From Candidatus Magasanikbacteria bacterium RIFCSPHIGHO2_01_FULL_41_23 (GTDB lineage Bacteria; Patescibacteriota; Patescibacteriia; Magasanikbacterales; UBA922), in assembly GCA_001782805.1 (NCBI GenBank), contig MFPT01000021.1:10546-74545 (forward strand): a stretch of 64,000 bases of DNA. Reading direction: 5' to 3'. Made by a program: the position numbers and the translations under genes. Positions 1 through 64,000 of this stretch are shown in pieces. How positions within the stretch are numbered: position 1 is the stretch's first letter; every line of letters begins with the position of its first letter. The notes under the pieces are model-generated. The model made no database searches, had not been told where the DNA came from, and saw only the letters and a list, made by a program, of their open reading frames with translations.

Positions 1-32
1 GGGTAGAATTTTACCAGTTAAACTATCGGCCC
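1..32 (-). tRNA. Partial tRNA gene (5' acceptor strand, D-arm and start of anticodon stem); the rest lies beyond the window start
   Basis: Reverse complement reads GGGCCGA-TA-GTTT-AACTGGTA-AAAT-T-CTACC-C, a tRNA 5' half. Anticodon-stem 5' strand CTACC and C32 are identical to the tRNA at 36090-36166. The flank at 33-110 is ~80% identical to the flank of that tRNA (36167-36250). Confidence 0.3.
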
Positions 33-192
33 ATAATCCACCATCTATAACCATAACACAAACAACCTTAAGAAAGTCTTAAATTTTAAAAGTTATTCAC
101 AAATTATCCCCAATATTTTGAAACATTTATAAAGAGCTGTTTTTTGTCTTCATCTGTGTTATAATAATTTCATAAAGAATTTACTGATTTAC

Positions 193-3100
193 ATGAACTC
201 GCATCTCCGCTCCATGCTCGGACGACTGCAGTTATTGGCACAGAAAATTTGTCCCGCGTCGGGATCATCTTGGCGCACTCCGTGGATGGTATTTTTTGGT
301 ATATTGTTTTTGGGATTTTTTCTTTTAACCATTTCTCCGGCCAATGCTCAGTTCGAAACTGTAACCAATATTTTTATTATCGGCGCGGCGCATATTATGA
401 TTGTCGTCGCCAATATTGCCATTGGTTTAACTATTTTCTTTTTGCGTTTTTTCATCATGCTGGCCAGTTACAACAATTATATTGATGTTGACGTGGTGCA
501 ATTGGGCTGGATAATGGTGCGGGATGTGGCCAATATGTTTTTTGTCGTCGCGCTGTTGGTCATAGCCTTTGGCACTATTTTGGGTTTGGAAGAATATGAA
601 TGGAAAAAGAATTTGGTTAAACTTATTCTCGCCGCGATTTTAATTAATTTCAGCAATTTGATTTGCCAGCTGCTTATAGATGTTTCCCATGTTTTTAGCA
701 TTACTTTTTTGAATGCCATTTCGGCTACGGCCGGAGGCAATCTGATTAACATGTTCAAATTGGATCAAATAACGGCTTTGGCCGGTGCGGATGATACATC
801 GGGGATTGATATTGAATTGTTGGCCGCGGCTATACCGGCCATGATGTTCGCGCTTATGGCCGCGGCCGCGCTGGGATCATACGTGTATGTTATGGCGGCG
901 CGAGTGGTGGCATTGTGGGCTTTGATTATTTTTTCCCCGCTCGCTTTTATTTTTGGCGTTTTGCCCAAGACCAAAGGATATGCGGAAAAATGGTGGACTG
1001 AATTTAACAATAACATAATTGTCGTGCCGATAATGGTGTTTTTTTTGTGGCTGTCGTTTGCCACGTTGGGTTTGGGTAATATTGCGGAACAAATTCAAAC
1101 TGGTTTGCCCGCGGGTGTCCAGATAGATGGAGCGCAACAAGGTAAAACTGAATATAAGAAGACATCGTTATCATTATCCAAAGTAACCAGTTGGGAAAAT
1201 ATGGCCAGTTTTTTGGTTGCTTTTGCGTTTTTGATGCGCGGCATTCAAGAAACCGAACAAACCGGAGTTACTGGAGCCGGAGCCATCGGCTCGGCCGTGG
1301 ATTTTGCCAAAAAAGTCGGTACCATTGCCAGTGGGTATGCGGCGGGGAGATGGTTGGCGGGGAAGACGAGGGATGGAGTAGTTGGTGGATCCAAATGGGT
1401 GGGCAAAGAACTTGGTGTACATCTGGCCAAACGGGCCGGAGTTTACGATGTTCCCGAGCGAGTCGGTAATTGGTGGAAAGCCAGAGGCGTGGCATTTGAT
1501 AAACGAAGAAGCGAAGGTCCGCTTAGTGGTGTTGTCGATTCAAAAGAAGTAGGAGAAGGTGATCAAACTAAAGATGAAACGAAAAAATTGACCGATGAAC
1601 AAGTTAAGGCTGGTTGGTCAATGAGGTTTGATAGAGAAAAAAATAAAACTGTTGCCGAACAATGGGGTGTATTGAAAGATAAGGATGGAAATCCCAAATA
1701 CAAAAGTGGTTATCAAAAATTTCTCTCTCGTCGTCACGAAAAAATAATCGCTTCTCGCAAGACTTTGGAAAAAACCGAAGGAGAATTTAAAGATAATGAA
1801 GAATTAATGGGGAAGCGTACTGAGGCTCAGTCGTTTGTTACCGGTGCAGAAAGGAGAGAGAATAGAAAATTAGAAAAAGAAGGTTTTGTTGTCAAAGACT
1901 ATGATCGTGTCAAGCGTGGTATGCTTGAAATTGAAGAAGAACGGGCATCAGCAAAAACAGCCGAGTTTAAGAATAGAGGTAAAATGATTGCTCTTGGTAG
2001 CCAACGTCTAAAGGCAGAAGGAGGAAAACCTCTTGGTTTTCAAGAAGGCGGGACAGTTGCCGAGCAAATTGCGGGTCACAAAACCCGAGCGGAATTCTTT
2101 GAATCACGAGTTAACCAAATTCTCAAAACCGCAGAAAGTAAATATAAAGGCAGTGCAGCCGGTAAACGATTTTTGGAAGGAAAAATTCAAGCCGATTTGG
2201 AAATAAAGGCTCAAGAAGCAAAGACTAAAGAATTACAAGCAGGCGCCACGACGAGAATAGCTTTGACCGATACCACTGATGTTTTAGCGCGTACAATAGA
2301 GGCGGAAAAAGCCGCGCATTTAGAAGAACAAAGATTGGCAAGAGTCCAAAAAGCCGAAGAAAGAGAATTTTACAAAGGCGATCATGGCCAAGAAGAATTG
2401 CGTGAAGAAGCGGTTTTGAAAGAACAAATCGCGGCCAGTGAAGCGGGAATAAAAAAAGAAGAGGCTGAAGCCAAACGCGAAGTTGCTGAAGGTACAGGCA
2501 GTGGAGACGAAGCGAAAGAGCGAGAACACCTCTTTAAAGTAGCTCAAGACGAGAAAATCGCGGCGACAAAACAAGCAGGTGTTCGGGAATCTTTAGCGAC
2601 CAGTGTTGAAAAAAAGGCTGAATTGGTCTATGAGACATCAGACCCAGGTAAAGAAGAAAAAGAAAAAGAATTAACTGCCAAAGAAACCATTGCCGCCACC
2701 GAAGGAAAAATAAAGAAAGAAGAGGCTACTAGAAAAGCCGTACTTGCCACAGAAGACAGTAATGAATACAAGTTACAAATGGCGGAGAGGATTGCGGCGG
2801 AAAAAGGCGCAAAGTTGGAAGAGGGGAAGGTCGCGCTTGCAGAAAAAGAGGCCACCAAAGCGTATGTTTCTGGTACAGGTGCAGATACAATTACCCAAAC
2901 CAAAGAAGTTGAATTAAAAACAAAAGCCGAAGACGCGGAAATTAAACAACGTGAAGCCGAGGCAGACAGACAAGCGGCCAATAATTTAAAAGAAGTGTTT
3001 GCTAGAATCAATTTTTCGGAACAAGCAACAAAAGCGGCTGAAGATTTTGTAAAAAATATTAAAGAAGAAGACCTGAGAGATAAATTTAAATCAGCTTCTG

Positions 3101-5001
3101 AGCAAATGAAGGGATGGATGAAATTAGACGCCACGGCTTTGGCCACGGAAATTGAAAAATTTAAGACTGCCGGTCATACTCAAGGAATTGACGCGTATGT
3201 AGTGGCGTTGGGTCAAGCTCAATTGTTAAAAGTAACTACGAGTGATTCCGGTATTCGCCATAAACAAGCCGAGGATGCGGCGTCTGACGGTTTTGTGAAT
3301 AAATCTCGGTATGGAACCACTACTGCCTCAACTGCCTATTCTGATTTTTCCGATACCAAATTAAAGGATTATAAAAAACTGGAACGCACCGCCGCCATGA
3401 AAAAAGCCACCGATGTCCATGCTTTTTTAATGCACCAAAAAGAAAATTTGCCAGCGGGTCAAGAACTTGATCTTGATCAAACAGCGGAATTATATGCTGC
3501 CAGTTCTTATTTACAATCAGAAGCATGGAATGATGATCAGGCGGCGTATACATACTCTATGTTTGAAAAATTACAAAGACATCAAGCCGAAGTAGCGAAT
3601 AAAGGAAGTTCAACTGTCATGAAAACTGATGAAGCAGCACAGTGGACCACTATGGCGAAACAATATACTAGGTTGGGCTGGCTTGATAACAATGTTATTG
3701 ATGCTGGTGGTAATTTTGTATTGGATAATGAGAAAAAAGCAGATGGTACTGATGTCATTGATAAAACAAATGGAAAAGTAGTCAAAAAGGGGAAAGCCAT
3801 TGCCAAAAAATATACACGACAAAAAGCCGCGGATATGCAGAATTTAGCTGTTACAGGCGGTGATGTAAATTTAGTGGTTGCCCATCACCAAATTTCTGAA
3901 GCGGTTGATGCCAATGCTCGGGATGTTGAAAATGCTAAGCTTGAAGCAAGAAGTAGGATTATTGCGGATAAGAAAAGTGCTAATACAACATTAACAGACG
4001 AAACGGCCGCTGCATCGGCGGAAAAAGAAATTGAATCCGCAATGGCAGCTGCGGGTAAAGCTACAGCAAAAAATTATTGGGAATTGGCGGATGTTATTTT
4101 GAAATTAGGAACTAACACAACAGGCATCGTCGATGCTGCTGCTTTGAAAGTACGTTATGAAGAACATTCTGATTTGCTTCAAGACGCCACCAAATCATAC
4201 AAAGGTTTTGCACATGCCACCGGCCATGAAAAATTAGGTGGAAACCAAGGATTTGATGAAGAGGCTGATTCCTATCGTTTTATGACGGTAAGAGAGGGTC
4301 AGGCAGAAGTTCGGGCTGATCGGGTAAAAATGAAAACTCGCCAAATCTTAAATGGAGATCAGTATCATAGTAATGGTGGTGAATTAGATTTGGATACAGG
4401 GATAATTGATAATTTCTTGGAAGACACGCTTAATCTTACTATTGGTAAAATTACCCGATACCTTGATATGGTTGATATGCCTGAACGTTCTTTGAAAGGC
4501 GCGTTCTATTTACATAAAAATGAACAAGCAAAAGTAGTGCAAGGTACGGAAGGTGCTTTAAAAGATAAAAAAGTTGCGGTGTTGGGTGGAAATAAAGCCA
4601 TGCAAAAATTTGAAGCCGATGGTGATGTTGATGAAGAAAGTAAGACAAAGCATATGATGACACGTGGTGTTGTACCGGCTTTAATGTCAGGTCATAGAGG
4701 TTGGGCAGTCGCAGCCAGTAAATTATATGGCGGTCATGTTGTGGAGGCCGACGCTCAAAAAGGGACAATAAATATGCGGGTCGGTAATAAAGAATTTGCA
4801 ACTACGAAGAATGCGGCTGAACATGTTATTACTAATTTGGAATCAGATAAAGATTACTTTAAGGGTAGCGATCTTTATGGTCAAGAAAAAAGAATATTAG
4901 AGGCCATGAATCAGATTATCGCGGATTTTAATTCTGCACCTGCACCTGCATCTGCTGTTGATACTGCTGCTGCTGGTGAAGATGATACTCCTCCTACTTA
5001 A
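193..5001 (+). CDS. Giant polytopic membrane protein: N-terminal TrbL/VirB6-like multi-TM domain (~400 aa) plus a ~1200-aa K/E/A-rich low-complexity or coiled-coil C-terminal extension
   Basis: Uninterrupted 1602-codon ORF. The first ~330 aa carry 6-7 hydrophobic helices in a VirB6/TrbL-like layout. The rest is strongly biased to K, E, A, T and Q with EAK/KEE-type periodicity. It lies in one cluster with the PrgI-like and VirB4-like genes. Confidence 0.55.
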   Translation: MNSHLRSMLGRLQLLAQKICPASGSSWRTPWMVFFGILFLGFFLLTISPANAQFETVTNIFIIGAAHIMIVVANIAIGLTIFFLRFFIMLASYNNYIDVDVVQLGWIMVRDVANMFFVVALLVIAFGTILGLEEYEWKKNLVKLILAAILINFSNLICQLLIDVSHVFSITFLNAISATAGGNLINMFKLDQITALAGADDTSGIDIELLAAAIPAMMFALMAAAALGSYVYVMAARVVALWALIIFSPLAFIFGVLPKTKGYAEKWWTEFNNNIIVVPIMVFFLWLSFATLGLGNIAEQIQTGLPAGVQIDGAQQGKTEYKKTSLSLSKVTSWENMASFLVAFAFLMRGIQETEQTGVTGAGAIGSAVDFAKKVGTIASGYAAGRWLAGKTRDGVVGGSKWVGKELGVHLAKRAGVYDVPERVGNWWKARGVAFDKRRSEGPLSGVVDSKEVGEGDQTKDETKKLTDEQVKAGWSMRFDREKNKTVAEQWGVLKDKDGNPKYKSGYQKFLSRRHEKIIASRKTLEKTEGEFKDNEELMGKRTEAQSFVTGAERRENRKLEKEGFVVKDYDRVKRGMLEIEEERASAKTAEFKNRGKMIALGSQRLKAEGGKPLGFQEGGTVAEQIAGHKTRAEFFESRVNQILKTAESKYKGSAAGKRFLEGKIQADLEIKAQEAKTKELQAGATTRIALTDTTDVLARTIEAEKAAHLEEQRLARVQKAEEREFYKGDHGQEELREEAVLKEQIAASEAGIKKEEAEAKREVAEGTGSGDEAKEREHLFKVAQDEKIAATKQAGVRESLATSVEKKAELVYETSDPGKEEKEKELTAKETIAATEGKIKKEEATRKAVLATEDSNEYKLQMAERIAAEKGAKLEEGKVALAEKEATKAYVSGTGADTITQTKEVELKTKAEDAEIKQREAEADRQAANNLKEVFARINFSEQATKAAEDFVKNIKEEDLRDKFKSASEQMKGWMKLDATALATEIEKFKTAGHTQGIDAYVVALGQAQLLKVTTSDSGIRHKQAEDAASDGFVNKSRYGTTTASTAYSDFSDTKLKDYKKLERTAAMKKATDVHAFLMHQKENLPAGQELDLDQTAELYAASSYLQSEAWNDDQAAYTYSMFEKLQRHQAEVANKGSSTVMKTDEAAQWTTMAKQYTRLGWLDNNVIDAGGNFVLDNEKKADGTDVIDKTNGKVVKKGKAIAKKYTRQKAADMQNLAVTGGDVNLVVAHHQISEAVDANARDVENAKLEARSRIIADKKSANTTLTDETAAASAEKEIESAMAAAGKATAKNYWELADVILKLGTNTTGIVDAAALKVRYEEHSDLLQDATKSYKGFAHATGHEKLGGNQGFDEEADSYRFMTVREGQAEVRADRVKMKTRQILNGDQYHSNGGELDLDTGIIDNFLEDTLNLTIGKITRYLDMVDMPERSLKGAFYLHKNEQAKVVQGTEGALKDKKVAVLGGNKAMQKFEADGDVDEESKTKHMMTRGVVPALMSGHRGWAVAASKLYGGHVVEADAQKGTINMRVGNKEFATTKNAAEHVITNLESDKDYFKGSDLYGQEKRILEAMNQIIADFNSAPAPASAVDTAAAGEDDTPPT

Positions 5002-5022
5002 CAAATAATCTAGACTAATTTT

Positions 5023-6276
5023 ATGGATACTACACCATTAAAGAATCTGATTGATTGGTATAAAAAATATTCTCTAAGACAGGGAGAGACTTTTATATTG
5101 GAATTTTTTGAAAAATCAAAAAATAAGTCTGACTCTCCAGTGAATAATTTAGAAAAAATTATTCGTAGTCTGGTTGAATTTGTCACTGAATCAAAAAAAA
5201 ATCCGGAAGAATTCTTTTTATTTCCAAATGACAAAATCATTATTAGTAGTCTTGCGACCGTTGACAAAGATTATATCCATTCTGTTGTGCCAGTTATGTG
5301 GTATGGTCTTGGTTTGCAAACCGGAGATTATGATTTGTGGGAACCGGAACAGATTATCAAAGAATGTGAAGAGGTTTTTTCCGGCGCGGTTGATAATGTT
5401 CCGGTTCTTATACGCAACATCCGCGAAGTCGGAAAGAACGAGGATGCTATAAATTTTTGCCAGAAATTTATTAACCAGTTTATTCTGCTTGATAAATGCA
5501 CAATAATCACAGAATTAAATTGGCATAATTCTTTGATAATAGCGATTGCGCTTAATACGGTATATGAACGACTATATCAGCTTTCCGAAGACGAGCAAAA
5601 AATTATTCTTCAACACAGTCTTTATGTCGCTTTGTGCGCGGGCATCAATGTGCAAACGAGTCTGCAGGCTGTCTTGTATCACACCAAAACTATTTTTAGT
5701 TTTATTGCCACGTATGAACGACTGACACAGATTTTAGAAGAAAGTAATGAAACGGTGATTCAAATTAATGAAAATTCTATTCAAACTCTGGGGAGTTTGT
5801 GGAATGATTATTGTGAAAAAAATAAAAATGATTGGTCGGATATAAAAAAATTAAAATTTTTTTCTGACAGTCTGACAACCAATGAATTTCAGAAAGAAAA
5901 AATATTTGCAGGTTTTAAGATACTCCTTGATCTTAAGACAGCGGTTTTGCAACAAAAAAATTACAGTGATGATTATAATGAATCCGAAGAGTTTCGCAAT
6001 GATGTCATTAAATTAATTTTTTGGTTTGGAATCGGTGACGCCGGTTACGATGATCTAAAAAAATATTTTCAACAGACAGAAAAAAAAGTTTCTATTACTG
6101 CTTTTGTAAAAAGGCTAGTTGAAATTATTGGTCTACAAGATATGGAACAAATTGAAAATGTACTTCTTTTTTCTGGATTACTTCGCGAATTAAACTGGAT
6201 GCCGGAAGATGACAACTTAATCAGTTTCCACGAATCCACCTCCCAATTCCATTGGAATCAAGAATTATTATCCTAA
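5023..6276 (+). CDS. Hypothetical protein, paralog of the next gene
   Basis: 417-aa ORF. Segment EQKIILQHSLYVALCAGINVQTSLQAVLY aligns with EQQFILQHYFYYAIIMGVPVQSWLNVAF of the downstream ORF. A second shared block is WFGIGDAGYDD vs WYGNDAQGNQY. No recognisable family. Confidence 0.6.
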   Translation: MDTTPLKNLIDWYKKYSLRQGETFILEFFEKSKNKSDSPVNNLEKIIRSLVEFVTESKKNPEEFFLFPNDKIIISSLATVDKDYIHSVVPVMWYGLGLQTGDYDLWEPEQIIKECEEVFSGAVDNVPVLIRNIREVGKNEDAINFCQKFINQFILLDKCTIITELNWHNSLIIAIALNTVYERLYQLSEDEQKIILQHSLYVALCAGINVQTSLQAVLYHTKTIFSFIATYERLTQILEESNETVIQINENSIQTLGSLWNDYCEKNKNDWSDIKKLKFFSDSLTTNEFQKEKIFAGFKILLDLKTAVLQQKNYSDDYNESEEFRNDVIKLIFWFGIGDAGYDDLKKYFQQTEKKVSITAFVKRLVEIIGLQDMEQIENVLLFSGLLRELNWMPEDDNLISFHESTSQFHWNQELLS

Positions 6277-6277
6277 T

Positions 6278-7222
6278 ATGCCCGCTCCATTATTTTCCTA
6301 TTGCCAAAATAATCCGCTCAAAAATGTCTCTGCTTTGGAGCGGCTTATTATGGCAGTTGAGCCTAGTGCGATTACGGATACCGCGCTTAGTGGTGTCGTG
6401 GAATACGCGGCTTTGATTCTTTCCGGTTTGCGCGATTTGGAACCGCGCGGATTGGCCGACAGTTATGTTACGCAAGTTTTGGGATTTATTGACACAAAAC
6501 TTGTGGAGCAAGTGGCGACTGATCCAGCCAAATCCGCGAGTAATGATCTCAATGAATTGGCAGTGGAATTGCTCCACTCTGCGGCCGCGATTGGCGTGGT
6601 GGAAGAAATTACGCCGTATACGGTTGAAGAATTGACCGAGATTATCAACAGTTCTGACGTTGATTTTAATCATGCTATTTTGGCCTTCACTATTGGCTAC
6701 GCGATTGTGAGTGGAGAAAAAGATTATGGATCTCTATTAATGCACATTCTCATGAATCATAAAGATGAAGAATTGCAAACGCCATACGAATGGATGGATG
6801 CGTTTTTGCTCGGTTTATTAATTCATAGTGCGTGGAGTTATTTTCCCGATGCCACGGATCGTGAACAGCAATTCATACTCCAACATTATTTTTATTATGC
6901 CATTATCATGGGCGTGCCGGTACAAAGTTGGTTGAATGTGGCGTTTGCTGCCAATCCCAAATTATTGCCGCATATATTGATGCAAAAATTAAGCAGTTCG
7001 CAAGAAGTGATTCCGGAGAATTCCGGATTAAGCAGTAGTGCGGATTTTGCCAATGTCATACGCGATTATATGTCTGCAGTCAATCAAAATTCCATTCCCA
7101 CTTTGGCCGCGGAAAAATTTTTGGGCAAATGGTATGGCAATGACGCGCAGGGAAATCAATATCGTCTATGGTTGCGCGCCGCGCTTGGTACTGCCTATCG
7201 TTTGCAAACGCGGAATTTGTAA
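6278..7222 (+). CDS. Hypothetical protein, tandem paralog of 5023..6276
   Basis: 314-aa ORF starting 2 nt after the previous stop. Shares a ~60-aa conserved core with the upstream gene. Confidence 0.6.
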   Translation: MPAPLFSYCQNNPLKNVSALERLIMAVEPSAITDTALSGVVEYAALILSGLRDLEPRGLADSYVTQVLGFIDTKLVEQVATDPAKSASNDLNELAVELLHSAAAIGVVEEITPYTVEELTEIINSSDVDFNHAILAFTIGYAIVSGEKDYGSLLMHILMNHKDEELQTPYEWMDAFLLGLLIHSAWSYFPDATDREQQFILQHYFYYAIIMGVPVQSWLNVAFAANPKLLPHILMQKLSSSQEVIPENSGLSSSADFANVIRDYMSAVNQNSIPTLAAEKFLGKWYGNDAQGNQYRLWLRAALGTAYRLQTRNL

Positions 7223-7273
7223 TGCGATTTTTTTGTGATATACTTCAATTAATTTAATTTTAAAAGGAGGGAT

Positions 7274-7777
7274 ATGAATTACAATCAAAATAATTTTGCT
7301 TTTATTGACAGCCAAAATTTACATTTTGGAATTTTGGAACAAGGTTGGAAGATTGATTATCGAAAATTTCGTAATTATTTAAGGAATAAATACGATATTA
7401 CAAAAGTTTTTATGTTTATGGGGTATTTACCCTCAGAACAAGCTTTATATACATTTCTTAGACAATCAGGGTTTACGTTAATCTTCAAACATGTGTCTAA
7501 GTTACTTGACGGTTCGGTAAAAGGTAATTGCGACGGTGAGATGATTTTACAAGCTATGATAGAGTATCCGAATTATCACCAAGCTTTGCTCATTACAGGG
7601 GATGGGGATTTTGTATGTTTGATAAAATATTTACAAAAACAGAATAAATTGTTGCAAGTAATTGCTCCAACATTAGAAAATTGTTCTAAATTTATTCGTG
7701 AAGTTGCCGGTAAAAAATTATTGTTTTTTAACGATTTACAATCAAAATTGTCATATAAAGACAAAAAGACCCTATAA
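7274..7777 (+). CDS. NYN-domain (LabA-like / DUF88) putative RNase
   Basis: Motifs FIDSQNL near the N-terminus, GNCDGEMI and ITGDGDF match the PIN-like NYN domain acidic residues. AGGAGG RBS 6 nt upstream of the ATG. Confidence 0.65.
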   Translation: MNYNQNNFAFIDSQNLHFGILEQGWKIDYRKFRNYLRNKYDITKVFMFMGYLPSEQALYTFLRQSGFTLIFKHVSKLLDGSVKGNCDGEMILQAMIEYPNYHQALLITGDGDFVCLIKYLQKQNKLLQVIAPTLENCSKFIREVAGKKLLFFNDLQSKLSYKDKKTL

Positions 7778-7887
7778 AGACAAAACAGTATAGGGGCATT
7801 CTTGCTGGGAAGGACCATACAAAGACAAAACAGTGTACAGGATATTCCCTCATGATTACTTTCTAAAGTATACAACACTACAAATAG

Positions 7888-8922
7888 TTGTCAAGCCAAG
7901 TTATGCCCAATCAACCCACAATTCTCGTAAAAAAATCCGACGGAACGACAATCCGGATGACTCTTGACGAAGTCAAAAAAATGAAGGCGGAGAAAAAAGC
8001 AGATAATCCTTTGTTGCCACAAGAATTAGAGACAGCACCAGAAACAGTGATCAAAAAAGCTGTGGAAATGTTAAAAACTCCGGAATTGGAACCGGCACCA
8101 GTGGAATTTTTATTAAAAGCCAGCGCCGAGCCACATCTTTTGCATGAAGAAATAGAATCGCACGAAGTTACCAGACCGGAATTAGTGACCGCGGTTTCGT
8201 ACGATCGCACGGTTGACGCCGTGCTTAAAAATGCTCGCTTAACTCCGAGTCCGGAACTAATGCCGCGATTTCAGTCACTCATTATGTCGCTTATAAAAGG
8301 CGTGCGTACTGTGGCGCAAGTAATGGAATACGCGAGCGCGCCGCTTCTGCGCGGAGGTTTGGCACTTTCGATCGCCGAGGCAGAACGTCTTGCCACGGCT
8401 TTGAACACACAAACCGGTTTGCCCAATAACCGATCGATTATTATTCCCAAACCCATGACTGCGCCTGCCTCCACGCCCTCAAACATTCAGGGATCAGTCA
8501 AAAATAATCCAACTTCAAATCGTCCTCACAACACAGGCGCGGCTTTTGTCCAAATGCATGATGTGCAAGCGCCGCAGTCCGCGCCAAGCACAAGCAATAA
8601 AGCAGTCATGGGTCCTATAGAAGAAATGAAAATTTTTTCTCTCCTTGATTGGCGTCGTCTCGCGGCTACGCCGGATAAAGCCAAAGAAATAATTTTAAGT
8701 AAATTTTCCGGCTGGAAAGATGAATCATTTTTTTTGTATCGTGATACCAGATTGGCCTGGTTGGAATCGCCATTGGTGCGCGAATATCAAGAAAAAGTTA
8801 TCACTGCCATCAATCAAAGTACGCGTTTGTCTGATATGGCTTCCGGATTTGCGGTGAAAAAAACCCTGACACCGGCTGACATTGCCGCGCTCGTTGAAGT
8901 GAATAGGGTACTTGCGGTATAA
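7888..8922 (+). CDS. Hypothetical Pro/Ser/Ala-rich protein
   Basis: 344-aa ORF in the same orientation inside the T4SS-like cluster. No recognisable motifs. Confidence 0.5.
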   Translation: MSSQVMPNQPTILVKKSDGTTIRMTLDEVKKMKAEKKADNPLLPQELETAPETVIKKAVEMLKTPELEPAPVEFLLKASAEPHLLHEEIESHEVTRPELVTAVSYDRTVDAVLKNARLTPSPELMPRFQSLIMSLIKGVRTVAQVMEYASAPLLRGGLALSIAEAERLATALNTQTGLPNNRSIIIPKPMTAPASTPSNIQGSVKNNPTSNRPHNTGAAFVQMHDVQAPQSAPSTSNKAVMGPIEEMKIFSLLDWRRLAATPDKAKEIILSKFSGWKDESFFLYRDTRLAWLESPLVREYQEKVITAINQSTRLSDMASGFAVKKTLTPADIAALVEVNRVLAV

Positions 8923-8956
8923 TACTCCTACGGCCATGTAATCAAATTTTTACCGC

Positions 8957-9385
8957 ATGCAACAATTTGTTGTTCCACAATTTATTGAAGTGGAAGATAA
9001 AATTTTCGGGCCGATTACGACTCGGCAATTTTTAATTTTATTGGCCGCGGGCACAGCCATATTTTTGTCGTATCGGTTTGGCGATTTGGCTTTATTTATT
9101 TTTACGGTTGTTTTTGTCGGCGGTTTTTCCGCGATTTTGGCTTTTGTAAAAGTGAATGGTCAAAATTTTCATTATTTTTTGCTGAATATTATACAAACCA
9201 TGCGCAAACCATCATTGCGCATTTGGCAAAAAAGTTACAATAAAGAAGAACTGAATTATTTGCGCAAGCGCGATGCCGATATTAAAATAGAGCCGCTCAT
9301 CGTGGTCACAGCAGTAAAAAAAGATCGGATTCGCGACTTGGCTCTGTTGGTTAATACGGGCGGTTTTTACAAGCCCGAGGAATAG
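8957..9385 (+). CDS. PrgI-family (VirB3-like) small membrane protein of Gram-positive-type conjugation / T4SS systems
   Basis: The N-terminus VPQFIEVEDKIFGPITTRQFLILLAAG matches the PrgI-family signature (VPK..ee.KIFG.T.RQ followed by two TM helices). It lies immediately upstream of the VirB4-like ATPase, as PrgI lies upstream of PrgJ. Confidence 0.65.
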   Translation: MQQFVVPQFIEVEDKIFGPITTRQFLILLAAGTAIFLSYRFGDLALFIFTVVFVGGFSAILAFVKVNGQNFHYFLLNIIQTMRKPSLRIWQKSYNKEELNYLRKRDADIKIEPLIVVTAVKKDRIRDLALLVNTGGFYKPEE

Positions 9386-9403
9386 CGCGCGTTCACCATA
9401 AAT

Positions 9404-10093
9404 ATGTCTGACGAAAAAATGAGAAAAAAAACCAAAAAACGGCCTTCATCACAGGCTCATTTGCCCATCGCGGAAATCAAAGACAGCGTGGTGATTTTAA
9501 AAGACGGCACATTGCGCGCGGTTATTTTGGTTTCCAGTTTGAATTTTGCTCTAAAATCCGAAGATGAACAAAATGCGATTATTTCCGCGTACGTTGGTTT
9601 TCTTAATTCACTGGATTTTCCAATTCAAATTGTAGTCCAATCGCGCAAATTGCAAATCAAACCCTATTTGGAAAAATTGCAGGGGATTGAACGGACACAA
9701 ACCAATGAATTGTTGCGCATCCAAACCGCGGATTATCGCGCGTTTGTGGAAGAGTTGGTGGAGATCGGGCAGATTATGACCAAACGTTATTATGTCATTG
9801 TGCCCTATGATCCGCTGAATAATCGGCGCAAGAATTTTTGGGCACGATTTAAAGAAGCGCTTAAACCGGGAATTACCATTCGTTTGCGTGAAGAGCGATT
9901 TCAGACACGCAAAAGTGAAATTGATTTGCGTTTGCGTCACATTATTGGCGGACTGTCCGGCATGGGACTCACCACAGTTCAGCTGGATACGCAATCTTTG
10001 ATTGAATTATATTATTCCACTTACAATCCGGATATCGCTTTTGCCGAAACATTGGGCACGATTGGCGATCTCCAAATTGAAGATATTTCATAA
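9404..10093 (+). CDS. VirB4/TraC-type ATPase, N-terminal domain (separate ORF; frame differs from the ATPase domain ORF)
   Basis: IKDSVVILKDGTLRAVILVSSLNF resembles the conserved N-terminal 'IxDGiixtkdGslxrvievepin' region of VirB4/TrbE/PrgJ. The stop at 10093 is followed 2 nt later by the ATG of the ATPase-domain ORF in another frame. Confidence 0.55.
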   Translation: MSDEKMRKKTKKRPSSQAHLPIAEIKDSVVILKDGTLRAVILVSSLNFALKSEDEQNAIISAYVGFLNSLDFPIQIVVQSRKLQIKPYLEKLQGIERTQTNELLRIQTADYRAFVEELVEIGQIMTKRYYVIVPYDPLNNRRKNFWARFKEALKPGITIRLREERFQTRKSEIDLRLRHIIGGLSGMGLTTVQLDTQSLIELYYSTYNPDIAFAETLGTIGDLQIEDIS

Positions 10094-10095
10094 GT

Positions 10096-11955
10096 ATGCC
10101 ATTTAAACCCATTGCCACCAATAAAAAAGGAATCAGTTCGGCAGCGCCGGACATTGAGAAAAAAAAACTGCAAAAAGAATTGATTACTTTGGAAGAAGAA
10201 CGGGTGTATCGCGAAGGCACGGTGGCCATTCGCGATTTGGTCGCGCCGTCCGCACTATCGGTTCAGTCCAATTTTGTGCAATTGGGCACGACTTTTTTGC
10301 GTACGATTTTTGTGATTACGTATCCGCGTTATATGTCAGTCGGCTGGAGTTCGCCGATTTTAAATTTAAATTTGACCATGGATTTGGCTATGTTTTTTTA
10401 TCCGGTCAATTCGGAAATTATTTTAAAACAGCTCAAGAAAAAAGTTGGCGCGCTGGAAGCGCAATTGTCCGGTGACGCGGAAAAAGGCGCGGCGCGTGAT
10501 CCGTTGCGCGAAACTGCTTTGCGCGATATTGAACAACTGCGCGATGATTTAACGCAAGGCGTGGAACATTTTTTTCAATTTGCTTTTTACGTTACGCTTT
10601 ACAGCCAAGACAAAAAAGAATTGGATAAAGTTACGGAAGACATTCAGAATATTTTTGGTTCCAAATTAATTTACAGCAAAAATGTTTTGTATCAGGCCGA
10701 ACAAGGTTTTACTTCAACGTTGCCGCTGGGGATTGATGAGTTGACGATTTCTTTTAACATGAATTCCTCGCCGATCGCGGCCTCGTTTCCGTTTATTTCC
10801 TCGGAATTAAGCAGTGATGATGGAATTTTGTATGGCATCAATCGCCATAATAACAGTTTAATTTTGTTTGATCGTTTTTCTTTGCAAAATGCCAATATGG
10901 TGGTTTTTGCCACTTCCGGAGCGGGAAAATCTTATGCTATTAAATTGGAAGTTTTGCGTAGTTTAATGATGGGAACTGACGTGATTGTGATTGATCCGGA
11001 AATGGAATATGAGCATTTGGCCGAGGCGGTTGGCGGAACTTATATCAGTATTTCTTTGGCTTCGGAAAGCAAAGTCAATCCGTTTGATTTGCCGCGTCCG
11101 GTTGGTCAGCAAATTTCCACCGAAGATATTATTCGCAGCGCAGTAATTACGATGAAAGGTTTGTTGCGGATTATGTTTGGCACACTGACGCCGCAGGAAG
11201 ATTCAATTTTGGATCGCGCGCTTTTGGAAACGTACGCGAAAAAAGACATTACAGCTACAGTTGATCTGACCACAGTCGAGCCGCCGATTATGCAGGATTT
11301 GCTGGATATTTTGGAAGGCATGACGGGCGCGGAAGTATTGGTTTTAAAATTGCGCAAATATACCGAAGGCACGTTTGCCGGATTATTCAATTCTCCGACC
11401 AATGTGAATGTGACCAATCAATTGGTTATTTTTAGCGTGCGTGATTTGGAAGATGAATTGCGGCCAATGGCGATTTATACGTTGGTGAATTATATTTGGA
11501 ATTTAGTTCGTTCCGAACAAAAACGGAGAATTTTGATTATTGATGAAGCGTGGTGGCTTATGAGTCACGAGGATTCGGCCAAATTCATTTACGCGCTCGT
11601 GAAGCGTTGTCGCAAATATTATTTGGGTGTGACGACCATTACCCAGGATGTGAATGATTTTTTACGTTCGCCATACGGACAGGCGATTGTAACCAATTCG
11701 GCTTTGCAACTTTTGCTCCGTCAATCACCCGCGGCCGTGGATATGATTCAACGCGTGTTTATGTTGACCGAAGGAGAAAAATATTTGCTTTTGGAAGGCG
11801 CGGTCGGTGAAGGCATATTTTTTGCCGGCAATAAACACGCGGCCATCAAAGTCGTGGCGTCTTATACCGAAGATCAACTCATCACGTCTGATCCCAAACA
11901 ATTATTGGAAATTGAAAAAGCCAAAAAAGAATTTGAAGAACAAATGGGAAAATAA
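10096..11955 (+). CDS. virB4: VirB4/TrbE/PrgJ-like T4SS ATPase, central and C-terminal ATPase domains
   Basis: Walker A VVFATSGAGKSYAIK and Walker B ILIIDEAWWLM. The architecture resembles VirB4/CagE/TraC. Together with the upstream ORF it gives ~848 aa, a typical VirB4 length. Confidence 0.75.
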   Translation: MPFKPIATNKKGISSAAPDIEKKKLQKELITLEEERVYREGTVAIRDLVAPSALSVQSNFVQLGTTFLRTIFVITYPRYMSVGWSSPILNLNLTMDLAMFFYPVNSEIILKQLKKKVGALEAQLSGDAEKGAARDPLRETALRDIEQLRDDLTQGVEHFFQFAFYVTLYSQDKKELDKVTEDIQNIFGSKLIYSKNVLYQAEQGFTSTLPLGIDELTISFNMNSSPIAASFPFISSELSSDDGILYGINRHNNSLILFDRFSLQNANMVVFATSGAGKSYAIKLEVLRSLMMGTDVIVIDPEMEYEHLAEAVGGTYISISLASESKVNPFDLPRPVGQQISTEDIIRSAVITMKGLLRIMFGTLTPQEDSILDRALLETYAKKDITATVDLTTVEPPIMQDLLDILEGMTGAEVLVLKLRKYTEGTFAGLFNSPTNVNVTNQLVIFSVRDLEDELRPMAIYTLVNYIWNLVRSEQKRRILIIDEAWWLMSHEDSAKFIYALVKRCRKYYLGVTTITQDVNDFLRSPYGQAIVTNSALQLLLRQSPAAVDMIQRVFMLTEGEKYLLLEGAVGEGIFFAGNKHAAIKVVASYTEDQLITSDPKQLLEIEKAKKEFEEQMGK

Positions 11956-11956
11956 T

Positions 11957-12150
11957 CCAATGCAACACCAAAACATCCACTATACCAATAAGCAAAATGG
12001 AGACGAATATACTTTTGCTGAAAGCTGAGTATATTGACTTGTTGAGAATGCATAATCCGTCAGACTATCAGTTGAACAAAAGGATATCGTTGAATTTTGC
12101 TTAAGACTTAGAATAAATAAAGTTTGATTAAGACTTAGAAAATGGAGTTT
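11957..12150 (+). repeat. Copy 1 of a ~200-nt dispersed intergenic repeat (second copy at 35643..35900)
   Basis: Near-identical blocks: AATGCAACACC..AATAAGCAAA.TGGAG.., GAAAGCTGAGTATA.TGACTTGTT.AGAATGCATAATCCGT.AGACTATCAGTTGAACAAAAGGATATCGT.GAATTTTG.TTAAGACTTAGAA..AATGGAGTTTG. There is an internal direct repeat TTAAGACTTAGAA. Confidence 0.7.
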
Positions 12151-12177
12151 GATTACGAGGGAATAAGATGCTATACT
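12149..12177 (+). promoter_or_regulatory. Putative sigma70-type promoter (TTGATT-17-TATACT) with the -10 only 8 nt from the ATG of the next gene (leaderless-like)
   Basis: Hexamers read directly from the sequence. Spacing 17 nt. ATG at 12186. Confidence 0.3.
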
Positions 12178-12185
12178 AAATACAT

Positions 12186-12788
12186 ATGATGACTCTCCGC
12201 AAACGCATTTTTATCATTAACATTATCGTTACGGCCATAATTTTGGCAATTTTTTTGTATTTGGTATATGGTCGCGAATCTGACACTAGTATAATAACTT
12301 CTGACAGCGAATCCGAAACATCGCCTACAGCGCCAAAAACCATTACCAATCAAGATAAAACCAACATAACAAAACCAGCCATCGCCAAACCGATTTTAGC
12401 TTTGCCGGCGTATTCCGAAGAATTATACGTCCGTCAACTAGCCAAAATTTTTGTGGAACGTTTTGCCAGTTATTCCACGCAAAATGATAATAATAATATC
12501 ACTGATTCACTTGATTTGGCGACAGTTAGTATGCAAACTTGGATGAAAACACAGCTAAAGCCGGGAAGTCGAGATTATGAAGGCGTGGTAACTCAAGTTC
12601 TGGCTTCTTCGGTTAAAGAAAAAACCGCTTCCAGCGCCACTGTTGACTTGCAAATTCAACAAAATTTTGAACAAAAAACCGCCACAGCCGTTGGCGCTAC
12701 GCAAAAAGAAATGCGTCAAAAAAAAGGAACGGTTAAATTGCTTAAAATTGGCGATCAATGGAAAATTGATGGTCTGTATTGGGAATAA
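12186..12788 (+). CDS. Hypothetical membrane-anchored protein (N-terminal TM helix; possible NTF2-like / VirB8-like periplasmic domain)
   Basis: 200-aa ORF. The N-terminus RKRIFIINIIVTAIILAIFLYLVY is a single TM helix. The remainder is soluble and ends in a beta-rich region. Size and topology resemble VirB8-type proteins, but there is no sequence-level proof. Confidence 0.45.
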   Translation: MMTLRKRIFIINIIVTAIILAIFLYLVYGRESDTSIITSDSESETSPTAPKTITNQDKTNITKPAIAKPILALPAYSEELYVRQLAKIFVERFASYSTQNDNNNITDSLDLATVSMQTWMKTQLKPGSRDYEGVVTQVLASSVKEKTASSATVDLQIQQNFEQKTATAVGATQKEMRQKKGTVKLLKIGDQWKIDGLYWE

Positions 12789-12804
12789 TAGTATGAAGGA
12801 GGGG

Positions 12805-13467
12805 ATGAAAAAACTAACTGATTTTTTACTGGATTGCGTATTTCCTTATTTTTGTTTACAATGCGGCGCATCTGATGTTTATTTTTGCTTTCTTTGTCGA
12901 CAAGCCGATTGGTTTAAAAATCCGACGGGAATTTTTGTGCATGGCAACGAGATTGATTCTTCCTTAACTCGAATCATCAGTTTGACTAAATATAATTCGG
13001 AAGTTGACGCGGCACGACTGATTGAGGATTTTAAATATGGTTTTATAAATCAGGCCAGTACGGAAATTAACGTCTGGCTAAAAAATACCGCGTGGTTAAA
13101 TAAAGAAATCGCAGATTGTGATTTAATAATTCCCGTGCCACTGCATCGCCGTCGTTTTGCCGAACGAGGATTTAATCAAGCGGAAATTATTGCCGGTTTT
13201 ATGAGTACGATTATACATCGTCCGATTGATTTTTTGTCTTTAATTCGTGCTAAATCAACCAAACAACAAGCCAAACTGGGTCGCGAAAAACGACTGAAGA
13301 ATGTGATTGACGCCTTTGTCTGCAAAAATAAAGAAAAAATTGTCGGCCAAAATATTTTGTTGGTTGACGATGTGTACACCACCGGCGCTACATTGGAGGA
13401 ATGCGCTAAAGTTTTATTGGCGACGGGCGCGAAAAATGTTTCCAGTTTTACTTTGGCTCACGGCTAA
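12805..13467 (+). CDS. comFC: ComF-family protein (ComFC-like phosphoribosyltransferase, competence-associated)
   Basis: N-terminal Cys-rich zinc-finger-like region (CLQCG..CFLCRQ). PRTase motif ILLVDDVYTTGATL near the C-terminus. GGAGG RBS 5 nt upstream of the ATG at 12805. The ORF track extends the frame upstream to 12643, which overlaps the previous gene. Confidence 0.7.
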   Translation: MKKLTDFLLDCVFPYFCLQCGASDVYFCFLCRQADWFKNPTGIFVHGNEIDSSLTRIISLTKYNSEVDAARLIEDFKYGFINQASTEINVWLKNTAWLNKEIADCDLIIPVPLHRRRFAERGFNQAEIIAGFMSTIIHRPIDFLSLIRAKSTKQQAKLGREKRLKNVIDAFVCKNKEKIVGQNILLVDDVYTTGATLEECAKVLLATGAKNVSSFTLAHG

Positions 13468-13485
13468 TAATTCCAGAAATAATAT

Positions 13486-14244
13486 TTAATTATATTGTGC
13501 CTCAACACTGCAATGTTTGCCATTGCCGATTATCACATGATCGATCAAATGAATTCCCATTATTTTGCCGGCGGCAATCAGTTGTTCGGTTATTTCTATA
13601 TCAGCCGCGCTGGGAGTAACAATTCCCGATGGATGATTGTGTACCAAAATTACAGCCGCGGCTCCGTATTCCACGGCTGGTTTAAATACTTCGCGCGGAT
13701 GGATCAAATTGGCATTGATTGTGCCAATCGATAAAACTTCATCATGAATTACGCGATAATGAGAATTTAAATAAATGCCGCGCAGATGTTCTTTGGGCAA
13801 GCGTTCCATATCGCGCGCATAATTAAATACATCTTTGGCTGTGCGCACCATTGTCAATCCGCTTTTATTTTTTTGGAAAAAGCGTCGACCAAGTTCACCA
13901 CATGCTACGATCTGCGCGGCTTTGTGAATGGGAATTTCCAAGTCTGTTGCCAGCGTGGCCGGATTGGTTTGGGCGGACAATGCTCGCTCGCCATATTCCT
14001 TGACTACGCGCGCTGACATCGCCAATACATCTTCTTTTGTAGAGCCGGTGTTAATAATTACTGCCAAAAGTTCTTGTACGGTCAAATTGCTTGGACCATA
14101 TTTGAGCAATTTTTCGCGCGGTTTGTCTTCGCTGGGCATGTCTTTGATGCGCAAAAAATACGTACGACCACTGGACAAAGCATCGGCTTCCAGCAAAATC
14201 AAACCGGTTTCGGGAATTGTATACGTATTCGTTTGAATATTCAT
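13486..14244 (-). CDS. radC: RadC-family (JAB/MPN domain) DNA repair protein
   Basis: HhH-type N-terminal region. JAMM-like motif VHNHPSG. C-terminus AADIEITEQL. Typical UPF0758/RadC architecture. Confidence 0.8.
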   Translation of the reverse strand: MNIQTNTYTIPETGLILLEADALSSGRTYFLRIKDMPSEDKPREKLLKYGPSNLTVQELLAVIINTGSTKEDVLAMSARVVKEYGERALSAQTNPATLATDLEIPIHKAAQIVACGELGRRFFQKNKSGLTMVRTAKDVFNYARDMERLPKEHLRGIYLNSHYRVIHDEVLSIGTINANLIHPREVFKPAVEYGAAAVILVHNHPSGIVTPSAADIEITEQLIAAGKIMGIHLIDHVIIGNGKHCSVEAQYN

Positions 14245-14378
14245 AAGGAAAAATTAAACATTACCAATGTAATCCTCAGTATCATATCACGAAAAAAAAT
14301 CTCCAGCAATGTGGTTTACCCTGAGCTTGTCGAAGGGAATTGTCCACATTTTTGGGGATAAATATCATTTTTCCATTA

Positions 14379-14408
14379 TTGACAAGAGTGATTTTTAATT
14401 ATAAAATA
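14379..14408 (+). promoter_or_regulatory. Putative sigma70-type promoter TTGACA-17-TAAAAT upstream of the 14417 ORF, in a divergent intergenic region with radC
   Basis: Perfect -35 TTGACA at 14379, 17-nt spacer, TAAAAT -10. ATG at 14417. Confidence 0.4.
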
Positions 14409-14416
14409 AAAATACT

Positions 14417-14722
14417 ATGAAACAAATTTGGGATAAATTAAAAGAACATGACAAGCGATTTGACCAGATTGATGGTCAAATTGATTTTTTGGCCATTAAA
14501 GTGTTGGAACATGACGATAGGTTGCAAAGAATTGAAGAAAATATGGCAACCAAAGCCGATTTGCGGACAATTTCCGATACTCTTGATAAATTAGTCGGAT
14601 TAGCCCTCAAAAAAGATCAGGAAGTAACTTTTTTGACCCATAGTGTAAAAGGGTTATGGAATAAATTTGAAGAGTATGATCTAGATATAAAGCAAATGAA
14701 ATTATTGTTAGAATTAGGTTAA
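14417..14722 (+). CDS. Hypothetical small coiled-coil protein
   Basis: 101-aa ORF with heptad-like charged/hydrophobic periodicity. No known motif. Confidence 0.4.
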   Translation: MKQIWDKLKEHDKRFDQIDGQIDFLAIKVLEHDDRLQRIEENMATKADLRTISDTLDKLVGLALKKDQEVTFLTHSVKGLWNKFEEYDLDIKQMKLLLELG

Positions 14723-14783
14723 GAGAAATAAAAAAATAATAGGTTAAATAAATTAACACCTTGGATGGTGTTAATTTTATGGC

Positions 14784-14873
14784 TGGCGGAGAGGGAGGGA
14801 TTCGAACCCTCGAGGGATTTGACTCCCTGCAGCTTTAGCAAAGCTGTACGATCGGCCACTCTGACACCTCTCC
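14784..14873 (-). tRNA. tRNA-Ser (anticodon GCU), class II long variable arm, CCA encoded
   Basis: The reverse complement folds as GGAGAGG..T-arm GGTTCGAATCC..CCTCTCC-G-CCA. Anticodon loop UUGCUAA. Long variable arm and G73 discriminator. Confidence 0.8.
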
Positions 14874-14930
14874 ATTTTTTATTTTTTTTGCTTGCTCTGA
14901 GCGATCCCGACATAGTCGGGAGAGTCGAAG

Positions 14931-15019
14931 GGCGGAGAGATAGAGATTCGAACTCTAGAGGCTCTTGCGAGCCCGGCAGTTTAGTAAACTGCTGCCTTAA
15001 ACCACTCGGCCATCTCTCC
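14931..15019 (-). tRNA. Class II (Ser-type) tRNA with atypical anticodon loop UUACUAA (apparent anticodon ACU); CCA not encoded
   Basis: GGAGAGA-U-GGCCGAGUGGUUUAAGGC-A-GCAGU-UUACUAA-ACUGC-long arm-UAGAG-UUCGAAU-CUCUA-UCUCUCC-G. The body closely parallels the adjacent tRNA-Ser(UGA). Its loop differs from the tRNA-Ser(GCU) loop only by A at position 34. Confidence 0.55.
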
Positions 15020-15094
15020 ATAAATTCTGATATTGTGGGCTTGCCCTGAGCGAGCGACTTGTGGTGAGCGGAGTCGAAACCAAGCGAGTCGAAG

Positions 15095-15183
15095 GGCGGA
15101 GAGAGTGAGATTCGAACTCACGGAGGACTTGCATCCTCAACAGTTTTCAAGACTGTCGCCTTAAACCACTCAGCCATCTCTCC
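15095..15183 (-). tRNA. tRNA-Ser (anticodon UGA), class II
   Basis: GGAGAGA-U-GGCUGAGUGGUUUAAGGC-G-ACAGU-CUUGAAA-ACUGU-long arm-GUGAG-UUCGAAU-CUCAC-UCUCUCC-G. Confidence 0.8.
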
Positions 15184-15282
15184 AGAACTTTATCCTATAA
15201 ACAGAAAAACTATAGCAAAATTAAGTATTTTTCGCAAGTGTATTGTGCCGTGATTTTTGCCATGATATACTCAAGTTGAACT

Positions 15283-15735
15283 ATGGCTCAACACATAAAA
15301 AAAAGTTATTTGCTTCCATTAGTTAAAAATTTTGTTGAACCTGATTATAGCTTGGCTCAAACCTGGCCATTTGGTGATGAACATTGGAGCACGGCGGAAA
15401 CCGAAGGTAAATTGGCAGTTGACGTAATTGAAACCGAAACATCCATCATTGTAATTACCACTATTGCCGGAGCCCGCTTGGAAGCAATCGAAGTTTTTGC
15501 CCACAATGATATAATTACTATTCGTGGTCGTCGTGATGCTCCTATTGCAGTCGAAGACGGAGTTGAATTTATTCATACTGAATGTTTTTGGGGACCGTTT
15601 TCCCGAACCATTGTTTTGCCCGCGGAAATTAAAGCCGAACAAGCGCGCGCTGAATATAAAAATGGCGTGTTGACAATTCGCATTCCCAAGCGTAAAGTTG
15701 ATACCAAGATTTCCGTAAAAATTATTGAGGAATAA
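15283..15735 (+). CDS. Hsp20 / alpha-crystallin family small heat-shock protein
   Basis: Alpha-crystallin domain pattern: KLAVDVIETETSIIVITTIAGARLEAIEVFAHNDIITIRGRR ... NGVLTIRIPK. Confidence 0.8.
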   Translation: MAQHIKKSYLLPLVKNFVEPDYSLAQTWPFGDEHWSTAETEGKLAVDVIETETSIIVITTIAGARLEAIEVFAHNDIITIRGRRDAPIAVEDGVEFIHTECFWGPFSRTIVLPAEIKAEQARAEYKNGVLTIRIPKRKVDTKISVKIIEE

Positions 15736-15769
15736 AGTGGGAGTTTTATGTGGCGAGAGTATAAAAATT

Positions 15770-17701
15770 ATGCGTGGATTTAGAATAATCTTGATAACAT
15801 CCACTTTTTTATTATTGGCCGGTCTGGGAACAGTGGCTAGTTTTGCTTTTTTTTATCAAGATAGAATTTTGCCTTCTCTCTCCATTGGATCGGTTGATGT
15901 CGGTGGTAAAACAGAATCGGAAGTGCGTCGCATTATTCAAGAACATTATAATAAAACGATTAAATCCGGAATTAATGTTTTGTATGACAAAGGTCAAGGC
16001 AATGAGGAAATAGTGGTTGTCGTACCAGTGCAGTTTGATCTTGACGCGGCCGCGCGCGCTGTGATGCGTTATGGAAAAGAGGGGAATTATTTAAATCGCG
16101 GTTTTCAGGTTATTTTAAGTTATTTCGGTCAAGCCAGCATCGTCTTGCCCGGCTTGTCAGTCACACAGACTGATATTGAGTCAGCCATTCGGACAAAACT
16201 CTCACCATTTGAACAACTCGCGCGCAATGCTGAATTGAAGATTACCAATCTTGATCCTTTAAAATATACTATTTCAGCCTCAAATCCCGGAGTGGTTTTT
16301 AATTATAATGAAATTGGTGCCGGAGTTTTGCGCAATTGGAAACAATTATTGCCGGCTCGTGTTCAACTTTCATCTCAAATTGATTATCCAAATCTGACAG
16401 AAATTGAAATCGCGAGTGTGGCTTCAAATATGGCGGTAATTTTTTCCACGCCAATCAACTTAACTTATTATGACGCGCACACGAAACGTTCATATCAATG
16501 GTCAATAAAGCGTCAGCAAATTGTCGATTGGATTAATCCTATCAAGAATGAAAATAATTTGATTCAATTGACTTTGGCAACTGATCCGTTGACAGCGTTT
16601 ATTTCGAGTACGATTAAAGCGGTCGTGGATGTGCCAGCTCTTGACGCGGTTTTCAAACTAAATACTTCCACCACAAAAGTCATTCAATTTGTCGGTGCTC
16701 GTCCAGGTGTCACTGTCGATGTTCCCGCTACACAGCGTGGCGTGGCCTTGCTTTTTAATAAACGTCAAAACGGAGAAACAGTCACTTCCACTCCGCTCAT
16801 AATTTCCAAAGTCGAGCCAAAAATAAAAACCGAAGACACAAATAATTTGGGAATTAAAGAAATTTTAGGCGTTGGTTTTTCCAATTTTTCCGGCAGTCCG
16901 AAGAATCGAATTTTAAATATCAAAAACGCGGTCATGAATAAATTGAATGGCACATTGGTTGCGCCCGACACTGAATTTTCATTGGTCAAGACATTAAGTC
17001 CATTTACGTTAGAAGCCGGATATTTACCTGAATTGGTTATTAAAGGCGATCGCATAACTCCGGAAATCGCTGGCGGACTGTGTCAAGTTGGCACGACGAT
17101 GTTTAGGAGTACGATGAATTCCGGTTTACCCGTTACTGCACGGACGAATCATGGTTTGGTGGTTTCTTACTATAATGATCCGGCCAATGGAAATCCGGGA
17201 ACAGACGCCACGATTTATGATCCATCGCCTGATTTTCGTTTCAAAAATGATACTGGCCGCCATCTTTTGATTACCACTGACATGAAAACTAAAACCGGTG
17301 AACTGACATTTACGATTTGGGGGACAAATGATGGTCGGAAAGGCTATTATACGCCGCCAAAAGTTTTGTCTCGGATTCCGGCGCCTGAGTTTCAAACTAT
17401 TGAAACCGATGATTTGCCTCCGGGTAAAAAAGAATGTCAAAGCGTTCATCCCGGAGCAGTTGCTACGTTTAATTATATTCGTGAATTGGCCAGTGGTGAA
17501 CGTGAAGTTCGTGAATTTAAAAGCGTGTATCGCGCTGTTTCGGCTCGCTGTTTTGTAGGGAAAGATCCCAATAAACCAACTTGTCCTGAAGGCGAACCAA
17601 ATTGCGCACCTCCCCCGACAATCGGGGAACAAACTTCGCCAACGGTTGACACTGAAAAACCACTGGCCGATGTTTCTCCTCCAATCCCAATTGCTGAATA
17701 A
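15770..17701 (+). CDS. VanW-family protein (membrane-anchored, C-terminal VanW domain)
   Basis: N-terminal TM helix. C-terminal GGLCQVGTTMFRSTMNSGLPVTARTNHG matches the VanW core. An in-frame GTG at 15737 with an upstream GAGGA is an alternative start. Confidence 0.7.
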   Translation: MRGFRIILITSTFLLLAGLGTVASFAFFYQDRILPSLSIGSVDVGGKTESEVRRIIQEHYNKTIKSGINVLYDKGQGNEEIVVVVPVQFDLDAAARAVMRYGKEGNYLNRGFQVILSYFGQASIVLPGLSVTQTDIESAIRTKLSPFEQLARNAELKITNLDPLKYTISASNPGVVFNYNEIGAGVLRNWKQLLPARVQLSSQIDYPNLTEIEIASVASNMAVIFSTPINLTYYDAHTKRSYQWSIKRQQIVDWINPIKNENNLIQLTLATDPLTAFISSTIKAVVDVPALDAVFKLNTSTTKVIQFVGARPGVTVDVPATQRGVALLFNKRQNGETVTSTPLIISKVEPKIKTEDTNNLGIKEILGVGFSNFSGSPKNRILNIKNAVMNKLNGTLVAPDTEFSLVKTLSPFTLEAGYLPELVIKGDRITPEIAGGLCQVGTTMFRSTMNSGLPVTARTNHGLVVSYYNDPANGNPGTDATIYDPSPDFRFKNDTGRHLLITTDMKTKTGELTFTIWGTNDGRKGYYTPPKVLSRIPAPEFQTIETDDLPPGKKECQSVHPGAVATFNYIRELASGEREVREFKSVYRAVSARCFVGKDPNKPTCPEGEPNCAPPPTIGEQTSPTVDTEKPLADVSPPIPIAE

Positions 17702-17733
17702 ATTTTTCTTCTTAACTTAAAAAATTTAGGTAT

Positions 17734-19047
17734 ATGTTAAAACTTTTAAGCAAGATGGTTTTATTTGTATTTATAGTCTTACTATTTTCTCTATCTTTTA
17801 CATCTTTCACACTTGCTATTTCGGTTTCAGAGTCTAATATCGACACTACGTACATGGTGGAGGATATGGTCGTGGATAGTTCGGGCAATATTCATACTGT
17901 TGTTATCCAATCAGTCAGCCAAACGGCGAATAATTTAGTATACAAAAAATATAATGGATCAAGTTGGAGTGCGACAACTGTTAGTAGCACGGTGAATATA
18001 TCTTACTATGCCAGTATAAAACTGGATTCCAGTGGTAATCCGGGGATTGCTTTTGCTGAATGGAATAGTGGTGTTGGAACACGAGCACTTTATTATAAGA
18101 AATATAATGGCAGTACTTGGGGAACAACAGTTGAAGTCGAAACAGGAATGGACAATGCTTCCGGAAGACCGGCATTGGAATTTTACAAAGAAGACGTGGA
18201 TGCAAACTATCCCACGATTTTCACTTGTCACGGATCTACGTATATTGTAGAAGAACATAAAGCGACTGGCAGCGGAACAGAACCAACTTTTGCCGCTCCC
18301 GCGAGTGTTTCCAATAACAATGACCATGATTGTTCGTCAATTGATGCGCATATTTCCGCGACAGATTATAGAGAAATTGTTATATCCCCAAAAGGTAGTC
18401 CCGGCACGACTGCATACGCTTTAAGTAATGATGGAAGTGGCTGGAATGCTAGCACTCTTTTTACCAGTGTTGATGTTATAAATGGCAGTGTGATTTTTTT
18501 GGATTATGATGGCAGTGAATATCATGCGGTAATAATAGATGATGCTTCGGCCAGCACTACGGATAATATTCTATATAGTAAAATGTCAGGCGGAAGCTGG
18601 TCGGCACAAGAAACAGTCGTTTCCGGAGCGCGACTTGGTCAAAATTATGTTGATATAGTTGCTGATACGGACAATTCTATTCCGTATGTTCTTTATTTTG
18701 ACAATGCCAACAATCTGCTTAAATATTCCTACAAACAAAATGGAAGCTGGACAGCCGGTACAATTGACAGTGGATTTAGCTTGGGGACAATGCAAGGAGA
18801 TTATAATAATTTTGTCGCCGGAGATTATTATTCCGGAGGATCAAAATTGATTGTTTTGGGTACACAATATTTGTCTGGTCCACCCAAATCATTTGAATTC
18901 AATAAATACGATTTAACCGGTCTCCCCACTCAAAGTCAAGAGGGTTCGGGAGTGCCGGAATTTAGCACCTATATGTATACTCTAATTCTTATTATGGGAT
19001 TTGGTTTTTTATACAGACGTTTTGGAGGAGAATTTTCTTTAAGATAA
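17734..19047 (+). CDS. Secreted repeat protein (YNGSxW beta-propeller-like repeats) with a C-terminal PEF/PEP-CTERM-like sorting signal
   Basis: N-terminal signal/TM segment. Repeated blocks KKYNGSSWSATTV and KKYNGSTWGTTV. The C-terminus is GSGVPEFSTYMYTLILIMGFGFLYRRFGG: a VPEF motif, a hydrophobic helix and an RR basic patch. Confidence 0.55.
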   Translation: MLKLLSKMVLFVFIVLLFSLSFTSFTLAISVSESNIDTTYMVEDMVVDSSGNIHTVVIQSVSQTANNLVYKKYNGSSWSATTVSSTVNISYYASIKLDSSGNPGIAFAEWNSGVGTRALYYKKYNGSTWGTTVEVETGMDNASGRPALEFYKEDVDANYPTIFTCHGSTYIVEEHKATGSGTEPTFAAPASVSNNNDHDCSSIDAHISATDYREIVISPKGSPGTTAYALSNDGSGWNASTLFTSVDVINGSVIFLDYDGSEYHAVIIDDASASTTDNILYSKMSGGSWSAQETVVSGARLGQNYVDIVADTDNSIPYVLYFDNANNLLKYSYKQNGSWTAGTIDSGFSLGTMQGDYNNFVAGDYYSGGSKLIVLGTQYLSGPPKSFEFNKYDLTGLPTQSQEGSGVPEFSTYMYTLILIMGFGFLYRRFGGEFSLR

Positions 19048-19342
19048 ATTTGAATCAATGGAAAGGGGTGGCCACTAAGGCTATCCCCAGACAGAACTTG
19101 ACAAAAGTTCTGGGTTTTGGTATTGTTCTGCGTTACATTGTAATCTTGTGTCCACTATCTCGACTTAGTCGGGACGAGCGAGGATATAGGGTATGTGCGT
19201 GTTTCTTCCTTAAGTAGGATAGCAAATAAGTATTACCCTGTATCCACGACAAGCATGGAGGTGTGAAGTAGGGAAGAGCAGGCTCACGCTCGCCTTTACC
19301 TATGTCACACCTTCTTGGATACGGGTAGGTTTATCCTATATA

Positions 19343-19394
19343 AAAAAAGCCTTCTTCGACACGGGTTTATCCCGAGCTTGTCGAGGGAGGCTTT
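19343..19394 (-). terminator. Rho-independent terminator downstream of clpP (minus strand)
   Basis: On the minus strand: AAAAGCCTCCCTCGACAAGCTCGGGATAAACCCGTGTCGAAGAAGGC followed by TTTTTTT. The hairpin contains a copy of the dispersed GTTTA.CC.GAGCTTGTCGA.GG motif. Confidence 0.45.
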
Positions 19395-19397
19395 TGT

Positions 19398-20012
19398 TTA
19401 TATGACTTTATCCGCCAAACCATAGGCCACGGCTTCGGTTGGATCCATAAAATGATCGCGATCAGTGTCTTGTTCTATGCGACTGATTGGTTGTCCGGTA
19501 TGATCAGCCAAGATTTGATTGAGTCGGTCTTTAATTTTTAAAATGCGTTCGGCGTGAATTTTGATATCACTGGCTTGGCCTTGCGCGCCGCCCAATACTT
19601 GATGAATCATAATTTCGCTGTTGGGCAAACAAAAACGTTTGCCTTTTTGACCGGCGGCCAAAAGCACTGATGCCATGCTCGCGGCCAAACCAATACAAAT
19701 GGTGGAAACATCGGATTTTATATATTTCATGGTGTCATAAATCGCCATGCCGGCTGTGACCGATCCACCCGGGGAATTGATGTACAATTTGATATCTTTT
19801 TCCGGATCTTGGTTTTCCAAAAATAAAAGTTGCGCAATCACAATATTGGCCACATGATCATCAATTTCCGTGCCCAAAAAAATGATCCGGTCTTTGAGCA
19901 GGCGCGAATAAATATCATACGCGCGCTCGCCGGACGATGTTTTTTCAATGACAGTGGGGATGAGATATTGGGCGGTGGGCGCAATGGTATTTTTAATACT
20001 GGTATTATTCAT
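19398..20012 (-). CDS. clpP: ATP-dependent Clp protease proteolytic subunit
   Basis: Full-length ClpP pattern: [24 protein letters not shown], catalytic Ser region [14 protein letters not shown], and the His/Asp region. Confidence 0.9.
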
Positions 20013-20265
20013 ATATATCGTGATTTCCTATATGTATAAAAATTACTTCGTTATTATTTCTGAATTGAAATATTATACGTAGTTTGTATGTTAAACGAAA
20101 AGACCATAAATCCAACAGATGTCCCTTTAGTTTGTGAGTTTGCAATGTATTGTCAAATGGATTTATGCAAAATATTTTTTCTTTTTCTTTAGCAGTTGCC
20201 TTTGTTTCATCGGTACATTTTTTATACTCCCGAATAAAAGATTTTGCATAATAAATATATAGCAT
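20005..20265 (-). CDS. Type II toxin-antitoxin system toxin, RelE/YafQ family
   Basis: 86 aa. The C-terminus [41 protein letters not shown] fits the RelE/StbE/YafQ signature. Paralog of 48482..48739. G-rich RBS 8 nt upstream of the ATG. Confidence 0.7.
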
Positions 20266-20283
20266 ACCCCCCCTTTTTTTATT

Positions 20284-20481
20284 TTAATTATCCAAATCTT
20301 TTAGTGAAGACAGATGATAAATTCTACCTTTTTTTATATCGCGCATTGACGGCCATAATTTCCACAACAAAATATATGGACTAATGGCGTGACGGAATCG
20401 AAAATATAACCCACTACGATTGGGGATTTTATTTTTCCGTGTATCGAGATTACACTGTAGAGTCGCAGTTATTTGTTCCAT
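20284..20481 (-). CDS. Putative cognate antitoxin-like small protein (member of a 3-copy paralog family; RelB/DinJ-like by position only)
   Basis: 65-aa ORF ending 18 nt before the toxin start. The C-terminus DIKKGRIYHLSSLKDLDN aligns with the C-termini of 48757..49023 (EREFRAGKGKILHSFADLDKD) and 49554..49784 (QRQFKAGKAIKLNSLADLD). Confidence 0.4.
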   Translation of the reverse strand: MEQITATLQCNLDTRKNKIPNRSGLYFRFRHAISPYILLWKLWPSMRDIKKGRIYHLSSLKDLDN

Positions 20482-20514
20482 ATATTCATATCATACGGTA
20501 AAAAAATTCATTCG

Positions 20515-22734
20515 TCAAACGGTCGTTGCCATTTCTTTTTTAAATCCACAGCCCTTGGTCGCACACTTAACCGTTCCTTTGGCGCCAAAGATAAGCGGAG
20601 CATAACACTGTGGACACATTTCTCCGGTTGGTTTGGTTGGTAAAATATTTTTGCATTCCGGATACTGATTGCAACTGTAAAAAATTCCACGTTTGCCTTT
20701 TTTCCCCACAAATTCTCCGACTTTACAAAGATTGCACATCACACCGGTTTTATTTTCTTTCTTTTTAATGTTTTTGCATTCGGGATATCCACTGCAACCA
20801 AGGAATGAACCAAAACGACCACGTTTGAGCGCCATTGGTTTGCCGCATTTTTCACAAACTTCTTTGATTTCATTGGCGAGCTCGGCCGCTTCTGCACTTC
20901 CTGGAATTGGTTTGGTGCTTTTGCACGTGGGATAATTAGTGCAGGCAATGAATTTTCCAAATCGGCCGATTTTTATGACCATGGCACTTTGGCATTTCGG
21001 ACAAATTTCATCGGTTTTTTCCTCGGTAATATCTTTTTTAACCAATGTTTCGGTTTTTTCAACAAGATTTTTGTGGAAAGGTTCATAAAATGTGGCGATA
21101 ATCGGTTGCCAATCTTTGGTGCCTTCGGCAATCGCGTCCAAATTTTCTTCCATTTTGGCGGTAAATTGATAATCCACAATATCGCCGAAATGTTCAACCA
21201 ACAAATCATTGACCACGAGCGCGATGTCAGTGGGTTTAAAGCGTTTATGTTCATCGCGTTCCACATAATTGCGATCTTCAATTGTGGCAATCGTTGGCGC
21301 GTACGTTGATGGCCGGCCGATGCCATATTCTTCCAAGGCTTTGACTAAAGTAGCGTCCGAATAACGCGCGGCTGGTTCGGTAAAATGTTGTTCTTTTTTT
21401 AATTCTGTGCAGGGAATAATCGCGTTGATTTTTAAATCCGGCAAAATCGTTTCCGTGCCAGTGTCGGGCATAATCGCCAGCCAGCCGGGAAAAAGAAGGG
21501 TTTGGCCGGTGGCGCGGAAAATATACGGATTACTGGCAATATCCACGCTTACTCGATTGAGTTTGGCCGCAGTCATTTGCGTGGCAACTGCGCGTTGCCA
21601 AATTAAACTGTACAATCTTAATTGATCGTTGCTCAAGTATTGTTTAATTGATTCCGGCGATAATCCGGCTTCGGTCGGGCGAATCGCTTCGTGCGCTTCT
21701 TGTGCGTTTTTGGATTTGGTGGCATAACGACGTGGTTTTTCCAGTGCGTAATCAGAACCGAATTTTTGCATTACAAATTCACGCGCGTCAGTCGTGAATT
21801 TTTCCGACATATTAAGCGAATCCGTACGCATGTAAGTGATAAGACCGGTATGTCCGGCCGCGCCCAATTCCACGCCTTCATATAATTGTTGCGCCAAACG
21901 CATAGTATTTTTGGCGGAATATCCCAAACGTTGATTCGCGGTTTGTTGCAGTGTGGACGTAGTAAATGGTGGTGGCGGAACACGCGCGGCTTCTTTTTTT
22001 ATAACGTCTTTAATGGTAAATGTCTTACCGACTAATTCGCTGATTATTTTTTGCGCTTCAATTTCAGTTTCAATACTCAATTTATGTAATTTTTTGTCTC
22101 CTATCGCAATGAGTGTTGCCGGAAATTCGTGCGGATGCGCATTAAAAATTCCAATAATACTCCAATATTCTTGGGTTTTAAAGGCTTGAATTTCTCGTTC
22201 TCGCTCCACCACCAAACGTACGGCCACTGATTGCACGCGTCCGGCGGATAATCCACGCGTTACTTTTTTCCACAAAAATGGGGATAATTCATAGCCAACC
22301 AAACGATCAAGTACGCGACGCGCTTGTTGTGCGTCTACTAATTTTTGATCAATGTGGCGCGGATTGGCAATCGCCGTATCCAGCGCGTGTTTGGTAATTT
22401 CATGAAATACTATTCGCTCGGCAGTTTCAACCGGAATGTTGCAGACGTGAGCCAAGTGCCAGGAAATGGCTTCTCCTTCCCGATCTTCATCAGTCGCGAA
22501 TATAATGCGGTCGCTTTTTTTTGCCAAGTCTTTTAATTTTTTTACTTGCGCGGCTTTTTCTTTGGGAATTATATATGTTGGCAAAAAAGTTCCGCCCTCA
22601 ATGTCAATGCCGATTTTGCTTTTGGGCAAATCACGAATATGACCGAAAGATGACTCGACTGTGTAGCCGCGTCCCAGAAATTTAGTAATAGTTTTGGCTT
22701 TGGCCGGAGATTCAACGATAACCAATGTTTTCAT
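20515..22734 (-). CDS. topA: DNA topoisomerase I with C-terminal C4 zinc-ribbon repeats
   Basis: Toprim N-terminus MKTLVIVESPAKAKTITKFLG. Active-site region around LITYMRTDS. Four CxxC..CxxC zinc-ribbon modules at the C-terminus. Confidence 0.9.
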   Translation of the reverse strand: MKTLVIVESPAKAKTITKFLGRGYTVESSFGHIRDLPKSKIGIDIEGGTFLPTYIIPKEKAAQVKKLKDLAKKSDRIIFATDEDREGEAISWHLAHVCNIPVETAERIVFHEITKHALDTAIANPRHIDQKLVDAQQARRVLDRLVGYELSPFLWKKVTRGLSAGRVQSVAVRLVVEREREIQAFKTQEYWSIIGIFNAHPHEFPATLIAIGDKKLHKLSIETEIEAQKIISELVGKTFTIKDVIKKEAARVPPPPFTTSTLQQTANQRLGYSAKNTMRLAQQLYEGVELGAAGHTGLITYMRTDSLNMSEKFTTDAREFVMQKFGSDYALEKPRRYATKSKNAQEAHEAIRPTEAGLSPESIKQYLSNDQLRLYSLIWQRAVATQMTAAKLNRVSVDIASNPYIFRATGQTLLFPGWLAIMPDTGTETILPDLKINAIIPCTELKKEQHFTEPAARYSDATLVKALEEYGIGRPSTYAPTIATIEDRNYVERDEHKRFKPTDIALVVNDLLVEHFGDIVDYQFTAKMEENLDAIAEGTKDWQPIIATFYEPFHKNLVEKTETLVKKDITEEKTDEICPKCQSAMVIKIGRFGKFIACTNYPTCKSTKPIPGSAEAAELANEIKEVCEKCGKPMALKRGRFGSFLGCSGYPECKNIKKKENKTGVMCNLCKVGEFVGKKGKRGIFYSCNQYPECKNILPTKPTGEMCPQCYAPLIFGAKGTVKCATKGCGFKKEMATTV

Positions 22735-22795
22735 ATTTCGGTTGACTCAATATAAATATCGCGTAGAGCATAGTGGATATTTAGCTGATTGTCAA

Positions 22796-24160
22796 TTAAG
22801 CTATTTTTTTTGTATTGTTATTTTTGATTAATGTCGGTCGCAATTCTCCGCTTAGATAAATTGACCCAGTGACAAGAATAATACCTTTAGTTTCAGCTTG
22901 TTTTTTTGACCAAGCCACGGCTTCGATTGGATCAAGAAAAATTTCAGTTTTTATTTCCGGAGAATATTTTTTTACGATTTTTTGCATGGCATCAAGATTC
23001 AGCGTTTTTCTGAATACATTCGTGATATTTTTAGTGCAGGCTACGGACGTTGGTTTAAGAGTTAGGAGTTTTTTAATCATGATATTTGTTTTTTTGTCGC
23101 CGGAAAATCCCATGACCAAATGAATTGGTTTATCGCCCAAAACCAGTCGTAATTTTTTTATTGTTTCAATCGTAGCGGAAATTTTTTGCGGATTATGCGC
23201 GCCGTCTAAAATGATATGCGGATTATTTTGTATGATTTCAAATCTAATCGGCTGGACGGTTTTTTTTAGTCCGGTTTTGATGGCGGTTTGATTAATGCCA
23301 AAATGCTTGGCAACTGTAATGGCCAATGCCGCGTTTCGTGCCTGATGCATGCCAAGAGCTTTAATTTCATAATTATTTCCGCGGTATGTAAAATTCGTGC
23401 TTATTTCAGAAATGGAAATTGATTTTTTTTCAGCCGAGGATAAATGAGAATGTATGACTATGGCTTTTTTATGATCCGCGGCTTTTTTTATGATTTTTAA
23501 AACAGCGCTACTTTCACTCATCGTAAAAACCGGCGCGTTGGTGGTAATGATGCCGGCTTTTTCGGCGGCAATTTGAGAAATAGTCGTGCCCAAATGTTTG
23601 GTGTGATCCAACCCAATGTCAGTAATAATGGCGGCATCTTTTCGTGGTATTATATTTGTGGAATCAATTCGTCCGCCCATCCCAACTTCCAGTACCGCAC
23701 AATCGACTTTTTTTCTAGCAAAATAATGCAGAGCCATAACCGTATAAATTTCAAACAATGATGGCACGTCATATGGACTCGTGCGGATGTATGTTTCCAA
23801 TGCTGTTTTAATTTCTTGCACTAAAATAATAAATTCGGTTTTTGATATTGGTTTATTATTAATTTGCCAGCGTTCTCGAATATCACTGATATAGGGAGAT
23901 AAAAATAAGCCGGTTTTGCGTCCGGCACATTGCCAAATTGAACTTAAATACGCGCAAACCGAACCTTTACCACTGGTTCCCGCCACATGCAAATAATGAG
24001 GAATTTTTTTCTCCGGATTATGCAATATATCCAGCAAAAATTGCGTTCGTTTAAAAAAATGATTATCCGAGTCATTATTTTTGTTCGCGCTATCCGAATA
24101 TTCCCGTCGATTGATGGTTTTGAAAGAATCAAGTAATTGGATGGCATTCTGATAATTCAT
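22796..24160 (-). CDS. folC: Folylpolyglutamate synthase / dihydrofolate synthase (Mur ligase family)
   Basis: P-loop HVAGTSGKGSVCAY. Mur-ligase middle and C-terminal domains. Confidence 0.8.
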   Translation of the reverse strand: MNYQNAIQLLDSFKTINRREYSDSANKNNDSDNHFFKRTQFLLDILHNPEKKIPHYLHVAGTSGKGSVCAYLSSIWQCAGRKTGLFLSPYISDIRERWQINNKPISKTEFIILVQEIKTALETYIRTSPYDVPSLFEIYTVMALHYFARKKVDCAVLEVGMGGRIDSTNIIPRKDAAIITDIGLDHTKHLGTTISQIAAEKAGIITTNAPVFTMSESSAVLKIIKKAADHKKAIVIHSHLSSAEKKSISISEISTNFTYRGNNYEIKALGMHQARNAALAITVAKHFGINQTAIKTGLKKTVQPIRFEIIQNNPHIILDGAHNPQKISATIETIKKLRLVLGDKPIHLVMGFSGDKKTNIMIKKLLTLKPTSVACTKNITNVFRKTLNLDAMQKIVKKYSPEIKTEIFLDPIEAVAWSKKQAETKGIILVTGSIYLSGELRPTLIKNNNTKKIA

Positions 24161-24205
24161 AAGAAGAGACGCGTTGACTGATTTTTTAATTCATCATTTT
24201 TTATT

Positions 24206-25273
24206 TTAAGAGCATATATATCGATTTCCCAGAATGGCCTGTATCATCCCTTTAATTTCCATTTCCGTCAAGAGGACAGCCACATGATGGGCGGGCAGAT
24301 TAAGTTTTTGGACAATCGCATCACCAGTTTGCGGTTCGTTTGCCAGAAACGCCATAATTATATTTTCGATTGGGTTTGAGGAAATAGGTACTGTACTCTG
24401 CGATTTCTTTTTTTGATTAAGATTAAAAACCGCACGCAAATCATTGACGCTGGTAATTATGGTGGCACCGTCTTTAATTAAATTATTCGGACCAACACCA
24501 ACAAGTGAAAAAATAGAATGAGGAACTGCCAATACTTCGCGGCCTTGCTCCAGTGCGCAGCTGGCAGTGATGAGTGCGCCGGATTTAATTCCGGCTTCAA
24601 TAACGAGTGTCGCTTTGGCTAAACCGGAAATAATCCGGTTACGTTTGGGAAAAGTATAATTGGTTGAAGCAGTGCCTGGGGGATATTCAGTAATTACGGC
24701 TCCGCCTGAAGCAATAATTTGTTCACTGATTTTTTTTCGCTCCGCGAATAATTCATTGCTATCAAATCCCGCGCCCAAAACTGCGATGGTGTAAGCATTA
24801 ACATTGAGAGCGGCTTGATGAGCAAAACTGTCTATGCCATAGGCCAAACCGGAAACAATGCCGATTTCCTTGGCAAACGGCTCGACAATTTTTTCGATAA
24901 TTTGTTTTCCAACAAAAGTATTTTGGCGTGTGCCGACCACGGCTAAGAGCGGTTGATTGTTTTTTAATTGTCCTTGAACAAACAATGTGTATGGCGGATC
25001 AAAAATTGCCGCGAGTAATGGCGGATAATCAGGATCGACAATGGTAATAATTCGCGCGTTGGCTTTTTTTAGATCATTTTCGCATTTTTGTTCATCAAGA
25101 CTGTCTCGCCAGACAATAAATTTATCAAGTGTTTCTTTTGGCCACTTTAATTTTTGTAAATCAGATTTTTGCGTTTGCCAAAAATTATCAAGCGAACCAA
25201 ATAGCGCGATGATAGTTTTGTAACGCGGCACACTGATGTGCAGCCAAAAAGCCAGAAGTCCCTCCTTGGTCAT
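24206..25273 (-). CDS. dprA: DNA processing protein A (Smf/DprA family), competence/recombination mediator
   Basis: Rossmann-like DprA core GLAYGIDSFAHQAALN ... AVLGAGFD. C-terminal winged-helix-like extension. Confidence 0.8.
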   Translation of the reverse strand: MTKEGLLAFWLHISVPRYKTIIALFGSLDNFWQTQKSDLQKLKWPKETLDKFIVWRDSLDEQKCENDLKKANARIITIVDPDYPPLLAAIFDPPYTLFVQGQLKNNQPLLAVVGTRQNTFVGKQIIEKIVEPFAKEIGIVSGLAYGIDSFAHQAALNVNAYTIAVLGAGFDSNELFAERKKISEQIIASGGAVITEYPPGTASTNYTFPKRNRIISGLAKATLVIEAGIKSGALITASCALEQGREVLAVPHSIFSLVGVGPNNLIKDGATIITSVNDLRAVFNLNQKKKSQSTVPISSNPIENIIMAFLANEPQTGDAIVQKLNLPAHHVAVLLTEMEIKGMIQAILGNRYICS

Positions 25274-25276
25274 AAT

Positions 25277-25822
25277 TTATATAATTTTTTTAAGAGCCGC
25301 GACCGCTTTTTCAATTGATTGATGAGCAGTTCGTCGTTCCAATAAACTGAATTTTTTTAAAACAAAATGCGCCATATCAGACATTTTTTTAGGATCGGTG
25401 CTGGCAATTCCCACGCGGAGTCGGGTAAAATTTTGCGTGCCCAGTTCAGCTACAATGGAAATTACGCCGTTATGTCCGGCTGAGCCGCGATTAGTTTGAA
25501 TTTTCATTTCTCCCAAAACAATATCTTTATCATCGTGCACGACGATAATTGATTCGGGATCAATTTTATAAAAGCTGGTCGCTAGTTGCACGGCAATGCC
25601 GGACGCGTTCATGTACGTAAGCGGTTTCAGCAGAATAACTGTTTCCGTGCCAATCGTCCCTTTACAGATCTCCGCGTTGCATTTTTTGCTGATTTCCCAG
25701 CCTGACCATTGGGCTTCGTTCGCAGTGAATTTTTTTAATTCATCCAATATTATAAACCCAACATTGTGTCGAGTTTTTTGATATTGTTTGCCTGGATTGC
25801 CAAGACCGACGACCAGTTTCAT
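25277..25822 (-). CDS. pth: Peptidyl-tRNA hydrolase
   Basis: MKLVVGLGNPG..YQKTRHNVGF N-terminus and HNGVISI motifs. The ORF track allows an upstream start at 25861, but the conserved Pth N-terminus begins at MKLVVGLGNPG. Confidence 0.85.
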   Translation of the reverse strand: MKLVVGLGNPGKQYQKTRHNVGFIILDELKKFTANEAQWSGWEISKKCNAEICKGTIGTETVILLKPLTYMNASGIAVQLATSFYKIDPESIIVVHDDKDIVLGEMKIQTNRGSAGHNGVISIVAELGTQNFTRLRVGIASTDPKKMSDMAHFVLKKFSLLERRTAHQSIEKAVAALKKII

Positions 25823-25869
25823 ATTTCGATAGTTCAGCGAGTTCACTACAAGTAAACTCAATATAAATA

Positions 25870-27288
25870 TTATCGTTTCATTTTGGTTAATTTAATCACA
25901 ATGGGCGCGCCGATAAAATTAAACTGTTCACGCAATTTATTTTCAATAAAATGAACGTAGGACAAATGGAGCGATGTCTGATATTTGATAAACAATTCAA
26001 AAATCGGCGGTGCCGCATTTATTTGACTAAGGCCAAGTAATCCCGGTTGACGCGTCCCTTTGCCTTTGGCCGGTTTGTGCAATCGTTTGATCGTGCGGAA
26101 AAATTCATCCAGCTCCTTGGAATCAATGATGGTTTTGCGCGCTGCGTTTACTTCCAATAGTAATGGAAAAATTTGATGGACGCGATAACCGGTTTTGCCG
26201 CTCACCATTACAATCGGCGCGAATTTAAGATGAGGGAAATGCTGATAAATTTTTTCTTTTACGTCTTGACGATGCGCATCAGAAACATCATCGGTCAGAT
26301 CCCATTTGTTCAGCACGATAATAACACTGCGACTGTGCCGTTCCAACAGTCCGCCAAGTTGTAAATCTTGGCTTGATAATGCTTCATTCGCATCAAGCAC
26401 CAAAAGAACAATATCTGATCGTTCAATTGATTCCAGACTTTTGTGCACTCCTTGATTTTCCAATCCGCCTTCCACTCGTGATTTGCGACGAATACCGGCC
26501 GTGTCAACAAAGGTAATGTGATGTTTTATTTTGTCTGCTTCATAGACAAGAGTCGTATCAAATGATTCACGCGTCGTGTGTGCGATGGGACTGACAATTA
26601 CTTTTTCTTCGCCGATTAATTTATTGAAGAGAGATGATTTTCCCACGTTTGGTTTGCCGATTAAGGCTACACGCAGGGGATTTTTTGGCTCCACGAGAGA
26701 TAAAATTTTTGGTCGCTTATTTTTTTTACCAAGAGCGGTGTACAATACATCCAAAAAATCACCTACGCCTCGACCACTGGCGGCAGAAACAGCCAAAGGT
26801 GAACCAAGACCAAGACCAAGCCATTCTTGATTGTAAATTTCCAATTCATATTTGGGTTTATCGCATTTGTTGGCAACGAAAATAATCGGAATATTTTTGC
26901 CTAGAAAGCGTTGGCGGATTTTTTTTATCAGTTCTAGTTCTTGGGGCAAAATACCCACTTGTGTGTCAGCGACAAATACAATCGCGTCAGCCAACTGGAG
27001 CGCGCTGTCTGCTTGCGCCAAAATTTCTTCGGCAAAAAATTCATTTTCCGCTGTATCTTGTCCGCCCGTGTCAATGATTTTGATGTTTTTACCGCGCCAC
27101 AAAACTTCGCCTTCATTATTGGTACGCGTGGTTCCGGCAACATTGGAAACCAAGGCTTTGCTATCTTCGATTACGCGATTGAACAAGCTGGATTTACCGA
27201 CGTTGGCTCGACCGATAATCACGGCGATTGGTAAATTGCGTGTTGGTTTGGTTGTTGGAGTTGCCATATAATTAATCAATAAAATCAT
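25870..27288 (-). CDS. der: Ribosome-associated GTPase Der/EngA (tandem GTPase domains plus KH-like domain)
   Basis: Two G1 motifs, GRANVGKSS and GKPNVGKSS. DTGG/DTAG G3 motifs. NKxD motifs NKCD and NKWD. Confidence 0.9.
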   Translation of the reverse strand: MILLINYMATPTTKPTRNLPIAVIIGRANVGKSSLFNRVIEDSKALVSNVAGTTRTNNEGEVLWRGKNIKIIDTGGQDTAENEFFAEEILAQADSALQLADAIVFVADTQVGILPQELELIKKIRQRFLGKNIPIIFVANKCDKPKYELEIYNQEWLGLGLGSPLAVSAASGRGVGDFLDVLYTALGKKNKRPKILSLVEPKNPLRVALIGKPNVGKSSLFNKLIGEEKVIVSPIAHTTRESFDTTLVYEADKIKHHITFVDTAGIRRKSRVEGGLENQGVHKSLESIERSDIVLLVLDANEALSSQDLQLGGLLERHSRSVIIVLNKWDLTDDVSDAHRQDVKEKIYQHFPHLKFAPIVMVSGKTGYRVHQIFPLLLEVNAARKTIIDSKELDEFFRTIKRLHKPAKGKGTRQPGLLGLSQINAAPPIFELFIKYQTSLHLSYVHFIENKLREQFNFIGAPIVIKLTKMKR

Positions 27289-28801
27289 CGCCGAGCATAA
27301 TTAAAATATCGGTCGAAGTGGATGGATGAATGGTCGAAGGAATATTTTGGGTGGTGGAAATTTTTAATTCATCAACCAATATATCCAGTATTGTTGACGG
27401 CGTATTTTTTTGCAAGACATATATTTTGCTTTGGCTGATTGGTTTTTCTTGAGTATTGTTGACGGTAGTAATTGCAATGGATCGAAATTCCAAACGCCGA
27501 CGGACTCTCGCGGCCAATCCCGCGTTCCATGTGCCGTTTTGAATTTCCAAAATCGGTTCTACGGTTTTTGGCGCAAAAGTTTCAACCGGATTTTTTTCTT
27601 TATTTTTAATATCCGCGTTGAAAAAAGGATTTTCCGCTGACGCGTTCGTGAGGGCAATTGCTTTGTTTGGATCACCATTAAAAATTAATTTAATGGAGTC
27701 ATTGATGGCGTTAAAATTATCGGTTTTGGGATACAAGATGTATGCGCCGCTTGAGGTAAATGTGCTTTTCAGAAAGCCATCGGGATTGGAATCCAAAACT
27801 AGAGAAATGATGCGGCCGGTATCAAGTGTTTGGCCTGTTTTTGCCAAAGAAACCAATTCGTCAAATTCCATGTTGGTCGTCAAATGCGATTCAAGTGAAT
27901 TCATAATATTGTTCGCGCGAAGGGGATTGAGGTATGTTCCAATGTCAGATAATTTTTGCTTAAGAGCCAAAAGAATTTTTTGTTGTCGTCGAGCCCGTGC
28001 AAAATCCGATCCCTCGTTGTTATTGCCATGTCGGGAGCGTGCGAATGTGAGGGCAGTTTGTCCATCCATGGTTTGCTCTCCAGCGGTAAATGACACTGTT
28101 TGGTATTCGTCATAGGGCGCCGGAAACATGGGATCGGTAAAACTGCGATCCACGGTTACCGTTACCCCATCCAGTTCATTAATTATTTCCGCAAAGGCTT
28201 TGAAATCCAATCGAATGTAGTAGGGAATGTCAATGTTGAATGTTTGGGAAATGAGTTCTGTGGCCGCGGCCGCGCCCCAATTGGGTTTTTTTAACTCGCC
28301 ATAGGCATTGACATGATTGATTTTTTGGTAACCATAACCGGGAATATCCACGCCCAAATCGCGAGGAATGGAAATTAAAGCCACTTGTTTGGTGGATGGT
28401 TTGATGCTGGCAATCATTATCGTGTCAGTTAGGAATGGTCCATCGTGACCTGGCCCGCCCATTCCCAAAAGCAAAATATTTATCCGATCAGTTTTGGCTC
28501 CAGCCAGATTTGAATTTCCTGTTTCACTGTTACCAAAGGCGATGTAACTTATTTTTTTCAATAAACTTTTTGGTTTTTTGGGTTCTAGAGTTACTCCGGC
28601 ACGGATTGTATCTGTTGTAACAGTTAAACTATTATACCACCACATGCTTCCAGCCAGCAAAAATATCGCCAGCAACAAAAAAAGCGCTTTCTTGCGGCGT
28701 CCTTTTCCCTCTTTAGCCAATTCATTCGGTTCAAAATCGCGAGGCGGATGATTTGACGGTTCTTCAACCTCGCTCATAAAATTAATCGCATGTGGCACCA
28801 T
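27272..28801 (-). CDS. LytR-CpsA-Psr (LCP) family cell-envelope phosphotransferase, membrane anchored
   Basis: N-terminal TM helix. LCP core NILLLGMGGPGHDGPFLTDTIMIASIKP ... ALISIPRDL. Confidence 0.75.
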   Translation of the reverse strand: MVPHAINFMSEVEEPSNHPPRDFEPNELAKEGKGRRKKALFLLLAIFLLAGSMWWYNSLTVTTDTIRAGVTLEPKKPKSLLKKISYIAFGNSETGNSNLAGAKTDRINILLLGMGGPGHDGPFLTDTIMIASIKPSTKQVALISIPRDLGVDIPGYGYQKINHVNAYGELKKPNWGAAAATELISQTFNIDIPYYIRLDFKAFAEIINELDGVTVTVDRSFTDPMFPAPYDEYQTVSFTAGEQTMDGQTALTFARSRHGNNNEGSDFARARRQQKILLALKQKLSDIGTYLNPLRANNIMNSLESHLTTNMEFDELVSLAKTGQTLDTGRIISLVLDSNPDGFLKSTFTSSGAYILYPKTDNFNAINDSIKLIFNGDPNKAIALTNASAENPFFNADIKNKEKNPVETFAPKTVEPILEIQNGTWNAGLAARVRRRLEFRSIAITTVNNTQEKPISQSKIYVLQKNTPSTILDILVDELKISTTQNIPSTIHPSTSTDILIMLGDDFID

Positions 28802-28925
28802 AGCTTTAACACTATAACGGATTTTTTTGGTTTTGGCAAGGGATTTTTAGGAGAGTTATTATCCTGATTTGACACACAAAACAAGATGTGGAATAATTCT
28901 TTCATAATTTATTAACTAAAATTCT

Positions 28926-29378
28926 ATGTCAGGTCCAGAAGGATCAGGAGAATCATGTCCACAATGTAACCAACCAAAGTTTGCTTGTAAATGTCCCAAG
29001 ACTACGGCAGAAGCACAGGGAGGTCAAGCACCAGAAATTTCGGCAAATTTACAGGATCAAGATACTGCATCAAATGAAAAATATCCAAGACCTGGTTCTC
29101 CTGAAGCACAAGAACTTCATCGTTTACACGAAGAATTTTATAGAAATAATGGAGGACCTACCCCAAGAGAAGCTGGGTTAGAACAGTTACAATATAATTG
29201 GCAACAAGAAGAAATATTGGGTGTACCGCGTGATCAAAGAGGGAAGGAACAATATGAAAATCCAAATAGTAGACAGAATCTTACTGATAAAGCGTTTTTT
29301 CAGACACCAGAGGCCGTAGCAGAATTCGAAAAGAATGGATGGACTCTACCAAAAAGTGGAGTTGATGAGAATAAATAA
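28926..29378 (+). CDS. Hypothetical protein with N-terminal CxxC..CxC zinc-ribbon-like motif
   Basis: 150-aa hydrophilic ORF beginning SCPQCNQPKFACKCP. Confidence 0.4.
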   Translation: MSGPEGSGESCPQCNQPKFACKCPKTTAEAQGGQAPEISANLQDQDTASNEKYPRPGSPEAQELHRLHEEFYRNNGGPTPREAGLEQLQYNWQQEEILGVPRDQRGKEQYENPNSRQNLTDKAFFQTPEAVAEFEKNGWTLPKSGVDENK

Positions 29379-29394
29379 TAAAAGAAAGATTTTT

Positions 29395-29427
29395 AACCGG
29401 TTATTTCTACATAGCCGGTTTTTTTAT
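29395..29427 (+). terminator. Rho-independent terminator
   Basis: AACCGGTTATTTCTACATAGCCGGTT hairpin followed by TTTTTTT. Confidence 0.5.
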
Positions 29428-29543
29428 ATCGTTGACAAAAAGAATAATTTGGAGAATAATTAAAACATAAGAGGCCACATCTTCGCCGAATTTTTTGATT
29501 CGACGAGGTTTTTTATTTTACAAAAGAAAATTTTAAAATTAAT

Positions 29544-29858
29544 ATGGAGGTTCAGTTTTTTGATAAAAAAATAGAAGAATTTATTGATCATTTAGATAAT
29601 ATTGTTAATCCGAAAGTATTTCGGGTAATTGCTCTTTTGGAAGAATTTGGACCAAGTCTAGGAATGCCGCAAAGTAAGAAAATTGGTCAGCGACTGTTTG
29701 AGCTCAGGATACTTGGTAAACAGCATATTCGTATTATATATACTTTTCATCGAGATTCGGCGATCTTGTTGCATGGATTTATTAAAAAATCAGAAAAAAT
29801 TCCTCTGAAAGAAATTTGCCTTGCCAAAGCTAAATTATCGGTTCTTGACAGAAGATAA
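29544..29858 (+). CDS. higB: Type II TA toxin, HigB-like (RelE/ParE superfamily, Gp49/DUF891-type)
   Basis: 104 aa. The pattern LFELRILGKQHIRIIYTFHRDSAILLHGFIKKSEKIPLKEI matches the HigB/Gp49 C-terminal signature. It precedes an HTH antitoxin, which is the HigBA gene order. Confidence 0.7.
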   Translation: MEVQFFDKKIEEFIDHLDNIVNPKVFRVIALLEEFGPSLGMPQSKKIGQRLFELRILGKQHIRIIYTFHRDSAILLHGFIKKSEKIPLKEICLAKAKLSVLDRR

Positions 29859-29880
29859 CATATACGTTATATTAATCTAT

Positions 29881-30156
29881 ATGAAAAACTTTTCAACTTT
29901 TAGGGAGGAACAGTTCAAAAAAAAACCAGGTCTTCGGGAGGCCTATGAAGCCCTTGGGCCGGAATATGAGTTAATTGCTCAGCTTATTCGGAAGCGTCTT
30001 AATAAAGGCCTAACTCAATCAGCCTTGGCCAAAAAAATTGGAACAAAACAGTCGGCGATTGCTCGTTTGGAGTCAGGAAACTATAACGCTTCGATTGCTT
30101 TCTTGGAAAAAGTTGCCAAGGCGCTGGATGCAAAGCTGGTCGTTTCAATTTTATAG
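29881..30156 (+). CDS. higA: HTH XRE-family antitoxin (HigA-like)
   Basis: Helix-turn-helix LTQSALAKKIGTKQSAIARLESGNYNASIAFLEKVAKAL. The ORF track extends the frame upstream to 29821, overlapping the toxin. The ATG at 29881 follows the toxin stop. Confidence 0.7.
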   Translation: MKNFSTFREEQFKKKPGLREAYEALGPEYELIAQLIRKRLNKGLTQSALAKKIGTKQSAIARLESGNYNASIAFLEKVAKALDAKLVVSIL

Positions 30157-30173
30157 ATTTTATTTTTACAAAA

Positions 30174-30725
30174 TTGTGGTATACTTCTCATTATCGTAAA
30201 GATACGACCACTATGCCGCAAATAATTGGAAAAGAAGGAAGTACTGTTTTAACCGGCCAAATTTTGCATACTTGGGAAGTTTCCGAGTATGAACAGCATG
30301 ATCGGCCGATGCGCTGGTATCTCATTATGTTGGTGCTTGGTCTATTTTTGGTTGGTTACGGCCTGTTTACCAATAATTTTTTGTTTGCGCTGATTGTTAT
30401 ATTGTTTTCCATTATTATTTTTTTGCAATCGCATCAGATTCCGCATCGTGTGCCGTTTAGCATCACTGATCTTGGTGTTCTCGTCAACAATCGCTTTTAT
30501 ATGTATTCCGAGTTTATGGATTTTTATATAATTTATAATCCACCGCAGGTAAAAACATTATTTTTGGAACCGGAAAGTACTTTTCGTCCGCGCTTGCGTG
30601 TGTTGCTTGGAGAAGAGGATCCCAATGAAATTAAATTTACGCTTCGCCAGTTTTTGTCGGAAAATGTGACCAAAGAAGAAGAGCCGTTATCGGACAAGAT
30701 GGCGCGGGAATGGATGATACATTGA
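30174..30725 (+). CDS. Hypothetical membrane protein (two TM helices)
   Basis: 183-aa ORF. Hydrophobic helices YLIMLVLGLFLVGYGLF and FLFALIVILFSIIIFL. Alternative start at 30213. Confidence 0.5.
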   Translation: MWYTSHYRKDTTTMPQIIGKEGSTVLTGQILHTWEVSEYEQHDRPMRWYLIMLVLGLFLVGYGLFTNNFLFALIVILFSIIIFLQSHQIPHRVPFSITDLGVLVNNRFYMYSEFMDFYIIYNPPQVKTLFLEPESTFRPRLRVLLGEEDPNEIKFTLRQFLSENVTKEEEPLSDKMAREWMIH

Positions 30726-30784
30726 CGGGTTGGAAATTTTTTGCTATAGTCACTGCGTTTTACCGCGTCTAAAATACGCAAAAC

Positions 30785-30856
30785 GCACCCGTCGTTCAAT
30801 GGATAGGACAAGAGTTTGCGGAACTCTAGATCTAAGTTCGATTCTTAGCGGGTGCA
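30785..30856 (+). tRNA. tRNA-Arg (apparent anticodon GCG)
   Basis: GCACCCG-UC-GUUC-AAUGGAUA-GGAC-A-AGAGU-UUGCGGA-ACUCU-AGAU-CUAAG-UUCGAUU-CUUAG-CGGGUGC-A. A20 in the D-loop. Preceded by the hairpin GCGTTTTACCGCG..CGCAAAACGC. Confidence 0.6.
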
Positions 30857-30901
30857 CCGATTATTATTGATTTGTTCTGACGTATTCAAGAAGTTCGCAC
30901 A

Positions 30902-32962
30902 ATGAATCTCCAAACTCCCATTACACAATTGAATAAAGTGGGGGATGTGTTGAGCTCTCGTTTGAAACGTCTGGGAATTTTTTGCGTACAGGATTTATTA
31001 TATTATTTTCCGTTTCGGTACGAAGACTTTAGTGAATTGGCCAAAATTGCGGATTTGGTTGAAGGAAAACAAGTAACAGTGCAGGCGAAAATTGAATTGA
31101 TTATGACGCGACGAAGTCCGCGCAAGCGAACAGTGTTAACTGAAGCCATGGTCTCGGATGAAAGTGGTCAGCTTCGCATTATTTGGTTTGGTCAGCCCTT
31201 TATTGCTCAAAATTTGCACGTTGGAGATGAAATTTATTTTTCCGGAAAAGTAACGCGCGATCGGTTGGGGTTACAAATGATTAGTCCGGAATACGAAAAA
31301 GTAAAAATTGAGACTGCGCATACAGCGCGAATTGTGCCTTTGTATCCTTTAACTGAAGGCATAACGCATAAACAGATGCGGTATTGGTTGAGGCAAGTAA
31401 TTCATTTGGCCGAAACAATAGAGGATTGGTTGCCACTGGAAATTTTAAAAAAAGCGAGTTTACCTGGACTTGGGAAAGCCATGCGCGGCATTCATTTTCC
31501 GGAAAATGAAGAAGATTTGAAAATAAGCACAGCGCGACTTAAGTTTGATGAGTTGTATATTTTGCAATTGCGAGCGGAAATGATGCGGCAATTATTGGCG
31601 CGATCCGTTGCGCCCCGCATAAAATTTGTGACCGAGCCAATTAAAAAATTTGTGGCTGATTTGCCATTCACTTTAACCAATGATCAAAAAGTCGCGGCGT
31701 GGGAAATTTTTAAAGATTTGGAACGCGCGACACCAATGAATAGATTGTTGGAAGGAGATGTGGGTTCGGGAAAAACTGTGGTCGCGGCGCTGGCAATGTA
31801 TTTGGCGATTGAAAATGGTTATCAATGTGCGCTCATGGCGCCGACGGAAATTTTGGCTACGCAACATTATGCGACAATTACAAAATTATTGGATAAAAAA
31901 ATTACTTCGATTGGTTTGTTGACGGGCAGTACTAAACCAAAAGAAAAAATCACGATTGGCGCGCGATTGGAGGCGGGAGAAATTTCAATTATTATCGGCA
32001 CGCATGCGTTGTTGTCTGAAAGCGTGCAATTTAAAAATTTGGGCTTGGTGATTGTGGATGAACAACATCGGTTTGGTGTGGATCAACGCCGGAAAATGCG
32101 CGCACATAATAATGACGATACAGCGCCGCATTTTTTGAGCATGACTGCCACGCCGATTCCGCGTTCTTTTGCACTGACGTTATTTGGCGATTTGGATGTG
32201 TCCATTATTAAACAAATGCCGGTCGGTCGCAAACCAATAAAAACACGCGTGGTCGCGCCGCATAATCGCGAGAAAGCGTACGCGTTTATTCGCGAGGAAA
32301 TAAAAAAAGGCAGACAGTGTTTTGTGATTTGTCCGTTGATTCAAGAAGATACTACTTCTGTTCCAACTCAGTCAAAATTATTGCGTGGCGAACAAAAAAC
32401 AGTTTTAAAAGAATATGAACATTTGTCCAAAGAAATTTTTCCGAATTTACGCGTGGGATTTTTGCATGGCAAAATGAAGGCGAAAGAAAAAAATACGACA
32501 ATGCAAAAATTTGCTAATGGCGAAACCGATATTTTAGTTGCGACTTCGGTTGTGGAAGTTGGTGTCAATATTCCCAATGCCAGCGTGATGATGATTGAAG
32601 GCGCGGAACGATTTGGTTTGGCGCAATTGCATCAATTTCGCGGACGCGTGGGAAGAGCGGAACATCAATCATATTGTTTTTTATTTACTGACAATGACAC
32701 ACAAAAAGTCACGGAGCGTTTGGCTTTATTTGAAAAAACTTTGGATGGTTTTGCCCTCGCTGAATATGATTTGGAAACGCGCGGGCCGGGCGAAGTATAC
32801 GGCACTGCTCAAAGTGGTATGATGAATCTGCGTTTGGCCACGATGCGTGACATTGGTCTGATAAAACTGGCACGCGAACTGGCGCGCGGGACAAATTTTA
32901 CGAAATTTTTACAATTAAAAGAAAAAGTAAAAGAATGGGAAGAAAGGACGCATTTGGAATAA
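30902..32962 (+). CDS. recG: ATP-dependent DNA helicase RecG
   Basis: N-terminal wedge/OB region. Helicase motifs GDVGSGKT (Walker A), DEQH (motif II) and QFRGRVGR (motif VI). Confidence 0.9.
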   Translation: MNLQTPITQLNKVGDVLSSRLKRLGIFCVQDLLYYFPFRYEDFSELAKIADLVEGKQVTVQAKIELIMTRRSPRKRTVLTEAMVSDESGQLRIIWFGQPFIAQNLHVGDEIYFSGKVTRDRLGLQMISPEYEKVKIETAHTARIVPLYPLTEGITHKQMRYWLRQVIHLAETIEDWLPLEILKKASLPGLGKAMRGIHFPENEEDLKISTARLKFDELYILQLRAEMMRQLLARSVAPRIKFVTEPIKKFVADLPFTLTNDQKVAAWEIFKDLERATPMNRLLEGDVGSGKTVVAALAMYLAIENGYQCALMAPTEILATQHYATITKLLDKKITSIGLLTGSTKPKEKITIGARLEAGEISIIIGTHALLSESVQFKNLGLVIVDEQHRFGVDQRRKMRAHNNDDTAPHFLSMTATPIPRSFALTLFGDLDVSIIKQMPVGRKPIKTRVVAPHNREKAYAFIREEIKKGRQCFVICPLIQEDTTSVPTQSKLLRGEQKTVLKEYEHLSKEIFPNLRVGFLHGKMKAKEKNTTMQKFANGETDILVATSVVEVGVNIPNASVMMIEGAERFGLAQLHQFRGRVGRAEHQSYCFLFTDNDTQKVTERLALFEKTLDGFALAEYDLETRGPGEVYGTAQSGMMNLRLATMRDIGLIKLARELARGTNFTKFLQLKEKVKEWEERTHLE

Positions 32963-33030
32963 GGTATATTTGCTCATATATCTTCCGTTTGATACACTAA
33001 GTAACGGTTTTATTTTTGGTTTAGTTTTTT

Positions 33031-34464
33031 ATGAATTCCATTCCGATCGCTTTAACCTACGATGATGTTTTAATTGTGCCGCGACGTTCCGGTCTTAATT
33101 CACGCAGTGAAGCCGTGACAACAACGCGGTTAACCAAGAAAATAAATTTGCATATTCCATTGGTCAGCGCGAATATGGACACGGTGACTGAATCGCAAAT
33201 GGCGATTGCGTTGGCGCGATTGGGCGGGATTGGAATTTTGCATCGCTTTATGACGATTGAAGAAAATATCGAAGAAGTAAAACGAGTTAAGCGCGCGCAA
33301 AATTTTGTGGTTCGCGATCCATACAGCATTGATCCGAATAAAACAATTGGTCAAGCCAAAGAATTTATTGCCAAATGCGGTGTAACGGGTTTGGTAGTGG
33401 CGAATGATGATGGACGTTTGCACGGGATTCTTTCGCGTCGAGATATGATGTTTGCGGAAAATGACCACGCACTTGTTTCGGAAATTATGACGCCGCGTGC
33501 CAAATTAATTGTGGGTGTTCCATCAACCACATTTGAAGAAGCCAAAAATATTTTTGCGCAAAATAAAATAGAAAAATTGCCGCTTGTGGATGAAGACAAT
33601 AAAATTATTGGTTTAATTACCAGTGATGATATTCGGTTGAGGATTGATTATCCATTGGCTAATACTGATGAGAAAGGCAATCTTTTGGTGGGCGCTTCAA
33701 TTGGCGTGAAAGGGGATTATATTGAGCGCGCGCAAGAATTAATTAAAGCCGGAGTGGATGTGCTGGTGATTGATATTGCGCACGGACACTCGGATTTAAT
33801 GTTTGACGCGATTAAAAATGTTCGCGCGGCTTGCACAGATGTGCAATTGATTGCAGGTAATATCGCGACAAGCGGAGCGGCGCAAGAATTATGTGAAGCC
33901 GGAGTTGATGGTTTAAAAGTGGGAGTGGGTCCGGGAACAATTTGCATTACTCGTTTGGTGACCGGATGTGGCGTGCCGCAATTATCCGCGGTGATGAATG
34001 TGGCCGCGACCGCACAAAAATATAATGTTCCGGTAATTGCGGACGGAGGAATTCAAAAATCCGGTGATATTGTAAAAGCGATTGGTGCGGGTGCGGATAC
34101 GGTTATGCTGGGCGGATCTTTGGCTGGAACACATGAAAGTCCCGGTCTGATAATTAATCGCGATGGCAAGAAATATAAAGTTTGCCGCGGTAGCGCCAGT
34201 TTTGCGATTGCTGAACGTAGGCAAAAAGTGGGGCAAGAAAAAAAGGAAATGAATGAAGTTACGCCAGAAGGCGTGGAAGCAGTTGTGCCGTATAAAGGGT
34301 ATTTGGCGGAAATTGTCGGTCAATTTATTGGTGGTTTAAAATCAGGGATGAGCTATACCAATTCGCGAACGATTGGTGAATTGCAAAAAAATTGTGATTT
34401 TGTGCGGATTACGAACGCGGGTTTGCGCGAAAGCGGGCCGCATGATTTGCAGGATGTGCGCTAG
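33031..34464 (+). CDS. guaB: Inosine-5'-monophosphate dehydrogenase (IMPDH) with CBS pair
   Basis: TIM-barrel IMPDH motifs IDIAHGHS and GVGPGTICITRLVTGCGVPQLSAV (catalytic Cys loop). Two CBS domains in the middle. Confidence 0.9.
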   Translation: MNSIPIALTYDDVLIVPRRSGLNSRSEAVTTTRLTKKINLHIPLVSANMDTVTESQMAIALARLGGIGILHRFMTIEENIEEVKRVKRAQNFVVRDPYSIDPNKTIGQAKEFIAKCGVTGLVVANDDGRLHGILSRRDMMFAENDHALVSEIMTPRAKLIVGVPSTTFEEAKNIFAQNKIEKLPLVDEDNKIIGLITSDDIRLRIDYPLANTDEKGNLLVGASIGVKGDYIERAQELIKAGVDVLVIDIAHGHSDLMFDAIKNVRAACTDVQLIAGNIATSGAAQELCEAGVDGLKVGVGPGTICITRLVTGCGVPQLSAVMNVAATAQKYNVPVIADGGIQKSGDIVKAIGAGADTVMLGGSLAGTHESPGLIINRDGKKYKVCRGSASFAIAERRQKVGQEKKEMNEVTPEGVEAVVPYKGYLAEIVGQFIGGLKSGMSYTNSRTIGELQKNCDFVRITNAGLRESGPHDLQDVR

Positions 34465-34527
34465 AACTTGAATAAACTAGAAGCTGAATAACTATTTAAG
34501 ACTAAAAACAATTAATTTTTTTGGTGA

Positions 34528-34561
34528 GGGGGCTCCGACTTCATGTCGGAGCCCCCTTTTT
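34528..34561 (+). terminator. Strong rho-independent terminator after guaB (12-bp GC stem plus T5)
   Basis: GGGGGCTCCGAC-TTCAT-GTCGGAGCCCCC followed by TTTTT. Confidence 0.7.
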
Positions 34562-34580
34562 GTTCTTCCTCCTTTCTTCG

Positions 34581-34820
34581 CTAGGCGAAGTTCCCGTAGT
34601 AGCTCATGACGTGACCGAAGCCTCCGCGTGGCGAAGCGCGTCGGTGATGCTCGTTGTCGTCAGATCCCCCCTTCTTCTTAGGGGGATCCACGATCGGCGA
34701 CCGGTTTGTGGACAGGCTCCGCGGCGGACGGTAGGGGGTTCCATCGGCCGAGGGGATGTCCTCGGCACGTCGGAGGGGGTTTCCCTTGTCATCCAGCGTC
34801 GCGGCACGAAATCTTTCCAT
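34581..34820 (-). CDS. Hypothetical small basic protein encoded in the GC-rich island
   Basis: 80-aa ORF on the minus strand (MERFRAATLDDKGNPLRR...KKKGGSDDNEHHRRASPRGGFGHVMSYYGNFA). GC content far above the genome background. The coding call is uncertain. Confidence 0.25.
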   Translation of the reverse strand: MERFRAATLDDKGNPLRRAEDIPSADGTPYRPPRSLSTNRSPIVDPPKKKGGSDDNEHHRRASPRGGFGHVMSYYGNFA

Positions 34821-35033
34821 GGTCAATGATCCTTGTGTCCCGACTTCGTCGGGACGGTTTGAGATGAAGAAGATTATAAATAATTGTGATGCTTTTGTCA
34901 ATAATTTTAGGCTAAAAAATTTTAAAAAAATGTTCGGTTTGACTTTTTTGCTTTTTTATTTTATTCTTTGAACAGATTGTTTTAATTTGGCTGAACAATG
35001 AGGGGTTGTTTGGTCAACTAAGGGGTTTTTTCA

Positions 35034-35231
35034 ATGAAGGTTTTGATGGTCACCCTGACTACCAAGAACAGCCGTGGAGAGGACATCCATTTCTCGATCT
35101 CGAAGGAGGGCGCGCGGGAGGCCGGAATCCTCCCTGATTCTCGATCCTGGGATCGTGCCCAGGGTGTCTCGGCGGGAAACCGCCAGTACATGAAGCGCCT
35201 CGTTCGTCGACTCGACGAGATCGGATCGTAA
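35034..35231 (+). CDS. Hypothetical small protein in the second GC-rich segment
   Basis: 65-aa ORF (MKVLMVTLTTKNSRGEDIHF...). GC-rich. A terminator follows at 35378-35405. The coding call is uncertain. Confidence 0.25.
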   Translation: MKVLMVTLTTKNSRGEDIHFSISKEGAREAGILPDSRSWDRAQGVSAGNRQYMKRLVRRLDEIGS

Positions 35232-35377
35232 GCGATCCGAACCAACGCCGTTGATTCGCCGCCACTCGCGGATCCGGCACGATCGTTCTTCATCAAGTAG
35301 CCCACCAGTTTCTGTCCCACCTTTGTTCCTTCCTCGGGCTCAGACTTCACGTCCGAGCCCTCCCACCAAAATTAAAA

Positions 35378-35405
35378 CTCTCCGAGATTGTCGGAGGGTT
35401 TTTTT
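35378..35405 (+). terminator. Rho-independent terminator
   Basis: CTCTCCGA-GATTG-TCGGAGGG hairpin followed by TTTTTTT. Confidence 0.55.
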
Positions 35406-35642
35406 ATGACAATAAATACATCAAGGAAATCAATTTAAATCGAATCAATTTAAGTCGACTTAAAATAAATCAAATCAACATGAATTTCAGTAATAGGTAA
35501 TTTTCTTTTCAGTAAAACTCGCTATTCTTCTCCTCTCCTCGTCTCTATCCTTATTGATATATTAAATCTACTTTAACCAAGTAAGCGGAAAGAAAGCTCG
35601 TACACATTACTAAAAAGAAAATTACCTACTACTGAAATTACC

Positions 35643-35900
35643 CCAATGCAACACCGAAAAATTTAATATACCTAATAAGCAAACTGGAGTGAGATCTTTT
35701 TCTCGATGCCCGAGCCTGTTTACCCTGAGCTTGTCGAAGGGTCGAGGGTCGAGAAAAACGGTCTCACGAAGTTTGCTTAAGACTTAGAAAGCTGAGTATA
35801 ATGACTTGTTAAGAATGCATAATCCGTTAGACTATCAGTTGAACAAAAGGATATCGTCGAATTTTGTTTAAGACTTAGAAAATGGAGTTTGCTTATGAGC
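35643..35900 (+). repeat. Copy 2 of the ~200-nt dispersed repeat (see 11957..12150), carrying a ~65-nt internal insertion of the short GC-rich repeat family
   Basis: Blocks align with copy 1 at ~85-90% identity. Extra segment ..GCCCGAGCCTGTTTACCCTGAGCTTGTCGAAGGGTCGAGGGTCGAG.. is inserted between the first two blocks. Confidence 0.7.
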
Positions 35901-36089
35901 AAACAAAGCATGAATTTTGATTACAATTTGGCATATAAAAAATATAAAAGTCCAGTGTTTACCGGACTTTTATATGACACGTAGAAGTTTTGCCAATGAA
36001 GCACTGGCTCACTACCCTTTAATGTAAATTATATCAAGATTTATTATTTTGTCAAATAAAAAACACAACGAGAAGTTGTGATTTTTAGG

Positions 36090-36166
36090 TGGTGGACCTG
36101 ACGGGAATCGAACCCGTTCTACTACGTGTCAAGGGTAGTGTGCTCAACCAGATACACCACAGGCCC
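36090..36166 (-). tRNA. tRNA with short variable arm, CCA encoded, anticodon loop CUUGACA (apparent anticodon UGA); isotype uncertain
   Basis: GGGCCUG-UG-GUGU-AUCUGGUUGA-GCAC-A-CUACC-CUUGACA-CGUAG-UAGA-ACGGG-UUCGAUU-CCCGU-CAGGUCC-A-CCA. The stem has a C31.C39 mismatch, position 37 is C, and there is one acceptor-stem G.U pair. Confidence 0.55.
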
Positions 36167-36255
36167 TAGGTCCACCATGTACTACCATAACATAAACCAC
36201 ATTAAGAAAGTCTTAAGTTTTTGTAGTTATCCACAAAGTATGCACAAAAACAATA

Positions 36256-36285
36256 AAACTCCTTTTTGAGGAGCTTTATTGTACG
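36256..36285 (-). terminator. Rho-independent terminator downstream of radA (minus strand)
   Basis: On the minus strand: AAAGCTCCTCAAAAAGGAGTTTTATTGTTTTTG. Confidence 0.45.
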
Positions 36286-36357
36286 AATATAGAATTGTTA
36301 CTGTAGTGCAGGTTGATAATATCCTTATAAACTATAATATAGTAAGAAAATTATTTG

Positions 36358-37743
36358 TCAAGTATGTGTAATCAACTCCGCGATATTTTTTACGCCGATT
36401 ATTTTTAATCCCGATTTATCGTAATTTTTCCCTTCTGATAATTTGGGATTGGGATTTATTTCGACAGTCGTGGAATTTTTAGTAGAACTCGCGGCCGTAA
36501 TCACGCGACGCATCCCAAGATTGGCGGATTCTTTAATTCTTTTTTCCGCTTGGGAAACTCTGCGCACTTCGCCGCCCAAACCAACTTCACCAAAAACTAC
36601 CAGATCCGCGCCCAATGCCTTATCTTTATATGAACTCGCAATTGCCAAACAAACCGTCAAATCCGCGGCCGGCTCGCCGGCATTAATTCCCCCGACAACA
36701 TTAATGTGAATGTCATATTGTCCGAGCGACAAACCCGCGCGTTTTTCCAGAACCGCAACCAAAACGTGAAGTCGATTCAAATCAAAACCACTGGCTTTGC
36801 GCACGGGATAGCCAAAGACAGTTTTGTTGACGAGCGCTTGAATTTCCACGAGCATGGGACGTGTTCCTTCCATTAAACAAGTCAAAATACTGCCGGACAC
36901 GGCTTCACCCCGATCCGCAATAAACGCGGCCGAGGAGTTTTTTACTTCCACCAAACCATGTTCTTGCATAGCAAAAATCCCCACTTCATCCGTGGCGCCA
37001 AACCGATTTTTTACCGTGCGCAATAAACGATAACTGTGATGGCGTTCACCTTCCAAATAAAGAACCGTGTCCACCAAATGTTCCAAAGTTTTGGGTCCGG
37101 CCACAGTGCCTTCTTTGGTGACATGCCCAATAATAACAATCGCAGTATTCGTTGATTTGGCAGTTTCCAAAAGTTTTACAGTCGCGGCGCGGACTTGATT
37201 GGGATTGCCGGCTTCGCCGAGCACATCATGGGAAGTAATTGTTTGGATAGAATCAATAACTGCGAGGGTTGGTTTTTCCGCGGTTATGGTCGCGCAGATT
37301 GTTTCCACGTTGGTTTCATTGCCTAAACGAAAATTTATTTTTTTTGTAAACAAACGATCCGCGCGCAATTTTATTTGTCCGACTGATTCTTCGCCGGATA
37401 AATATAAAGTAGGGGAGATGAGTGTGGCGAGTTGTAATGCCAGTGTTGATTTGCCAATTCCCGGTTCGCCACCAAGCAAAATTAAACTGCCCGGCACAAT
37501 TCCACCGCCGAGTACGCGGTCAAGTTCAGACAGGCCAGTCGCGATACGCGGCGTATTTTCGCCTTTAATTTCATCCAGAGAAACAGTTTTTGCAGCCGCG
37601 GTTTTATTTTTTTCTGTTTCAGATTTTTTGACCGCGGATTCGCTAATCGTTCCCCATTGCCCGCATTCCAAACAGCGCCCAATCCATTTTTGGTATTGCG
37701 CGTCGCAGTGGGAACAGAGGAAGATGGTGGTGGATTTGGGCAT
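36358..37743 (-). CDS. radA: DNA repair protein RadA/Sms
   Basis: N-terminal C4 zinc finger CSHCDAQYQKWIGRCLECGQW. Walker A GGEPGIGKSTL. KNRFG motif. C-terminal Lon-protease-like domain. The ORF track starts at 37797, but the conserved N-terminus begins at MPKSTTIF (37743). Confidence 0.85.
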   Translation of the reverse strand: MPKSTTIFLCSHCDAQYQKWIGRCLECGQWGTISESAVKKSETEKNKTAAAKTVSLDEIKGENTPRIATGLSELDRVLGGGIVPGSLILLGGEPGIGKSTLALQLATLISPTLYLSGEESVGQIKLRADRLFTKKINFRLGNETNVETICATITAEKPTLAVIDSIQTITSHDVLGEAGNPNQVRAATVKLLETAKSTNTAIVIIGHVTKEGTVAGPKTLEHLVDTVLYLEGERHHSYRLLRTVKNRFGATDEVGIFAMQEHGLVEVKNSSAAFIADRGEAVSGSILTCLMEGTRPMLVEIQALVNKTVFGYPVRKASGFDLNRLHVLVAVLEKRAGLSLGQYDIHINVVGGINAGEPAADLTVCLAIASSYKDKALGADLVVFGEVGLGGEVRRVSQAEKRIKESANLGMRRVITAASSTKNSTTVEINPNPKLSEGKNYDKSGLKIIGVKNIAELITHT

Positions 37744-37765
37744 ACCTACTAAGATGTTAGAAATA

Positions 37766-40063
37766 TCAGCCTGATCCTCCATGATCCTCGGTCGCAATTT
37801 TGTCCTCTTCTTCTGTCAGTTGTTTTCCATGTTCCAAAGGGCATATTTTATAATACCACAAAGCCCGAGCCATGGCAGGATCACTGACGCGGTTGCATTT
37901 AAAGGCTTCGGTAATAGTGGGTTTATTAATACATTTACCTGTGCCTCCACTAGTTATCAATCGAACTCCAGCCTCAAGTCCCGTGTCAGGATTTAGTAAA
38001 TCAGTGACCGTATACCAACGATCGTACATATTAACCGCCCACTCAGAACCAAGTGGACCATTTATCTTTTTTGCTTCAAAACCACCCCCTTCTGGGAAAA
38101 TAGTAATGCCCATAAAAAAACCATGAGAAAATCTCCAATCAATGTCATAGTCTGGTGGATTGCTAAAATCGTTTCCTGTTTTGCCACCATGGTAATGCAA
38201 GTCATCATTTGATTGTCCTCCACCGGTTTTTTTTGGACTGGCAGGGTAATTGTTCCAATATTTTTTTCCACCTAAATCGTACTGAGATTCGTTCATTGGT
38301 GTAAAAGCGACACCTTTATATGTTACACCGGACATTAAAAATTTTTTTCTAGCAAGGACAGGTTTGTTATTATTTTGATAACCCTCATCGCCTCCGAGTA
38401 TTAAAGTTGACGCACCACCCTTTTCATTTCCCGATTCTTTATTGGCCCAAGCCCAGGCGTAACAGGCGTCTATCTTTAATTTTTCGGCAAGGTCAGCGAT
38501 ATTTTGGTTTGTAATTTTTCCGCTTGCCTTAGCTGGAATACTGTTGTGATGAAAATTAGTATCGCTCACCAAAGTACCATTAGAATTCATTTGATTTATA
38601 TATTGCGTAAAATCGGCTTGACGCGCATATAAAACTTTTAAGTTTCTAAATTGAACAAGTTCCGGATTAATGGTAAAGAGAATAACATAAGAAGTTGAGC
38701 TGATTAATAATCCGGTAACTGCTTGCACAATCATATTTTTGCCCGATGACTTGCTGTTTCCACTCGTATCGGGAATCGTAAATAAAAATCCGCCAATTAT
38801 AATCCGAACAAGACAAAAAATTCCGGCAATAACCACTAAATATTTGTAGACTGCGGCCAGATATTCTCCCAGAAAAGGAATATTCAAATAAGTGTTTCCC
38901 AAATCATCGCCACTTAATTCTCCCTCAATAGTTATATCAGAAAAATTAAGGCCGGGGATTTTTATTTTTGGTTGAGGTTTTTGTAATAATTGCCGAAGTT
39001 CATCCTCGGATAATGATGTATTTTTAATGGCGTGCGCAACATCACTTGATGCGGTCGCATCGGTGGCCGGCGCGGTTTTATCAGCCTCGATACTTATGGG
39101 GTATTTTGTTCCTTGTACAGAGCCAACACAAAAATGAAGGGCGTGAGCATCATCAATTCCACCATCATTTTTACATTCCCATGTTTCGTCGGCTGTGGAT
39201 TTGCCATAAGCGTTTTCACAATCAACATTTTTATTACACACGCAAATATTAGCATTTGCTCCATCGAGATCACTGTCTTCACAATCCAATTTATTTGGAC
39301 AATCAGAGTTGCTAACCCAATTTTTACATTGTTTTCCAATTCCATATTCGAGGGCTTTGGGATCAGTAGTTACAACAGGATTGTTTTTTGGAGCAGACGC
39401 AGGCAGAGGTACATCCTTGCCATACGCCGCGCTCATTACCGCTTTGAAAAGTAAAGCATGGCCAGCGTCATTGGTGTGTAGAGCATTATTACCCAAACCA
39501 GTATCAATCGCATCATCGCCGTTTTTGTCAATAAGAGCAGCATAATCAATATAAATATCAACTTTAGTTTTGAACCACGCATTATTTTTTTTGAGATTTT
39601 CACTCCACAGAGGAGTCCATGCGCCCCAACCTTTGAAAGGTTGGGCGCCGACACCAATTATACGCATGCCTTCTTTTTTTGCCTCAGTAATAATCTTATC
39701 TAGATCCGCTTGATTTTTGACTGTAGTATTTTCCAAACCATTTAATCCCGCGTATAATATAAGTTCTTTAAAACCATTATTAGCAACTCCTCCTTGCATG
39801 GTAAATTGTTCTAAAAAATAAGTGGAATTTGTACTAAGTTTGGCGAAACAAGTAAAATTGTAATCAGGCAAAGCTTTCTTAAGTTGCATGACAAAACCAT
39901 TCGTCACATTATTTTTTTCAGGTTTTGAACCAATACAACCATCATCGAACGTTGATGAACCAACAACCGCTACATTAGTTTTGGCCAAGGCTGTTAAAGG
40001 AAAAAAAATAAAAGCAAAAGTAAGAATGATAATTTGTAATGCTCTATACTTCATATTTAACAT
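37766..40063 (-). CDS. Large secreted/membrane protein: N-terminal SGNH/GDSL-hydrolase-like domain, Cys-rich region, two internal TM helices, C-terminal unknown domain
   Basis: Signal peptide MKYRALQIIILTFAFIFFPLTALA. SGNH blocks VAVVGSSTF (Ser), GxND-like and NDAGHAL (DxxH). About 20 Cys in 120 aa. A TM hairpin YLVVIAGIFCLVRIIIGGFLF..NMIVQAVTGLLISSTSYVILFTI. Located next to a DsbA-like gene. Confidence 0.55.
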   Translation of the reverse strand: MLNMKYRALQIIILTFAFIFFPLTALAKTNVAVVGSSTFDDGCIGSKPEKNNVTNGFVMQLKKALPDYNFTCFAKLSTNSTYFLEQFTMQGGVANNGFKELILYAGLNGLENTTVKNQADLDKIITEAKKEGMRIIGVGAQPFKGWGAWTPLWSENLKKNNAWFKTKVDIYIDYAALIDKNGDDAIDTGLGNNALHTNDAGHALLFKAVMSAAYGKDVPLPASAPKNNPVVTTDPKALEYGIGKQCKNWVSNSDCPNKLDCEDSDLDGANANICVCNKNVDCENAYGKSTADETWECKNDGGIDDAHALHFCVGSVQGTKYPISIEADKTAPATDATASSDVAHAIKNTSLSEDELRQLLQKPQPKIKIPGLNFSDITIEGELSGDDLGNTYLNIPFLGEYLAAVYKYLVVIAGIFCLVRIIIGGFLFTIPDTSGNSKSSGKNMIVQAVTGLLISSTSYVILFTINPELVQFRNLKVLYARQADFTQYINQMNSNGTLVSDTNFHHNSIPAKASGKITNQNIADLAEKLKIDACYAWAWANKESGNEKGGASTLILGGDEGYQNNNKPVLARKKFLMSGVTYKGVAFTPMNESQYDLGGKKYWNNYPASPKKTGGGQSNDDLHYHGGKTGNDFSNPPDYDIDWRFSHGFFMGITIFPEGGGFEAKKINGPLGSEWAVNMYDRWYTVTDLLNPDTGLEAGVRLITSGGTGKCINKPTITEAFKCNRVSDPAMARALWYYKICPLEHGKQLTEEEDKIATEDHGGSG

Positions 40064-40068
40064 TCAAA

Positions 40069-40725
40069 TTAATTACTTTTGATGGCCAATATATCCGCCC
40101 ATCCCTCCACTGTCTCCGCCTCTTCAACTTGTTTATTATCCACAAAAAAAGTCGGTACGGCTTGAATGTTTAATTGCAAGGCCAGATTTTTGTTTTGAAA
40201 AATATAATTTTCGGTTGCAGGCGCGGCCAGACATTTTTCCAAATCAGTCGAATCCAAAGCAATATCAACCGCGATTTTTTTTAAAGTTGCGTCTGATAAT
40301 TGATCGTTTAAAATAAATGCCTGATTTTTAAATTCAGTGAATTTTTTTTGACTATGCGCGCAAAAACCATATTTCAAAGCTAATTCACTGGGATAAGGAA
40401 AACGCGTTACGGGTAATCCTTTCCAAATAATTTTTATGGCATTGGGATGCTTGGCCACCAATTGCGTGAGGATTTCATCATACTGTTTACAGCGATGACA
40501 ACCAAAATCTTCAAACGCGACAATTGTTTTGCCCGCGCGTTTTTGGCCGATAATAGGATCAGTGATGGAAAATGGAATGGAAAATTCCGGTGGTTTTTCT
40601 CCATCAGACGACGAGGTATTTTTTTTGGGAAAAAGTGGTTCGTAACGGAGAACTTGGATAAAGAGAGCAAAACCAACAACTAAAAGAGCGGGAATAAAAA
40701 TCAATATCATTTTTTTTATACTCAT
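40069..40725 (-). CDS. DsbA-family thiol:disulfide oxidoreductase (membrane-anchored thioredoxin fold)
   Basis: N-terminal TM helix. CxxC active site FGCHRCKQYD. DsbA-like helical insertion. Confidence 0.75.
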   Translation of the reverse strand: MSIKKMILIFIPALLVVGFALFIQVLRYEPLFPKKNTSSSDGEKPPEFSIPFSITDPIIGQKRAGKTIVAFEDFGCHRCKQYDEILTQLVAKHPNAIKIIWKGLPVTRFPYPSELALKYGFCAHSQKKFTEFKNQAFILNDQLSDATLKKIAVDIALDSTDLEKCLAAPATENYIFQNKNLALQLNIQAVPTFFVDNKQVEEAETVEGWADILAIKSN

Positions 40726-41972
40726 ATTGTCGTTACTTTAAACGCTCCGGATTTATTTTTATCAGTTATATAGAGTGATTGTCCATCTTCGCTCACGGAA
40801 ATAGTGTCTACGGTAAAATTATTTTCCGTGGGAATTTCGGTTTTTATGCCCGTAACCGTGTCAATTTTATACAAGATGTCGGGTGTTTGGTTGGCAATGG
40901 CTGGCGCAAATCCCGCACCAGTATCCAGTTGTTCGGGGACTCCGCAATAAATAAATCGTTCATCGCCCATAGCGCATTTGCTGGCCCAAGTTTGGACGTT
41001 TAACAGTTTACGATTTCCCCCCACTGAATCCGGCTTAGCATCCACAATCCATAATTCCGGTTTGAAATCACTGTTCGCGCTGTATACGCTATGCAAAAGT
41101 TTGGTTCCTTCTTTTGACCATTTGGTTTGGAGTCCACGACCTTCCACCACCAATCCGCGAAAATTTTCTTTGTTTAATCCTACCAATAAAATTTGTTGGC
41201 GATCATCGCCCAGCGGTTCGCCCGTGCGAGACAAGGCCACCACTTGCCGGTTCGGTGACCAATCCATAATTACTTTATCTTGATTTGTGCCCATTGGTTC
41301 AATCAAACGGACACTACTGCCATCGGGCGCGGCCGTAATGATCCAGCGATTTTCCGGCGCAATCCCAATACTTTTGGCCGCGATTTGGTCGCCTTGCGGT
41401 GAAAAAGAAAATTCATCCCAATGTTTGGGCAAAGTAACTTGTTTTTTTGTTTCAAAATTATAGTAAATGTTTGCGCCGTCAGGATACTGGATAATGCTTT
41501 CGTTATTTTTTGGTGACCATGCCACGTCTTTGACATTATAAAATACTTGGTCATCCAAAGTTACAACAGTTCCGTTGGAATCGATTTTATAAAATTTTCC
41601 ATCTTCGGAATTGTAAAATTTGGTTGTTCCGCCGACTGTGGTAACACTGCGCACGGGAGTTTCCACAACTGTGCTGACGCGATCAAAGGTATAATTGGTT
41701 GTTATTTTTTTCGGAGTTTCGATAATTTCCTCAGAAACAAAAGTAGGTTGATTGGTTTGGCTGGTTGGCAAATTGGCCGGAGCAGTGTCAGGCGTGATTG
41801 GTTTTCCTTCGCCGGCAGTGGGAAAGGCGTTTTGTCCGACAGTGGGTTTTTTTCCGATTGGCGCGGTGGACAGTGGCGTGGTTTTGCGAAAAAAAACAAA
41901 ATAAATGGCGTAGGCCATGAGTGCGGAAACAAGGAGAAAAAGAATAATTAATAAAATGCGTTTTTTGTCCAT
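40722..41972 (-). CDS. Membrane-anchored beta-propeller protein (PD40/TolB-like repeats)
   Basis: N-terminal TM helix, Pro-rich linker, then repeated ..W(S/A)P..G..ia/..sG...lw.. beta-propeller-like blocks. The family assignment is tentative. Confidence 0.45.
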   Translation of the reverse strand: MDKKRILLIILFLLVSALMAYAIYFVFFRKTTPLSTAPIGKKPTVGQNAFPTAGEGKPITPDTAPANLPTSQTNQPTFVSEEIIETPKKITTNYTFDRVSTVVETPVRSVTTVGGTTKFYNSEDGKFYKIDSNGTVVTLDDQVFYNVKDVAWSPKNNESIIQYPDGANIYYNFETKKQVTLPKHWDEFSFSPQGDQIAAKSIGIAPENRWIITAAPDGSSVRLIEPMGTNQDKVIMDWSPNRQVVALSRTGEPLGDDRQQILLVGLNKENFRGLVVEGRGLQTKWSKEGTKLLHSVYSANSDFKPELWIVDAKPDSVGGNRKLLNVQTWASKCAMGDERFIYCGVPEQLDTGAGFAPAIANQTPDILYKIDTVTGIKTEIPTENNFTVDTISVSEDGQSLYITDKNKSGAFKVTTI

Positions 41973-41989
41973 AGTTGTACTCCCTAAAG

Positions 41990-43726
41990 TTAGACGGCGG
42001 ATTGTTGTTTAGAACGTTGTTGTTTTAATGTAGTCAGCAGTGATTGATTTATTATTCTAAACCGTTGTTGAGCCAATTTGGCAATTTGCTGGCTGATATT
42101 TTTTAATTTTTTTCGTTTTTCATCACGTTCTTTTTTCTTTTTTTCCATTTTTTTATCAAGATCTGCAATTTTTAGGTCTACGGCTTTCCTGAGAACTTGG
42201 GGGATATTGGAAGCAGTCCAAACCATGGGCGCAATCGGGACAATGAAGAGAAAAATAATCGTCGCGGCCAGAATTGCGGCTAAAACTTTTATGAGAATTT
42301 CAATTGCCAATAATGTCCAGCTGGCAATGGTTAATGCTTTGTGTTCTCGTTCCAAGGGCTTAAGAAATTCATCGATGGTTTTGATTTCTTTTTGTAATTT
42401 TTTTTTGTCTTGGTTAAGTTGTTCGGCTTTTTTGTCTATCTCAGCGATTAACTGTTTGTTCCGTCGTTCATTAAACTTTTGCATTAGTATACCACGTTGT
42501 TGGAGATTTTGTCCGCTCGTTTGTTGTTGAGTCGCATTTTGGTTTGGATCTGTTGTAGTTTGGTTTTGTGGCTGGCCTGATTGGGAATTTTGATTTTGTC
42601 CCGACGCGTTGGGATTAGTTTGTCCTGATGCTTGTTCTTGATTCTGTCCATTTTGTCCGCGTGGTTGGGGATGGCCGGCATCATCTGTCTTAACCAGTGG
42701 TTCGCCAAGCGAAGCTTGATCGTCTTGGTTGGCAGTCATGGGATTTTTTTCCGGTTCCGGTGGTTTTTCTTCGGGAGTTGGTTCTTCCGGCTTTTTTTCT
42801 CCCTCCGATTCTCTTTCTTTTGCTTTTTCCGGCGCGTCTTCTTTTGATTTGGCGTCGTCCTCTTCTTTTTTTCTCTCTTCATCAGCTGACGGATTTGATT
42901 TGTCTGATTCAGTTTTTCCACCTTCAGGAGTTGGTGCTCCTTGTTTTGTTTTTTCCTGTTCTCTTTCTGGTTGTTTTTCTTCCGGTGTTTCTCCAGGATT
43001 TTCTGCATTAGTTGGAGTTTCAGTCGGAGAAGGAGTTGCTTCCTCTTCTGGTTTTGTTTCGGCTTGTTCAGAATTTGGTGTTGATTCGGCATTTTTATTC
43101 GCGGAACGATTATCGGCTGCTTTATCCGCGCCTTGTTGCATTCGATCTTTTTTTTGTGGAGCCCCTCGACTTCCCTCGACTCCGCTCGGGACAAGTTGCT
43201 CGGGGTAAACTGGTTCGGCTTGATCCGGTTCAACATCAGAATCATCAGGTATTTCTTGGTCATCATTGGCCGCTTCATCTGTTGACAGTGAGTCTGCCGA
43301 ATCTGTTGGATCAGCGCCAAAAGAATTAATTGCATCCGTTGGATTTATGCCACTATCAGGCATTTCCACATTATCATTGGCCGCGCTGTTTATGTTAAAT
43401 TCATCAGCCAATAATTCTTCTGCTTCTTTTTCCGCAATTGTTTCCGCAACCGCATTTGCCACTTCTTGATCCAGCATTTCTTTGGTTTCCATTTCTAAAT
43501 TAGTGTTTGCCGCCACTTGATCCACCATTTGTCGGCCAATTTGGGCAATCAAATCAGTTACTTTAGTCAGTCCTGATCCGCGTATTTCACTGGAGCTGAC
43601 GGTTTTTTTTAAAATATTTTCCGCTTGATTATTTTGGCCGCTCAAATAATCGCCGACTCCTTGGGAAATTGGATCGGGTTTTGCTGGATCTGGTTTACGT
43701 TGGGGTAAAGCCACAGCCGAATTCAA
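41990..43726 (-). CDS. Hypothetical acidic low-complexity protein with C-terminal coiled-coil and TM helix
   Basis: 578-aa ORF with long E/K/P/T/Q-rich disordered stretches. TM helix LAIEILIKVLAAILAATIIFLFIV near the C-terminus. Carries an in-frame copy of the short GC-rich repeat (peptide ..LVPSGVEGSRG..). Confidence 0.5.
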   Translation of the reverse strand: MNSAVALPQRKPDPAKPDPISQGVGDYLSGQNNQAENILKKTVSSSEIRGSGLTKVTDLIAQIGRQMVDQVAANTNLEMETKEMLDQEVANAVAETIAEKEAEELLADEFNINSAANDNVEMPDSGINPTDAINSFGADPTDSADSLSTDEAANDDQEIPDDSDVEPDQAEPVYPEQLVPSGVEGSRGAPQKKDRMQQGADKAADNRSANKNAESTPNSEQAETKPEEEATPSPTETPTNAENPGETPEEKQPEREQEKTKQGAPTPEGGKTESDKSNPSADEERKKEEDDAKSKEDAPEKAKERESEGEKKPEEPTPEEKPPEPEKNPMTANQDDQASLGEPLVKTDDAGHPQPRGQNGQNQEQASGQTNPNASGQNQNSQSGQPQNQTTTDPNQNATQQQTSGQNLQQRGILMQKFNERRNKQLIAEIDKKAEQLNQDKKKLQKEIKTIDEFLKPLEREHKALTIASWTLLAIEILIKVLAAILAATIIFLFIVPIAPMVWTASNIPQVLRKAVDLKIADLDKKMEKKKKERDEKRKKLKNISQQIAKLAQQRFRIINQSLLTTLKQQRSKQQSAV

Positions 43727-43730
43727 AAAT

Positions 43731-44078
43731 TTATAATGCGCTCACTGCGCGCAAAAGTTTGGCGCAATCGCGGTAATAATGCGTGATGAGTTCTTTGGTT
43801 CTCATGTCTTCGGTCGCGCTTTTTTGATTATGTAAATCCACGATAAAAATTGTTGTCTGCTCCGCGCGCAATTTAATAAGACGATCCGTGATTTGATTTC
43901 TGTTTTCGATTGGCGCGGCCAAAAGTCGTTGTTTCCAATAACTTAATTCTTCATCAATATGTTTTAATCGTTGTTCTTTTTTCAAACCACGAGTTTGTTG
44001 ATGGCGATTTTTGGCAAATTGATGCGCGCGCGCTTGATCGGTCGTGGGCACTATATTATTTAAGTACATAGGCCTCAT
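43731..44078 (-). CDS. Hypothetical protein overlapping the 3' end of clpC
   Basis: 115-aa ORF with a 23-nt overlap with clpC, suggesting co-transcription. No motif recognised. Confidence 0.35.
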   Translation of the reverse strand: MRPMYLNNIVPTTDQARAHQFAKNRHQQTRGLKKEQRLKHIDEELSYWKQRLLAAPIENRNQITDRLIKLRAEQTTIFIVDLHNQKSATEDMRTKELITHYYRDCAKLLRAVSAL

Positions 44079-46593
44079 GCTCTTGAGTCAACGTATAATG
44101 AGATTTGCGTCCTCGAGTTTTCGTTTGTTTTTTTAATAATTCAATTATCAGTTCAGGCACAATGCGTTCAATTAAATTCTGCACGGGTCGCGCTCCCAGA
44201 TCCGGGTGATATGACTCTTTAGCCAATGCCGCCAGTACGGTTTGATCAGCCGAAATGCTTAAACTTTTGGCAGTCATAAGTTCACGACTGAGCTGGGCAA
44301 TTTGCTGGGCGATTATTTGTTCAATCGTATCTTTATTGAGTGGCGCGAAAATACAGAGTTTATCCAAGCGACTCATAATAGCCGCTCCCAATTCTTCTTT
44401 GACCGCGGCAGTGATTTTTTTGTCTGTATCCGTGCCATAGATTGCGCCAATTGCGCTTTCGCCAAAACCAAAGCCATTGGTTTTGAAAATTTCCGCACCA
44501 ATGTTCGCGGTCATAATTATAATCGCGTGATTAAAATGGACTTTTTTGCCGCCCGCGTCAGTAAGTTCACCTTCGTCTAAAATTTGCAATAATAGCCGAC
44601 GCACATCAGCATGCGCTTTGTCTATTTCATCGAGTAAAATAATTGAATATGGCCGACGACGTAATTCATCGAATAAGCGATTGCGATCTTTGTACCCGAC
44701 ATAGCCGGCGGGTGAGCCCAAAATTTTGGCCACGCTGTGCGGCTCGGCAAATTCGCTCATGTCTAATTTTATCAGTGCTTTTTCATCATGGTATAAACCT
44801 TCGGCCAATAATTTGGCCAGTTCGGTTTTGCCTACGCCGCTCGGACCAACAAACAAAAATGAGGCAAATGGTTTTCCTTTGCGACCCAAACCCAAGTAAC
44901 GTTCCTTCAGTGTGCGCACAATGTTGTCAATGACCATGTCTTGACCAACTAATAGTTTTTTAAGCATATCTTTGGCCTGATCAAGCATATCCCATTCACT
45001 GCTTTCCAATACCGCACGATCAACTCCCAAACGATCAGCCAACGTTGACACAATATCTGCCGGCGAAACTACTATGGGATTTTTTATATTTTTTTTAACC
45101 GTGAACTGACGAATTTTGACCGCGAGTTTTTTCATTTCGTTCTGTAATTTGCTTAAGGTTTTTTTGTATGTTTTGGCGCCATTGATATTTTTTGCTTCCA
45201 ACGCCGCGGTTTTTTGTTTTTCTATTTCCGTGATTTTTCGTTCCAATTGAACTAATTTTTGACTCTCTGAATTTTTATATTTTTTAACTTTTACCGCGGC
45301 CGAGGCTTCGTCCAGCAAATCAATCGCTTTATCCGGCTGATACGCATCATGCAGATATTTGCCACTCAAAGCCACTGCAGTTTCAATCGCGGCCGGAGTA
45401 ATGGTCAAATGATGAAATTCCTCATAATATTTTTTGACGCCGTTTAAAATAGCAATTGTCTGTGTTGTAGTTGGTTCAGCCACAAAGACCGGCTGAAAAC
45501 GACGTTCCAAGGCCGGATCAGCCGCCACATATTTTTTATACTCATCGTACGTAGTCGCGCCAATGCAGTGTAATTGACCGCGAGCCAGAGCCGGCTTGAG
45601 AATATTCGCGGCATCAAGCGTTCCTTGATTGGAACCGGCTCCGATAATAGTATGCAGTTCATCAATAAACAAAATACTATGTTCGCTTCGTGACAACTCG
45701 TCAATCACTTGTTTTAAACGCGATTCAAATTCACCGCGATAAATTGTGCCCGCGATCATCAGCGTTAAATCAAGTGACAGAATTTTTTTGCGGCGCAAAA
45801 TATCCGGCACATCATCGGCACAAATCCGTTTGGCCAAGCCTTCCACAATCGCGGTTTTGCCCACGCCCGGCTCGCCAATAAGAATAGGATTATTTTTGGT
45901 GCGTCGACAAAGAATATTTATCACTCGATTGATTTCTGTGTCGCGTCCAATCACCGGATCCAATTTTTTTTCTACTGCCTTGTCGGTTAAATTTACGGTA
46001 AAATATTGAACTGCGCTTTGTTCCGCTTTTTTCTTTTTACTTCCGCGCAAGGTATTTTCCGCCGCGTCATTTTGTTCATCAGCTTTATGAGTCAAAGAAT
46101 CCATGGTTTCAATCATGTCATCAATCGTCGTGCTTTGGCCGCTGGTTTCCAACGCGGTTCTGACAAGTTTTGCCAATTCACCACGTTCAGTTTTGGCCTT
46201 GGAAAAAATAGTAGTTAATTCTTTGTCATCGTTTTCCAACAACGCCAGCAATAAATGTTCAGTGCCAATATAGCTGTGTCCGCGTTCAAACGCGATGAGG
46301 AGCGATTTTTCAATTGTCCGACTGGCTCCTTGGCTTAAATCAGGCAATGACGGTCGTCCGTCTTCGGTTTTTTCAATTGGCCGTCGTTCAGCGCTGTGCC
46401 GAATTTCTTCTACGGGAAAATTGGCTTTTTTTAAAATTTCCACAGCTACCGAACCCGGCTCTTCCATCAGGCCGATAAATAAGTGATATGGTTCCACTTG
46501 AGCCAAGTGGGCATTGTGCGCCAGAGAAATCGCACGCGCGATGACATTTTTGAGATGAGTGGAAAAATTGTCCAGCAGTTTTTGGGGGGTCAT
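44056..46593 (-). CDS. clpC: Clp/Hsp100 AAA+ chaperone ATPase, ClpC-type (two AAA domains, Clp-N repeats, middle linker)
   Basis: Clp_N repeats at the N-terminus. AAA-1 Walker A GEPGVGKTAIVEGLA. AAA-2 Walker A VGPSGVGKTELAKLLA. Sensor-2 and Clp D2-small domain. 845 aa is ClpC-like. Confidence 0.85.
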   Translation of the reverse strand: MTPQKLLDNFSTHLKNVIARAISLAHNAHLAQVEPYHLFIGLMEEPGSVAVEILKKANFPVEEIRHSAERRPIEKTEDGRPSLPDLSQGASRTIEKSLLIAFERGHSYIGTEHLLLALLENDDKELTTIFSKAKTERGELAKLVRTALETSGQSTTIDDMIETMDSLTHKADEQNDAAENTLRGSKKKKAEQSAVQYFTVNLTDKAVEKKLDPVIGRDTEINRVINILCRRTKNNPILIGEPGVGKTAIVEGLAKRICADDVPDILRRKKILSLDLTLMIAGTIYRGEFESRLKQVIDELSRSEHSILFIDELHTIIGAGSNQGTLDAANILKPALARGQLHCIGATTYDEYKKYVAADPALERRFQPVFVAEPTTTQTIAILNGVKKYYEEFHHLTITPAAIETAVALSGKYLHDAYQPDKAIDLLDEASAAVKVKKYKNSESQKLVQLERKITEIEKQKTAALEAKNINGAKTYKKTLSKLQNEMKKLAVKIRQFTVKKNIKNPIVVSPADIVSTLADRLGVDRAVLESSEWDMLDQAKDMLKKLLVGQDMVIDNIVRTLKERYLGLGRKGKPFASFLFVGPSGVGKTELAKLLAEGLYHDEKALIKLDMSEFAEPHSVAKILGSPAGYVGYKDRNRLFDELRRRPYSIILLDEIDKAHADVRRLLLQILDEGELTDAGGKKVHFNHAIIIMTANIGAEIFKTNGFGFGESAIGAIYGTDTDKKITAAVKEELGAAIMSRLDKLCIFAPLNKDTIEQIIAQQIAQLSRELMTAKSLSISADQTVLAALAKESYHPDLGARPVQNLIERIVPELIIELLKKQTKTRGRKSHYTLTQEHEAYVLK

Positions 46594-46643
46594 AATTTTG
46601 ACTTTTAGGCGTTAGCTTTATACAATAACTATACTTTATTTAA

Positions 46644-48476
46644 ATGAAAATTTCCAGCCCTTATAATATTGAAAGTATGAGAGAAGGTCTAAGTACTATA
46701 TTGGCTCAAATCAAGGATAAAAAGGTTTTGTCCCCAGAGGCTCTTGTTAATCTCACGATTTGGCTCACCCGAGAAGATATGGCGGAATTTCGTGTCGAGA
46801 TTTTTGACTTATTAAACCAGGGAAATTATGAACACTTAGAAGATGCTTTTTATACGCGAATTAAAGTTGGTACGGGAGGAATTAGGGGTATTATTGGTGT
46901 TGGATCAAATCGAATTAATCGTCGTACCATTGCTGAAGCCGCTCAAGCTTTGGCTGATTTTATTGCTGATTTTGGTGGAATCGCCAAACAGCATAGTGTA
47001 GTGATTGGATATGAAGCTCGAACCAATGCCAAAGAATTTGCTGAAATGTGTGCCGAAGTATTTGCGGCCAACGACATTAAATCATACATTTTTGATGGAC
47101 TACGCGCCACGCCTGAAATTTCTTTTGCTGTCCGTTTTTTGGGAGCAACTGCGGGTGTGCAAATTACCGCTTCGCATAATCCTCGCACGGACAATGGTTT
47201 TAAATTTTATTGGTCAGATGGTGGGCAGGTGGTACCGCCATTGGATTTAAAGTTTATGGAGTTGGTACAAAAAGTTGATCGCATACAATACCTAAAGTTT
47301 AGTGACGGGTTAAGAAAAAATTTAATTACCTTTATTGGTAAGGAGATTGACGAGGTATATTATCAAGCGATTCACGGTTTATCGCTTTCTCAAAGTCGTT
47401 CAGCCACGATTGTATTTAGTCCGATTCATGGTGCGGGAATCATGAACGTTTTACCCGTACTGCGTAATGCAGGGTATATGGTTGAGGTTGTTCCGGAACA
47501 AGCTGTGCCTGATGCACAATTTCCAACGGCAAAAGGCGATTTGATAAATCCTGAATATGAGGAAGTCATGGAATTGCCTATAAAATTGGCGGAAAAATTA
47601 GAGTATGACTTGGCAATTAATTCTGATCCTGATGCCGATCGGATCGGTGTTGCCGCTAAGAAAAAAATGAACGAAAGTACTGTCCAATTTTTGACCGGTA
47701 ATGAAATCGGCATTGCACTTGCTCACTTTATATTATCAGCCAGACAAGCGAAAGGAGAGTTAACTAGCCATCATTTGCTTGTGGAAACATATGTCACCAC
47801 GTCGCTCATCGGTGACATTGCTCGGCGTTTCGGTATCACAGTTAAAGATGATTTATTGGTGGGATTTAAATTTATTGGTGAAGTGATTGAAAAATTAAGC
47901 GATAAAAAAGATTTTGTATTCGCGGCCGAAGAAAGTTTGGGATATCTAGCTGGTACGTTTGTCCGTGACAAAGATGCTGCGATTGCCGCTCTTTTATTGG
48001 CGGAGCTGGTATCCGAATGTAAAGATAAAGGCCAAACTTTAGTTGGTTATCTTGATGATATTTATCGTGTCTACGGTTATTACAAAAATCGTTTGCACAT
48101 GGCCGAATTTCCCGGCAAAAAAGGTTTTCAAAATATTCGTCGTATTATGATTGGTTTTCGTCAGAAACCTCCGACTGATTTGGCTGGCATTCCGATTTTG
48201 AAAGTGCTTGATCGTTTACCAGAAGCACAGCGTTCCGCTGAAACTTACAAAGTAGGTGCAACGGGGGATCAATTGACATTTATTTTTTCCGCTGATGAAA
48301 AAACTCGGGTTACAGTTCGCCCATCGGGTACAGAACCAAAGGTAAAATTTTATATACAAGACCGTTCCGATGTTGTCGGTGATTTGGAGGAAACGCGTTT
48401 GCATACAGACGCACGGGTTAATCTGTTGACGTTTGATATCATTGAATATAGCCGGCAATTTGTGCGAGAAGATTAA
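46644..48476 (+). CDS. Alpha-D-phosphohexomutase family (phosphoglucomutase/phosphomannomutase)
   Basis: Active-site Ser loop GVQITASHNP. Metal-binding loop DPDADR. Sugar-binding GEESLG-like EESLG. Four-domain PGM/PMM architecture. Confidence 0.85.
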   Translation: MKISSPYNIESMREGLSTILAQIKDKKVLSPEALVNLTIWLTREDMAEFRVEIFDLLNQGNYEHLEDAFYTRIKVGTGGIRGIIGVGSNRINRRTIAEAAQALADFIADFGGIAKQHSVVIGYEARTNAKEFAEMCAEVFAANDIKSYIFDGLRATPEISFAVRFLGATAGVQITASHNPRTDNGFKFYWSDGGQVVPPLDLKFMELVQKVDRIQYLKFSDGLRKNLITFIGKEIDEVYYQAIHGLSLSQSRSATIVFSPIHGAGIMNVLPVLRNAGYMVEVVPEQAVPDAQFPTAKGDLINPEYEEVMELPIKLAEKLEYDLAINSDPDADRIGVAAKKKMNESTVQFLTGNEIGIALAHFILSARQAKGELTSHHLLVETYVTTSLIGDIARRFGITVKDDLLVGFKFIGEVIEKLSDKKDFVFAAEESLGYLAGTFVRDKDAAIAALLLAELVSECKDKGQTLVGYLDDIYRVYGYYKNRLHMAEFPGKKGFQNIRRIMIGFRQKPPTDLAGIPILKVLDRLPEAQRSAETYKVGATGDQLTFIFSADEKTRVTVRPSGTEPKVKFYIQDRSDVVGDLEETRLHTDARVNLLTFDIIEYSRQFVRED

Positions 48477-48481
48477 AATTT

Positions 48482-48739
48482 TTAATGGTAAATACTGTGT
48501 CGGCCGATTTTATAAAAAATATATTTATTTTCTTTTTCAATTTTAAAAATTACTCGGTAGTCTCTGGTGATGGAAAAAGACCAATGTTCATTCCACGATC
48601 CGTTTAACTTATGAGTCTTTAGGCTAGAATTGAAAGGATCTACACGAAAAATATCCTCCCTTTCTTTGAATGATTGCTGTATATTTTTTGGACATTTTTT
48701 GTAAAGTCGACAAAAAATAGGTAAATAAATAATTTCCAT
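48482..48739 (-). CDS. Type II TA toxin, RelE/YafQ family (paralog of 20005..20265)
   Basis: 85 aa. KTHKLNGSWNEHWSFSITRDYRVIFKIEKENKYIFYKIGRHSIYH aligns with the other toxin copy and with the RelE/StbE signature. Confidence 0.7.
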   Translation of the reverse strand: MEIIYLPIFCRLYKKCPKNIQQSFKEREDIFRVDPFNSSLKTHKLNGSWNEHWSFSITRDYRVIFKIEKENKYIFYKIGRHSIYH

Positions 48740-48756
48740 ACCCTCCTTAAAATAAT

Positions 48757-48963
48757 TTAATCTTTATCTAAGTCAGCAAACGAATGAAGAATTTTACCTT
48801 TTCCGGCACGGAATTCTCGTTCGGCTAATTTGATATGTATTATATCCCACAGATAATACCAAAAATATTTTATCCGGTGCTGTAACAAAGCAAAACCCCT
48901 TAATTTTTTTGGTTTTATGTCAAACTGTGCTGATTGAAGAATTGATTGATTACTATAATTCAT
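48757..48963 (-). CDS. Putative antitoxin-like small protein (paralog family member), upstream of the RelE/YafQ-like toxin
   Basis: Conserved core IKPKKLRGFALLQHRIKYFWYYLWDIIHIKLAEREFRAGKGKILHSFADLDKD. The ORF track start at 49023 overlaps the SDR fragment. An internal Met at 48963 avoids the overlap. Confidence 0.4.
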   Translation of the reverse strand: MNYSNQSILQSAQFDIKPKKLRGFALLQHRIKYFWYYLWDIIHIKLAEREFRAGKGKILHSFADLDKD

Positions 48964-48974
48964 AAAAAAGTAGG

Positions 48975-49520
48975 CTACAATAATATATTTCGCATTATCT
49001 TTGTTGTCAAAGCTCTCGGACAAACGCGCAATAATTGAATAATTATTTTATGGCGCCAACTGGGAATGATAATTCTTTTATTTTTCATTAAACCAGCATA
49101 GGCGATTTCCGCCACAGAGCGCGCATTCATTACTCCGTTGTTTTTAAAAATTTCTGTTTTGTCAGCTCCGGCTCTATTTTGAAATGAAGTTTTTGTCGGT
49201 CCGGGACAAAGCGCGGAAACAGTCACGCCAGTGTGGCGAGTTTCTTCACTCAATGCTTCGGAAAGTGACAAGACGTATGCTTTGGTGGCAAAATATACGG
49301 CCATAAATGGCCCGGGCTGAAAGGCCGCGGTTGAAGCCACGTTTAAAATTTTACCGGACTTTCTCGCCATCATTTCCGGAAGAAATAAACGGCACAGCGA
49401 CGTCAGCGCAGTTATATTCAATTGAATCATTTCAATATTTTTTTGGTCATTGGTTTCGGCAAATTCACCATAATCGCCAAAGCCTGCGTTGTTGACTAAA
49501 ATTAAGGGAAAATGCGCACT
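48975..49520 (-). pseudogene. 5'-truncated short-chain dehydrogenase/reductase (SDR) gene fragment
   Basis: Encodes ..LILVNNAGFGDYGEFAE.. (NNAG motif) and the YxxxK active site (AVYFATKAY). The N-terminal Rossmann TGxxxGIG region is absent. The frame is closed by a TAA just upstream, adjacent to the orphan antitoxin-like gene. Confidence 0.55.
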
Positions 49521-49553
49521 GATCTTTTAATTTTCCGTCCTTTTTAAATAGTA

Positions 49554-49784
49554 TTAATCCAAATCCGCAAGTGAATTGAGTTTTATTGCTTTCCCAGCTT
49601 TAAATTGTCGTTGGCTTATTTTTACGTTAATGTAATCTCTGGTATCGTACCAATGAAATTGCATACGATGCCATATATGAAGAAAAAACCCGACTTTTTT
49701 ACGGTGAGTAATTGGTTTGGAAACGACCTGATTCACAATAACTAAATTCATAATATGAGAAAATATATTTTTACTATACCACAA
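49554..49784 (-). CDS. Orphan antitoxin-like small protein (third paralog), inserted upstream of the truncated SDR
   Basis: ITHRKKVGFFLHIWHRMQFHWYDTRDYINVKISQRQFKAGKAIKLNSLADLD aligns along ~55 aa with 48757..48963. No adjacent toxin. Confidence 0.4.
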   Translation of the reverse strand: MWYSKNIFSHIMNLVIVNQVVSKPITHRKKVGFFLHIWHRMQFHWYDTRDYINVKISQRQFKAGKAIKLNSLADLD

Positions 49785-49830
49785 ATAATATATTAGTCAA
49801 CCTGAAATTGTGAGGAAAAAATCGTTTTTG

Positions 49831-50703
49831 TTAAACCATCTCGCGTAATTGTTTGATCCGCTCAATAATCGGCGGATGCGTGGAAAAAAGATTGGTTAGA
49901 TTTTTTCCTTTAAAAGGATTGGAAATAAATAAATGAGCCGTGGCCGTGGATGCGGTTTCCAGCGGTTGATTGGAAGCCGAAATTTTTTCCAGTGCCCGCG
50001 CCAAGCCTTCGGGATAACGGGTCAAAAGCGAACCAGAAGCATCTGCTAAAAATTCGCGTTTGCGCGACACTGCCAATTTGATGAGCTCGGCAATAATCGG
50101 TGACAAAAGAATTAAGACAAGGCCGGCAATCGCCAAAATCCCGCCGCTTTTATTGTCATTATCCGATGATCGTCGCCAATTGGAGTGTAAAAACCAATTA
50201 GCCATAAGGGAAATGGCGCCAACCAACACAATGACAATCGTCATGACGCGGATATCATAATTTTTGACATGCGATAATTCGTGCGCGATCACGCCTTCCA
50301 ATTCTTCATTTTCCAACGCCTGAATAATTCCCGTAGTAAACGCAATTGATGAATGTTTGGGATCGCGTCCGGTGGCAAAGGCATTTAAAGCCGGGCTGTT
50401 AATGATATAAATTTTAGGCACGGGCAAGCCGGCAGTAATACACAAATTTTCCACTAAATTATACAAATAAGGATTGTCTTTTTTGGCGATGTGTCGCGCG
50501 CTAGTTGAACGCAAGGCAACTTTGTCACCATGATAATAACTGAATAATGTCATGACGAGTGAAATGAAAACAGCCAAAACAATCGCTTCCGATCCATAAC
50601 CAAACCAGGTTTTCAAAACCCAACCAAGCCCGGTGATAAACGAGATGAAAATCAAAATTAAAATAATGGTGCGATGTTTGTTGGCGTCGATTTGGGAATA
50701 CAT
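49831..50703 (-). CDS. htpX: Zinc metalloprotease HtpX (M48 family)
   Basis: HEXXH motif AHELSHV. Four TM helices. Typical HtpX length. Confidence 0.85.
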   Translation of the reverse strand: MYSQIDANKHRTIILILIFISFITGLGWVLKTWFGYGSEAIVLAVFISLVMTLFSYYHGDKVALRSTSARHIAKKDNPYLYNLVENLCITAGLPVPKIYIINSPALNAFATGRDPKHSSIAFTTGIIQALENEELEGVIAHELSHVKNYDIRVMTIVIVLVGAISLMANWFLHSNWRRSSDNDNKSGGILAIAGLVLILLSPIIAELIKLAVSRKREFLADASGSLLTRYPEGLARALEKISASNQPLETASTATAHLFISNPFKGKNLTNLFSTHPPIIERIKQLREMV

Positions 50704-50704
50704 A

Positions 50705-51268
50705 TTAAAATTTAACCGTTACATTTTCTCGTTCAGTCGCATCGGCAATTTCAAAGAAATCAAATTTCACAAACTTAAGCGTGTTGCCAATCAGATTCGT
50801 GGGAAATACTTCCAGTTTAGTATTAAAGTCCCGTGTTTGGCCATTGTAAAAGCGGCGGGCGGCCATAATTTTATTTTCCGTGTCAGATAATTCATCCATG
50901 AGTTGCGCCACGTTCGTATTAGCTTTAAGATCAGGATAGGCTTCCATGCTAACGCGCAGATTGCCCAATAAATTACCAAGCATACTTTCAGCTTTGGCCA
51001 GATCAGTGTGCGAGCCGGATTTTTGCGCTTCCATGGCTTGCGAACGGGATTTGGTAATGTTTTCCAATAATCCGCGTTCGTGACTTAAGTATCCTTTGAC
51101 ACTTTCCAACAAATTGGGAATTAAATCATGTCGGCGTTTGAGTTGAACATCAATATCACTCCACGCTTCTTTGGTGCGATTGCGCGCGGTAACTAAACCA
51201 TTGAATGTTACCACGAGCCAAATAACAAAAACCGCCAATATAATAAGTAAAATCATTGACATTTCCAT
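50705..51268 (-). CDS. lemA: LemA-family membrane protein
   Basis: N-terminal TM helix followed by ..AWSDIDVQLKRRHDLIPNL.. of the LemA family. Forms the common lemA-htpX pair. Confidence 0.8.
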   Translation of the reverse strand: MEMSMILLIILAVFVIWLVVTFNGLVTARNRTKEAWSDIDVQLKRRHDLIPNLLESVKGYLSHERGLLENITKSRSQAMEAQKSGSHTDLAKAESMLGNLLGNLRVSMEAYPDLKANTNVAQLMDELSDTENKIMAARRFYNGQTRDFNTKLEVFPTNLIGNTLKFVKFDFFEIADATERENVTVKF

Positions 51269-51343
51269 ATAGTTTTATTAGTGGCTTGAACTCAAGCCTT
51301 AATTATGTAATAATCCTTATTATTCTAACTCGCTTACTTTCAA

Positions 51344-52519
51344 TTGTCAATTATGTTTACCTTTATTATTTTTCTTTTGGTCTTAAGTTTGGTTGTTTTG
51401 GTGCATGAATTCGGACATTTTTTTGTGGCGCGGTTAAGTGGCATGAAAGTTTTTGAATTTGGCTGGGGATTTCCGCCGCGGGCGATTGGTTTTTATCGTG
51501 ATCCTCTTACCAAAAAAATTGTTTGGGTTTGGAAAAGTCGAGCGAATGATTTGGCGGAAACTGTTGGTGGCGTGCCGAGAGAACAACAATTTCCCGCGAC
51601 ATTATATTCAATAAATTGGCTGCCATTGGGTGGTTTTGTCAAAATTAAAGGAGAAAACGGGGACACAGAAGACGAAGATAGTTTTAGCGCCAAAAAATTT
51701 GGTCCTAAATTAGCGACACTTTTGGCCGGAGTAGTGATGAATTTTATTTTAGCCGCAATTTTGTTGGGCGTTGGTTTTATGATTGGTTTGCCCACTGATT
51801 TATCCAACTTGGGCGATGAACGAGCCATTATAGTGAAATCGGCCGAAGTAATGATCCAACATGTGGAAAAAGATTCGCCCGCGGCCATTGCCGGATTAAA
51901 AACCGGTGATGTGATTAGAACAGTGAATGGAACTGCGGTGCAAAATACGAGCGTTTTGATTAACTTATTTCGTGAATCAGAAAAAAAGGTTTTAAATTTG
52001 GAAATTAAACGTGACGAATTAATTTTTAATCAGGCGGTTACTCCTGTTTACATTGAAAAAGATGGCGTTCCTCGGCTGGGAGTTGGTTTGGCCGATGCGG
52101 GAGTAATTCGTTTTCCTTGGTATTTGGCGTTTTATAAAGGATTTGTTGCGGCCGGAATGGGTTTTTTGAATGTTTTTGTGGCTTTTTATATTTTGGTGCG
52201 CGAGCTTATTTTGGGTAATGGTTTGGCCTTTGGCGTGAGTGGTCCGGTGGGAATTGCTGTCGCGGTCGGTGAAAGCGCGCGCTTAGGCTTTAGTTATTTG
52301 TTAAATGTAACGGCTATGATTTCGTTGAGTTTGGCCGCGTTGAATGTTTTGCCCATTCCCGCGCTGGATGGTGGACGGGCATTGTTTGTGATTATTGAAA
52401 AATTATTTCGGCGCAAAATTCCCATTAAAGTGGAACAAATCACGCATACGGTGGGTTTTGTGGCTTTGTTATTTTTGATTGTGGTTATCACGTGGCGTGA
52501 TATTAGCGCGTTATTCTAA
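51344..52519 (+). CDS. rseP: RIP site-2 protease RseP (M50 family) with PDZ domain
   Basis: HEXXH VHEFGHFF in the first TM helix. PDZ domain GLKTGDVIRTVNG. LDG motif ..ALDGGRALF.. in the C-terminal TM region. Confidence 0.85.
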   Translation: MSIMFTFIIFLLVLSLVVLVHEFGHFFVARLSGMKVFEFGWGFPPRAIGFYRDPLTKKIVWVWKSRANDLAETVGGVPREQQFPATLYSINWLPLGGFVKIKGENGDTEDEDSFSAKKFGPKLATLLAGVVMNFILAAILLGVGFMIGLPTDLSNLGDERAIIVKSAEVMIQHVEKDSPAAIAGLKTGDVIRTVNGTAVQNTSVLINLFRESEKKVLNLEIKRDELIFNQAVTPVYIEKDGVPRLGVGLADAGVIRFPWYLAFYKGFVAAGMGFLNVFVAFYILVRELILGNGLAFGVSGPVGIAVAVGESARLGFSYLLNVTAMISLSLAALNVLPIPALDGGRALFVIIEKLFRRKIPIKVEQITHTVGFVALLFLIVVITWRDISALF

Positions 52520-52555
52520 AATATGGATGCATCTTTTGTATGAAAATAAATTAAT

Positions 52556-53614
52556 ATGTCCAAAGATTTACAAAAATTACATAATGAGAGTTTGGTGCAC
52601 ATTGCGACTGCGCTTGATTTGGCACAATTGGAAGCGGTTGAATTATCGTTATTTTCGCGCCAAAACGGTCGACTGACTATGCTCATGAAAGAAATAGCTA
52701 CTGTTTTGCCGGCGGAAAAAAAAGCGTATGGTGAATCTTGCAACACAGTAAAAGAAGAATTAATCGGTTCGATTGCCAAGCGTCGTGAAGAATTGACGAA
52801 TGTGCGCTGGAAAACAATTGCCAATGATGAGCGGATTGATCCCTCGGCTCCGCTCGGGACAAGTTCTTCGTCCATGACAAGAGCACAAAAAAAGAATTAC
52901 GGTTCGCTTCATCCCATAAGTCGCGTGCAATACGATTTGGAGGATTTGTTTACTTCCATGGGGTTTATGGTGCTGGATGGTCCGGAATTGGAAAGCGATT
53001 ATTATAATTTTGAAGCGCTTAATATTCCGGCCGATCATCCGGCGCGCGACATGCATGATACTTTTTATCTTAAAAATAATCCGAGTTGGGTAATGCGCAC
53101 GCATACCTCGCCGGTTCAAGTCAGAGCTATGGAAAAATATGGTGCGCCTTTACGCGCGATTGTTCCCGGACGTTGTTTCCGGAATGAAGCAACTGATCCG
53201 CGCCACGAGCATACGCTATATCAATTGGAAGGATTGGTGATTGATCGCGGTATTAATTTTGCGCATTTGAAAGGCATTATTGCCACAGTGGCCAAACATT
53301 TGTATGGAGGGGAAACCAAAGTTCGATTTCTGCCAAAATTTTATCCTTTTGTTGAGCCGGGAGTGCGCGGCGAAGTTACGTGTTTTTTGTGTCATGGCAC
53401 TGGCTGTCGCGTGTGCAAAAATACGGGTTGGCTGGAAATTTTTGGCGCGGGCATGATGCATCCGAATGTTCTCCGTGCTGGGAAAATTGATCCGGAAAAA
53501 TATTCCGGCTTGGCGTTTGGACTTGGTTTGTCGCGTTTGGTAATGCTTAAATACGCGATTCCGGATGCGCGCTATGCACTGGGCGGAGATTTGCGATTTT
53601 TAAATCAGTTTTAA
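52556..53614 (+). CDS. pheS: Phenylalanine--tRNA ligase alpha subunit
   Basis: Class II aaRS motifs: motif 2 ..FRNEATDPRHEHTLYQLEG.. and motif 3 ..GLAFGLGLSRLVML... Contains an in-frame copy of the short GC-rich repeat (peptide DPSAPLGTSSS). Confidence 0.9.
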   Translation: MSKDLQKLHNESLVHIATALDLAQLEAVELSLFSRQNGRLTMLMKEIATVLPAEKKAYGESCNTVKEELIGSIAKRREELTNVRWKTIANDERIDPSAPLGTSSSSMTRAQKKNYGSLHPISRVQYDLEDLFTSMGFMVLDGPELESDYYNFEALNIPADHPARDMHDTFYLKNNPSWVMRTHTSPVQVRAMEKYGAPLRAIVPGRCFRNEATDPRHEHTLYQLEGLVIDRGINFAHLKGIIATVAKHLYGGETKVRFLPKFYPFVEPGVRGEVTCFLCHGTGCRVCKNTGWLEIFGAGMMHPNVLRAGKIDPEKYSGLAFGLGLSRLVMLKYAIPDARYALGGDLRFLNQF

Positions 53615-53671
53615 TGTATGTTTACAAAATAAAAATCTTATTTTGTTACTAATCCGGTTAAATTATTTTGT

Positions 53672-56125
53672 ATGTTGATTTCAAAAAATTGGCTCCGCGA
53701 TTTTGTTTTTTTGCCTGATGCGTTTGATGCGCTGGATTTGGCGCGGCGATTGTCATTGTCAACGGTTGAAGTGGAAAATGTGACTGAACAAAGCGCGGCA
53801 TTTGCTGGTTTGGTTGTCGGAAAAATTATGGCGATTGAATCACATTCGGACGCGCAAAAATTAAAAGTCTGTGAAGTTGATGTGGGCGATAAAACTTTGT
53901 CCATTGTGTGCGGAGGAGCAAATCTTTCGGTGGGAATGAAAGTGGTAGTGGCGAAAATTGGTGCTCGTGTGCGTTGGCATGGAGAAGGGGAATCTATTGT
54001 TTTGGAATCAGCGACGATTCGCGGCGTAAAATCATTTGGCATGATTTGCGCGAGCGATGAAATTGGTTTATTGGATCGTTTTCCGAAAAGCGTGGCCAAT
54101 GAAATTATTGATTTAAGTAAGCATAAAGCTCGGTCGGGAACTGCTTTGTCCGAAGCTCTGGGCTTGGATGATGTGATTTTTGAAATTGATAATAAATCAA
54201 TGACGAATCGACCGGATTTGTGGAGCCATTATGGCGTCGCGCGTGAGATTGCGGCTTTGACCGGAAAAAAATTTAAAACGATTAAACCGCCAATGATACT
54301 TGAAGGTAATACAATAAAGATATCGGTTAAAAATGGAGCAAAAGATTTGTGTTCGCGGTATATGGCGGTGGCGATGAATGATGTGTCGCCGATTGCGTCG
54401 CCGGAATGGTTGCGCGCGCGTTTGGAAGCGATTGGTCAGCGATCCATAAATGCAATTGTGGATTTGACTAATTATGTGATGTTTGAACTTGGTCAGCCTT
54501 TGCACGCGTTTGATGCCGATAAAATCGGGAATCATAACGGTGAAGTGGCTTTGACCGTACGTTTGGCCAATGCGGGAGAAAATTTTATTACACTTGATGC
54601 CAAAAAGTTGACATTAACAAATACTACGTTGGCGATTGCCAATGATACGGAAATATTGGCGCTCGCAGGAATTAAGGGCGGAGAAAATAGCGGAGTTGAT
54701 ACCAAAACCACTCGCGTTATATTTGAAGCGGCCACGTTTAATGCCGGTTCAGTGCGTAAAACTTCCACGGCTTTGGGAATTCGTACTGATTCTTCGGCTC
54801 GATTTGAAAAAAGTTTGGATCCACATTTGCCCGCAGTTGCTTTGCGTCGCGTAGTTGAATTGGCACAGAAGATTTGGCCTATGGCAACAGTCGCGAGTAT
54901 AGTTGTTGATATCACTAATTTTTCTTCGACTCCTATTATCGTTAATTTAACCTGCTCTTTTATCAATGAGCGTTTGGGAGTTCAGATAGAAGAAAAAAAA
55001 ATCGTGAATATTTTGGAACGATTGGGTTTTGCAGTTGTTAGAAAAAAGGATGCTTTGGCAGTTACCGTACCAAGCTGGCGTGCAACCAAAGACATTTCGA
55101 TCAAAGAAGATATTGTGGAAGAAGTGGTGCGATTGTATGGTTATGAAAATATTCCGGCCGAATTTCCTCTGTGCCAGATTGCTCCGGCCGCGCCCAATGA
55201 ATTGCGTAATTTGGAACGAGAAATCAAAGAAATTTTAGCGCGCGAATGTGGTTTTACTGAAGTGTATAATTATTCTTTTGCGTCGTCTGAATGGCTCGCT
55301 CGTTTAGGATTATCAACCGAAAATTTTTTGGCGTTGGATAATCCAATCGCCAAGGATCGGCCATTATTGCGTCGCGATCTTATTCCCGGACTTTTGGAAA
55401 ATATTGAATATAATGCTCATCGTTTTGACAATGTTAGTTTATTTGAAATCGGCCGAGTGTATCGCTCGGATACAGCGGGAGAGCGGGCTCGACAAAATTC
55501 CGGCGAATTATTGCCTGATCAGCCATTAATGCTTGGTTTGGCTGTGCTGGAAAAAAATAATAATCAGCCATTTTTTATTTTGGCTGACGCGATTCGGAAT
55601 ATTGGCGAGCGGCTGGGATATTTTTTTTCTTTTTCCGAAATGGAAAATTCCTTGCCACTTTTTCATCCTGGCCGGATAGCACACATTATGTGCGGGGAAA
55701 TTGAGTTAGGTAAAATTGCGGAAATTCATCCGGAGAAACAATTAAAGTTAGGCATTGATGCTCGTGTTGCCGTGGCGGAATTTTCTTTATCCGCGTTGCT
55801 ATTATTGGCATCGACGCCGCGTCGCTATGTTTCCATCCCTAATTTTCCCGAAGTTGAACGCGACATTGCAATTATTGTTGACAAAAAGAAATCACATTCT
55901 GAAATAGAAACAATTATGCTTGGCGCTCATTCTCTTTTGCAGCGCGTAGAATTGTTTGATATATATGAAGATACACAGATTGGGCCAGATAAAAAAAGTA
56001 TAGCATATCATGTGACGTATGCCTCAGACGATCATACTCTTGCCACGGCGGAAATTGATGCGGCACAGGCCGTAATTTTGAAAATTCTTACCAAAAAATG
56101 CGGCGCAATGTTGCGTGGTGAATAG
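53672..56125 (+). CDS. pheT: Phenylalanine--tRNA ligase beta subunit
   Basis: N-terminal tRNA-binding OB-fold domain, B3/B4 domain, B5 domain and C-terminal FDX anticodon-binding domain. 817 aa. Confidence 0.9.
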   Translation: MLISKNWLRDFVFLPDAFDALDLARRLSLSTVEVENVTEQSAAFAGLVVGKIMAIESHSDAQKLKVCEVDVGDKTLSIVCGGANLSVGMKVVVAKIGARVRWHGEGESIVLESATIRGVKSFGMICASDEIGLLDRFPKSVANEIIDLSKHKARSGTALSEALGLDDVIFEIDNKSMTNRPDLWSHYGVAREIAALTGKKFKTIKPPMILEGNTIKISVKNGAKDLCSRYMAVAMNDVSPIASPEWLRARLEAIGQRSINAIVDLTNYVMFELGQPLHAFDADKIGNHNGEVALTVRLANAGENFITLDAKKLTLTNTTLAIANDTEILALAGIKGGENSGVDTKTTRVIFEAATFNAGSVRKTSTALGIRTDSSARFEKSLDPHLPAVALRRVVELAQKIWPMATVASIVVDITNFSSTPIIVNLTCSFINERLGVQIEEKKIVNILERLGFAVVRKKDALAVTVPSWRATKDISIKEDIVEEVVRLYGYENIPAEFPLCQIAPAAPNELRNLEREIKEILARECGFTEVYNYSFASSEWLARLGLSTENFLALDNPIAKDRPLLRRDLIPGLLENIEYNAHRFDNVSLFEIGRVYRSDTAGERARQNSGELLPDQPLMLGLAVLEKNNNQPFFILADAIRNIGERLGYFFSFSEMENSLPLFHPGRIAHIMCGEIELGKIAEIHPEKQLKLGIDARVAVAEFSLSALLLLASTPRRYVSIPNFPEVERDIAIIVDKKKSHSEIETIMLGAHSLLQRVELFDIYEDTQIGPDKKSIAYHVTYASDDHTLATAEIDAAQAVILKILTKKCGAMLRGE

Positions 56126-56196
56126 TGCTGTGGTATACTTTATTTAATTAAAAAACCTGATAAAGTTTTTTAAACTTTCATTTTTAAATTTTAAGT

Positions 56197-56529
56197 ATGC
56201 CTGTCACGTCTACTCAAGATTTTTTGTTTATTGTTTTATCGTTATGTGTTTTGTGGTTTACGGTTTTTTTATGTTGGCTGTTGTACCAAGCGGGCCGAGT
56301 TCTGCGCAACGCCAACAGAATTATTGAAGGCTTGACCAACAAATTGGAATTGATTTCCGAAGCAGTGGAATTTATCAAGAAAAAAGTTGATGGTTTATCC
56401 AGCAATATGGGAATTGTCAGTTCACTCGCGAGTGGAGTGATGGAACGATTTGTCGTGGGCAAAATCGCCAAAAAATTTGAAGAACGGGTGGAAGAGAACA
56501 AAAAGAAAAAAGTAGGGAAGAGAAGATAA
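56197..56529 (+). CDS. Hypothetical membrane protein (N-terminal TM helix plus coiled-coil, DUF948-like)
   Basis: 110-aa ORF. TM helix FLFIVLSLCVLWFTVFLCWLL followed by a charged helical region. Confidence 0.45.
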   Translation: MPVTSTQDFLFIVLSLCVLWFTVFLCWLLYQAGRVLRNANRIIEGLTNKLELISEAVEFIKKKVDGLSSNMGIVSSLASGVMERFVVGKIAKKFEERVEENKKKKVGKRR

Positions 56530-56542
56530 TAATCGAATATAA

Positions 56543-56570
56543 AAAAATCCCCTTAACGAAGGGGATTTTT
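56543..56570. terminator. Bidirectional rho-independent terminator between convergent genes
   Basis: AAAAATCCCCTT-AACG-AAGGGGATTTTT, with T/A runs on both sides. Confidence 0.6.
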
Positions 56571-56582
56571 AATGTTATAAAT

Positions 56583-57422
56583 TTATTCCACTACCAAAGT
56601 TCCTTTCATGGATTTGTGTCCGGAACCGCAGAAAACACTGCAGGTGAATGGGAATGAGCCGGATTTATCCGCAACAAATTCTACGTTTACCGTTTCTCCG
56701 GCTTTAAATTTTTTGTTTACATTAAATTCAGGCAAAGCAAAACCATGTTCAACATCAGTACTAGTAATCGTTAATTTTACCGTATCGCCTTTTTTGACGC
56801 TTATTGTTGAGGGAGAAAATTCCCAGTTTTTCGCAGTCAATGTGAATGATTTTACCGCTGATTTGAGATCAACTTTAACTTCTGTTTTTGTTTCAGTTTT
56901 TAATTCTGGTTTTACTTCTACGGTAATTTTAGCGTTGGTGTTGGCTGAGGTTTTTGTATCGGTTTCTCCAGCTGATTTGGTTACTTGAAATGAACCGGAC
57001 ACTCCTACATTGTTGACGGTTACAGGGACATCATCTCCGGGAAATTCAAAAATTCCTTTTTTATTAAGATCAACATGGAGCATCACATGCACAATTGGCG
57101 TGACTTTTTTCGCGTCAACTGTAACTTTTACATCCGTATGTTCTCCGGTTAAAACAGCTGTTTGACCAATTATTTCGCTTGGCACACCGTCTTTATCCGC
57201 ATGAACCACGACCCAGCCATCAGTGGTCAATATAACTTTTGGCACATAAACGGTTGAATTGACGAGTGTTTGGTTTGCAACGTTAACTGAGGCAGTCACA
57301 AGTTCTTTGTACGCAGTGGTAGACAAATCACTCTCGATTTTCGTTTTTTGGCCGCAACCGCCACCAATTAATAACAAAGCAGTCAAAGCGAGTCCAAGCG
57401 ATAGAGTGGTTTGTGTGCGCAT
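56583..57422 (-). CDS. Lipoprotein with C-terminal CuA-type cupredoxin domain (cytochrome oxidase subunit II-like fold)
   Basis: Lipobox LLIGGGCGQ. C-terminal ..VEHGFALPEF...FTCSVFCGSGHKSMKG.. carries the H..C-x3-C..H..M ligand pattern of CuA/cupredoxin domains. Confidence 0.6.
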   Translation of the reverse strand: MRTQTTLSLGLALTALLLIGGGCGQKTKIESDLSTTAYKELVTASVNVANQTLVNSTVYVPKVILTTDGWVVVHADKDGVPSEIIGQTAVLTGEHTDVKVTVDAKKVTPIVHVMLHVDLNKKGIFEFPGDDVPVTVNNVGVSGSFQVTKSAGETDTKTSANTNAKITVEVKPELKTETKTEVKVDLKSAVKSFTLTAKNWEFSPSTISVKKGDTVKLTITSTDVEHGFALPEFNVNKKFKAGETVNVEFVADKSGSFPFTCSVFCGSGHKSMKGTLVVE

Positions 57423-57545
57423 AGTATTAAATTAAGAATTATTTTTTAAGTATAAGCCGTGTAAAAATTGTCGTCAACCCCACTTTACACTCTCTCCAAA
57501 AAACCGTACAATCCACTTTACTAGTTCGACAGGCTCACTATAAAT

Positions 57546-60500
57546 ATGACTGATTTTGTCCATCTTCATGTCCACTCGCATTATTCGCTCTTGAATGGCT
57601 TAACCAAAATAAAAGCCTTGGTTAAGGCGGCGAAAGCGCGGGGATTTTCCGCTTTAGCATTGACTGATTATGGATCAATGTATGGCGCTATTGAATTTTA
57701 TCAAGCGTGTTTGGCCGAAGGAATTAAACCGATTATTGGATTTGAAGCATACATTGCTCCACGAAGTAGACTTGATAAAGATCCGGCGCATGATTCGACA
57801 TTGTATCATTTAATATTACTCGCGGAAAATTATAATGGCTATAAAAATTTAATGAAGCTGTCGTCGTTTGGCCATTTGGAAGGATTTTTTAATGGGAAAC
57901 CACGCATTGATAAAGAATTGTTGCGGAAATATCATGAAAATATAATTGTTTTGTCCGGACCGATTGAAGGCGAAATTCCCACATTAATAAAAAATGGTGA
58001 GATTGCCAAAGCCAAAGCAGTGGCGCGGGAATATCAAGAAATGTTCAGTTCGACTTCGCTCACCGCGAGTGGATCGGATTATTTTTATTTGGAATTGGAA
58101 GATCATCCGGCAATCTCCGGCCAAATTGAAGTGAATACTAAATTAATTGAATTGGGAAAAGAATTGGGAATTCCGTTGGTGGTAACGCGTGATGTACATT
58201 ATTTAAATCCGGATGATGATGAGGCGCAAGATATTTTGCGTTGTATTGCCGAAGGTTGGCGCGTGGATCAGCCGAATAGAATTGATTATCGCGGCGTTGA
58301 TCGGTCGTTCGCGACTGGCGATGATATTGCCGCGCGTTTTCGGCATGTTCCGGAAGCAATTGCCAATACGATAAAAATTGCGGAGCGTGTGAACATTCAA
58401 ATAGAATTAAACAAATGGCATTTTGCGCCAGTGGAATTACCTCCGGGCAAAACTGCGGACGATGTTTTGGCCGAAGAAGCACATAATCGCGTTACGATTT
58501 ATTTTAAAGAAAAAACGGCTGAACTTACTGAACGTTTGAATTATGAATTGGAAATTATTAAAACAAAAAAATATTCGCCGTATTTTTTGTGCGTGGCGGA
58601 TTTTGTGCGTTATGCCAAAGATCATGGGATTGTGGAATCAACGCGTGGTTCAGCCGCTGGTTCATTGGTGTCGTATGTTATGGGAATTACGACTGTGGAT
58701 CCGATGCGATTTAATTTGCCGTTTGAACGATTTTTAAATCCGTTTCGTCCCAGTCCACCGGATGTGGATACGGATTTTGCCGATGATCGTCGCGATGAAA
58801 TGATTGAATATGTCACGAAAAAATATGGCGCGGATAAAGTGGCGCAAATTATTACGTTTGGAACTATGGCCGCGCGCGCCAGTGTGCGCGATGTTGGTCG
58901 TGCTTTGGGATTCGCGTATTCTTTTTGCGATCAAGTGGCCAAATTAATTCCGCAAGGCGCGCAAGGTTTTCCCATGACGATTGGTCGCGCACTGACGGAA
59001 GAACCGGATTTGAAAAAATTATATGAACAAAACGCGGATGTAAAACGTTTGTTGGATTTGGCGCGAAAAGTTGAAGGCTGTGCGCGGCATACTTCCATTC
59101 ATGCGGCCGGAGTGGTGATTGCGCCGACCGCGCTGATGGATTTTTCGCCCGTGCAATATGAAACCGGTGGCACGCGGATTACCACGCAATATGAAATGAA
59201 ATCCGTGGAAGCGGCCGGAGTTTTAAAAAATGATTTTTTGGGAATTCGCAATTTGGCGATTTTGGGAAACGCGGTGGAATTCGTGAAAAAAACCACGGGT
59301 CAAGAAATTGATATTTATAATTTACCGTTGGACGATGCCAAAGTTTATGAAATGTTGGCGCGCGGAGAAACGATGGGTGTTTTTCAGCTTGGTGGTTCGG
59401 GTATGACGCGCTGGCTAAAAGAACTGAAACCAAACCGGATTGAAGATATTATGGCCATGGTGGCGCTGTATCGTCCTGGACCAATGGAATCTATTCCCGA
59501 ATATATTCGCCGCAAATATAATCCTGAGGCGGTAAAATTTTTTGATTCGCGGTTGGAAAAAATTCTCGGCGCTTCGTATGGATTGTTGGTATATCAAGAC
59601 GATGTGATGTTGACTGCGATCGCACTCGCTGGTTATGATTGGATGGAAGCGGATAAGTTTCGCAAAGCCATGGGCAAAAAAATTCCCGAAGAAATGGCCA
59701 AACAAAAAGAACAATTTTATAAAGGTTGTCAGGAAATAGGCAAAGTAAAAAAAGATATTGTTGATGAAATTTGGCATGCGATTGAACCGTTTGCCGCGTA
59801 TGGGTTTAATAAATGTTTGGTAGGAGAGACTGAAATTGTGGACGCGGCAACCGGAGCAATAAGAACCATCAAGGAAATGTACGAGCAAAAATCGAGGATG
59901 TCGGTATTAAGTTTGTCGGGCTATAAGAAATTAATTAAAAGAAAAATAATTGATATCTATAAAAACGGGAAGAAGCCAGTGTGGGAAATTACTATTCGCA
60001 GTGGCCGGAAAATTACTGCCACGGGCAATCATCCCTTTTTAAAATTTGGCGGCTGGTTCAATTTAGAAAAATTATGTGTCGGTGATTTGATCGCCGTACC
60101 AAGAAAAATTGACTATCGGCCGAGTGCTGATTTAGATTCTAAAAAATTAAAAGTATTGGGCTATTTGTTATCAGAAGGAAATCTCTGTCATCCTTACGGC
60201 GTTTATTTTTATTCTTCAGTCGAGGTAGAAATCCAAGATTTTATTACCGCTGTAAAATCATTTTCTAATTCTAATGTTACGATTAATAGAAGTAAAAGCG
60301 CAGCAGCTGTCTATGTGGGGCAAATCAATCCCAAATTTAGGAACAATTTAATGTTGTGGCTTAAAGAGCTGGGTTTGTATAACAAAAAAGCCACGGAAAA
60401 ATTTATTCCCGAATTTATTTTCAAATTATCACCGGAAAAAATCGCAGTGTTGGTTGGATCGATGTGGCAGGGCGATGGCTGTGTACATGATGACAAAAAT

Positions 60501-62366
60501 GGGCAAATATATTACGCGACCAGTTCAGAAAAGTTAGCTCAGCAAATGCAACACTTACTTTTGCGGTTGGATATTTTGAGTACGATTTATACCAAAAAAT
60601 TTACTTATAGGAATGGCCTAAAAATTGGTTATACGATTAATATCAGCCGTTATAATAACTTGGCCAATTTTGCGCACACGGTGGGTCAACATTTATTGCC
60701 AAACAAAAAAATCATCTTGAATAATATTATTAAAAAAAATAAAATTCTGAATGGCACACTACACACTGGCGTGGCTCGAGGCAGTAAAGATGTTGTGCCG
60801 GCACAAATTTTGGAGTTGATAAGAAAAGAGTTGGGGCAGAAAGGAATAACCATAAAGACAATATCCCAAGAATTGAAAATAGCTGAAAGATTATTTTATC
60901 AAGATACAAAACGGAAAGGCTATTTGCGGGAGACAGTTGGGAAAATCGGCATCTATTTGAAAAGCACTAAATTGTTACAGGAAGCGCGTTCAGAATTGTA
61001 TTGGGACGAAATTGTTTCGATAAAGTCGCGGGGCATGCAAGAAACCTATGATTTGACTGTCCTAGGCGAACATAATTTTGTCGCCAATGATTTCGTGGTG
61101 CATAATTCGCATGCCGCCAGTTATGGCATTGTCGCTTATCAAACCGCGTATCTCAAAGCGCATTATCCGGTGCAGTTTATGACCGCCATTTTGCAAGCCG
61201 AAGCCAGTGATTTGGAAAAAGTGGCGGCCATTGTGTATGAGTGCGGACGCATGGGCATTGAAGTTTTGCCGCCGGACATCAATGAAAGTTTTAAAAGTTT
61301 TGCGATGGTTTCCAAACCCGGACTCCTCGACCCTGCTCAGGGTAAACCCGGTCGGATTCGGTTTGGTTTAAATGCGATTAAAAATGTCGGCGAACATATT
61401 TGTGAAGTTATTTATCGCGAACGCAAAGAACATGGCGCGTATCAATCTCTGGAAAATTTTTTGGAGCGAATTACGGATAAAGATTTGAATAAAAAATCAT
61501 TGGAAAGTTTAGTCGTGGCCGGAGCGCTGGATTGTTTTGGATTTGATCGCAACGTACTTTTTGCCAACAGCGAAAATATGTTATTTTTTTACCGACAAGC
61601 GCGCGACAGGGAATTGACCAAACAAGATTCATTGTTTGCGGCCACGGATATTAGTTTGGATTCCAAAGTAATGCTTAAGCCAGCGCCGAACGCGACGATG
61701 GAACAGAAATTAACTTGGGAAAAAGATTTGTTGGGATTATATTTGTCCGCGCATCCGTTGCATCCATTCGTGGATGCGTTAAAAGGTGTGGTGATTCCTT
61801 TAGCCGAAGTGGAATCTGCGCCGCGCGACAGTTGGGTCGTATGTTTTGGTGTGGTGGAATCCATCAAGAAAAAAATTACTAAAAAAGGCGATATGATGTT
61901 GTTTGTGGTAATTCAGGATTTGTCCGCCACAATGGAACTGTTGGTTTTTCCCAAGACGTACGCGCGCACCAAAGATCTGTGGTTGGAACGCGCGCTGATT
62001 TGTATTGTGGGGAAAACGCCGCGCGAAGAAGGAGAAAATAAAATTTTTGTGGAAAATGCCTATGAATTGCGGCGTGAAACTATTTCCGACTTGGCGCGGC
62101 AACTGGCATTATCCGTAGGGCAGAAATTAAATTCCGACGTTGGTGCCGTGCCCGAAAAATATCTGCGCATTATTTTGTCCGCGGATGAATTACAAACATC
62201 AGCCGAACCAATTAAAACCATTTTGGCCACGCATCCAGGAGATACGACGGTTTATTTGCAAGTAGGAACAGGTACGATTAAAGTGGGAACTAAAGTGAAT
62301 GCGAGCGAAGAACTTTTGTCCGAGTTGATTAAAATTTTAGGAGATGCAAAAGTTGAAATGTTTTGA
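57546..62366 (+). CDS. dnaE: DNA polymerase III alpha subunit (DnaE) interrupted by a full-length intein
   Basis: PHP domain HLHVHSHYSLL. Pol IIIalpha core motif FAAYGFNK / SHAASYGIVAYQTAYLKAHYP is split by the intein. OB-fold at the C-terminus. Carries an in-frame short GC-rich repeat (peptide KPGLLDPAQGKPG). Confidence 0.9.
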   Translation: MTDFVHLHVHSHYSLLNGLTKIKALVKAAKARGFSALALTDYGSMYGAIEFYQACLAEGIKPIIGFEAYIAPRSRLDKDPAHDSTLYHLILLAENYNGYKNLMKLSSFGHLEGFFNGKPRIDKELLRKYHENIIVLSGPIEGEIPTLIKNGEIAKAKAVAREYQEMFSSTSLTASGSDYFYLELEDHPAISGQIEVNTKLIELGKELGIPLVVTRDVHYLNPDDDEAQDILRCIAEGWRVDQPNRIDYRGVDRSFATGDDIAARFRHVPEAIANTIKIAERVNIQIELNKWHFAPVELPPGKTADDVLAEEAHNRVTIYFKEKTAELTERLNYELEIIKTKKYSPYFLCVADFVRYAKDHGIVESTRGSAAGSLVSYVMGITTVDPMRFNLPFERFLNPFRPSPPDVDTDFADDRRDEMIEYVTKKYGADKVAQIITFGTMAARASVRDVGRALGFAYSFCDQVAKLIPQGAQGFPMTIGRALTEEPDLKKLYEQNADVKRLLDLARKVEGCARHTSIHAAGVVIAPTALMDFSPVQYETGGTRITTQYEMKSVEAAGVLKNDFLGIRNLAILGNAVEFVKKTTGQEIDIYNLPLDDAKVYEMLARGETMGVFQLGGSGMTRWLKELKPNRIEDIMAMVALYRPGPMESIPEYIRRKYNPEAVKFFDSRLEKILGASYGLLVYQDDVMLTAIALAGYDWMEADKFRKAMGKKIPEEMAKQKEQFYKGCQEIGKVKKDIVDEIWHAIEPFAAYGFNKCLVGETEIVDAATGAIRTIKEMYEQKSRMSVLSLSGYKKLIKRKIIDIYKNGKKPVWEITIRSGRKITATGNHPFLKFGGWFNLEKLCVGDLIAVPRKIDYRPSADLDSKKLKVLGYLLSEGNLCHPYGVYFYSSVEVEIQDFITAVKSFSNSNVTINRSKSAAAVYVGQINPKFRNNLMLWLKELGLYNKKATEKFIPEFIFKLSPEKIAVLVGSMWQGDGCVHDDKNGQIYYATSSEKLAQQMQHLLLRLDILSTIYTKKFTYRNGLKIGYTINISRYNNLANFAHTVGQHLLPNKKIILNNIIKKNKILNGTLHTGVARGSKDVVPAQILELIRKELGQKGITIKTISQELKIAERLFYQDTKRKGYLRETVGKIGIYLKSTKLLQEARSELYWDEIVSIKSRGMQETYDLTVLGEHNFVANDFVVHNSHAASYGIVAYQTAYLKAHYPVQFMTAILQAEASDLEKVAAIVYECGRMGIEVLPPDINESFKSFAMVSKPGLLDPAQGKPGRIRFGLNAIKNVGEHICEVIYRERKEHGAYQSLENFLERITDKDLNKKSLESLVVAGALDCFGFDRNVLFANSENMLFFYRQARDRELTKQDSLFAATDISLDSKVMLKPAPNATMEQKLTWEKDLLGLYLSAHPLHPFVDALKGVVIPLAEVESAPRDSWVVCFGVVESIKKKITKKGDMMLFVVIQDLSATMELLVFPKTYARTKDLWLERALICIVGKTPREEGENKIFVENAYELRRETISDLARQLALSVGQKLNSDVGAVPEKYLRIILSADELQTSAEPIKTILATHPGDTTVYLQVGTGTIKVGTKVNASEELLSELIKILGDAKVEMF
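59814..61106 (+). mobile_element. Intein (431 aa) with LAGLIDADG/DOD homing-endonuclease domain, inserted in the conserved GFNK|SHAA motif of DnaE
   Basis: Starts with Cys (CLVGETEIVD), ends with ..VVHN, and is followed by Ser (+1). LAGLIDADG-like blocks LKVLGYLLSEGNL and IAVLVGSMWQGDG. The extein junction reconstitutes GYGFNKSHAASY. Confidence 0.85.
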
Positions 62367-62399
62367 CTTTTTGCCTAAATTATCCTAAACTATCAGTGT

Positions 62400-62606
62400 A
62401 TGTACAATTGGACAGTAGATATTAAAGAATTAAAAAAAGATAAAAAGCAGTATGCCATTTGGAAACTGGAACAGATGGTTAATTTTGGTTTGAACGGTAA
62501 AAAATTAAACAAAGCCGATTTGAAAAAGTACTGGTTACAGTTGAATTTAGATCCTAAAAAGAAAAAGTATCTGTCACTTATTTTATGGCCGGCAAAACAA
62601 TCTTAA
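62400..62606 (+). CDS. Hypothetical small lysine-rich protein upstream of the AbiEii-like gene (possible partner)
   Basis: 68-aa ORF overlapping the start of the next gene by 22 nt. No motif. Confidence 0.3.
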   Translation: MYNWTVDIKELKKDKKQYAIWKLEQMVNFGLNGKKLNKADLKKYWLQLNLDPKKKKYLSLILWPAKQS

Positions 62607-63250
62607 GTGAAAATCAACGAAAATTATTAAAAATAATCGGTAATAATAAAAATATCTGCCAATATTTTTATTTGACCGGGGGCACGGCTTTGGCGGAATT
62701 TTATTTGCACCATCGTCTTTCGGAAGACTTGGATTTTTTTTCCGAAGAAGAAATTGATTCTCAAATCGTATTTGCGTTTCTGAAATCAATTCAAAAATCA
62801 GCCGGAATAAAAAAAATCGATGCCCAACAAAGTTTTAATCGCAATTTATTCTTTTTACATTTGCCAGACGGCGATGTTATTAAAACTGAGTTTACTTACT
62901 TTCCTTTCCCCAGAATTGAAAAGAAAAATAAAATTGACAATTTGTTGGTAGATAGTGTGCTTGATATCGCAGTTAATAAAATTTTTACTATTTATCAAAA
63001 GCCGCGGGCGCGCGATTTCATTGATTTATATTTAATTCTTCAAATAAAAAAATGGGGAATAGCTGATTTAGTTAAAAAAGCCAAAGTAAAATTTGATTGG
63101 CATATTGATCTTCTGCAATTGGCAAGTCAGTTTTTGCAAGCCCGAGAAGTGAAGGATTATCCCAAAATGATTGATCCTTTGAAACCGGAAGTGTGGCAAA
63201 AGTTTTTTGAAGAAGAAGCAAAGAAATTAAAAAATCAAATAGTACAATAA
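62585..63250 (+). CDS. Nucleotidyltransferase of the AbiEii/AbiGii (DUF1814) type IV toxin family
   Basis: YLTGGTALAEFYLHHRLSEDLDFFS matches the AbiEii N-terminal GGTAL..R.SEDIDL nucleotidyltransferase signature. Confidence 0.6.
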   Translation: MAGKTILSENQRKLLKIIGNNKNICQYFYLTGGTALAEFYLHHRLSEDLDFFSEEEIDSQIVFAFLKSIQKSAGIKKIDAQQSFNRNLFFLHLPDGDVIKTEFTYFPFPRIEKKNKIDNLLVDSVLDIAVNKIFTIYQKPRARDFIDLYLILQIKKWGIADLVKKAKVKFDWHIDLLQLASQFLQAREVKDYPKMIDPLKPEVWQKFFEEEAKKLKNQIVQ

Positions 63251-63261
63251 TTTTTCCTAAT

Positions 63262-64000
63262 ATGCCCGAACATCAACTTAATCCGGAAATAATAACGACC
63301 ACTCCAGAATCTGAACCAAACTCCGTTCCACCGGAAATTGTACAGCTCCTGAATTTGCTTGATTTGCAGGAAAAGTTGGTGTATTGGAATAGGCATAATA
63401 TCCACGATTTGGCACTTGTTCTGGAAACAGATGAAGACTCTCCGCGTCTCAAAAAAGACGAAGCCAAAGCCATTGCCGAACGAACCGAAGAATTAACAAC
63501 GGCGATTGAAGCCACATTGGCTACATTGACTACGGCAATTGCGGTTAGTATTCAATCAGAAGAAATGCAGAAAACCTGGCAAACACTGATACCTGGAGAA
63601 CATTTTGCGACACCGGATGAAGCGCAACATTTTGCACAGGAACTCTTGGGATCTTTTTATATTCAATACACACGGCGTCTGAGAAAATTATCATCTTCGG
63701 TTAACCATGATGACAAGACTGTTGATCCGATCAATGCTGAGGAACAGGCGATTGATGTGGCATGGGAATTAACCGGCGTTGCTCAGCCCATTGAGTCGAC
63801 TGGAGATCCGGCGACACTGGCTGAAAAACGTGCTACACAAGCAGAAGCATGGGATGAGCTTATTCAAACTCTTTCAGTATTGCCTGGACCGCATCATCCG
63901 GCTTTGCAGGCGTATTTGAAAGACAAAAATGCCACTTCCGCGCGCGCCTTAGTTTTGTCATATAAAAAGTTTACTAATATTGATAAAAATCAGCGACGTA
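63262..64000 (+). CDS. Hypothetical protein, 3' end beyond the window (not in the supplied ORF track)
   Basis: Reading from the ATG at 63262 (MPEHQLNPEIITTTPESEP...) I find no stop codon through position 64000 (at least 246 codons). Acidic and helical. No motif. Confidence 0.4.
   Translation, partial: MPEHQLNPEIITTTPESEPNSVPPEIVQLLNLLDLQEKLVYWNRHNIHDLALVLETDEDSPRLKKDEAKAIAERTEELTTAIEATLATLTTAIAVSIQSEEMQKTWQTLIPGEHFATPDEAQHFAQELLGSFYIQYTRRLRKLSSSVNHDDKTVDPINAEEQAIDVAWELTGVAQPIESTGDPATLAEKRATQAEAWDELIQTLSVLPGPHHPALQAYLKDKNATSARALVLSYKKFTNIDKNQRR

Follow-up and report, generated by a model that had tools for sequence, protein, structure and literature searches.

What is the GC-rich stretch of about 0.8 kb that lies in the spacer between guaB and radA, and how would it have come to be there? 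The question concerns Candidatus Magasanikbacteria bacterium RIFCSPHIGHO2_01_FULL_41_23, a member of the candidate phyla radiation (CPR) from Rifle groundwater, of which a 64-kb stretch of DNA (the window) was analysed as a whole. An initial annotation had described two GC-rich segments around an AT-rich spacer at this locus, and recalculation agrees, giving 60.5% GC for the left segment (34560–34860), 27.2% for the middle (34861–35033) and 58.7% for the right segment (35034–35365); the host GC content, put there at roughly 35–40%, was measured at about 41% (40.9% averaged over the window). A sliding-window check gave the same picture, stretches of 150 nt having a mean GC of 0.409 (s.d. 0.061) and reaching their maximum of 0.673 inside the island, in the stretch starting at 34620. 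The two segments are the highest-GC stretches of the window, values of at least 56% being found outside the island only at 760–1496 and 8245–8487 (both within long ORFs), at 33864–34014 (within guaB) and at 59068–59226. The island shows no similarity to the rest of the window and no internal duplication, and a diversity-generating retroelement (template/variable repeat) was rejected since nothing similar to the island occurs elsewhere in the window. GC skew shows a local dip only, at 35–40 kb, and with so local a change the locus is no clear replication terminus or dif site. An oriC or Dam-cluster idea, based on GATC enrichment, was dropped, since with dinucleotide composition corrected for, the enrichment stood at no better than p=0.02, and this in segment 2. 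The features of the locus are as follows.

34519–34554, unstranded: left arm of an imperfect inverted repeat of 36 nt, 81% complementary, its outer 11 nt being TTTTGGTGAGG
34528–34557, plus strand: hairpin H1, GGGGGCTCCGAC-TTCAT-GTCGGAGCCCCC, a perfect 12-bp stem with a 5-nt loop, followed by a T run
34581–34820, minus strand: p79, an ORF of 79 aa from the ATG at 34820, pI 9.9, ending YYGNFA
34838–34856, minus strand: hairpin H2, GTCCCGACTTCGTCGGGAC, a hairpin of 8 bp at the 5′ terminus of the transcript predicted for this strand
34861–35033, unstranded: AT-rich spacer, 27% GC, with two back-to-back divergent promoters
34901–34873, minus strand: promoter TTGACA-17-TATAAT, perfect sigma-70 consensus (12/12)
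34939–34967, plus strand: promoter-like site TTGACT-17-TATTCT (9/12)
35034–35231, plus strand: p65, an ORF of 65 aa, pI 10.1, with AAGGGG 8 nt upstream
35336–35361, plus strand: hairpin H3, GGGCTCAGAC-TTCAC-GTCCGAGCCC, a degenerate copy of the H1 core
35336–35371, unstranded: right arm of the inverted repeat, with outer flank TCCCACCAAAA
35380–35405, plus strand: intrinsic terminator of the plus-strand unit, CTCCGAGATTGTCGGAGGG plus T7

H1 is the intrinsic terminator of guaB, since its T run is found on the plus strand only, and H3 differs from it in having one A·C mismatch in the stem and no T run behind it; both, together with the internal H2, were found where the initial annotation had placed them. 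Specifically, the two bounding hairpins form a 25-nt direct repeat (left copy 34530–34554, the H1 core; right copy 35336–35360, H3) in which 22 of 25 positions are identical (88%) and loop TTCAT, read in direct orientation, corresponds to loop TTCAC. A comparison with the terminal repeats of MITEs and IS elements does bring out the 36-nt inverted repeat at 81%, but 25 nt of it are a self-complementary hairpin, which gives a better match as a direct repeat. The outer flanks, left TTTTGGTGAGG and right TCCCACCAAAA, are mutually complementary (2 matches against 0.04 expected), and a further repeat, 34552–34571 with 35316–35335, is 75% identical. For the core pattern of H1 and H3 the chance expectation is 0.00 matches, and the window holds only the two bounding copies. 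The looser motif CCGAC-N3-6-GTCGG occurs three times against 0.07 expected, twice in the island and once at 14907; of the related CCGAC-N4-GTCGG hairpins that the initial annotation put at 14905 and 19161, the one near 19161 is a looser relative only (CTCGACTTAGTCGGG).

The AT-rich middle would serve two divergent mini-transcription units, fired from its back-to-back sigma-70 promoters. On the minus strand, transcription is predicted to start near 34866, and the unit would run from the promoter at 34901–34873 through H2, the motif AAGGA, the first AUG (34820) and the 79-aa ORF to its end at H1. The plus-strand unit, its predicted 5′ end lying near 34975, would lead from the promoter near 34939–34967 through AAGGGG and the 65-aa ORF into a 3′ region of about 170 nt, a putative 3′ UTR that contains H3, and on to the terminator at 35380–35405. 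Perfect 12/12 sigma-70 promoters number only two on both strands of the 64 kb, and both lie within the guaB–radA spacer.

Both small ORFs of the initial annotation were recovered, the plus-strand one at its claimed 65 aa and the minus-strand one, ending YYGNFA, at 79 aa from its ATG instead of the 80 aa claimed. The start codon of p79 is the first AUG in the transcript predicted for the minus strand, with AAGGA 9 nt upstream, and Shine–Dalgarno (SD)-like motifs precede both island ORFs, as compared with only 2 of 33 long host ORFs (background 7.6%). GC by codon position is.62/.54/.73 in p79 (p=0.049) and.58/.45/.71 in p65 (p=0.011), a GC3 > GC1 > GC2 order of the coding type; the p-values of this periodicity are marginal, and p65 shares its third codon positions with an antisense ORF of 110 aa. 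ORFs of 65–110 codons are expected by chance at 60% GC, several overlapping ones being present in the island. For p65, single-sequence AlphaFold2 (run without an alignment) predicted a β-hairpin plus three helices at a mean pLDDT of 80.3, and p79 was predicted to be disordered (pLDDT 59.6). The codon-position GC, the SD-like motifs and the predicted fold of p65 speak for translation of both ORFs; the disorder predicted for p79, and the want of a recognisable fold for p65 and of homologues for either protein (below), count against it.

Neither protein resembles anything in the collections searched. There was no homologue of p79 or p65 among 5.8 billion clusters, and none of p65 in an exhaustive HMMER search over 1.84 billion representatives, the three nominal matches to p65 being artefacts in which weak matches were summed over tandem-repeat proteins. 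Profiles from Pfam, PHROGs, NCBIfam and PADLOC matched none of four to six alternative ORFs of the island; a YmgM match (E=0.029) was ignored, as it falls in a non-ATG N-terminal extension. A PDB sequence search with the island ORFs returned nothing, and Foldseek comparison of the p65 model with PDB and BFVD gave nothing at E<0.1 and no recognisable fold. Searches against plasmids and phages by blastn and tblastn, and scans of viral contigs, found no match and no donor. The earlier description of both ORFs as unrecognised holds, with no homologue or profile match for either. A type II toxin–antitoxin pair or known defence system was rejected, there being no Pfam, NCBIfam, PHROGs or PADLOC match and the genes being divergent and not co-transcribed. 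At a guess, p65 and p79 would form an accessory module that regulates or binds nucleic acids and that stems from something like a phage or plasmid.

Alternatively, the island could specify two structured non-coding RNAs, of about 340 nt on the minus strand and about 430 nt on the plus strand, its GC content arising from selection on RNA structure and its ORFs being accidental. Long GC-rich intergenic regions of AT-rich genomes are a known hunting ground for non-coding RNAs (PMC8723152, PMC11109978), and the island, long, GC-rich and dense in hairpins, is of the type prospected there. Its GC-rich stretches coincide with the predicted transcribed regions, the promoters being AT-rich and host-like, and the 12/12 promoter is like the promoters of RNA genes with high expression. 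Many of its short hairpins are perfect, GNRA-type loops are among them, both stop codons sit in hairpin loops, and the disorder predicted for p79 would fit an ORF that is accidental. Fold z-scores range from −3 to −5 on both strands and reach −4.99 on the minus strand of segment 1, but they may reflect the many short DNA palindromes and do not tell the strands apart, those of segment 2 being alike on both. At the gathering threshold Rfam finds only tRNAs in the whole window, with tmRNA not found, and at E≤10 the best island match in 34400–36100 reaches 26.7 bits against a threshold of 43 and consists of the terminator hairpin only. The island has no diverged homologue, and so no covariation that would speak for an RNA. 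Unlike the intergenic RNAs of the cited surveys, it is without a family match and has three-base GC periodicity in its ORF frames, as well as SD-like motifs that are well spaced from the first usable AUGs in a host that rarely uses them. The pLDDT of 80 for p65 also argues against this explanation, as does the GC3 of 0.86–0.87 in analogous islands of related genomes (described below), a value not shown by RNA genes. The structured RNA locus allowed for in the initial annotation thus finds no support in Rfam, whatever the threshold, or in comparative data, and we consider a pair of non-coding RNAs unlikely, if still worth keeping in mind. A class C group II intron, which the island recalls as a GC-rich structured insert directly 3′ of a terminator hairpin, was rejected, there being no domain V/VI or other intron signature in Rfam, and internal divergent promoters being incompatible with it.

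Comparison with syntenic relatives, namely those keeping the order recG–guaB→←radA, places the island in a wider context and is the most informative line of evidence. Identity of guaB and length of the guaB–radA spacer are as follows.

L096: guaB identity 75%, spacer 35 nt
L011: guaB identity 74%, spacer 103 nt
L100: guaB identity 75%, spacer 655 nt
L094/L095: guaB identity 74%, spacer 965 nt
L092/L093: guaB identity 76%, spacer 1236 nt
Magasanikbacteria genome under study: spacer 1893 nt

The spacers of L096 and L011 are essentially one long bidirectional terminator hairpin and lack an island. Those of L100, L094 and L092 each hold a GC-rich island, with a GC content as high as 75% in genomes of 38–50% GC. 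Laid out on the plan of the units in the study island, each of these has a promoter close to consensus followed by a 5′ hairpin, a strong SD motif and a small ORF (92, 95 or 68 aa), and then a structured 3′ region that leads to a terminator. The GC3 of these ORFs is 0.87, 0.86 and 0.69, and values of 0.69–0.87 are the signature of genes evolved at high GC. Neither nhmmer nor tblastx detects similarity of the relatives' islands to each other or to the study island, no family of Rfam or Pfam matches them, and the promoters of the four islands gave an unconvincing alignment. Related hairpin repeats flank the L094 island (34 nt at 82% and 24 nt at 96%), the flanking repeats of L100 and L092 being AT-rich and weak. 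A 3′ stem, CCUGCG...CGCAGG, is common to L092, L094 and L100, its interiors differing, and is absent from the study island; a 'UCCCACC' tail common to the study island and L094 was discarded as being at chance level for a 10-mer. In L013, another Magasanikbacteria locus, a GC-rich island adjoining guaB does encode a gene that can be recognised, an MGS-like fragment of PurH type (IMP cyclohydrolase). In the presence/absence comparison that the initial annotation had called for, the island is absent from L096 and L011, the nearest relatives with a short spacer, and analogous but non-homologous GC-rich cassettes lie downstream of guaB in three relatives. Judging from the variable spacers and the unrelated cassettes of these genomes, the guaB–radA junction is a hot spot of gain and loss that repeatedly holds high-GC, promoter-bearing orphan cassettes. 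Uniform GC, a known Rfam RNA and universal conservation downstream of guaB, each named in the initial annotation as speaking against an insertion, were none of them found outright.

The explanation we favour, at about even odds, is that the island is a foreign high-GC mini-island of two divergent small orphan genes, inserted in the guaB terminator within a lineage-variable spacer. The foreign insertion envisaged in the initial annotation gains support from the unique composition, the absence from L096 and L011, the coding-type GC of the ORFs and flanking repeats that resemble a duplicated target hairpin, and these suggest a foreign origin. From the 25-nt direct repeat and the complementary outer flanks we infer an insertion into a long terminator palindrome with duplication of its core. 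In this scheme, the terminator between the converging genes guaB→←radA would at first have been one palindrome of some 21 bp, comparable to the lone hairpins of L096 and L011, and would have been the target for about 0.8 kb of DNA evolved in a high-GC background. Some 781 nt would have entered this palindrome and its central 25 nt would have been duplicated, H1 and H3 being the two copies of one 25-nt terminator core, in a manner att-like rather than resembling a transposase-type target duplication. Mobility, also raised in the initial annotation, fared less well, with one copy in the window, none in the viral and metagenome scans, and no transposase, integrase or classical target-site duplication. 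Specifically, the end motif had 0 matches in viral and metagenome contigs, the metagenome collection evidently being one without the study genome; no integrase appears in the Pfam annotations of called genes within ±5 kb, and profile searches of the island ORFs found no transposase domain. A tRNA-associated genomic island was rejected, as 34465–36089 is free of direct repeats of the tRNA that are 10 nt or longer and no integrase was found within ±5 kb.

So understood, the island is an ORFan islet of a kind already known, its two proteins being without a homologue in the collections searched. It shares with small genomic islets and ORFan acquisitions an atypical composition, presence or absence at a fixed conserved junction, orphan small ORFs and promoters of its own. 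It departs from them in being GC-richer than its host, whereas most acquired DNA is AT-richer, and in being only 0.8 kb long, without a mobility gene and with a duplicated terminator hairpin for its ends.

A less charitable view of the same foreign DNA is that it is decaying, functionless high-GC scrap, taken up for instance by a naturally competent CPR cell, with ORFs and promoters that have no role. This would agree with the lack of any homologue or function and of conservation beyond one population, with the degenerate state of H3, and with L013, where GC-rich gene fragments can be seen to lodge at such a locus. Yet chance is very unlikely to have produced a 12/12 promoter (2 in the 128 kb of both strands, both in the guaB–radA spacer), and the orderly layout of promoter, 5′ hairpin, SD motif, first AUG, ORF and hairpin or terminator occurs twice, divergently. 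The sequence is moreover identical across samples, and p65 is predicted to fold. We consider mere scrap improbable, a shade more so than the RNA genes discussed above.

The bounding repeats also raise the thought of an integrase-less mobilisable cassette, a unit of 806 bp made up of 781 nt and one 25-nt core, that recombines at the hairpin site in the way of integron cassettes at attC, of IMEXs (integrative mobile elements exploiting Xer recombinases) at dif, or of CIMEs (cis-mobilisable elements with flanking att sites). This is a long shot; it would imply an undescribed class, whose existence we hold to be equally doubtful, of GC-rich ORFan cassettes with their own promoters that enter CPR chromosomes at terminator palindromes and duplicate the hairpin core. 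Such a class, if real, would explain the unrelated GC-rich cassettes at the same guaB/radA terminator across Magasanikbacteria. In its favour, the 25-nt direct repeat lies exactly at both ends, the outer flanks rebuild one long palindrome, and the repeat 34552–34571/35316–35335 would, were the insert circular, border the core on either side. Like cassettes and IMEXs, the island contains no recombinase; its cargo is ORFan, and relatives carry different cassettes in the same spacer, that of L094 also with flanking hairpin repeats. Against it, the island is single-copy in the 64 kb, its end motif has 0 matches in viral and metagenome collections (the latter missed the study genome too), and no integrase is annotated within ±5 kb. 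The locus is no clear replication terminus, the GC skew dip being local; the island is invariant in all samples, every population copy being occupied and identical with no empty site seen; and the flanking repeats of L100 and L092 are AT-rich and weak.

Comparison with each of these systems is instructive. Integron cassettes are likewise mostly ORFan units of 0.5–1 kb without an internal recombinase, bounded by imperfect palindromes, with different cassettes at the same site in relatives, but they pair an ORF with an attC, whereas the island has two divergent genes with their own promoters. By the criterion for attC, R''/L''...L'/R' boxes (RYYYAAC ... GTTRRRY) over at least about 57 nt, H1 and H3 present palindromes of 25–36 nt without the RYYYAAC/GTTRRRY core, and Pfam annotations show no intI/attI platform nearby (±5 kb). 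The likeness to IMEXs and CIMEs lies in flanks formed by one short palindromic site, in a good copy on one side and a degenerate one on the other, and in the lack of a recombinase within the island. Direct repeats of a palindromic site are indeed present, but they are terminator-like, a GC-rich perfect hairpin plus T run and not a 28-bp XerC/XerD dif-like site, and the skew dip at 35–40 kb is local. MITEs and the palindrome-associated transposable elements (PATEs) derived from IS200/IS605 elements are similar in their non-autonomous size and in having hairpins at both ends, but the island is single-copy, has no transposase-type target-site duplication, is without TnpA or TnpB and is not repeated in viral or metagenome collections.

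An assembly chimera, in which reads of a high-GC organism were joined into a CPR contig, is scarcely credible: composition does change abruptly at hairpins, which are classic mis-join sites, but 1.8 kb including the island are 100% identical in independent assemblies from JGI, NCBI and ENA, at least seven in number, that carry long flanks on either side, which excludes an assembly artefact, and the promoters in mid-island are AT-rich and host-like.

The right half of the guaB–radA spacer holds a further object, a tRNA(UGA) of 77 nt annotated 'tRNA-Ser(tga)' (36166–36090). This downstream tRNA is no normal tRNA-Ser; it has a G3·U70 pair and a short variable loop, as well as A73, an encoded CCA, a 31–39 mismatch and a pyrimidine at position 37. 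A G3:U70 pair is an alanine identity element, sufficient for recognition by AlaRS (PMC11415595). UCA codons of guaB fall at invariant serine columns, which argues that there is no codon reassignment. A paralogue of this tRNA lies just left of the window (L102 5840–5766), with compensatory changes in three stems. Beside each of the two tRNAs, on the same strand, a strong promoter precedes a predicted RNA about 80 nt long, closed by a terminator; the window copy of this promoter (36055–36028) is the second perfect 12/12 promoter, and the window copy of the RNA would run from 36021 to 35935, roughly 85 nt. The small RNA includes AGGGUA and a conserved hairpin, and also CUACNUNUCA, whose reverse complement matches exactly the anticodon loop and 3′ stem of the tRNA that it accompanies. 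The pair recurs in four metagenome contigs of other organisms, the RNA gene lying upstream of the tRNA, and the three tRNA variants at positions 37 and 39 are each exactly matched by the partner RNA. No such tRNA/antisense-RNA pair was found in Rfam or in the literature searched, and it is the more surprising object of the guaB–radA spacer than the island itself.

For the island, a foreign islet of two orphan genes set into the guaB terminator would, if that reading is correct, be a small but clean instance of an ultra-small CPR genome gaining genes. It would then bear on how reduced, probably DNA-scavenging symbionts acquire novelty, and would gain in importance should the duplication of the hairpin reflect a dedicated insertion mechanism.

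The right half of the guaB-radA spacer carries a tRNA(UGA) gene of unusual build, and adjoining it and each of its relatives is a conserved small-RNA gene of ~80 nt. The family extends to four metagenome contigs from other organisms (L103-L106) and to a paralogue on L102, the sequence extending left of the window:

36090-36166, (-): odd class I tRNA(UGA), called Ser(tga) by ARAGORN
~35935-36021, promoter 36055-36028, (-): small-RNA gene adjoining this tRNA
L102 5766-5840, (-): tRNA paralogue, its 5' part being window 1-33
L102 ~5610-5690, (-): small-RNA gene adjoining the paralogue
L104 ~1706-1792, also in L106 and L103: small-RNA gene adjoining the odd tRNA

Despite its Ser(tga) label, the tRNA is class I, 75-77 nt long with a short variable loop. 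It combines G3.U70, A73 and a CCA encoded in the gene, the set of features that gives alanine identity. The anticodon loop reads CUUGA(C/U)A, with 31-39 mismatched and a pyrimidine at position 37, and compensatory pairs in three stems (acceptor, D and T) distinguish the window tRNA from its L102 paralogue. Codon reassignment was considered and rejected, since a canonical long-armed tRNA-Ser(UGA) is also present in the window (15094-15184) and guaB TCA codons align with invariant Ser columns. Elsewhere in the window, a cluster of three Ser tRNAs includes a tRNA-Ser with anticodon ACT (14930-15020, (-)), an A34 left unmodified being unusual in tRNA; the hairpin CCCGACATAGTCGGG lies between two genes of this cluster.

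The small-RNA gene opens with a perfect or near-perfect sigma-70 promoter; AAGGGUAG comes next, then a hairpin that covaries, then (U)CUACNUNUCA, with a terminator at the end. Its two conserved segments are complementary to both strands of the partner tRNA anticodon arm, anticodon included; the RNA carries a mimic of the UCA codon. At positions 37/39 the tRNA comes in three variants, and the partner RNA of each variant matches it exactly. The small-RNA gene lies downstream of the tRNA in the window genome and upstream in other organisms, and an Rfam scan of 34400-36100 to E<=10 assigned it to no family.

In L104 the pair is flanked by two GC-rich islands. Such islands, 17-30 points over host GC, recur in CPR-like contigs both related and unrelated:

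L104 1-800 and 2150-3200
L013 5251-5841 (another Magasanikbacteria locus)
L098 1971-3231
L092 321-911 (a syntenic relative)

Most of the islands encode proteins that belong to no Pfam family; the L013 island, which adjoins guaB, holds a PurH-like (IMP cyclohydrolase) MGS-like fragment. A Shine-Dalgarno motif precedes all GC-rich-island ORFs in the window and relatives; among long host ORFs of the whole window it occurs in 2 of 33, equal to background (193, 5023, 30902 and 33031 exemplify host starts, mostly lacking it). A long-range stem, CCUGCG(CGC)...(GCG)CGCAGG, closes the cassette 3' regions of three syntenic relatives:

L092 ~7705-7835
L094 ~8040-8140
L100 ~6155-6260

A C-rich tail follows (CCCCAAUC or CCCCACAC), and the stem interiors are unlike one another. 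The stem may be a common 3' element or short inverted repeats.

Between island and tRNA, the spacer shares an AT-rich repeat family containing tandem GTTTAAGACTTAGAAA motifs with the spacer following the 619-aa ORF (35634-35689 and 35787-35924 versus 11948-12156; the matching stretches, of 56 and 140 nt, are 82-86% identical). A long imperfect hairpin occupies 35676-35780, and its 22-nt apex segment (35716-35737) is absent from two other assemblies, L004 and L010, the only population variation seen across the whole spacer in the assemblies compared. The 24-mer 35718-35741 is 100% identical to 14314-14337. Window 35483-35639 resembles a MITE, with 33-nt inverted repeats (35483-35515/35607-35639, 94% complementary) around 91 nt of AT-rich DNA.

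As for function, the odd tRNA possibly mis-decodes with Ala, serves as a decoy resistant to nuclease, or has a non-ribosomal role, and its partner small RNA may act as an antitoxin or as an anti-tRNA regulator, or else as a leader sensing the tRNA.

Follow-up and report, generated by a model that had tools for sequence, protein, structure and literature searches.

Within the window (i.e. the whole 64,000-nt stretch of Magasanikbacteria DNA that was analysed), two loci on the (-) strand carry a small gene followed, after a spacer of 17–18 nt with a Shine-Dalgarno sequence (AAGGAGG ahead of the T2 start), by a gene for a RelE/YafQ/YoeB-like toxin. At locus 1, the stop of the toxin gene T1 (20005..20265, (-), 86 aa) overlaps the start of clpP (20012) by 8 nt. 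Locus 2, read in the direction of its genes, comprises lemA, htpX, a further copy of the small gene, a fragment of an SDR gene and an intact pair of small gene and toxin gene, the latter being T2 (48482..48739, (-), 85 aa), which was recognised as an open reading frame with a Pfam match. T1 and T2 are paralogues (44% identity, E 4e-24), in agreement with the original prediction of two paralogous RelE/YafQ-type cassettes with a small gene before each toxin, and tblastn searches of the 64 kb window with both toxins as queries did not reveal a further copy of the toxin.

Both toxins produced weak matches to YafQ, YoeB, HigB and ParE models (Pfam/NCBIfam). A curated cut-off was reached by T2 only (YafQ_toxin, 30.2 bits vs 30), T1 remaining under every such cut-off with a best YafQ score of 22.3 bits and a RelE_StbE score of 24.5 bits (vs 27.9). 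Comparison of a profile of six toxin orthologues with solved structures retrieved HP0892, HP0894, HigB and YoeB (E 3e-4 to 1e-2). His43, Arg62, His81 and Tyr84 are invariant among the six orthologues and retained in both T1 and T2, and conserved positions of the toxin align with the catalytic-type residues Glu46 and Arg65 of YoeB and His50 and His87 of YafQ. As judged from sequence, the T1 and T2 loci are assigned to type II toxin-antitoxin (TA) operons of the RelE/ParE superfamily, each with a predicted small antitoxin and its toxin, and the toxin would be expected, on grounds of homology, to act as a ribosome-dependent mRNA endonuclease like YafQ, YoeB and RelE.

The small genes encode A1 at locus 1 (20284..20481, (-), 65 aa, A2821_02360), which is the most diverged copy, A2 ahead of T2 (48757..48963, (-), 68 aa, GenBank A2821_02485, ATG start at 48963), and A' (49554..49751, (-), 65 aa, A2821_02495), an orphan without a toxin gene after it. 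A2 and A' are 39% identical and find each other with an E value of about 1e-9 (whole-window tblastn). The orphan had been described as a third copy at 49554..49784; its toxin-less state was borne out, but the proposed TTG start (49784) probably lies too far upstream: in GenBank the gene begins with the ATG at 49751, and the -10 box of a promoter-like site occupies positions 49773–49778. A remnant of a toxin gene or Shine-Dalgarno sequence following the A' stop codon was also considered and dropped, as the local alignments with four antitoxin-toxin junctions did not surpass those of shuffled sequence (p 0.2–0.55).

Matches to the sigma-70 consensus precede all three small genes, i.e. at 20490..20518 ((-), TTGACG-17-TATGAT) for A1-T1, at 48982..49010 ((-), TTGACA-17-TATATT, 11/12 matches) for A2-T2 and at 49773..49800 ((-), TTGACT-16-TATAGT with an upstream TG) for A'. 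The second of these putative promoters falls within the 3' end of the SDR fragment, the stop codon of which is spaced from the A2 ATG by 11 nt, and the third falls within the htpX-antitoxin intergenic region, where the gap between A' and htpX amounts to 46–79 nt.

The small antitoxins and their parent family

Except for one chance match, A1, A2 and A' were without a Pfam or NCBIfam match at E≤1, and no match to Phd/YefM, RelB, DinJ or ParD was obtained with Pfam or NCBIfam models or among solved-structure sequences. The sole solved-structure matches of a profile of the small proteins were to ribosomal protein uL4 and were rejected as chance. A profile of the window-type antitoxins recovered four relatives in a word-indexed search and seven in an exhaustive HMM search, and the window antitoxins looked isolated until genome-representative DNA loci brought out relatives of the RHH type. 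The antitoxins of loci L001–L004 match RHH_1 at 27–31 bits (cut-off 20.5), possess the same tail as the window proteins and are followed by an orthologous toxin (39–50% identity to T2). For the RHH-type antitoxin family, 427 clusters were recovered; among the 120 clusters listed, RHH_1 is the precomputed assignment for most, and all source names that bear an organism are Patescibacteria/CPR.

The C-terminal ~25–38 residues of A1, A2 and A' are homologous to the tail of these CopG/RHH_1 antitoxins, which are 71–73 aa in length. In a search of 1143 six-frame segments of the window with a profile composed exclusively of foreign RHH-type antitoxins, A2, A' and A1 ranked first, second and third, the A2 tail (HIKLAEREFRAGKGKILHSFADLD) with an E value of 2e-8, the A' tail with 6e-5 and A1 with 0.14, and the conserved C-terminal segment initially noted in the three small proteins was thereby confirmed. 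Given its E value of 0.14, the A1 copy is therefore not significant by sequence alone, and it is assigned chiefly by its location upstream of T1 and by its G..L.S..DLD tail, with further support from its rank.

Alignment of the window type with the RHH type (hhalign) covered 66 collinear columns at a probability of 99.1% (E 4.6e-19), while a second hhalign comparison of the two antitoxin types returned a probability of 98.3%; for the N-terminal parts alone, the E value was 2e-4 and the probability 47%. Modelling by AlphaFold2 produced a long helix, a 9-residue loop and a short helix in window and RHH types alike. In the model of A2, residues 1–22 are unstructured and are followed by a helix (residues 23–52) and then by the tail. 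RHH domains fold as dimers, and the window-type model was computed as a monomer from nine sequences with a mean pLDDT of 69.5.

The CPR antitoxins annotated as 'ribbon-helix-helix protein, CopG family' have a tail and length class in common with the window antitoxins, as well as an adjacent toxin of 85–87 aa (39–62% identity to the window toxin) and, in several lineages, the htpX-linked position that is observed at locus 2. The window copies are unlike these proteins in that they lack an RHH_1 match (by direct scan, and likewise in about seven related clusters by the precomputed field), that conservation does not extend to the RHH signature residues (Ser30, Glu31, Arg34 and Arg38 of the parent alignment), and that helix A, present in models of the RHH type, is not predicted. 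The CPR CopG/RHH_1 antitoxins of 71–73 aa are the true parent family of the window antitoxins, and in this Magasanikbacteria lineage the RHH head appears to have decayed past recognition with the tail being kept; alternatively, the N-terminal head may have been swapped for unrelated sequence. The observation that the small proteins resemble no standard RelB, DinJ or Phd antitoxin was accordingly correct, but they do not constitute an unknown family, being diverged members of a CopG/RHH_1 antitoxin family with a wide distribution among CPR bacteria. The tail (..S.REF.AGKGK.L.S.ADLD), positioned behind the long helix, would wrap around and neutralise the toxin, while decay of the head would probably have weakened or abolished autoregulation through operator binding. 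Three proteins annotated as 'hypothetical' now find a place in a known antitoxin family, and they offer an example of an antitoxin that appears to keep the neutralising tail as the regulatory head degenerates. The window loci represent an ordinary type II TA system whose antitoxins form a diverged subfamily, and the general understanding of such systems is unchanged by them.

The SDR fragment and the htpX neighbourhood

The 3' fragment of the SDR gene (48975..49526, (-)) displays homology from about position 49505 (LVNNAG) to its natural stop, the annotated ORF being confined to 48975..49430 ((-), 151 aa, A2821_02490). Upstream, the frame is closed by an in-frame TAA (49527..49529, (-), read from the sequence), which is situated 25 nt beyond the A' stop codon. 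The fragment matches positions 80–193 of 195 of adh_short (E 7e-31), consistent with the 5'-truncated gene, closed by TAA near the orphan, of the original prediction, and alignment to full-length homologues (257–267 aa, at most 64% identity to the fragment) maps the break at LVNNAG; as the homology starts there, ~84 N-terminal residues are missing. NNAG, the catalytic Ser and YxxxK are retained, and the corresponding columns are invariant in the alignment of homologues. Neither a Rossmann TGxxxGxG motif nor any other piece of an SDR was found in any frame of the 64 kb window, and so an N-terminus displaced into another frame is absent throughout. The fragment would be incapable of binding NAD(P) and appears to be a dead passenger. 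Its GC content is 44–50%, vs 29–32% in the flanking TA genes. The contigs of two of the closest full-length homologues (P0009 and P0007) carry no TA cassette beside the SDR gene, and one of the two SDR-homologue contigs inspected (L006) contains archaeal-type genes.

The repeats or att-like sites that had been proposed for positions 48975 and 49553 did not emerge, since direct and inverted matches at the cassette junctions were short, AT-rich and of the kind expected by chance. A 12-nt imperfect inverted repeat around A' (49491–49502 and 49790–49801) was likewise judged to be due to chance, and no transposase or integrase ORF is present between 46.5 and 51.5 kb.

The gene directly upstream of the TA region, htpX (49831..50703, (-)), encodes an M48 peptidase and is accompanied by lemA (50705..51268, (-)). 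In the closest relative recovered (L093, HtpX 76% identical) the order is htpX-antitoxin-toxin, with a short match on the lemA side and with neither an SDR gene nor a second antitoxin. The antitoxin of this relative (P0125) is 51% identical to A2 and 47% identical to A', and its partial toxin is 62% identical to T2. Its intergenic region aligns with that of A', and TTGACT occurs at a comparable distance upstream of the antitoxin start in both, albeit in different alignment columns; the two also have in common the 5'-UTR/start motif CATATTATGAA, a short and tentative similarity. On the contig of P0004, htpX is again followed by an antitoxin and there is no SDR gene, and the N-terminus MNYS is common to A2 and the htpX-linked antitoxins P0004 and P0125. 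The order is lemA-htpX(-Zn ribbon)-antitoxin-toxin in L001–L004 and htpX-Zn ribbon-antitoxin-toxin in L088; among the sources of such htpX-linked pairs are Wildermuthbacteria, two MAGs with the label Saccharibacteria and a further metagenome contig.

The linkage of the TA cassette to htpX is a minority state. The cassette is missing from all 80 loci that were selected by similarity of HtpX (thereby leading us to reject the idea that it is universally conserved downstream of htpX), and 0/67 other htpX loci carry it where 600 nt or more of downstream sequence was available. The latter result indicates repeated gain or loss of the cassette, and a degree of mobility is compatible with these data. 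An SDR gene was present at 0/80 other htpX loci in the flanks that were fetched (up to 5 kb). The TA family also occupies other sites (L091, L094 and locus 1 of the window), and in L094 the cassette is followed by an extra antitoxin gene. Both cassettes of the window have proteostasis genes as neighbours, one being located 3' of lemA-htpX, as in several CPR lineages, and the other overlapping the clpP start by 8 nt.

The arrangement of locus 2 is reproducible, as the same 5207 nt recur without change in an independent ENA assembly that stems from another sample. Furthermore, A2 is present on 24 of the 24 contigs read, 22 of which have this gene neighbourhood in common with one of the two places displayed.

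History of the htpX-linked locus

The best explanation of these findings, to which we attach a probability of roughly 70%, is that of an ordinary type II TA system with diverged, RHH-derived antitoxins and with SDR debris in a rearranged htpX-linked locus. The order htpX-antitoxin-toxin recurs in several lineages, and therefore the TA cassette is to be regarded as the resident and the SDR piece as the newcomer. The cassette of locus 2 would have resided immediately 3' of lemA-htpX, as in the relatives, until a local rearrangement left two extra elements between htpX and the intact A2-T2 pair. The first of these would be a divergent second antitoxin gene (A') that kept its native promoter region and has no toxin, and the second would be the 3' two-thirds of an SDR gene, carried along as a dead passenger, so that the promoter-like site within the SDR remnant would now precede A2-T2. 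A' would most likely have been kept as an extra neutraliser of toxin acting in trans, or may be a mere remnant. The idea that TA genes were the disruptors, however tempting, is to be corrected: the cassette appears to be a long-term resident and the metabolic gene fragment to be debris. The recurrent association of this TA family with htpX among CPR bacteria additionally provides a small lead on stress responses in these uncultured organisms.

A specific sub-scenario of this explanation is a one-step import by homology-facilitated illegitimate recombination, in which a donor segment of the order SDR-antitoxin-toxin(-pgm) recombined homologously on the toxin/pgm side, while on the other side SDR codon ~85 came to abut, through an illegitimate joint, the first codons of the resident toxin. 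A' would then be the resident antitoxin, and A2-T2 and the SDR piece would be imported. In accordance with this, A' retains its place beside htpX and has CATATTATGAA in common with L093 (although the 5'-UTR similarity is short and tentative), the antitoxins of locus 2 are only 39% identical and so are not the product of a recent duplication, and a single junction (49505–49531) together with the 11-nt spacing between the SDR stop and the A2 ATG fits the arrival of a single block. However, it is A2 and not A' that carries the MNYS N-terminus of the htpX-linked relatives P0004 and P0125, the L093 toxin aligns with T2 (62% identity), and no SDR-antitoxin-toxin donor was found among the TA loci inspected, which renders this route a tentative one that we consider rather unlikely.

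The toxin-less orphan and the truncated SDR gene could also be explained by one event, i.e. a deletion that removed a toxin gene T' and the 5' third of the SDR gene from an ancestral tandem htpX-A'-T'-SDR-A2-T2. The single junction region (49505–49531) is in keeping with such a deletion, and the cassette with an extra antitoxin in L094 indicates that multi-copy arrangements of the family occur. However, no genome was found that displays this tandem arrangement or contains an SDR gene at the htpX site, and since an earlier insertion of the SDR gene and of a second cassette would be needed, this doubtful alternative is not more parsimonious overall.

It is improbable, in our estimation, that the antitoxins are truly headless neutralisers that consist of the tail only, with the cassettes being wired into proteostasis operons and not acting as self-regulating selfish modules. 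If this were true, toxin release would be tied to the expression of proteases of the membrane and the cytosol, and the cassettes would represent a domesticated stress switch in organisms whose regulatory repertoires are minimal.

The scenario put forward originally, in which a mobile TA cassette and an orphan antitoxin inserted into an intact resident SDR gene and split it, fares still worse and is considered very unlikely. Antitoxin genes are indeed located on both sides of the SDR fragment, the TA genes (29–32% GC) and the SDR piece (44–50%) differ in composition, the TA family occupies more than one type of site, and most htpX loci are without it, such that the family moves or is lost. Nevertheless, insertion would leave the 5' half of the SDR gene beyond the insert, and as none is present, either upstream of A' or elsewhere in the 64 kb, this scenario is not supported. 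Furthermore, relatives have the TA cassette at exactly this position without an SDR gene, the fetched flanks of 0/80 related htpX loci contain one, and the locus is without target-site duplications, terminal repeats and integrase or transposase genes. Finally, an assembly chimera or sequencing error as the source of the arrangement or of the SDR truncation, which might be suspected from the origin of the sequence in a metagenome-assembled genome and from the sharp change in GC across the region, is scarcely credible in view of the identical ENA assembly from another sample (5207 nt), of A2 on 24/24 contigs read, 22 with this neighbourhood at one of the two displayed places, and of the lack of an SDR N-terminus in any alternative frame.

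Comparison with known systems

The favoured reading, i.e. an ordinary type II TA system with diverged RHH-derived antitoxins, places the window loci close to DinJ-YafQ and RelB-RelE of Escherichia coli, in which the antitoxin gene likewise precedes the toxin gene in a two-gene operon and the toxin is a RelE-fold-family protein of ~85–90 aa. The architecture of these antitoxins, an N-terminal RHH domain with a C-terminal toxin-binding extension, is that of the parent CPR antitoxins. KTHKLxGSW of the toxin aligns with KDHPLQGSW of YafQ, and GxHS with GTHA. The toxins differ from those of DinJ-YafQ and RelB-RelE in that the similarity is marginal, the Pfam YafQ cut-off being reached by T2 alone, and the window antitoxins differ from DinJ and RelB in having no detectable RHH domain and a tail whose sequence is specific to the family.

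Among solved structures, the best matches of the toxin profile are HP0892 (E 3e-4) and HP0894 (E 6.5e-3) of Helicobacter pylori, to which the alignment extends almost from end to end (profile positions 5–82) with about 20–25% identity. YoeB aligns with the toxin profile over 71 columns (E 4.6e-5; also PDB 2a6q), including Arg65 and the WS..IT motif. The C-terminus of YefM ends in a segment of the ..S...L..GKG type, and its resemblance to the tail of the window antitoxins may be convergent: unlike YefM, the window antitoxins have no match to the Phd/YefM Pfam model, and their relatives are RHH proteins and not of the Phd fold.

In a Klebsiella pneumoniae survey cited in a review, a high percentage of orphan antitoxins looked as though they had degraded from intact systems (PMC7354431), and orphan antitoxins are regarded in that review as possible anti-addiction modules (PMC7354431). 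A' resembles the orphans and degraded TA loci of that work in being a toxin-less antitoxin beside signs of rearrangement (PMC7354431), and it is unlike the orphans reviewed there in that its tandem neighbour is an intact paralogous cassette and that it has kept both a promoter-like site of its own and the conserved tail.

Toxin genes and their small partner genes

Two toxin-like genes were identified in the ORF listing, T1 at 20005..20265 and T2 at 48482..48739, both located on the minus strand and each preceded by a small ORF. The encoded proteins are 44% identical (E 4e-24) and produced weak matches to the YafQ, YoeB, HigB, ParE and RelE_StbE models, T2 being the only one of the two to touch a threshold (30.2 bits with the YafQ_toxin model; curated threshold 30). 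The original prediction of two paralogous RelE/YafQ-type toxins, each with a small ORF before it, was thus borne out. A profile constructed from T1, T2 and four orthologues matched the solved RelE/YafQ-like toxins HP0892 and HP0894, as well as HigB and YoeB. Residues His43, Arg62, His81 and Tyr84 are invariant among these six toxins, and invariant positions of the profile align with Glu46 and Arg65 of YoeB and with His50 and His87 of YafQ. T1 and T2 would be expected to cleave ribosome-bound mRNA, as do YafQ, YoeB and RelE.

Additionally, the predicted third, toxin-less copy of the small gene (orphan A') was present in the ORF listing at 49554..49784 on the minus strand, with no toxin downstream. 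The small genes probably begin at the ATG codons 48963 (A2, preceding T2), 49751 (A') and 20481 (A1, preceding T1), matching the GenBank annotation. Consensus matches to sigma-70-like promoters were found on the minus strand before A2 (49010-48982), A' (49800-49773) and A1 (20518-20490).

Relationship of the small proteins to RHH antitoxins

Searches of Pfam, NCBIfam and the sequences of solved structures with A1, A2 and A' returned no match. Relatives were scarce when searches were seeded with these proteins (four by word-indexed search, and seven representatives among 1.84 billion proteins by exhaustive search), and a scan of species-representative genomes for the conserved tail identified five loci. 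Four of the latter (L001-L004; two from Wildermuthbacteria and two from MAGs labelled Saccharibacteria) code for a protein of 72-73 aa (MRSIVNISLP..KSEFLRELIR...SEAEFRAGKGKILRSLADLD) that belongs to RHH_1/CopG (27-31 bits, cut-off 20.5) and is followed by an 85-87 aa toxin with 39-50% identity to the window toxins. The parent RHH-type family is a large one of 427 clusters, mostly of 71-73 aa, which are named 'ribbon-helix-helix protein, CopG family' (Patescibacteria) where the source provides a name.

Comparing the window-type profile with the RHH-type profile yielded a probability of 99.1% (E 4.6e-19) over 66 collinear columns. Furthermore, a profile built from RHH-type sequences only ranked the three small ORFs first, second and third among 1143 six-frame segments of the window (E 2e-8, 6e-5 and 0.14). 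The signal resides mostly in the last ~25-38 residues, and the N-terminal parts alone gave E 2e-4 and a probability of 47%. AlphaFold2 models were generated as monomers from shallow alignments. In the RHH-type control, helix A (11-23) is followed by a long helix (29-58) and then, after a loop of 9 residues, by a short helix at the terminus; A2 shares the long helix (here 23-52), the loop and the final helix, but its residues 1-22 are unstructured and of low confidence. It was concluded that the small proteins of the window are diverged descendants of RHH antitoxins which have retained the toxin-neutralising part, and the sequence comparisons and models suggest that the DNA-binding head has been lost through either decay or replacement. 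Binding and blocking of the toxin would fall to the long helix and the conserved tail; if the RHH head is non-functional, autoregulation of the operon would be weakened.

The SDR fragment and the history of locus 2

On the minus strand, locus 2 is arranged as lemA, htpX, orphan A', the SDR fragment, A2 and T2, with pgm convergent on the other strand. The SDR gene is 5'-truncated, as predicted: its frame covers the adh_short profile from position 80 onwards and aligns with homologues of 257-267 aa from LVNNAG through the C-termini with all invariant residues kept, while the first ~84 residues, and with them the Rossmann motif, are absent. The frame is closed upstream by a TAA at 49527-49529, and no SDR N-terminal piece was found in any frame of the 64-kb window. 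The promoter-like site preceding A2-T2 lies inside the 3' end of the fragment. The best homologues of the SDR fragment are only 60-64% identical. Two of the closest full-length ones (63-64%) lie on the low-GC contigs L006 and L007 (34-35%); the GC content of the window is 41% overall. Genes for an archaeal/eukaryotic-type primase small subunit (PF01896) and for an NFACT-R protein are present on L006 as well, a hint that the nearest relatives of the fragment may include archaeal sequences, possibly from DPANN, and hence that it may have been acquired by transfer.

The closest relative found, a Logan contig (L093; HtpX 76% and toxin 62% identical), carries the end of lemA, htpX, an antitoxin (P0125) and a toxin in that order and is collinear with the window apart from ~870 bp holding A' and the SDR piece. 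The antitoxin directly follows htpX on the contig that carries P0004, the order lemA-htpX(-Zn ribbon)-antitoxin-toxin recurs in L001-L004, and L088 displays htpX-Zn ribbon-antitoxin-toxin, with no lemA called within the fetched stretch. By contrast, among 80 htpX loci selected for the similarity of their HtpX, of which 67 extend 600 nt or more downstream, none has the cassette or any SDR gene nearby. Since relatives possess the htpX-linked cassette without an SDR gene, and none of the 80 loci has one, the cassette is a resident of the site both in the lineage of the window and in several other CPR lineages, albeit not universally, and it is the SDR piece that is foreign. The proposal that TA insertion disrupted the SDR gene is therefore without support, the more so as no SDR N-terminus occurs in the window and no repeats, att-like sequences or mobility genes were found at the locus 2 junctions. 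A 12-nt imperfect inverted repeat (49491-49502/49790-49801; GTTGACTAAAAT/ATATTAGTCAAC) brackets the A' gene, one arm falling within the promoter-like -35 region of A' and the other at the junction with the SDR fragment; as 27 pairs of this kind were counted over 1.7 kb of AT-rich sequence, the repeat is probably due to chance. The interval between htpX and pgm seems to vary. In L008, the best of the 80 loci and the best HtpX match of the metagenome scan (68% identity), a 129 aa ORF (1776-2165), CutA-like by eye, lies between htpX and the convergent pgm in place of the cassette. A 177-204 aa double Zn_ribbon_TFIIB protein, absent from the window, is often encoded between htpX and the RHH antitoxin (L001, L003, L004 and L088); it also follows htpX in L084 and lies upstream of lemA-htpX in L074, in neither of which a TA cassette was detected.

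An assembly artefact was rejected, as an independent ENA assembly is identical to the locus 2 arrangement over 5.2 kb. A2 was present on all 24 contigs read, and in 22 of them the gene neighbourhood matches that of one of the two locations displayed. A2 and A' are only 39% identical (51% and 47%, respectively, to the L093 antitoxin) and thus do not represent a recent duplication. Either of the two may be the original resident, and the present state may stem from the import of a block comprising SDR, antitoxin and toxin or from a deletion in a tandem state.

Neighbouring genes and orphan antitoxins

Both cassettes adjoin protease genes (19398..20481 and 44056..51268): the stop end of T1 and the start of clpP share 8 nt (ATGAATAA at 20005-20012), locus 2 is directly downstream of lemA-htpX, and a ClpB/ClpC-like AAA+ gene (44056..46593) lies ~2 kb away. 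This adjacency could reflect chance or co-regulation with proteostasis genes. Two very large plus-strand ORFs of ~1600 aa each (193..5001 and 57546..62366) are positioned near the window ends.

No toxin remnant was demonstrable after orphan A', which retains its promoter-like site, open frame and conserved tail residues. In random sequence of its composition, a frame of 65 codons would be free of stops with P about 0.006, although this is no proof of selection as formerly coding sequence gains stops gradually. A' may boost neutralisation in trans; alternatively, it may be a remnant undergoing slow decay. Orphan copies seem to be recurrent within the RHH/CopG antitoxin family. In L094 (259-1117), the genes for a window-type antitoxin (P0127, 83 aa) and its 85 aa toxin precede an additional, 71 aa homologue of the RHH-type antitoxin that lacks a toxin of its own, and L089 carries another lone RHH-type copy (P0231). 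In Candidatus Staskawiczbacteria (MHPP01000008.1; L005:420-620), the antitoxin tail (..LLRRIKISQKEFKEGKGKILRSLEDLM*) ends a 190 aa ORF whose N-terminal sequence is histidine phosphatase-like by eye, with no toxin gene detectable nearby; this ORF appears to preserve, in fused form, what is left of a degraded cassette. Anti-addiction roles for orphan antitoxins have been raised in a review (PMC7354431), and a Klebsiella pneumoniae survey, as cited therein, described a high percentage of orphan antitoxins that looked degraded from once-intact systems. The TA cassettes and the small-protein family of the original prediction stand, but the small proteins constitute a diverged branch of the known RHH antitoxin family.

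What the first reader, a model, noticed from the sequence alone, without database searches (positions are those of the whole stretch)
59814..61106. Full-length LAGLIDADG intein in the GYGFNK|SH motif of DnaE
A 431-aa insertion starts with Cys and ends with His-Asn followed by Ser. It contains two LAGLIDADG-like blocks. It splits the highly conserved Pol III alpha motif, and the flanks reconstitute GYGFNKSHAASY exactly. Inteins in dnaE at this site are known in other lineages. This copy retains an apparently intact homing endonuclease, so it may still be mobile.
Basis: partly seen in the sequence, partly recalled or inferred. Interest (0 to 1): 0.5.

Follow-up and report, generated by a model that had tools for sequence, protein, structure and literature searches.

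The report
Homing-endonuclease intein inside DNA polymerase gene
The replicative DNA polymerase gene (dnaE) of this uncultured Candidatus Magasanikbacteria bacterium is interrupted by an ordinary self-splicing protein element (an intein) that carries its own homing nuclease; the same element sits at the same spot in hundreds of other bacterial species.

Summary
Window 59814-61106 (+) is an in-frame 431-codon insert in a 1606-aa dnaE ORF (57546-62366). It starts with Cys and ends with His-Asn, and Ser follows it. All intein catalytic blocks and both LAGLIDADG motifs are present. Curated intein and LAGLIDADG models score above their cut-offs. A high-confidence structure model matches solved intein homing endonucleases. 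The closest orthologous dnaE genes, in the same gene neighbourhood, lack the insert. Only 6 of the 120 closest DnaE proteins carry it, and these fall in three separate clades. The same intein family sits at exactly this site in the best 80 of at least 582 species genomes with a relative, across more than ten phyla. The nuclease catalytic residues are conserved in 79-80 of 80 sequences. It is therefore a canonical class-1 intein with a probably active homing endonuclease, and a new member of a known, abundant kind. It is not the cyanobacterial split-intein site, which lies four residues upstream. One modest extra: 106 of 114 intein-free relatives have Ala, a non-nucleophile, at the +1 position. 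All intein-bearing alleles have Ser (TCN codons in the three with DNA in hand). This fits repeated invasion with co-conversion of the flank. Splicing and cleavage were not tested experimentally. Interest is low.

The parts
57546..59813 (+). dnaE N-extein (DnaE residues 1-756): PHP domain, Pol III alpha core and fingers, ending ...EPFAAYGFNK
   Evidence: Pfam PHP, DNA_pol3_alpha and DNA_pol3_finger. NCBIfam DNA polymerase III subunit alpha models match residues 2-758.
59814..61106 (+). Whole intein, 431 aa (Cys1 ... His430-Asn431)
   Evidence: AlphaFold model pLDDT 89.6 and pTM 0.88. Foldseek top hits are full-length intein homing endonucleases.
59814..60113 (+). N-terminal splicing (HINT) region, intein residues 1-100. 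Block A is CLVGETEIVDAAT with Cys1 at 59814-59816. Block B is GRKITATGNHPFLK with Thr70 at 60021-60023 and His73 at 60030-60032.
   Evidence: TIGR01445 intein_Nterm covers residues 1-76. Residues 4-101 align with the Ssp DnaB mini-intein 1mi8. C1, T70 and H73 are present in 80/80 sequences (79 homologues plus the window). Coordinates.
60135..60713 (+). LAGLIDADG homing-endonuclease core, intein residues ~108-300
   Evidence: Pfam LAGLIDADG_3, E=5.2e-18 on this stretch. The model shows two helix-strand repeats, H109-121 and H207-219. Foldseek matches PI-PfuI, TliVMA, PI-PkoII, PI-SceI and I-DmoI.
60150..60188 (+). LAGLIDADG motif 1 (KVLGYLLSEGNLC). The putative catalytic Glu121 is at 60174-60176.
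   Evidence: E121, G122 and N123 are invariant in 80/80 sequences. Glu121 lies at the C-terminal end of helix 109-121.
60441..60485 (+). LAGLIDADG motif 2 (IAVLVGSMWQGDGCV). The putative catalytic Asp221 is at 60474-60476.
   Evidence: D221 is present in 79/80 and G222 in 80/80 sequences. Asp221 follows helix 207-219.
60699..60986 (+). Helical accessory domain between the endonuclease core and block F (intein residues 296-391). Inferred to help bind DNA.
   Evidence: Helices 296-312, 332-342, 347-354, 372-382 and 385-391 in the model. No Pfam family matches. This is the least conserved part of the intein. Related DnaB inteins carry HTH_3/HTH_31 Pfam hits. The function is inference only.
60987..61106 (+). 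C-terminal splicing region. Block F is YWDEIVSIKSRGMQETYDLTVLGEHNFVAND with Asp413 at 61050-61052. Block G is FVVHN with His430-Asn431.
   Evidence: TIGR01443 intein_Cterm. Residues 388-431 align with 1mi8. D413, H430 and N431 are present in 80/80 sequences.
61107..62366 (+). dnaE C-extein, starting with the +1 nucleophile Ser (TCG, 61107-61109): SHAASYGIVAYQ... It contains the HhH and OB domains and the stop codon.
   Evidence: Pfam HHH_6 and OB-fold.

Best explanation
Window 59814-61106 encodes a canonical class-1 intein with a nested double-motif LAGLIDADG homing endonuclease. It is inserted in the fingers motif YGFNK|SH of the replicative polymerase DnaE of a Candidatus Magasanikbacteria (CPR/Patescibacteria) bacterium.

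Inferred mechanism, taken from the established intein pathway:
1. The 1606-aa precursor is translated.
2. Cys1 performs an N-S acyl shift, assisted by Thr70 and His73 of block B.
3. Ser+1 attacks the thioester (trans-esterification).
4. Asn431 cyclises, assisted by His430 and the block F Asp413, which releases the intein.
5. An O-N shift yields a 1175-aa DnaE with the restored motif AYGFNKSHAASY.

The freed intein is then predicted to act as a site-specific endonuclease on intein-free dnaE alleles at about ...TATGGGTTTAATAAA|TCGCATGCC.... Double-strand-break repair would copy the intein, together with the flanking Ser codon, into the cut allele (homing).

Shown here: the anatomy, the conservation of all catalytic residues, the fold, the existence of intein-free orthologues, and a patchy but site-specific distribution. 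Inferred only: actual splicing, nuclease activity and present-day mobility.
For: - Junctions and frame.
- Curated intein and LAGLIDADG models score above their cut-offs.
- The splicing halves align with solved DnaB and RecA mini-inteins, 1mi8 at E=5e-23.
- The model has pLDDT 89.6 and pTM 0.88. Its best structural matches are intein homing endonucleases: TliVMA 7qss (E=1.3e-24, TM 0.70), PI-PfuI, PI-PkoII and PI-SceI.
- C1, T70, H73, E121, D413, H430 and N431 are present in 80/80 sequences (79 homologues plus the window). K196 and D221 are present in 79/80. The endonuclease core is as conserved as the N-splicing region, 0.59 against 0.59 mean column conservation.
- Of the 120 closest DnaE proteins, 114 lack the insert (1149-1228 aa) and 6 carry it at the same site.
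- The intein-free P0123 lies in the same pheS-pheT-x-DUF7282-dnaE-tsaD neighbourhood as the intein-bearing P0122. The window shares the part upstream of dnaE.
- In a neighbour-joining extein tree the six intein-bearing alleles fall in three clades nested among intein-free ones.
- The best 80 of at least 582 species genomes carry a full-length, stop-free homologue at YGFN[KR]|C...HN|SH[AS], in more than ten phyla.
- Within the CPR, intein identity does not simply follow host identity. It is about 50% for exteins that are anywhere from 44% to 71% identical. This fits horizontal spread.
- All intein-bearing alleles have Ser at +1, while 106 of 114 intein-free alleles have Ala.
Against: - No experiment: neither splicing nor cleavage was observed.
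- No intein-free allele closer than about 78% extein identity was found. The nearest intein relative is only 68% identical and tracks its extein (80%). The element may therefore have been inherited vertically for a long time in this sublineage.
- dN/dS could not be computed. The DNA of the closest intein-bearing relative was unavailable, and the near-identical cluster members differ at only 4 residues.
- The extein tree is a neighbour-joining tree without support values.
- The lower GC of the intein (0.371 against 0.433) is not mirrored at third codon positions, so composition gives no evidence of recent arrival.
Confidence: 0.9

Rival explanations
1. The intein still splices, but its endonuclease is no longer active or no longer has susceptible targets. 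In this lineage it would be a fixed, vertically inherited passenger, the late stage of the homing cycle.
For: Intein identity tracks extein identity among the Magasanikbacteria carriers: 68/80, about 50/70 and 76/87. No close intein-free allele with Ser at +1 was found near this lineage. Most relatives have Ala at +1, and their target DNA differs at a few positions.
Against: Putative catalytic Glu121 (80/80), Asp221 (79/80) and Lys196 (79/80) are conserved, and the whole endonuclease core is as conserved as the splicing domain, with no stops in the 80 homologues. Degenerating endonucleases normally shrink or lose these residues. The three-clade patchy distribution and the decoupling of intein and host identity across the CPR argue for transfer.
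Confidence: 0.25
2. The intein is retained because it has been co-opted as a post-translational switch (conditional protein splicing) that controls maturation of the replicative polymerase, for example through redox-sensitive cysteines. This is not exclusive of the main explanation.
For: Novikova et al. 2016 (PMC4760082) argue that the clustering of inteins in replisome proteins, including the Pol III alpha fingers, hints at functional adaptation. The intein has four Cys (residues 1, 88, 125, 223), and Cys125 was invariant in the 9-sequence alignment. For distant phyla the intein is as conserved as the extein, about 40% against about 40%.
Against: Nothing here tests regulation. 114 of the 120 closest relatives do without the intein, so it is dispensable. 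Conservation of the nuclease residues is better explained by selection for homing.
Confidence: 0.08
3. The insert is a lineage-specific DnaE domain, a pseudogenising insertion or an assembly artefact, rather than an intein.
For: None found. NCBI annotates the protein only as 'hypothetical protein'.
Against: All intein blocks and the intein fold are present. The frame is open across both junctions. The identical protein is recorded on 14 contigs and under four NCBI accessions. 114 of 120 relatives lack the insert exactly at the junction.
Confidence: 0.01

Closest known systems
Pol III alpha (DnaE) fingers-domain inteins catalogued by Novikova et al. 2016 (PMC4760082). From my memory only, the Thermus thermophilus DnaE-1/DnaE-2 inteins of InBase may belong here.
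   Same: Same host protein and the same fingers-domain hot spot (insertion points a-d and g within 75 residues). Class-1 Cys1 inteins. The homologue family found here includes Deinococcota (Thermaceae L070, Trueperaceae L081) at exactly YGFNK|SH.
   Different: That survey did not list Patescibacteria or Chloroflexi among the Pol III alpha intein hosts. I could not read its figure or supplement to learn which letter denotes this exact site. Identity with Tth DnaE-1/-2 was not tested.
Cyanobacterial split DnaE intein (Ssp/Npu DnaE, 'site a')
   Same: Same conserved motif of the same protein. Same HINT splicing chemistry.
   Different: The split intein is encoded by two genes, has no endonuclease and has Cys at +1. 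It is inserted after ...AEY and before C-F-N, four residues upstream of the window's site (Y-G-F-N-K|S). This is seen in P0025 and in the native extein Cys+1/Phe+2/Asn+3 (PMC3585056). Sequence similarity to NpuDnaE is marginal, E about 0.004-0.008.
DnaB helicase inteins (Ssp DnaB, Npu DnaB; NCBIfam PRK07773)
   Same: They are the closest characterised sequence relatives. PRK07773 matches the whole intein at E=2.9e-80, and 1mi8 and 4o1r match at about 1e-22. The block F/G sequence HNFVAND-IVHN is shared.
   Different: The host gene and insertion sites differ (P-loop GK|C...HN|T and DLRESG|C...HN|SIEQD). Full-length identity is only about 28-34%.
Solved intein homing endonucleases: TliVMA (7qss), PI-PfuI (1dq3), PI-PkoII (2cw7), PI-SceI (1vde/1lws)
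   Same: Same bipartite architecture: a HINT splicing domain split by a double LAGLIDADG endonuclease. TM is up to 0.70.
   Different: Archaeal or yeast hosts and different host proteins. Sequence identity is 11-22%. The accessory domains differ.

Membership tests
Intein (HINT domain, class 1) | Nucleophile (Cys/Ser) as first residue; block A | tested here: met
   Cys1 (TGT, 59814-59816). Conserved in 80/80 sequences.
Intein (HINT domain, class 1) | Block B TxxH motif | tested here: met
   T70-G-N-H73, invariant in 80/80 sequences.
Intein (HINT domain, class 1) | Block F Asp and block G ending in His-Asn | tested here: met
   D413, H430 and N431 in 80/80 sequences. TIGR01443 scores above its cut-off.
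Intein (HINT domain, class 1) | Nucleophile (Ser/Thr/Cys) as first C-extein residue | tested here: met
   Ser+1 (TCG, 61107-61109). Ser is at +1 in all 6 intein-bearing Magasanikbacteria alleles and in all 80 loci.
Intein (HINT domain, class 1) | In-frame insertion in a conserved host protein whose orthologues exist without it, with precise junctions | tested here: met
   114 of the 120 closest DnaE proteins read GFNK-[A/S]HAASYG without the insert. The locus is syntenic.
Intein (HINT domain, class 1) | HINT fold | tested here: met
   The model has pLDDT 89.6. The splicing halves superpose on the RecA and DnaB mini-inteins with rmsd about 1-2 A over about 96-100 columns.
Intein (HINT domain, class 1) | Autocatalytic protein splicing demonstrated | not testable with these tools
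   This needs expression followed by western blot or mass spectrometry.
LAGLIDADG homing endonuclease (double-motif, intein-nested) | Two LAGLIDADG motifs, each ending in an acidic residue followed by Gly | tested here: met
   LGYLLSE121-G and MWQGD221-G. E121 is present in 80/80 and D221 in 79/80 sequences.
LAGLIDADG homing endonuclease (double-motif, intein-nested) | LAGLIDADG fold inserted between intein blocks B and F | tested here: met
   Pfam LAGLIDADG_3 scores 62.9 bits against a cut-off of 22.5. Foldseek matches PI-PfuI, TliVMA, I-DmoI and I-Tsp061I. Position is intein residues ~108-300.
LAGLIDADG homing endonuclease (double-motif, intein-nested) | Site-specific cleavage of the intein-free allele; homing | not testable with these tools
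   Only indirect support: a patchy three-clade distribution, strict site specificity across phyla, and intein-host decoupling within the CPR.
Cyanobacterial split DnaE intein (site a) | Intein halves encoded on two separate dnaE genes | tested here: not met
   A single continuous ORF, 57546-62366.
Cyanobacterial split DnaE intein (site a) | Insertion between ...AEY and CFN... | tested here: not met
   The window's insertion is after YGFNK, four residues downstream.
DnaB intein family (PRK07773-type) | Located in replicative helicase DnaB | tested here: not met
   The host is DnaE. DnaB inteins are only the nearest outgroup, at 28-34% identity.

The most novel reading that the evidence does not exclude
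In Magasanikbacteria the ancestral dnaE allele carries Ala (GCN) at the intein's +1 position. An intein cannot splice from that state, so these alleles are in effect non-permissive, or 'immune'. On this reading the intein entered the lineage at least three separate times by homing from Ser-bearing donors, with co-conversion of the adjacent codon to TCN. That would make it a natural example of an extein substitution shaping an intein's invasion dynamics in an essential replication gene of ultra-small CPR bacteria.
Probability: 0.3. Interest if true: 0.35.

Novelty: new member of a known kind. Interest (0 to 1): 0.15.

Why it matters
Mainly for annotation. The protein is deposited as 'hypothetical protein', although it is the replicative polymerase plus an intein.

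It adds CPR/Patescibacteria and Chloroflexota to the hosts of a very widespread, site-specific Pol III alpha fingers intein, found in at least 582 species genomes.

A naturally contiguous Cys1/Ser+1 intein with an intact endonuclease could be a minor resource for protein engineering or for a new rare-cutting nuclease.

The Ala/Ser dichotomy at +1 offers a small, testable case study of the homing cycle. Nothing here challenges current understanding.

Tried and rejected
- dN/dS on the endonuclease: the DNA of the closest intein-bearing relative (P0122) was not retrievable. The next closest with DNA (L008, 60% aa identity) is too diverged. The 90% cluster has one full-length variant with only 4 substitutions, 1 of them in the intein, so there is no power.
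- Exact published name of the site: Novikova 2016 describes fingers-domain sites a-d and g, but the figure and supplement are not held. Searches for 'DnaE-a/b/c', 'Tth DnaE', and inteins with CPR or Patescibacteria gave nothing specific.
- Phage vector: the IMG/VR scan found only distant relatives (31% identity or less over the full length). The 14 whose junctions I read were in other genes, mostly P-loop ATPases. None was seen in dnaE.
- Base composition as a sign of recent transfer: the intein GC is 0.371 against 0.433 for the extein, but GC3 is similar (0.39 against 0.385 and 0.445). I rejected this as evidence.
- Helical domain 296-391: no Pfam match even at E<=1, so calling it an HTH is only an inference.
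- The opposite-strand ORF 59415-59888 overlapping the junction was not analysed. I assume it is spurious because it lies inside conserved coding sequence.
- The rival 'conserved DnaE domain' is rejected (see rival explanations).

Full report
**1. The observation**

A single ORF runs from 57546 to 62366 on the + strand and encodes 1606 aa. Translating 59814-61106 gives 431 codons with no stop, CLVGETEIVDAAT...HNFVANDFVVHN.

In the full translation the insert lies between ...WHAIEPFAAYGFNK and SHAASYGIVAYQTAYLKAHYP.... The DNA junctions are AAT AAA|TGT TTG and CAT AAT|TCG CAT.

The only slip is that the restored motif is AYGFNKSHAASY, not GYGFNK...

**2. Is it an intein?**

Sequence models:
- Pfam gives PHP, DNA_pol3_alpha, DNA_pol3_finger and HHH_6 on the flanks. 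On the insert it gives Intein_splicing (E=4.8e-26) and LAGLIDADG_3 (E=3.5e-17).
- NCBIfam DNA polymerase III alpha models align to residues 2-758 and resume after the insert. The intein_Nterm and intein_Cterm domain models pass their curated cut-offs. The best whole-insert match is the intein part of an intein-containing DnaB model, PRK07773 (E=2.9e-80).
- Against solved structures, the N- and C-terminal parts align to the Ssp and Npu DnaB mini-inteins (E about 1e-22) and the Mtu RecA intein. The middle aligns to the VMA and PI-PkoII intein endonucleases.

Structure:
- An AlphaFold model built on a nine-sequence alignment is confident (pLDDT 89.6, pTM 0.88).
- Its best Foldseek hits in the PDB are full-length intein homing endonucleases: TliVMA (E=1.3e-24, TM 0.70), PI-PfuI, PhoVMA, PI-PkoII and PI-SceI. 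The sub-domains match mini-inteins and free-standing LAGLIDADG enzymes such as I-DmoI.

Catalytic residues. In an alignment of the window with 79 homologues:
- These residues are invariant: Cys1, Thr70 and His73 (block B), Glu121-Gly122 (end of LAGLIDADG helix 1), Asp413 (block F), His430 and Asn431.
- Lys196 and Asp221 (end of LAGLIDADG helix 2) are present in 79 of 80.
- The endonuclease core is as conserved as the N-terminal splicing region. Mean column conservation is 0.59 for both.

**3. Host and relatives**

The spliced 1175-aa extein finds an identical 1606-aa database protein, P0121. It is from Candidatus Magasanikbacteria bacterium RIFCSPHIGHO2_01_F..., is recorded on 14 contigs and under four NCBI accessions, and is annotated 'hypothetical protein'.

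Of the 120 best DnaE hits, nearly all of those that carry a source name being Magasanikbacteria or Patescibacteria, 114 are intein-free (1149-1228 aa). Six carry a 431-435-aa intein at the same junction.

The intein-free P0123 (78% extein identity) lies in the same pheS-pheT-x-DUF7282-dnaE-tsaD neighbourhood as the intein-bearing P0122. The window shares the part upstream of dnaE. These are orthologous loci with and without the element.

In a neighbour-joining extein tree the six carriers fall into three groups, each nested among intein-free alleles:
- P0121 and P0122.
- P0185, P0196 and P0223, with the intein-free P0146 among them.
- P0167, next to the intein-free P0143.

Intein identities among carriers (68, about 50, 76%) run parallel to extein identities (80, about 70, 87%) but are lower.

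**4. The site in other lineages**

In 79 of the 80 best loci the homologue is a stop-free, full-length intein of 421-465 aa at YGFN[KR]|C...HN|SH[AS] of DnaE. For L045 only a partial match was returned and its N-junction was not resolved, but its C-junction is the same. Two of the loci sit at the homologous YGFPE|...|SHAASF of a DnaE2-like paralogue.

The hosts span many Patescibacteria classes, Chloroflexota, Gemmatimonadota, Actinomycetota, Armatimonadota, Deinococcota, Proteobacteria, Planctomycetota, Acidobacteriota, Omnitrophota and Bacteroidota.

Novikova et al. 2016 counted 116 Pol III alpha inteins and described a fingers-domain hot spot (sites a-d and g within 75 residues), with site a being the cyanobacterial split intein (PMC4760082). 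That split site is ...AEY|CFN (P0025; native Cys+1/Phe+2/Asn+3 in PMC3585056). It lies four residues upstream of the window's site, so this is a distinct though neighbouring site.

**5. Mobility**

The evidence is indirect:
- The nuclease residues and core are conserved.
- Presence among close relatives is patchy.
- Across the CPR, intein identity to the window stays at 45-52% while extein identity ranges from 44% to 71%. For distant phyla the intein is as conserved as the polymerase, about 40% for both. This is easier to explain by horizontal spread than by pure vertical descent.

Against recent mobility:
- The nearest intein-free allele is only about 78% identical.
- No polymorphism data exist.
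- Third-position GC shows nothing foreign.
- No phage-borne copy of this allele was found.

**6. A small extra**

Of the 114 intein-free relatives, 106 read GFNK-A-HAASYG (Ala at +1) and 8 have Ser. All six carriers have Ser.

At the DNA level, the three carriers with DNA in hand use TCG or TCA. That is one transversion from the GCG/GCC/GCT of their intein-free neighbours. The one intein-free Ser allele with DNA uses AGT.

Because splicing needs a +1 nucleophile, the association itself is expected. What it implies is either repeated entry with co-conversion of the flanking codon, or loss followed by reversion from Ser to Ala. With Ala so dominant and the carriers falling in three clades, repeated gain is the more parsimonious reading. 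The tree has no support values, so this remains a hypothesis.

**7. Verdict**

This is a textbook bifunctional intein (class-1 splicing domain plus LAGLIDADG homing endonuclease) in a known intein hot spot of DnaE.

Both the observation and the interpretation are supported. Novelty is limited to a new, unannotated member in a CPR host. Interest is low.

Noticed in passing
window 61107-61109; relatives P0123-P0240, L001-L007: 106 of 114 intein-free Magasanikbacteria DnaE alleles have Ala (GCN) at the intein's +1 position, and only 8 have Ser. All 6 intein-bearing alleles have Ser, and the three with DNA in hand (the window, L003, L004) use TCG or TCA. The one intein-free Ser allele with DNA uses AGT.
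   Followed up: partly
L084 3001-4263; L086 3001-4269: The same intein family sits at the homologous position of a DnaE2-like paralogue (YGFPE|C...HN|SHAASF) in a gammaproteobacterial and a Kofleriaceae genome. This suggests the endonuclease or intein has crossed between paralogues.
   Followed up: no
window 62585-63250 (+): An AbiEii-type toxin-like ORF (Pfam E=1.3e-17), in a low-GC stretch (0.28-0.33), lies directly downstream of dnaE. Relatives have tsaD there. It is possibly an inserted toxin-antitoxin or abortive-infection module.
   Followed up: partly
window 60699-60986 (+), intein residues 296-391: A helical domain of about 95 aa lies between the LAGLIDADG core and block F. It has no Pfam match and is the least conserved part of the intein. 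Related DnaB inteins carry HTH_3/HTH_31 hits, so it may be an accessory DNA-binding module.
   Followed up: partly
window 14784-15184 (-): Three tandem tRNA-Ser genes. ARAGORN calls one with the unusual anticodon ACT.
   Followed up: no
window 193-5001 (+), 37766-40063 (-), 41990-43726 (-): Large ORFs (1602, 765 and 578 aa) with no Pfam family at E<=1e-5.
   Followed up: no
window 57546-62366 (database entry P0121): The public NCBI records (OGH64139.1 and three others) name this DnaE-plus-intein protein only 'hypothetical protein'. This is an annotation gap.
   Followed up: yes
L010 (CAYJXK010000001.1): The contig is labelled 'uncultured Gammaproteobacteria' but encodes a DnaE whose extein is 66% identical to the window's and whose intein is 52% identical. 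It is probably a mis-binned or mislabelled Patescibacteria contig.
   Followed up: no
P0025 (Okeania sp. DnaE fragment): A single cyanobacterial DnaE fragment shows three intein junctions: ...VVVHN|C, LLRR|C...FIVHN|C, and the split N-intein after FAEY|C. This illustrates the fingers-domain intein hot spot.
   Followed up: no
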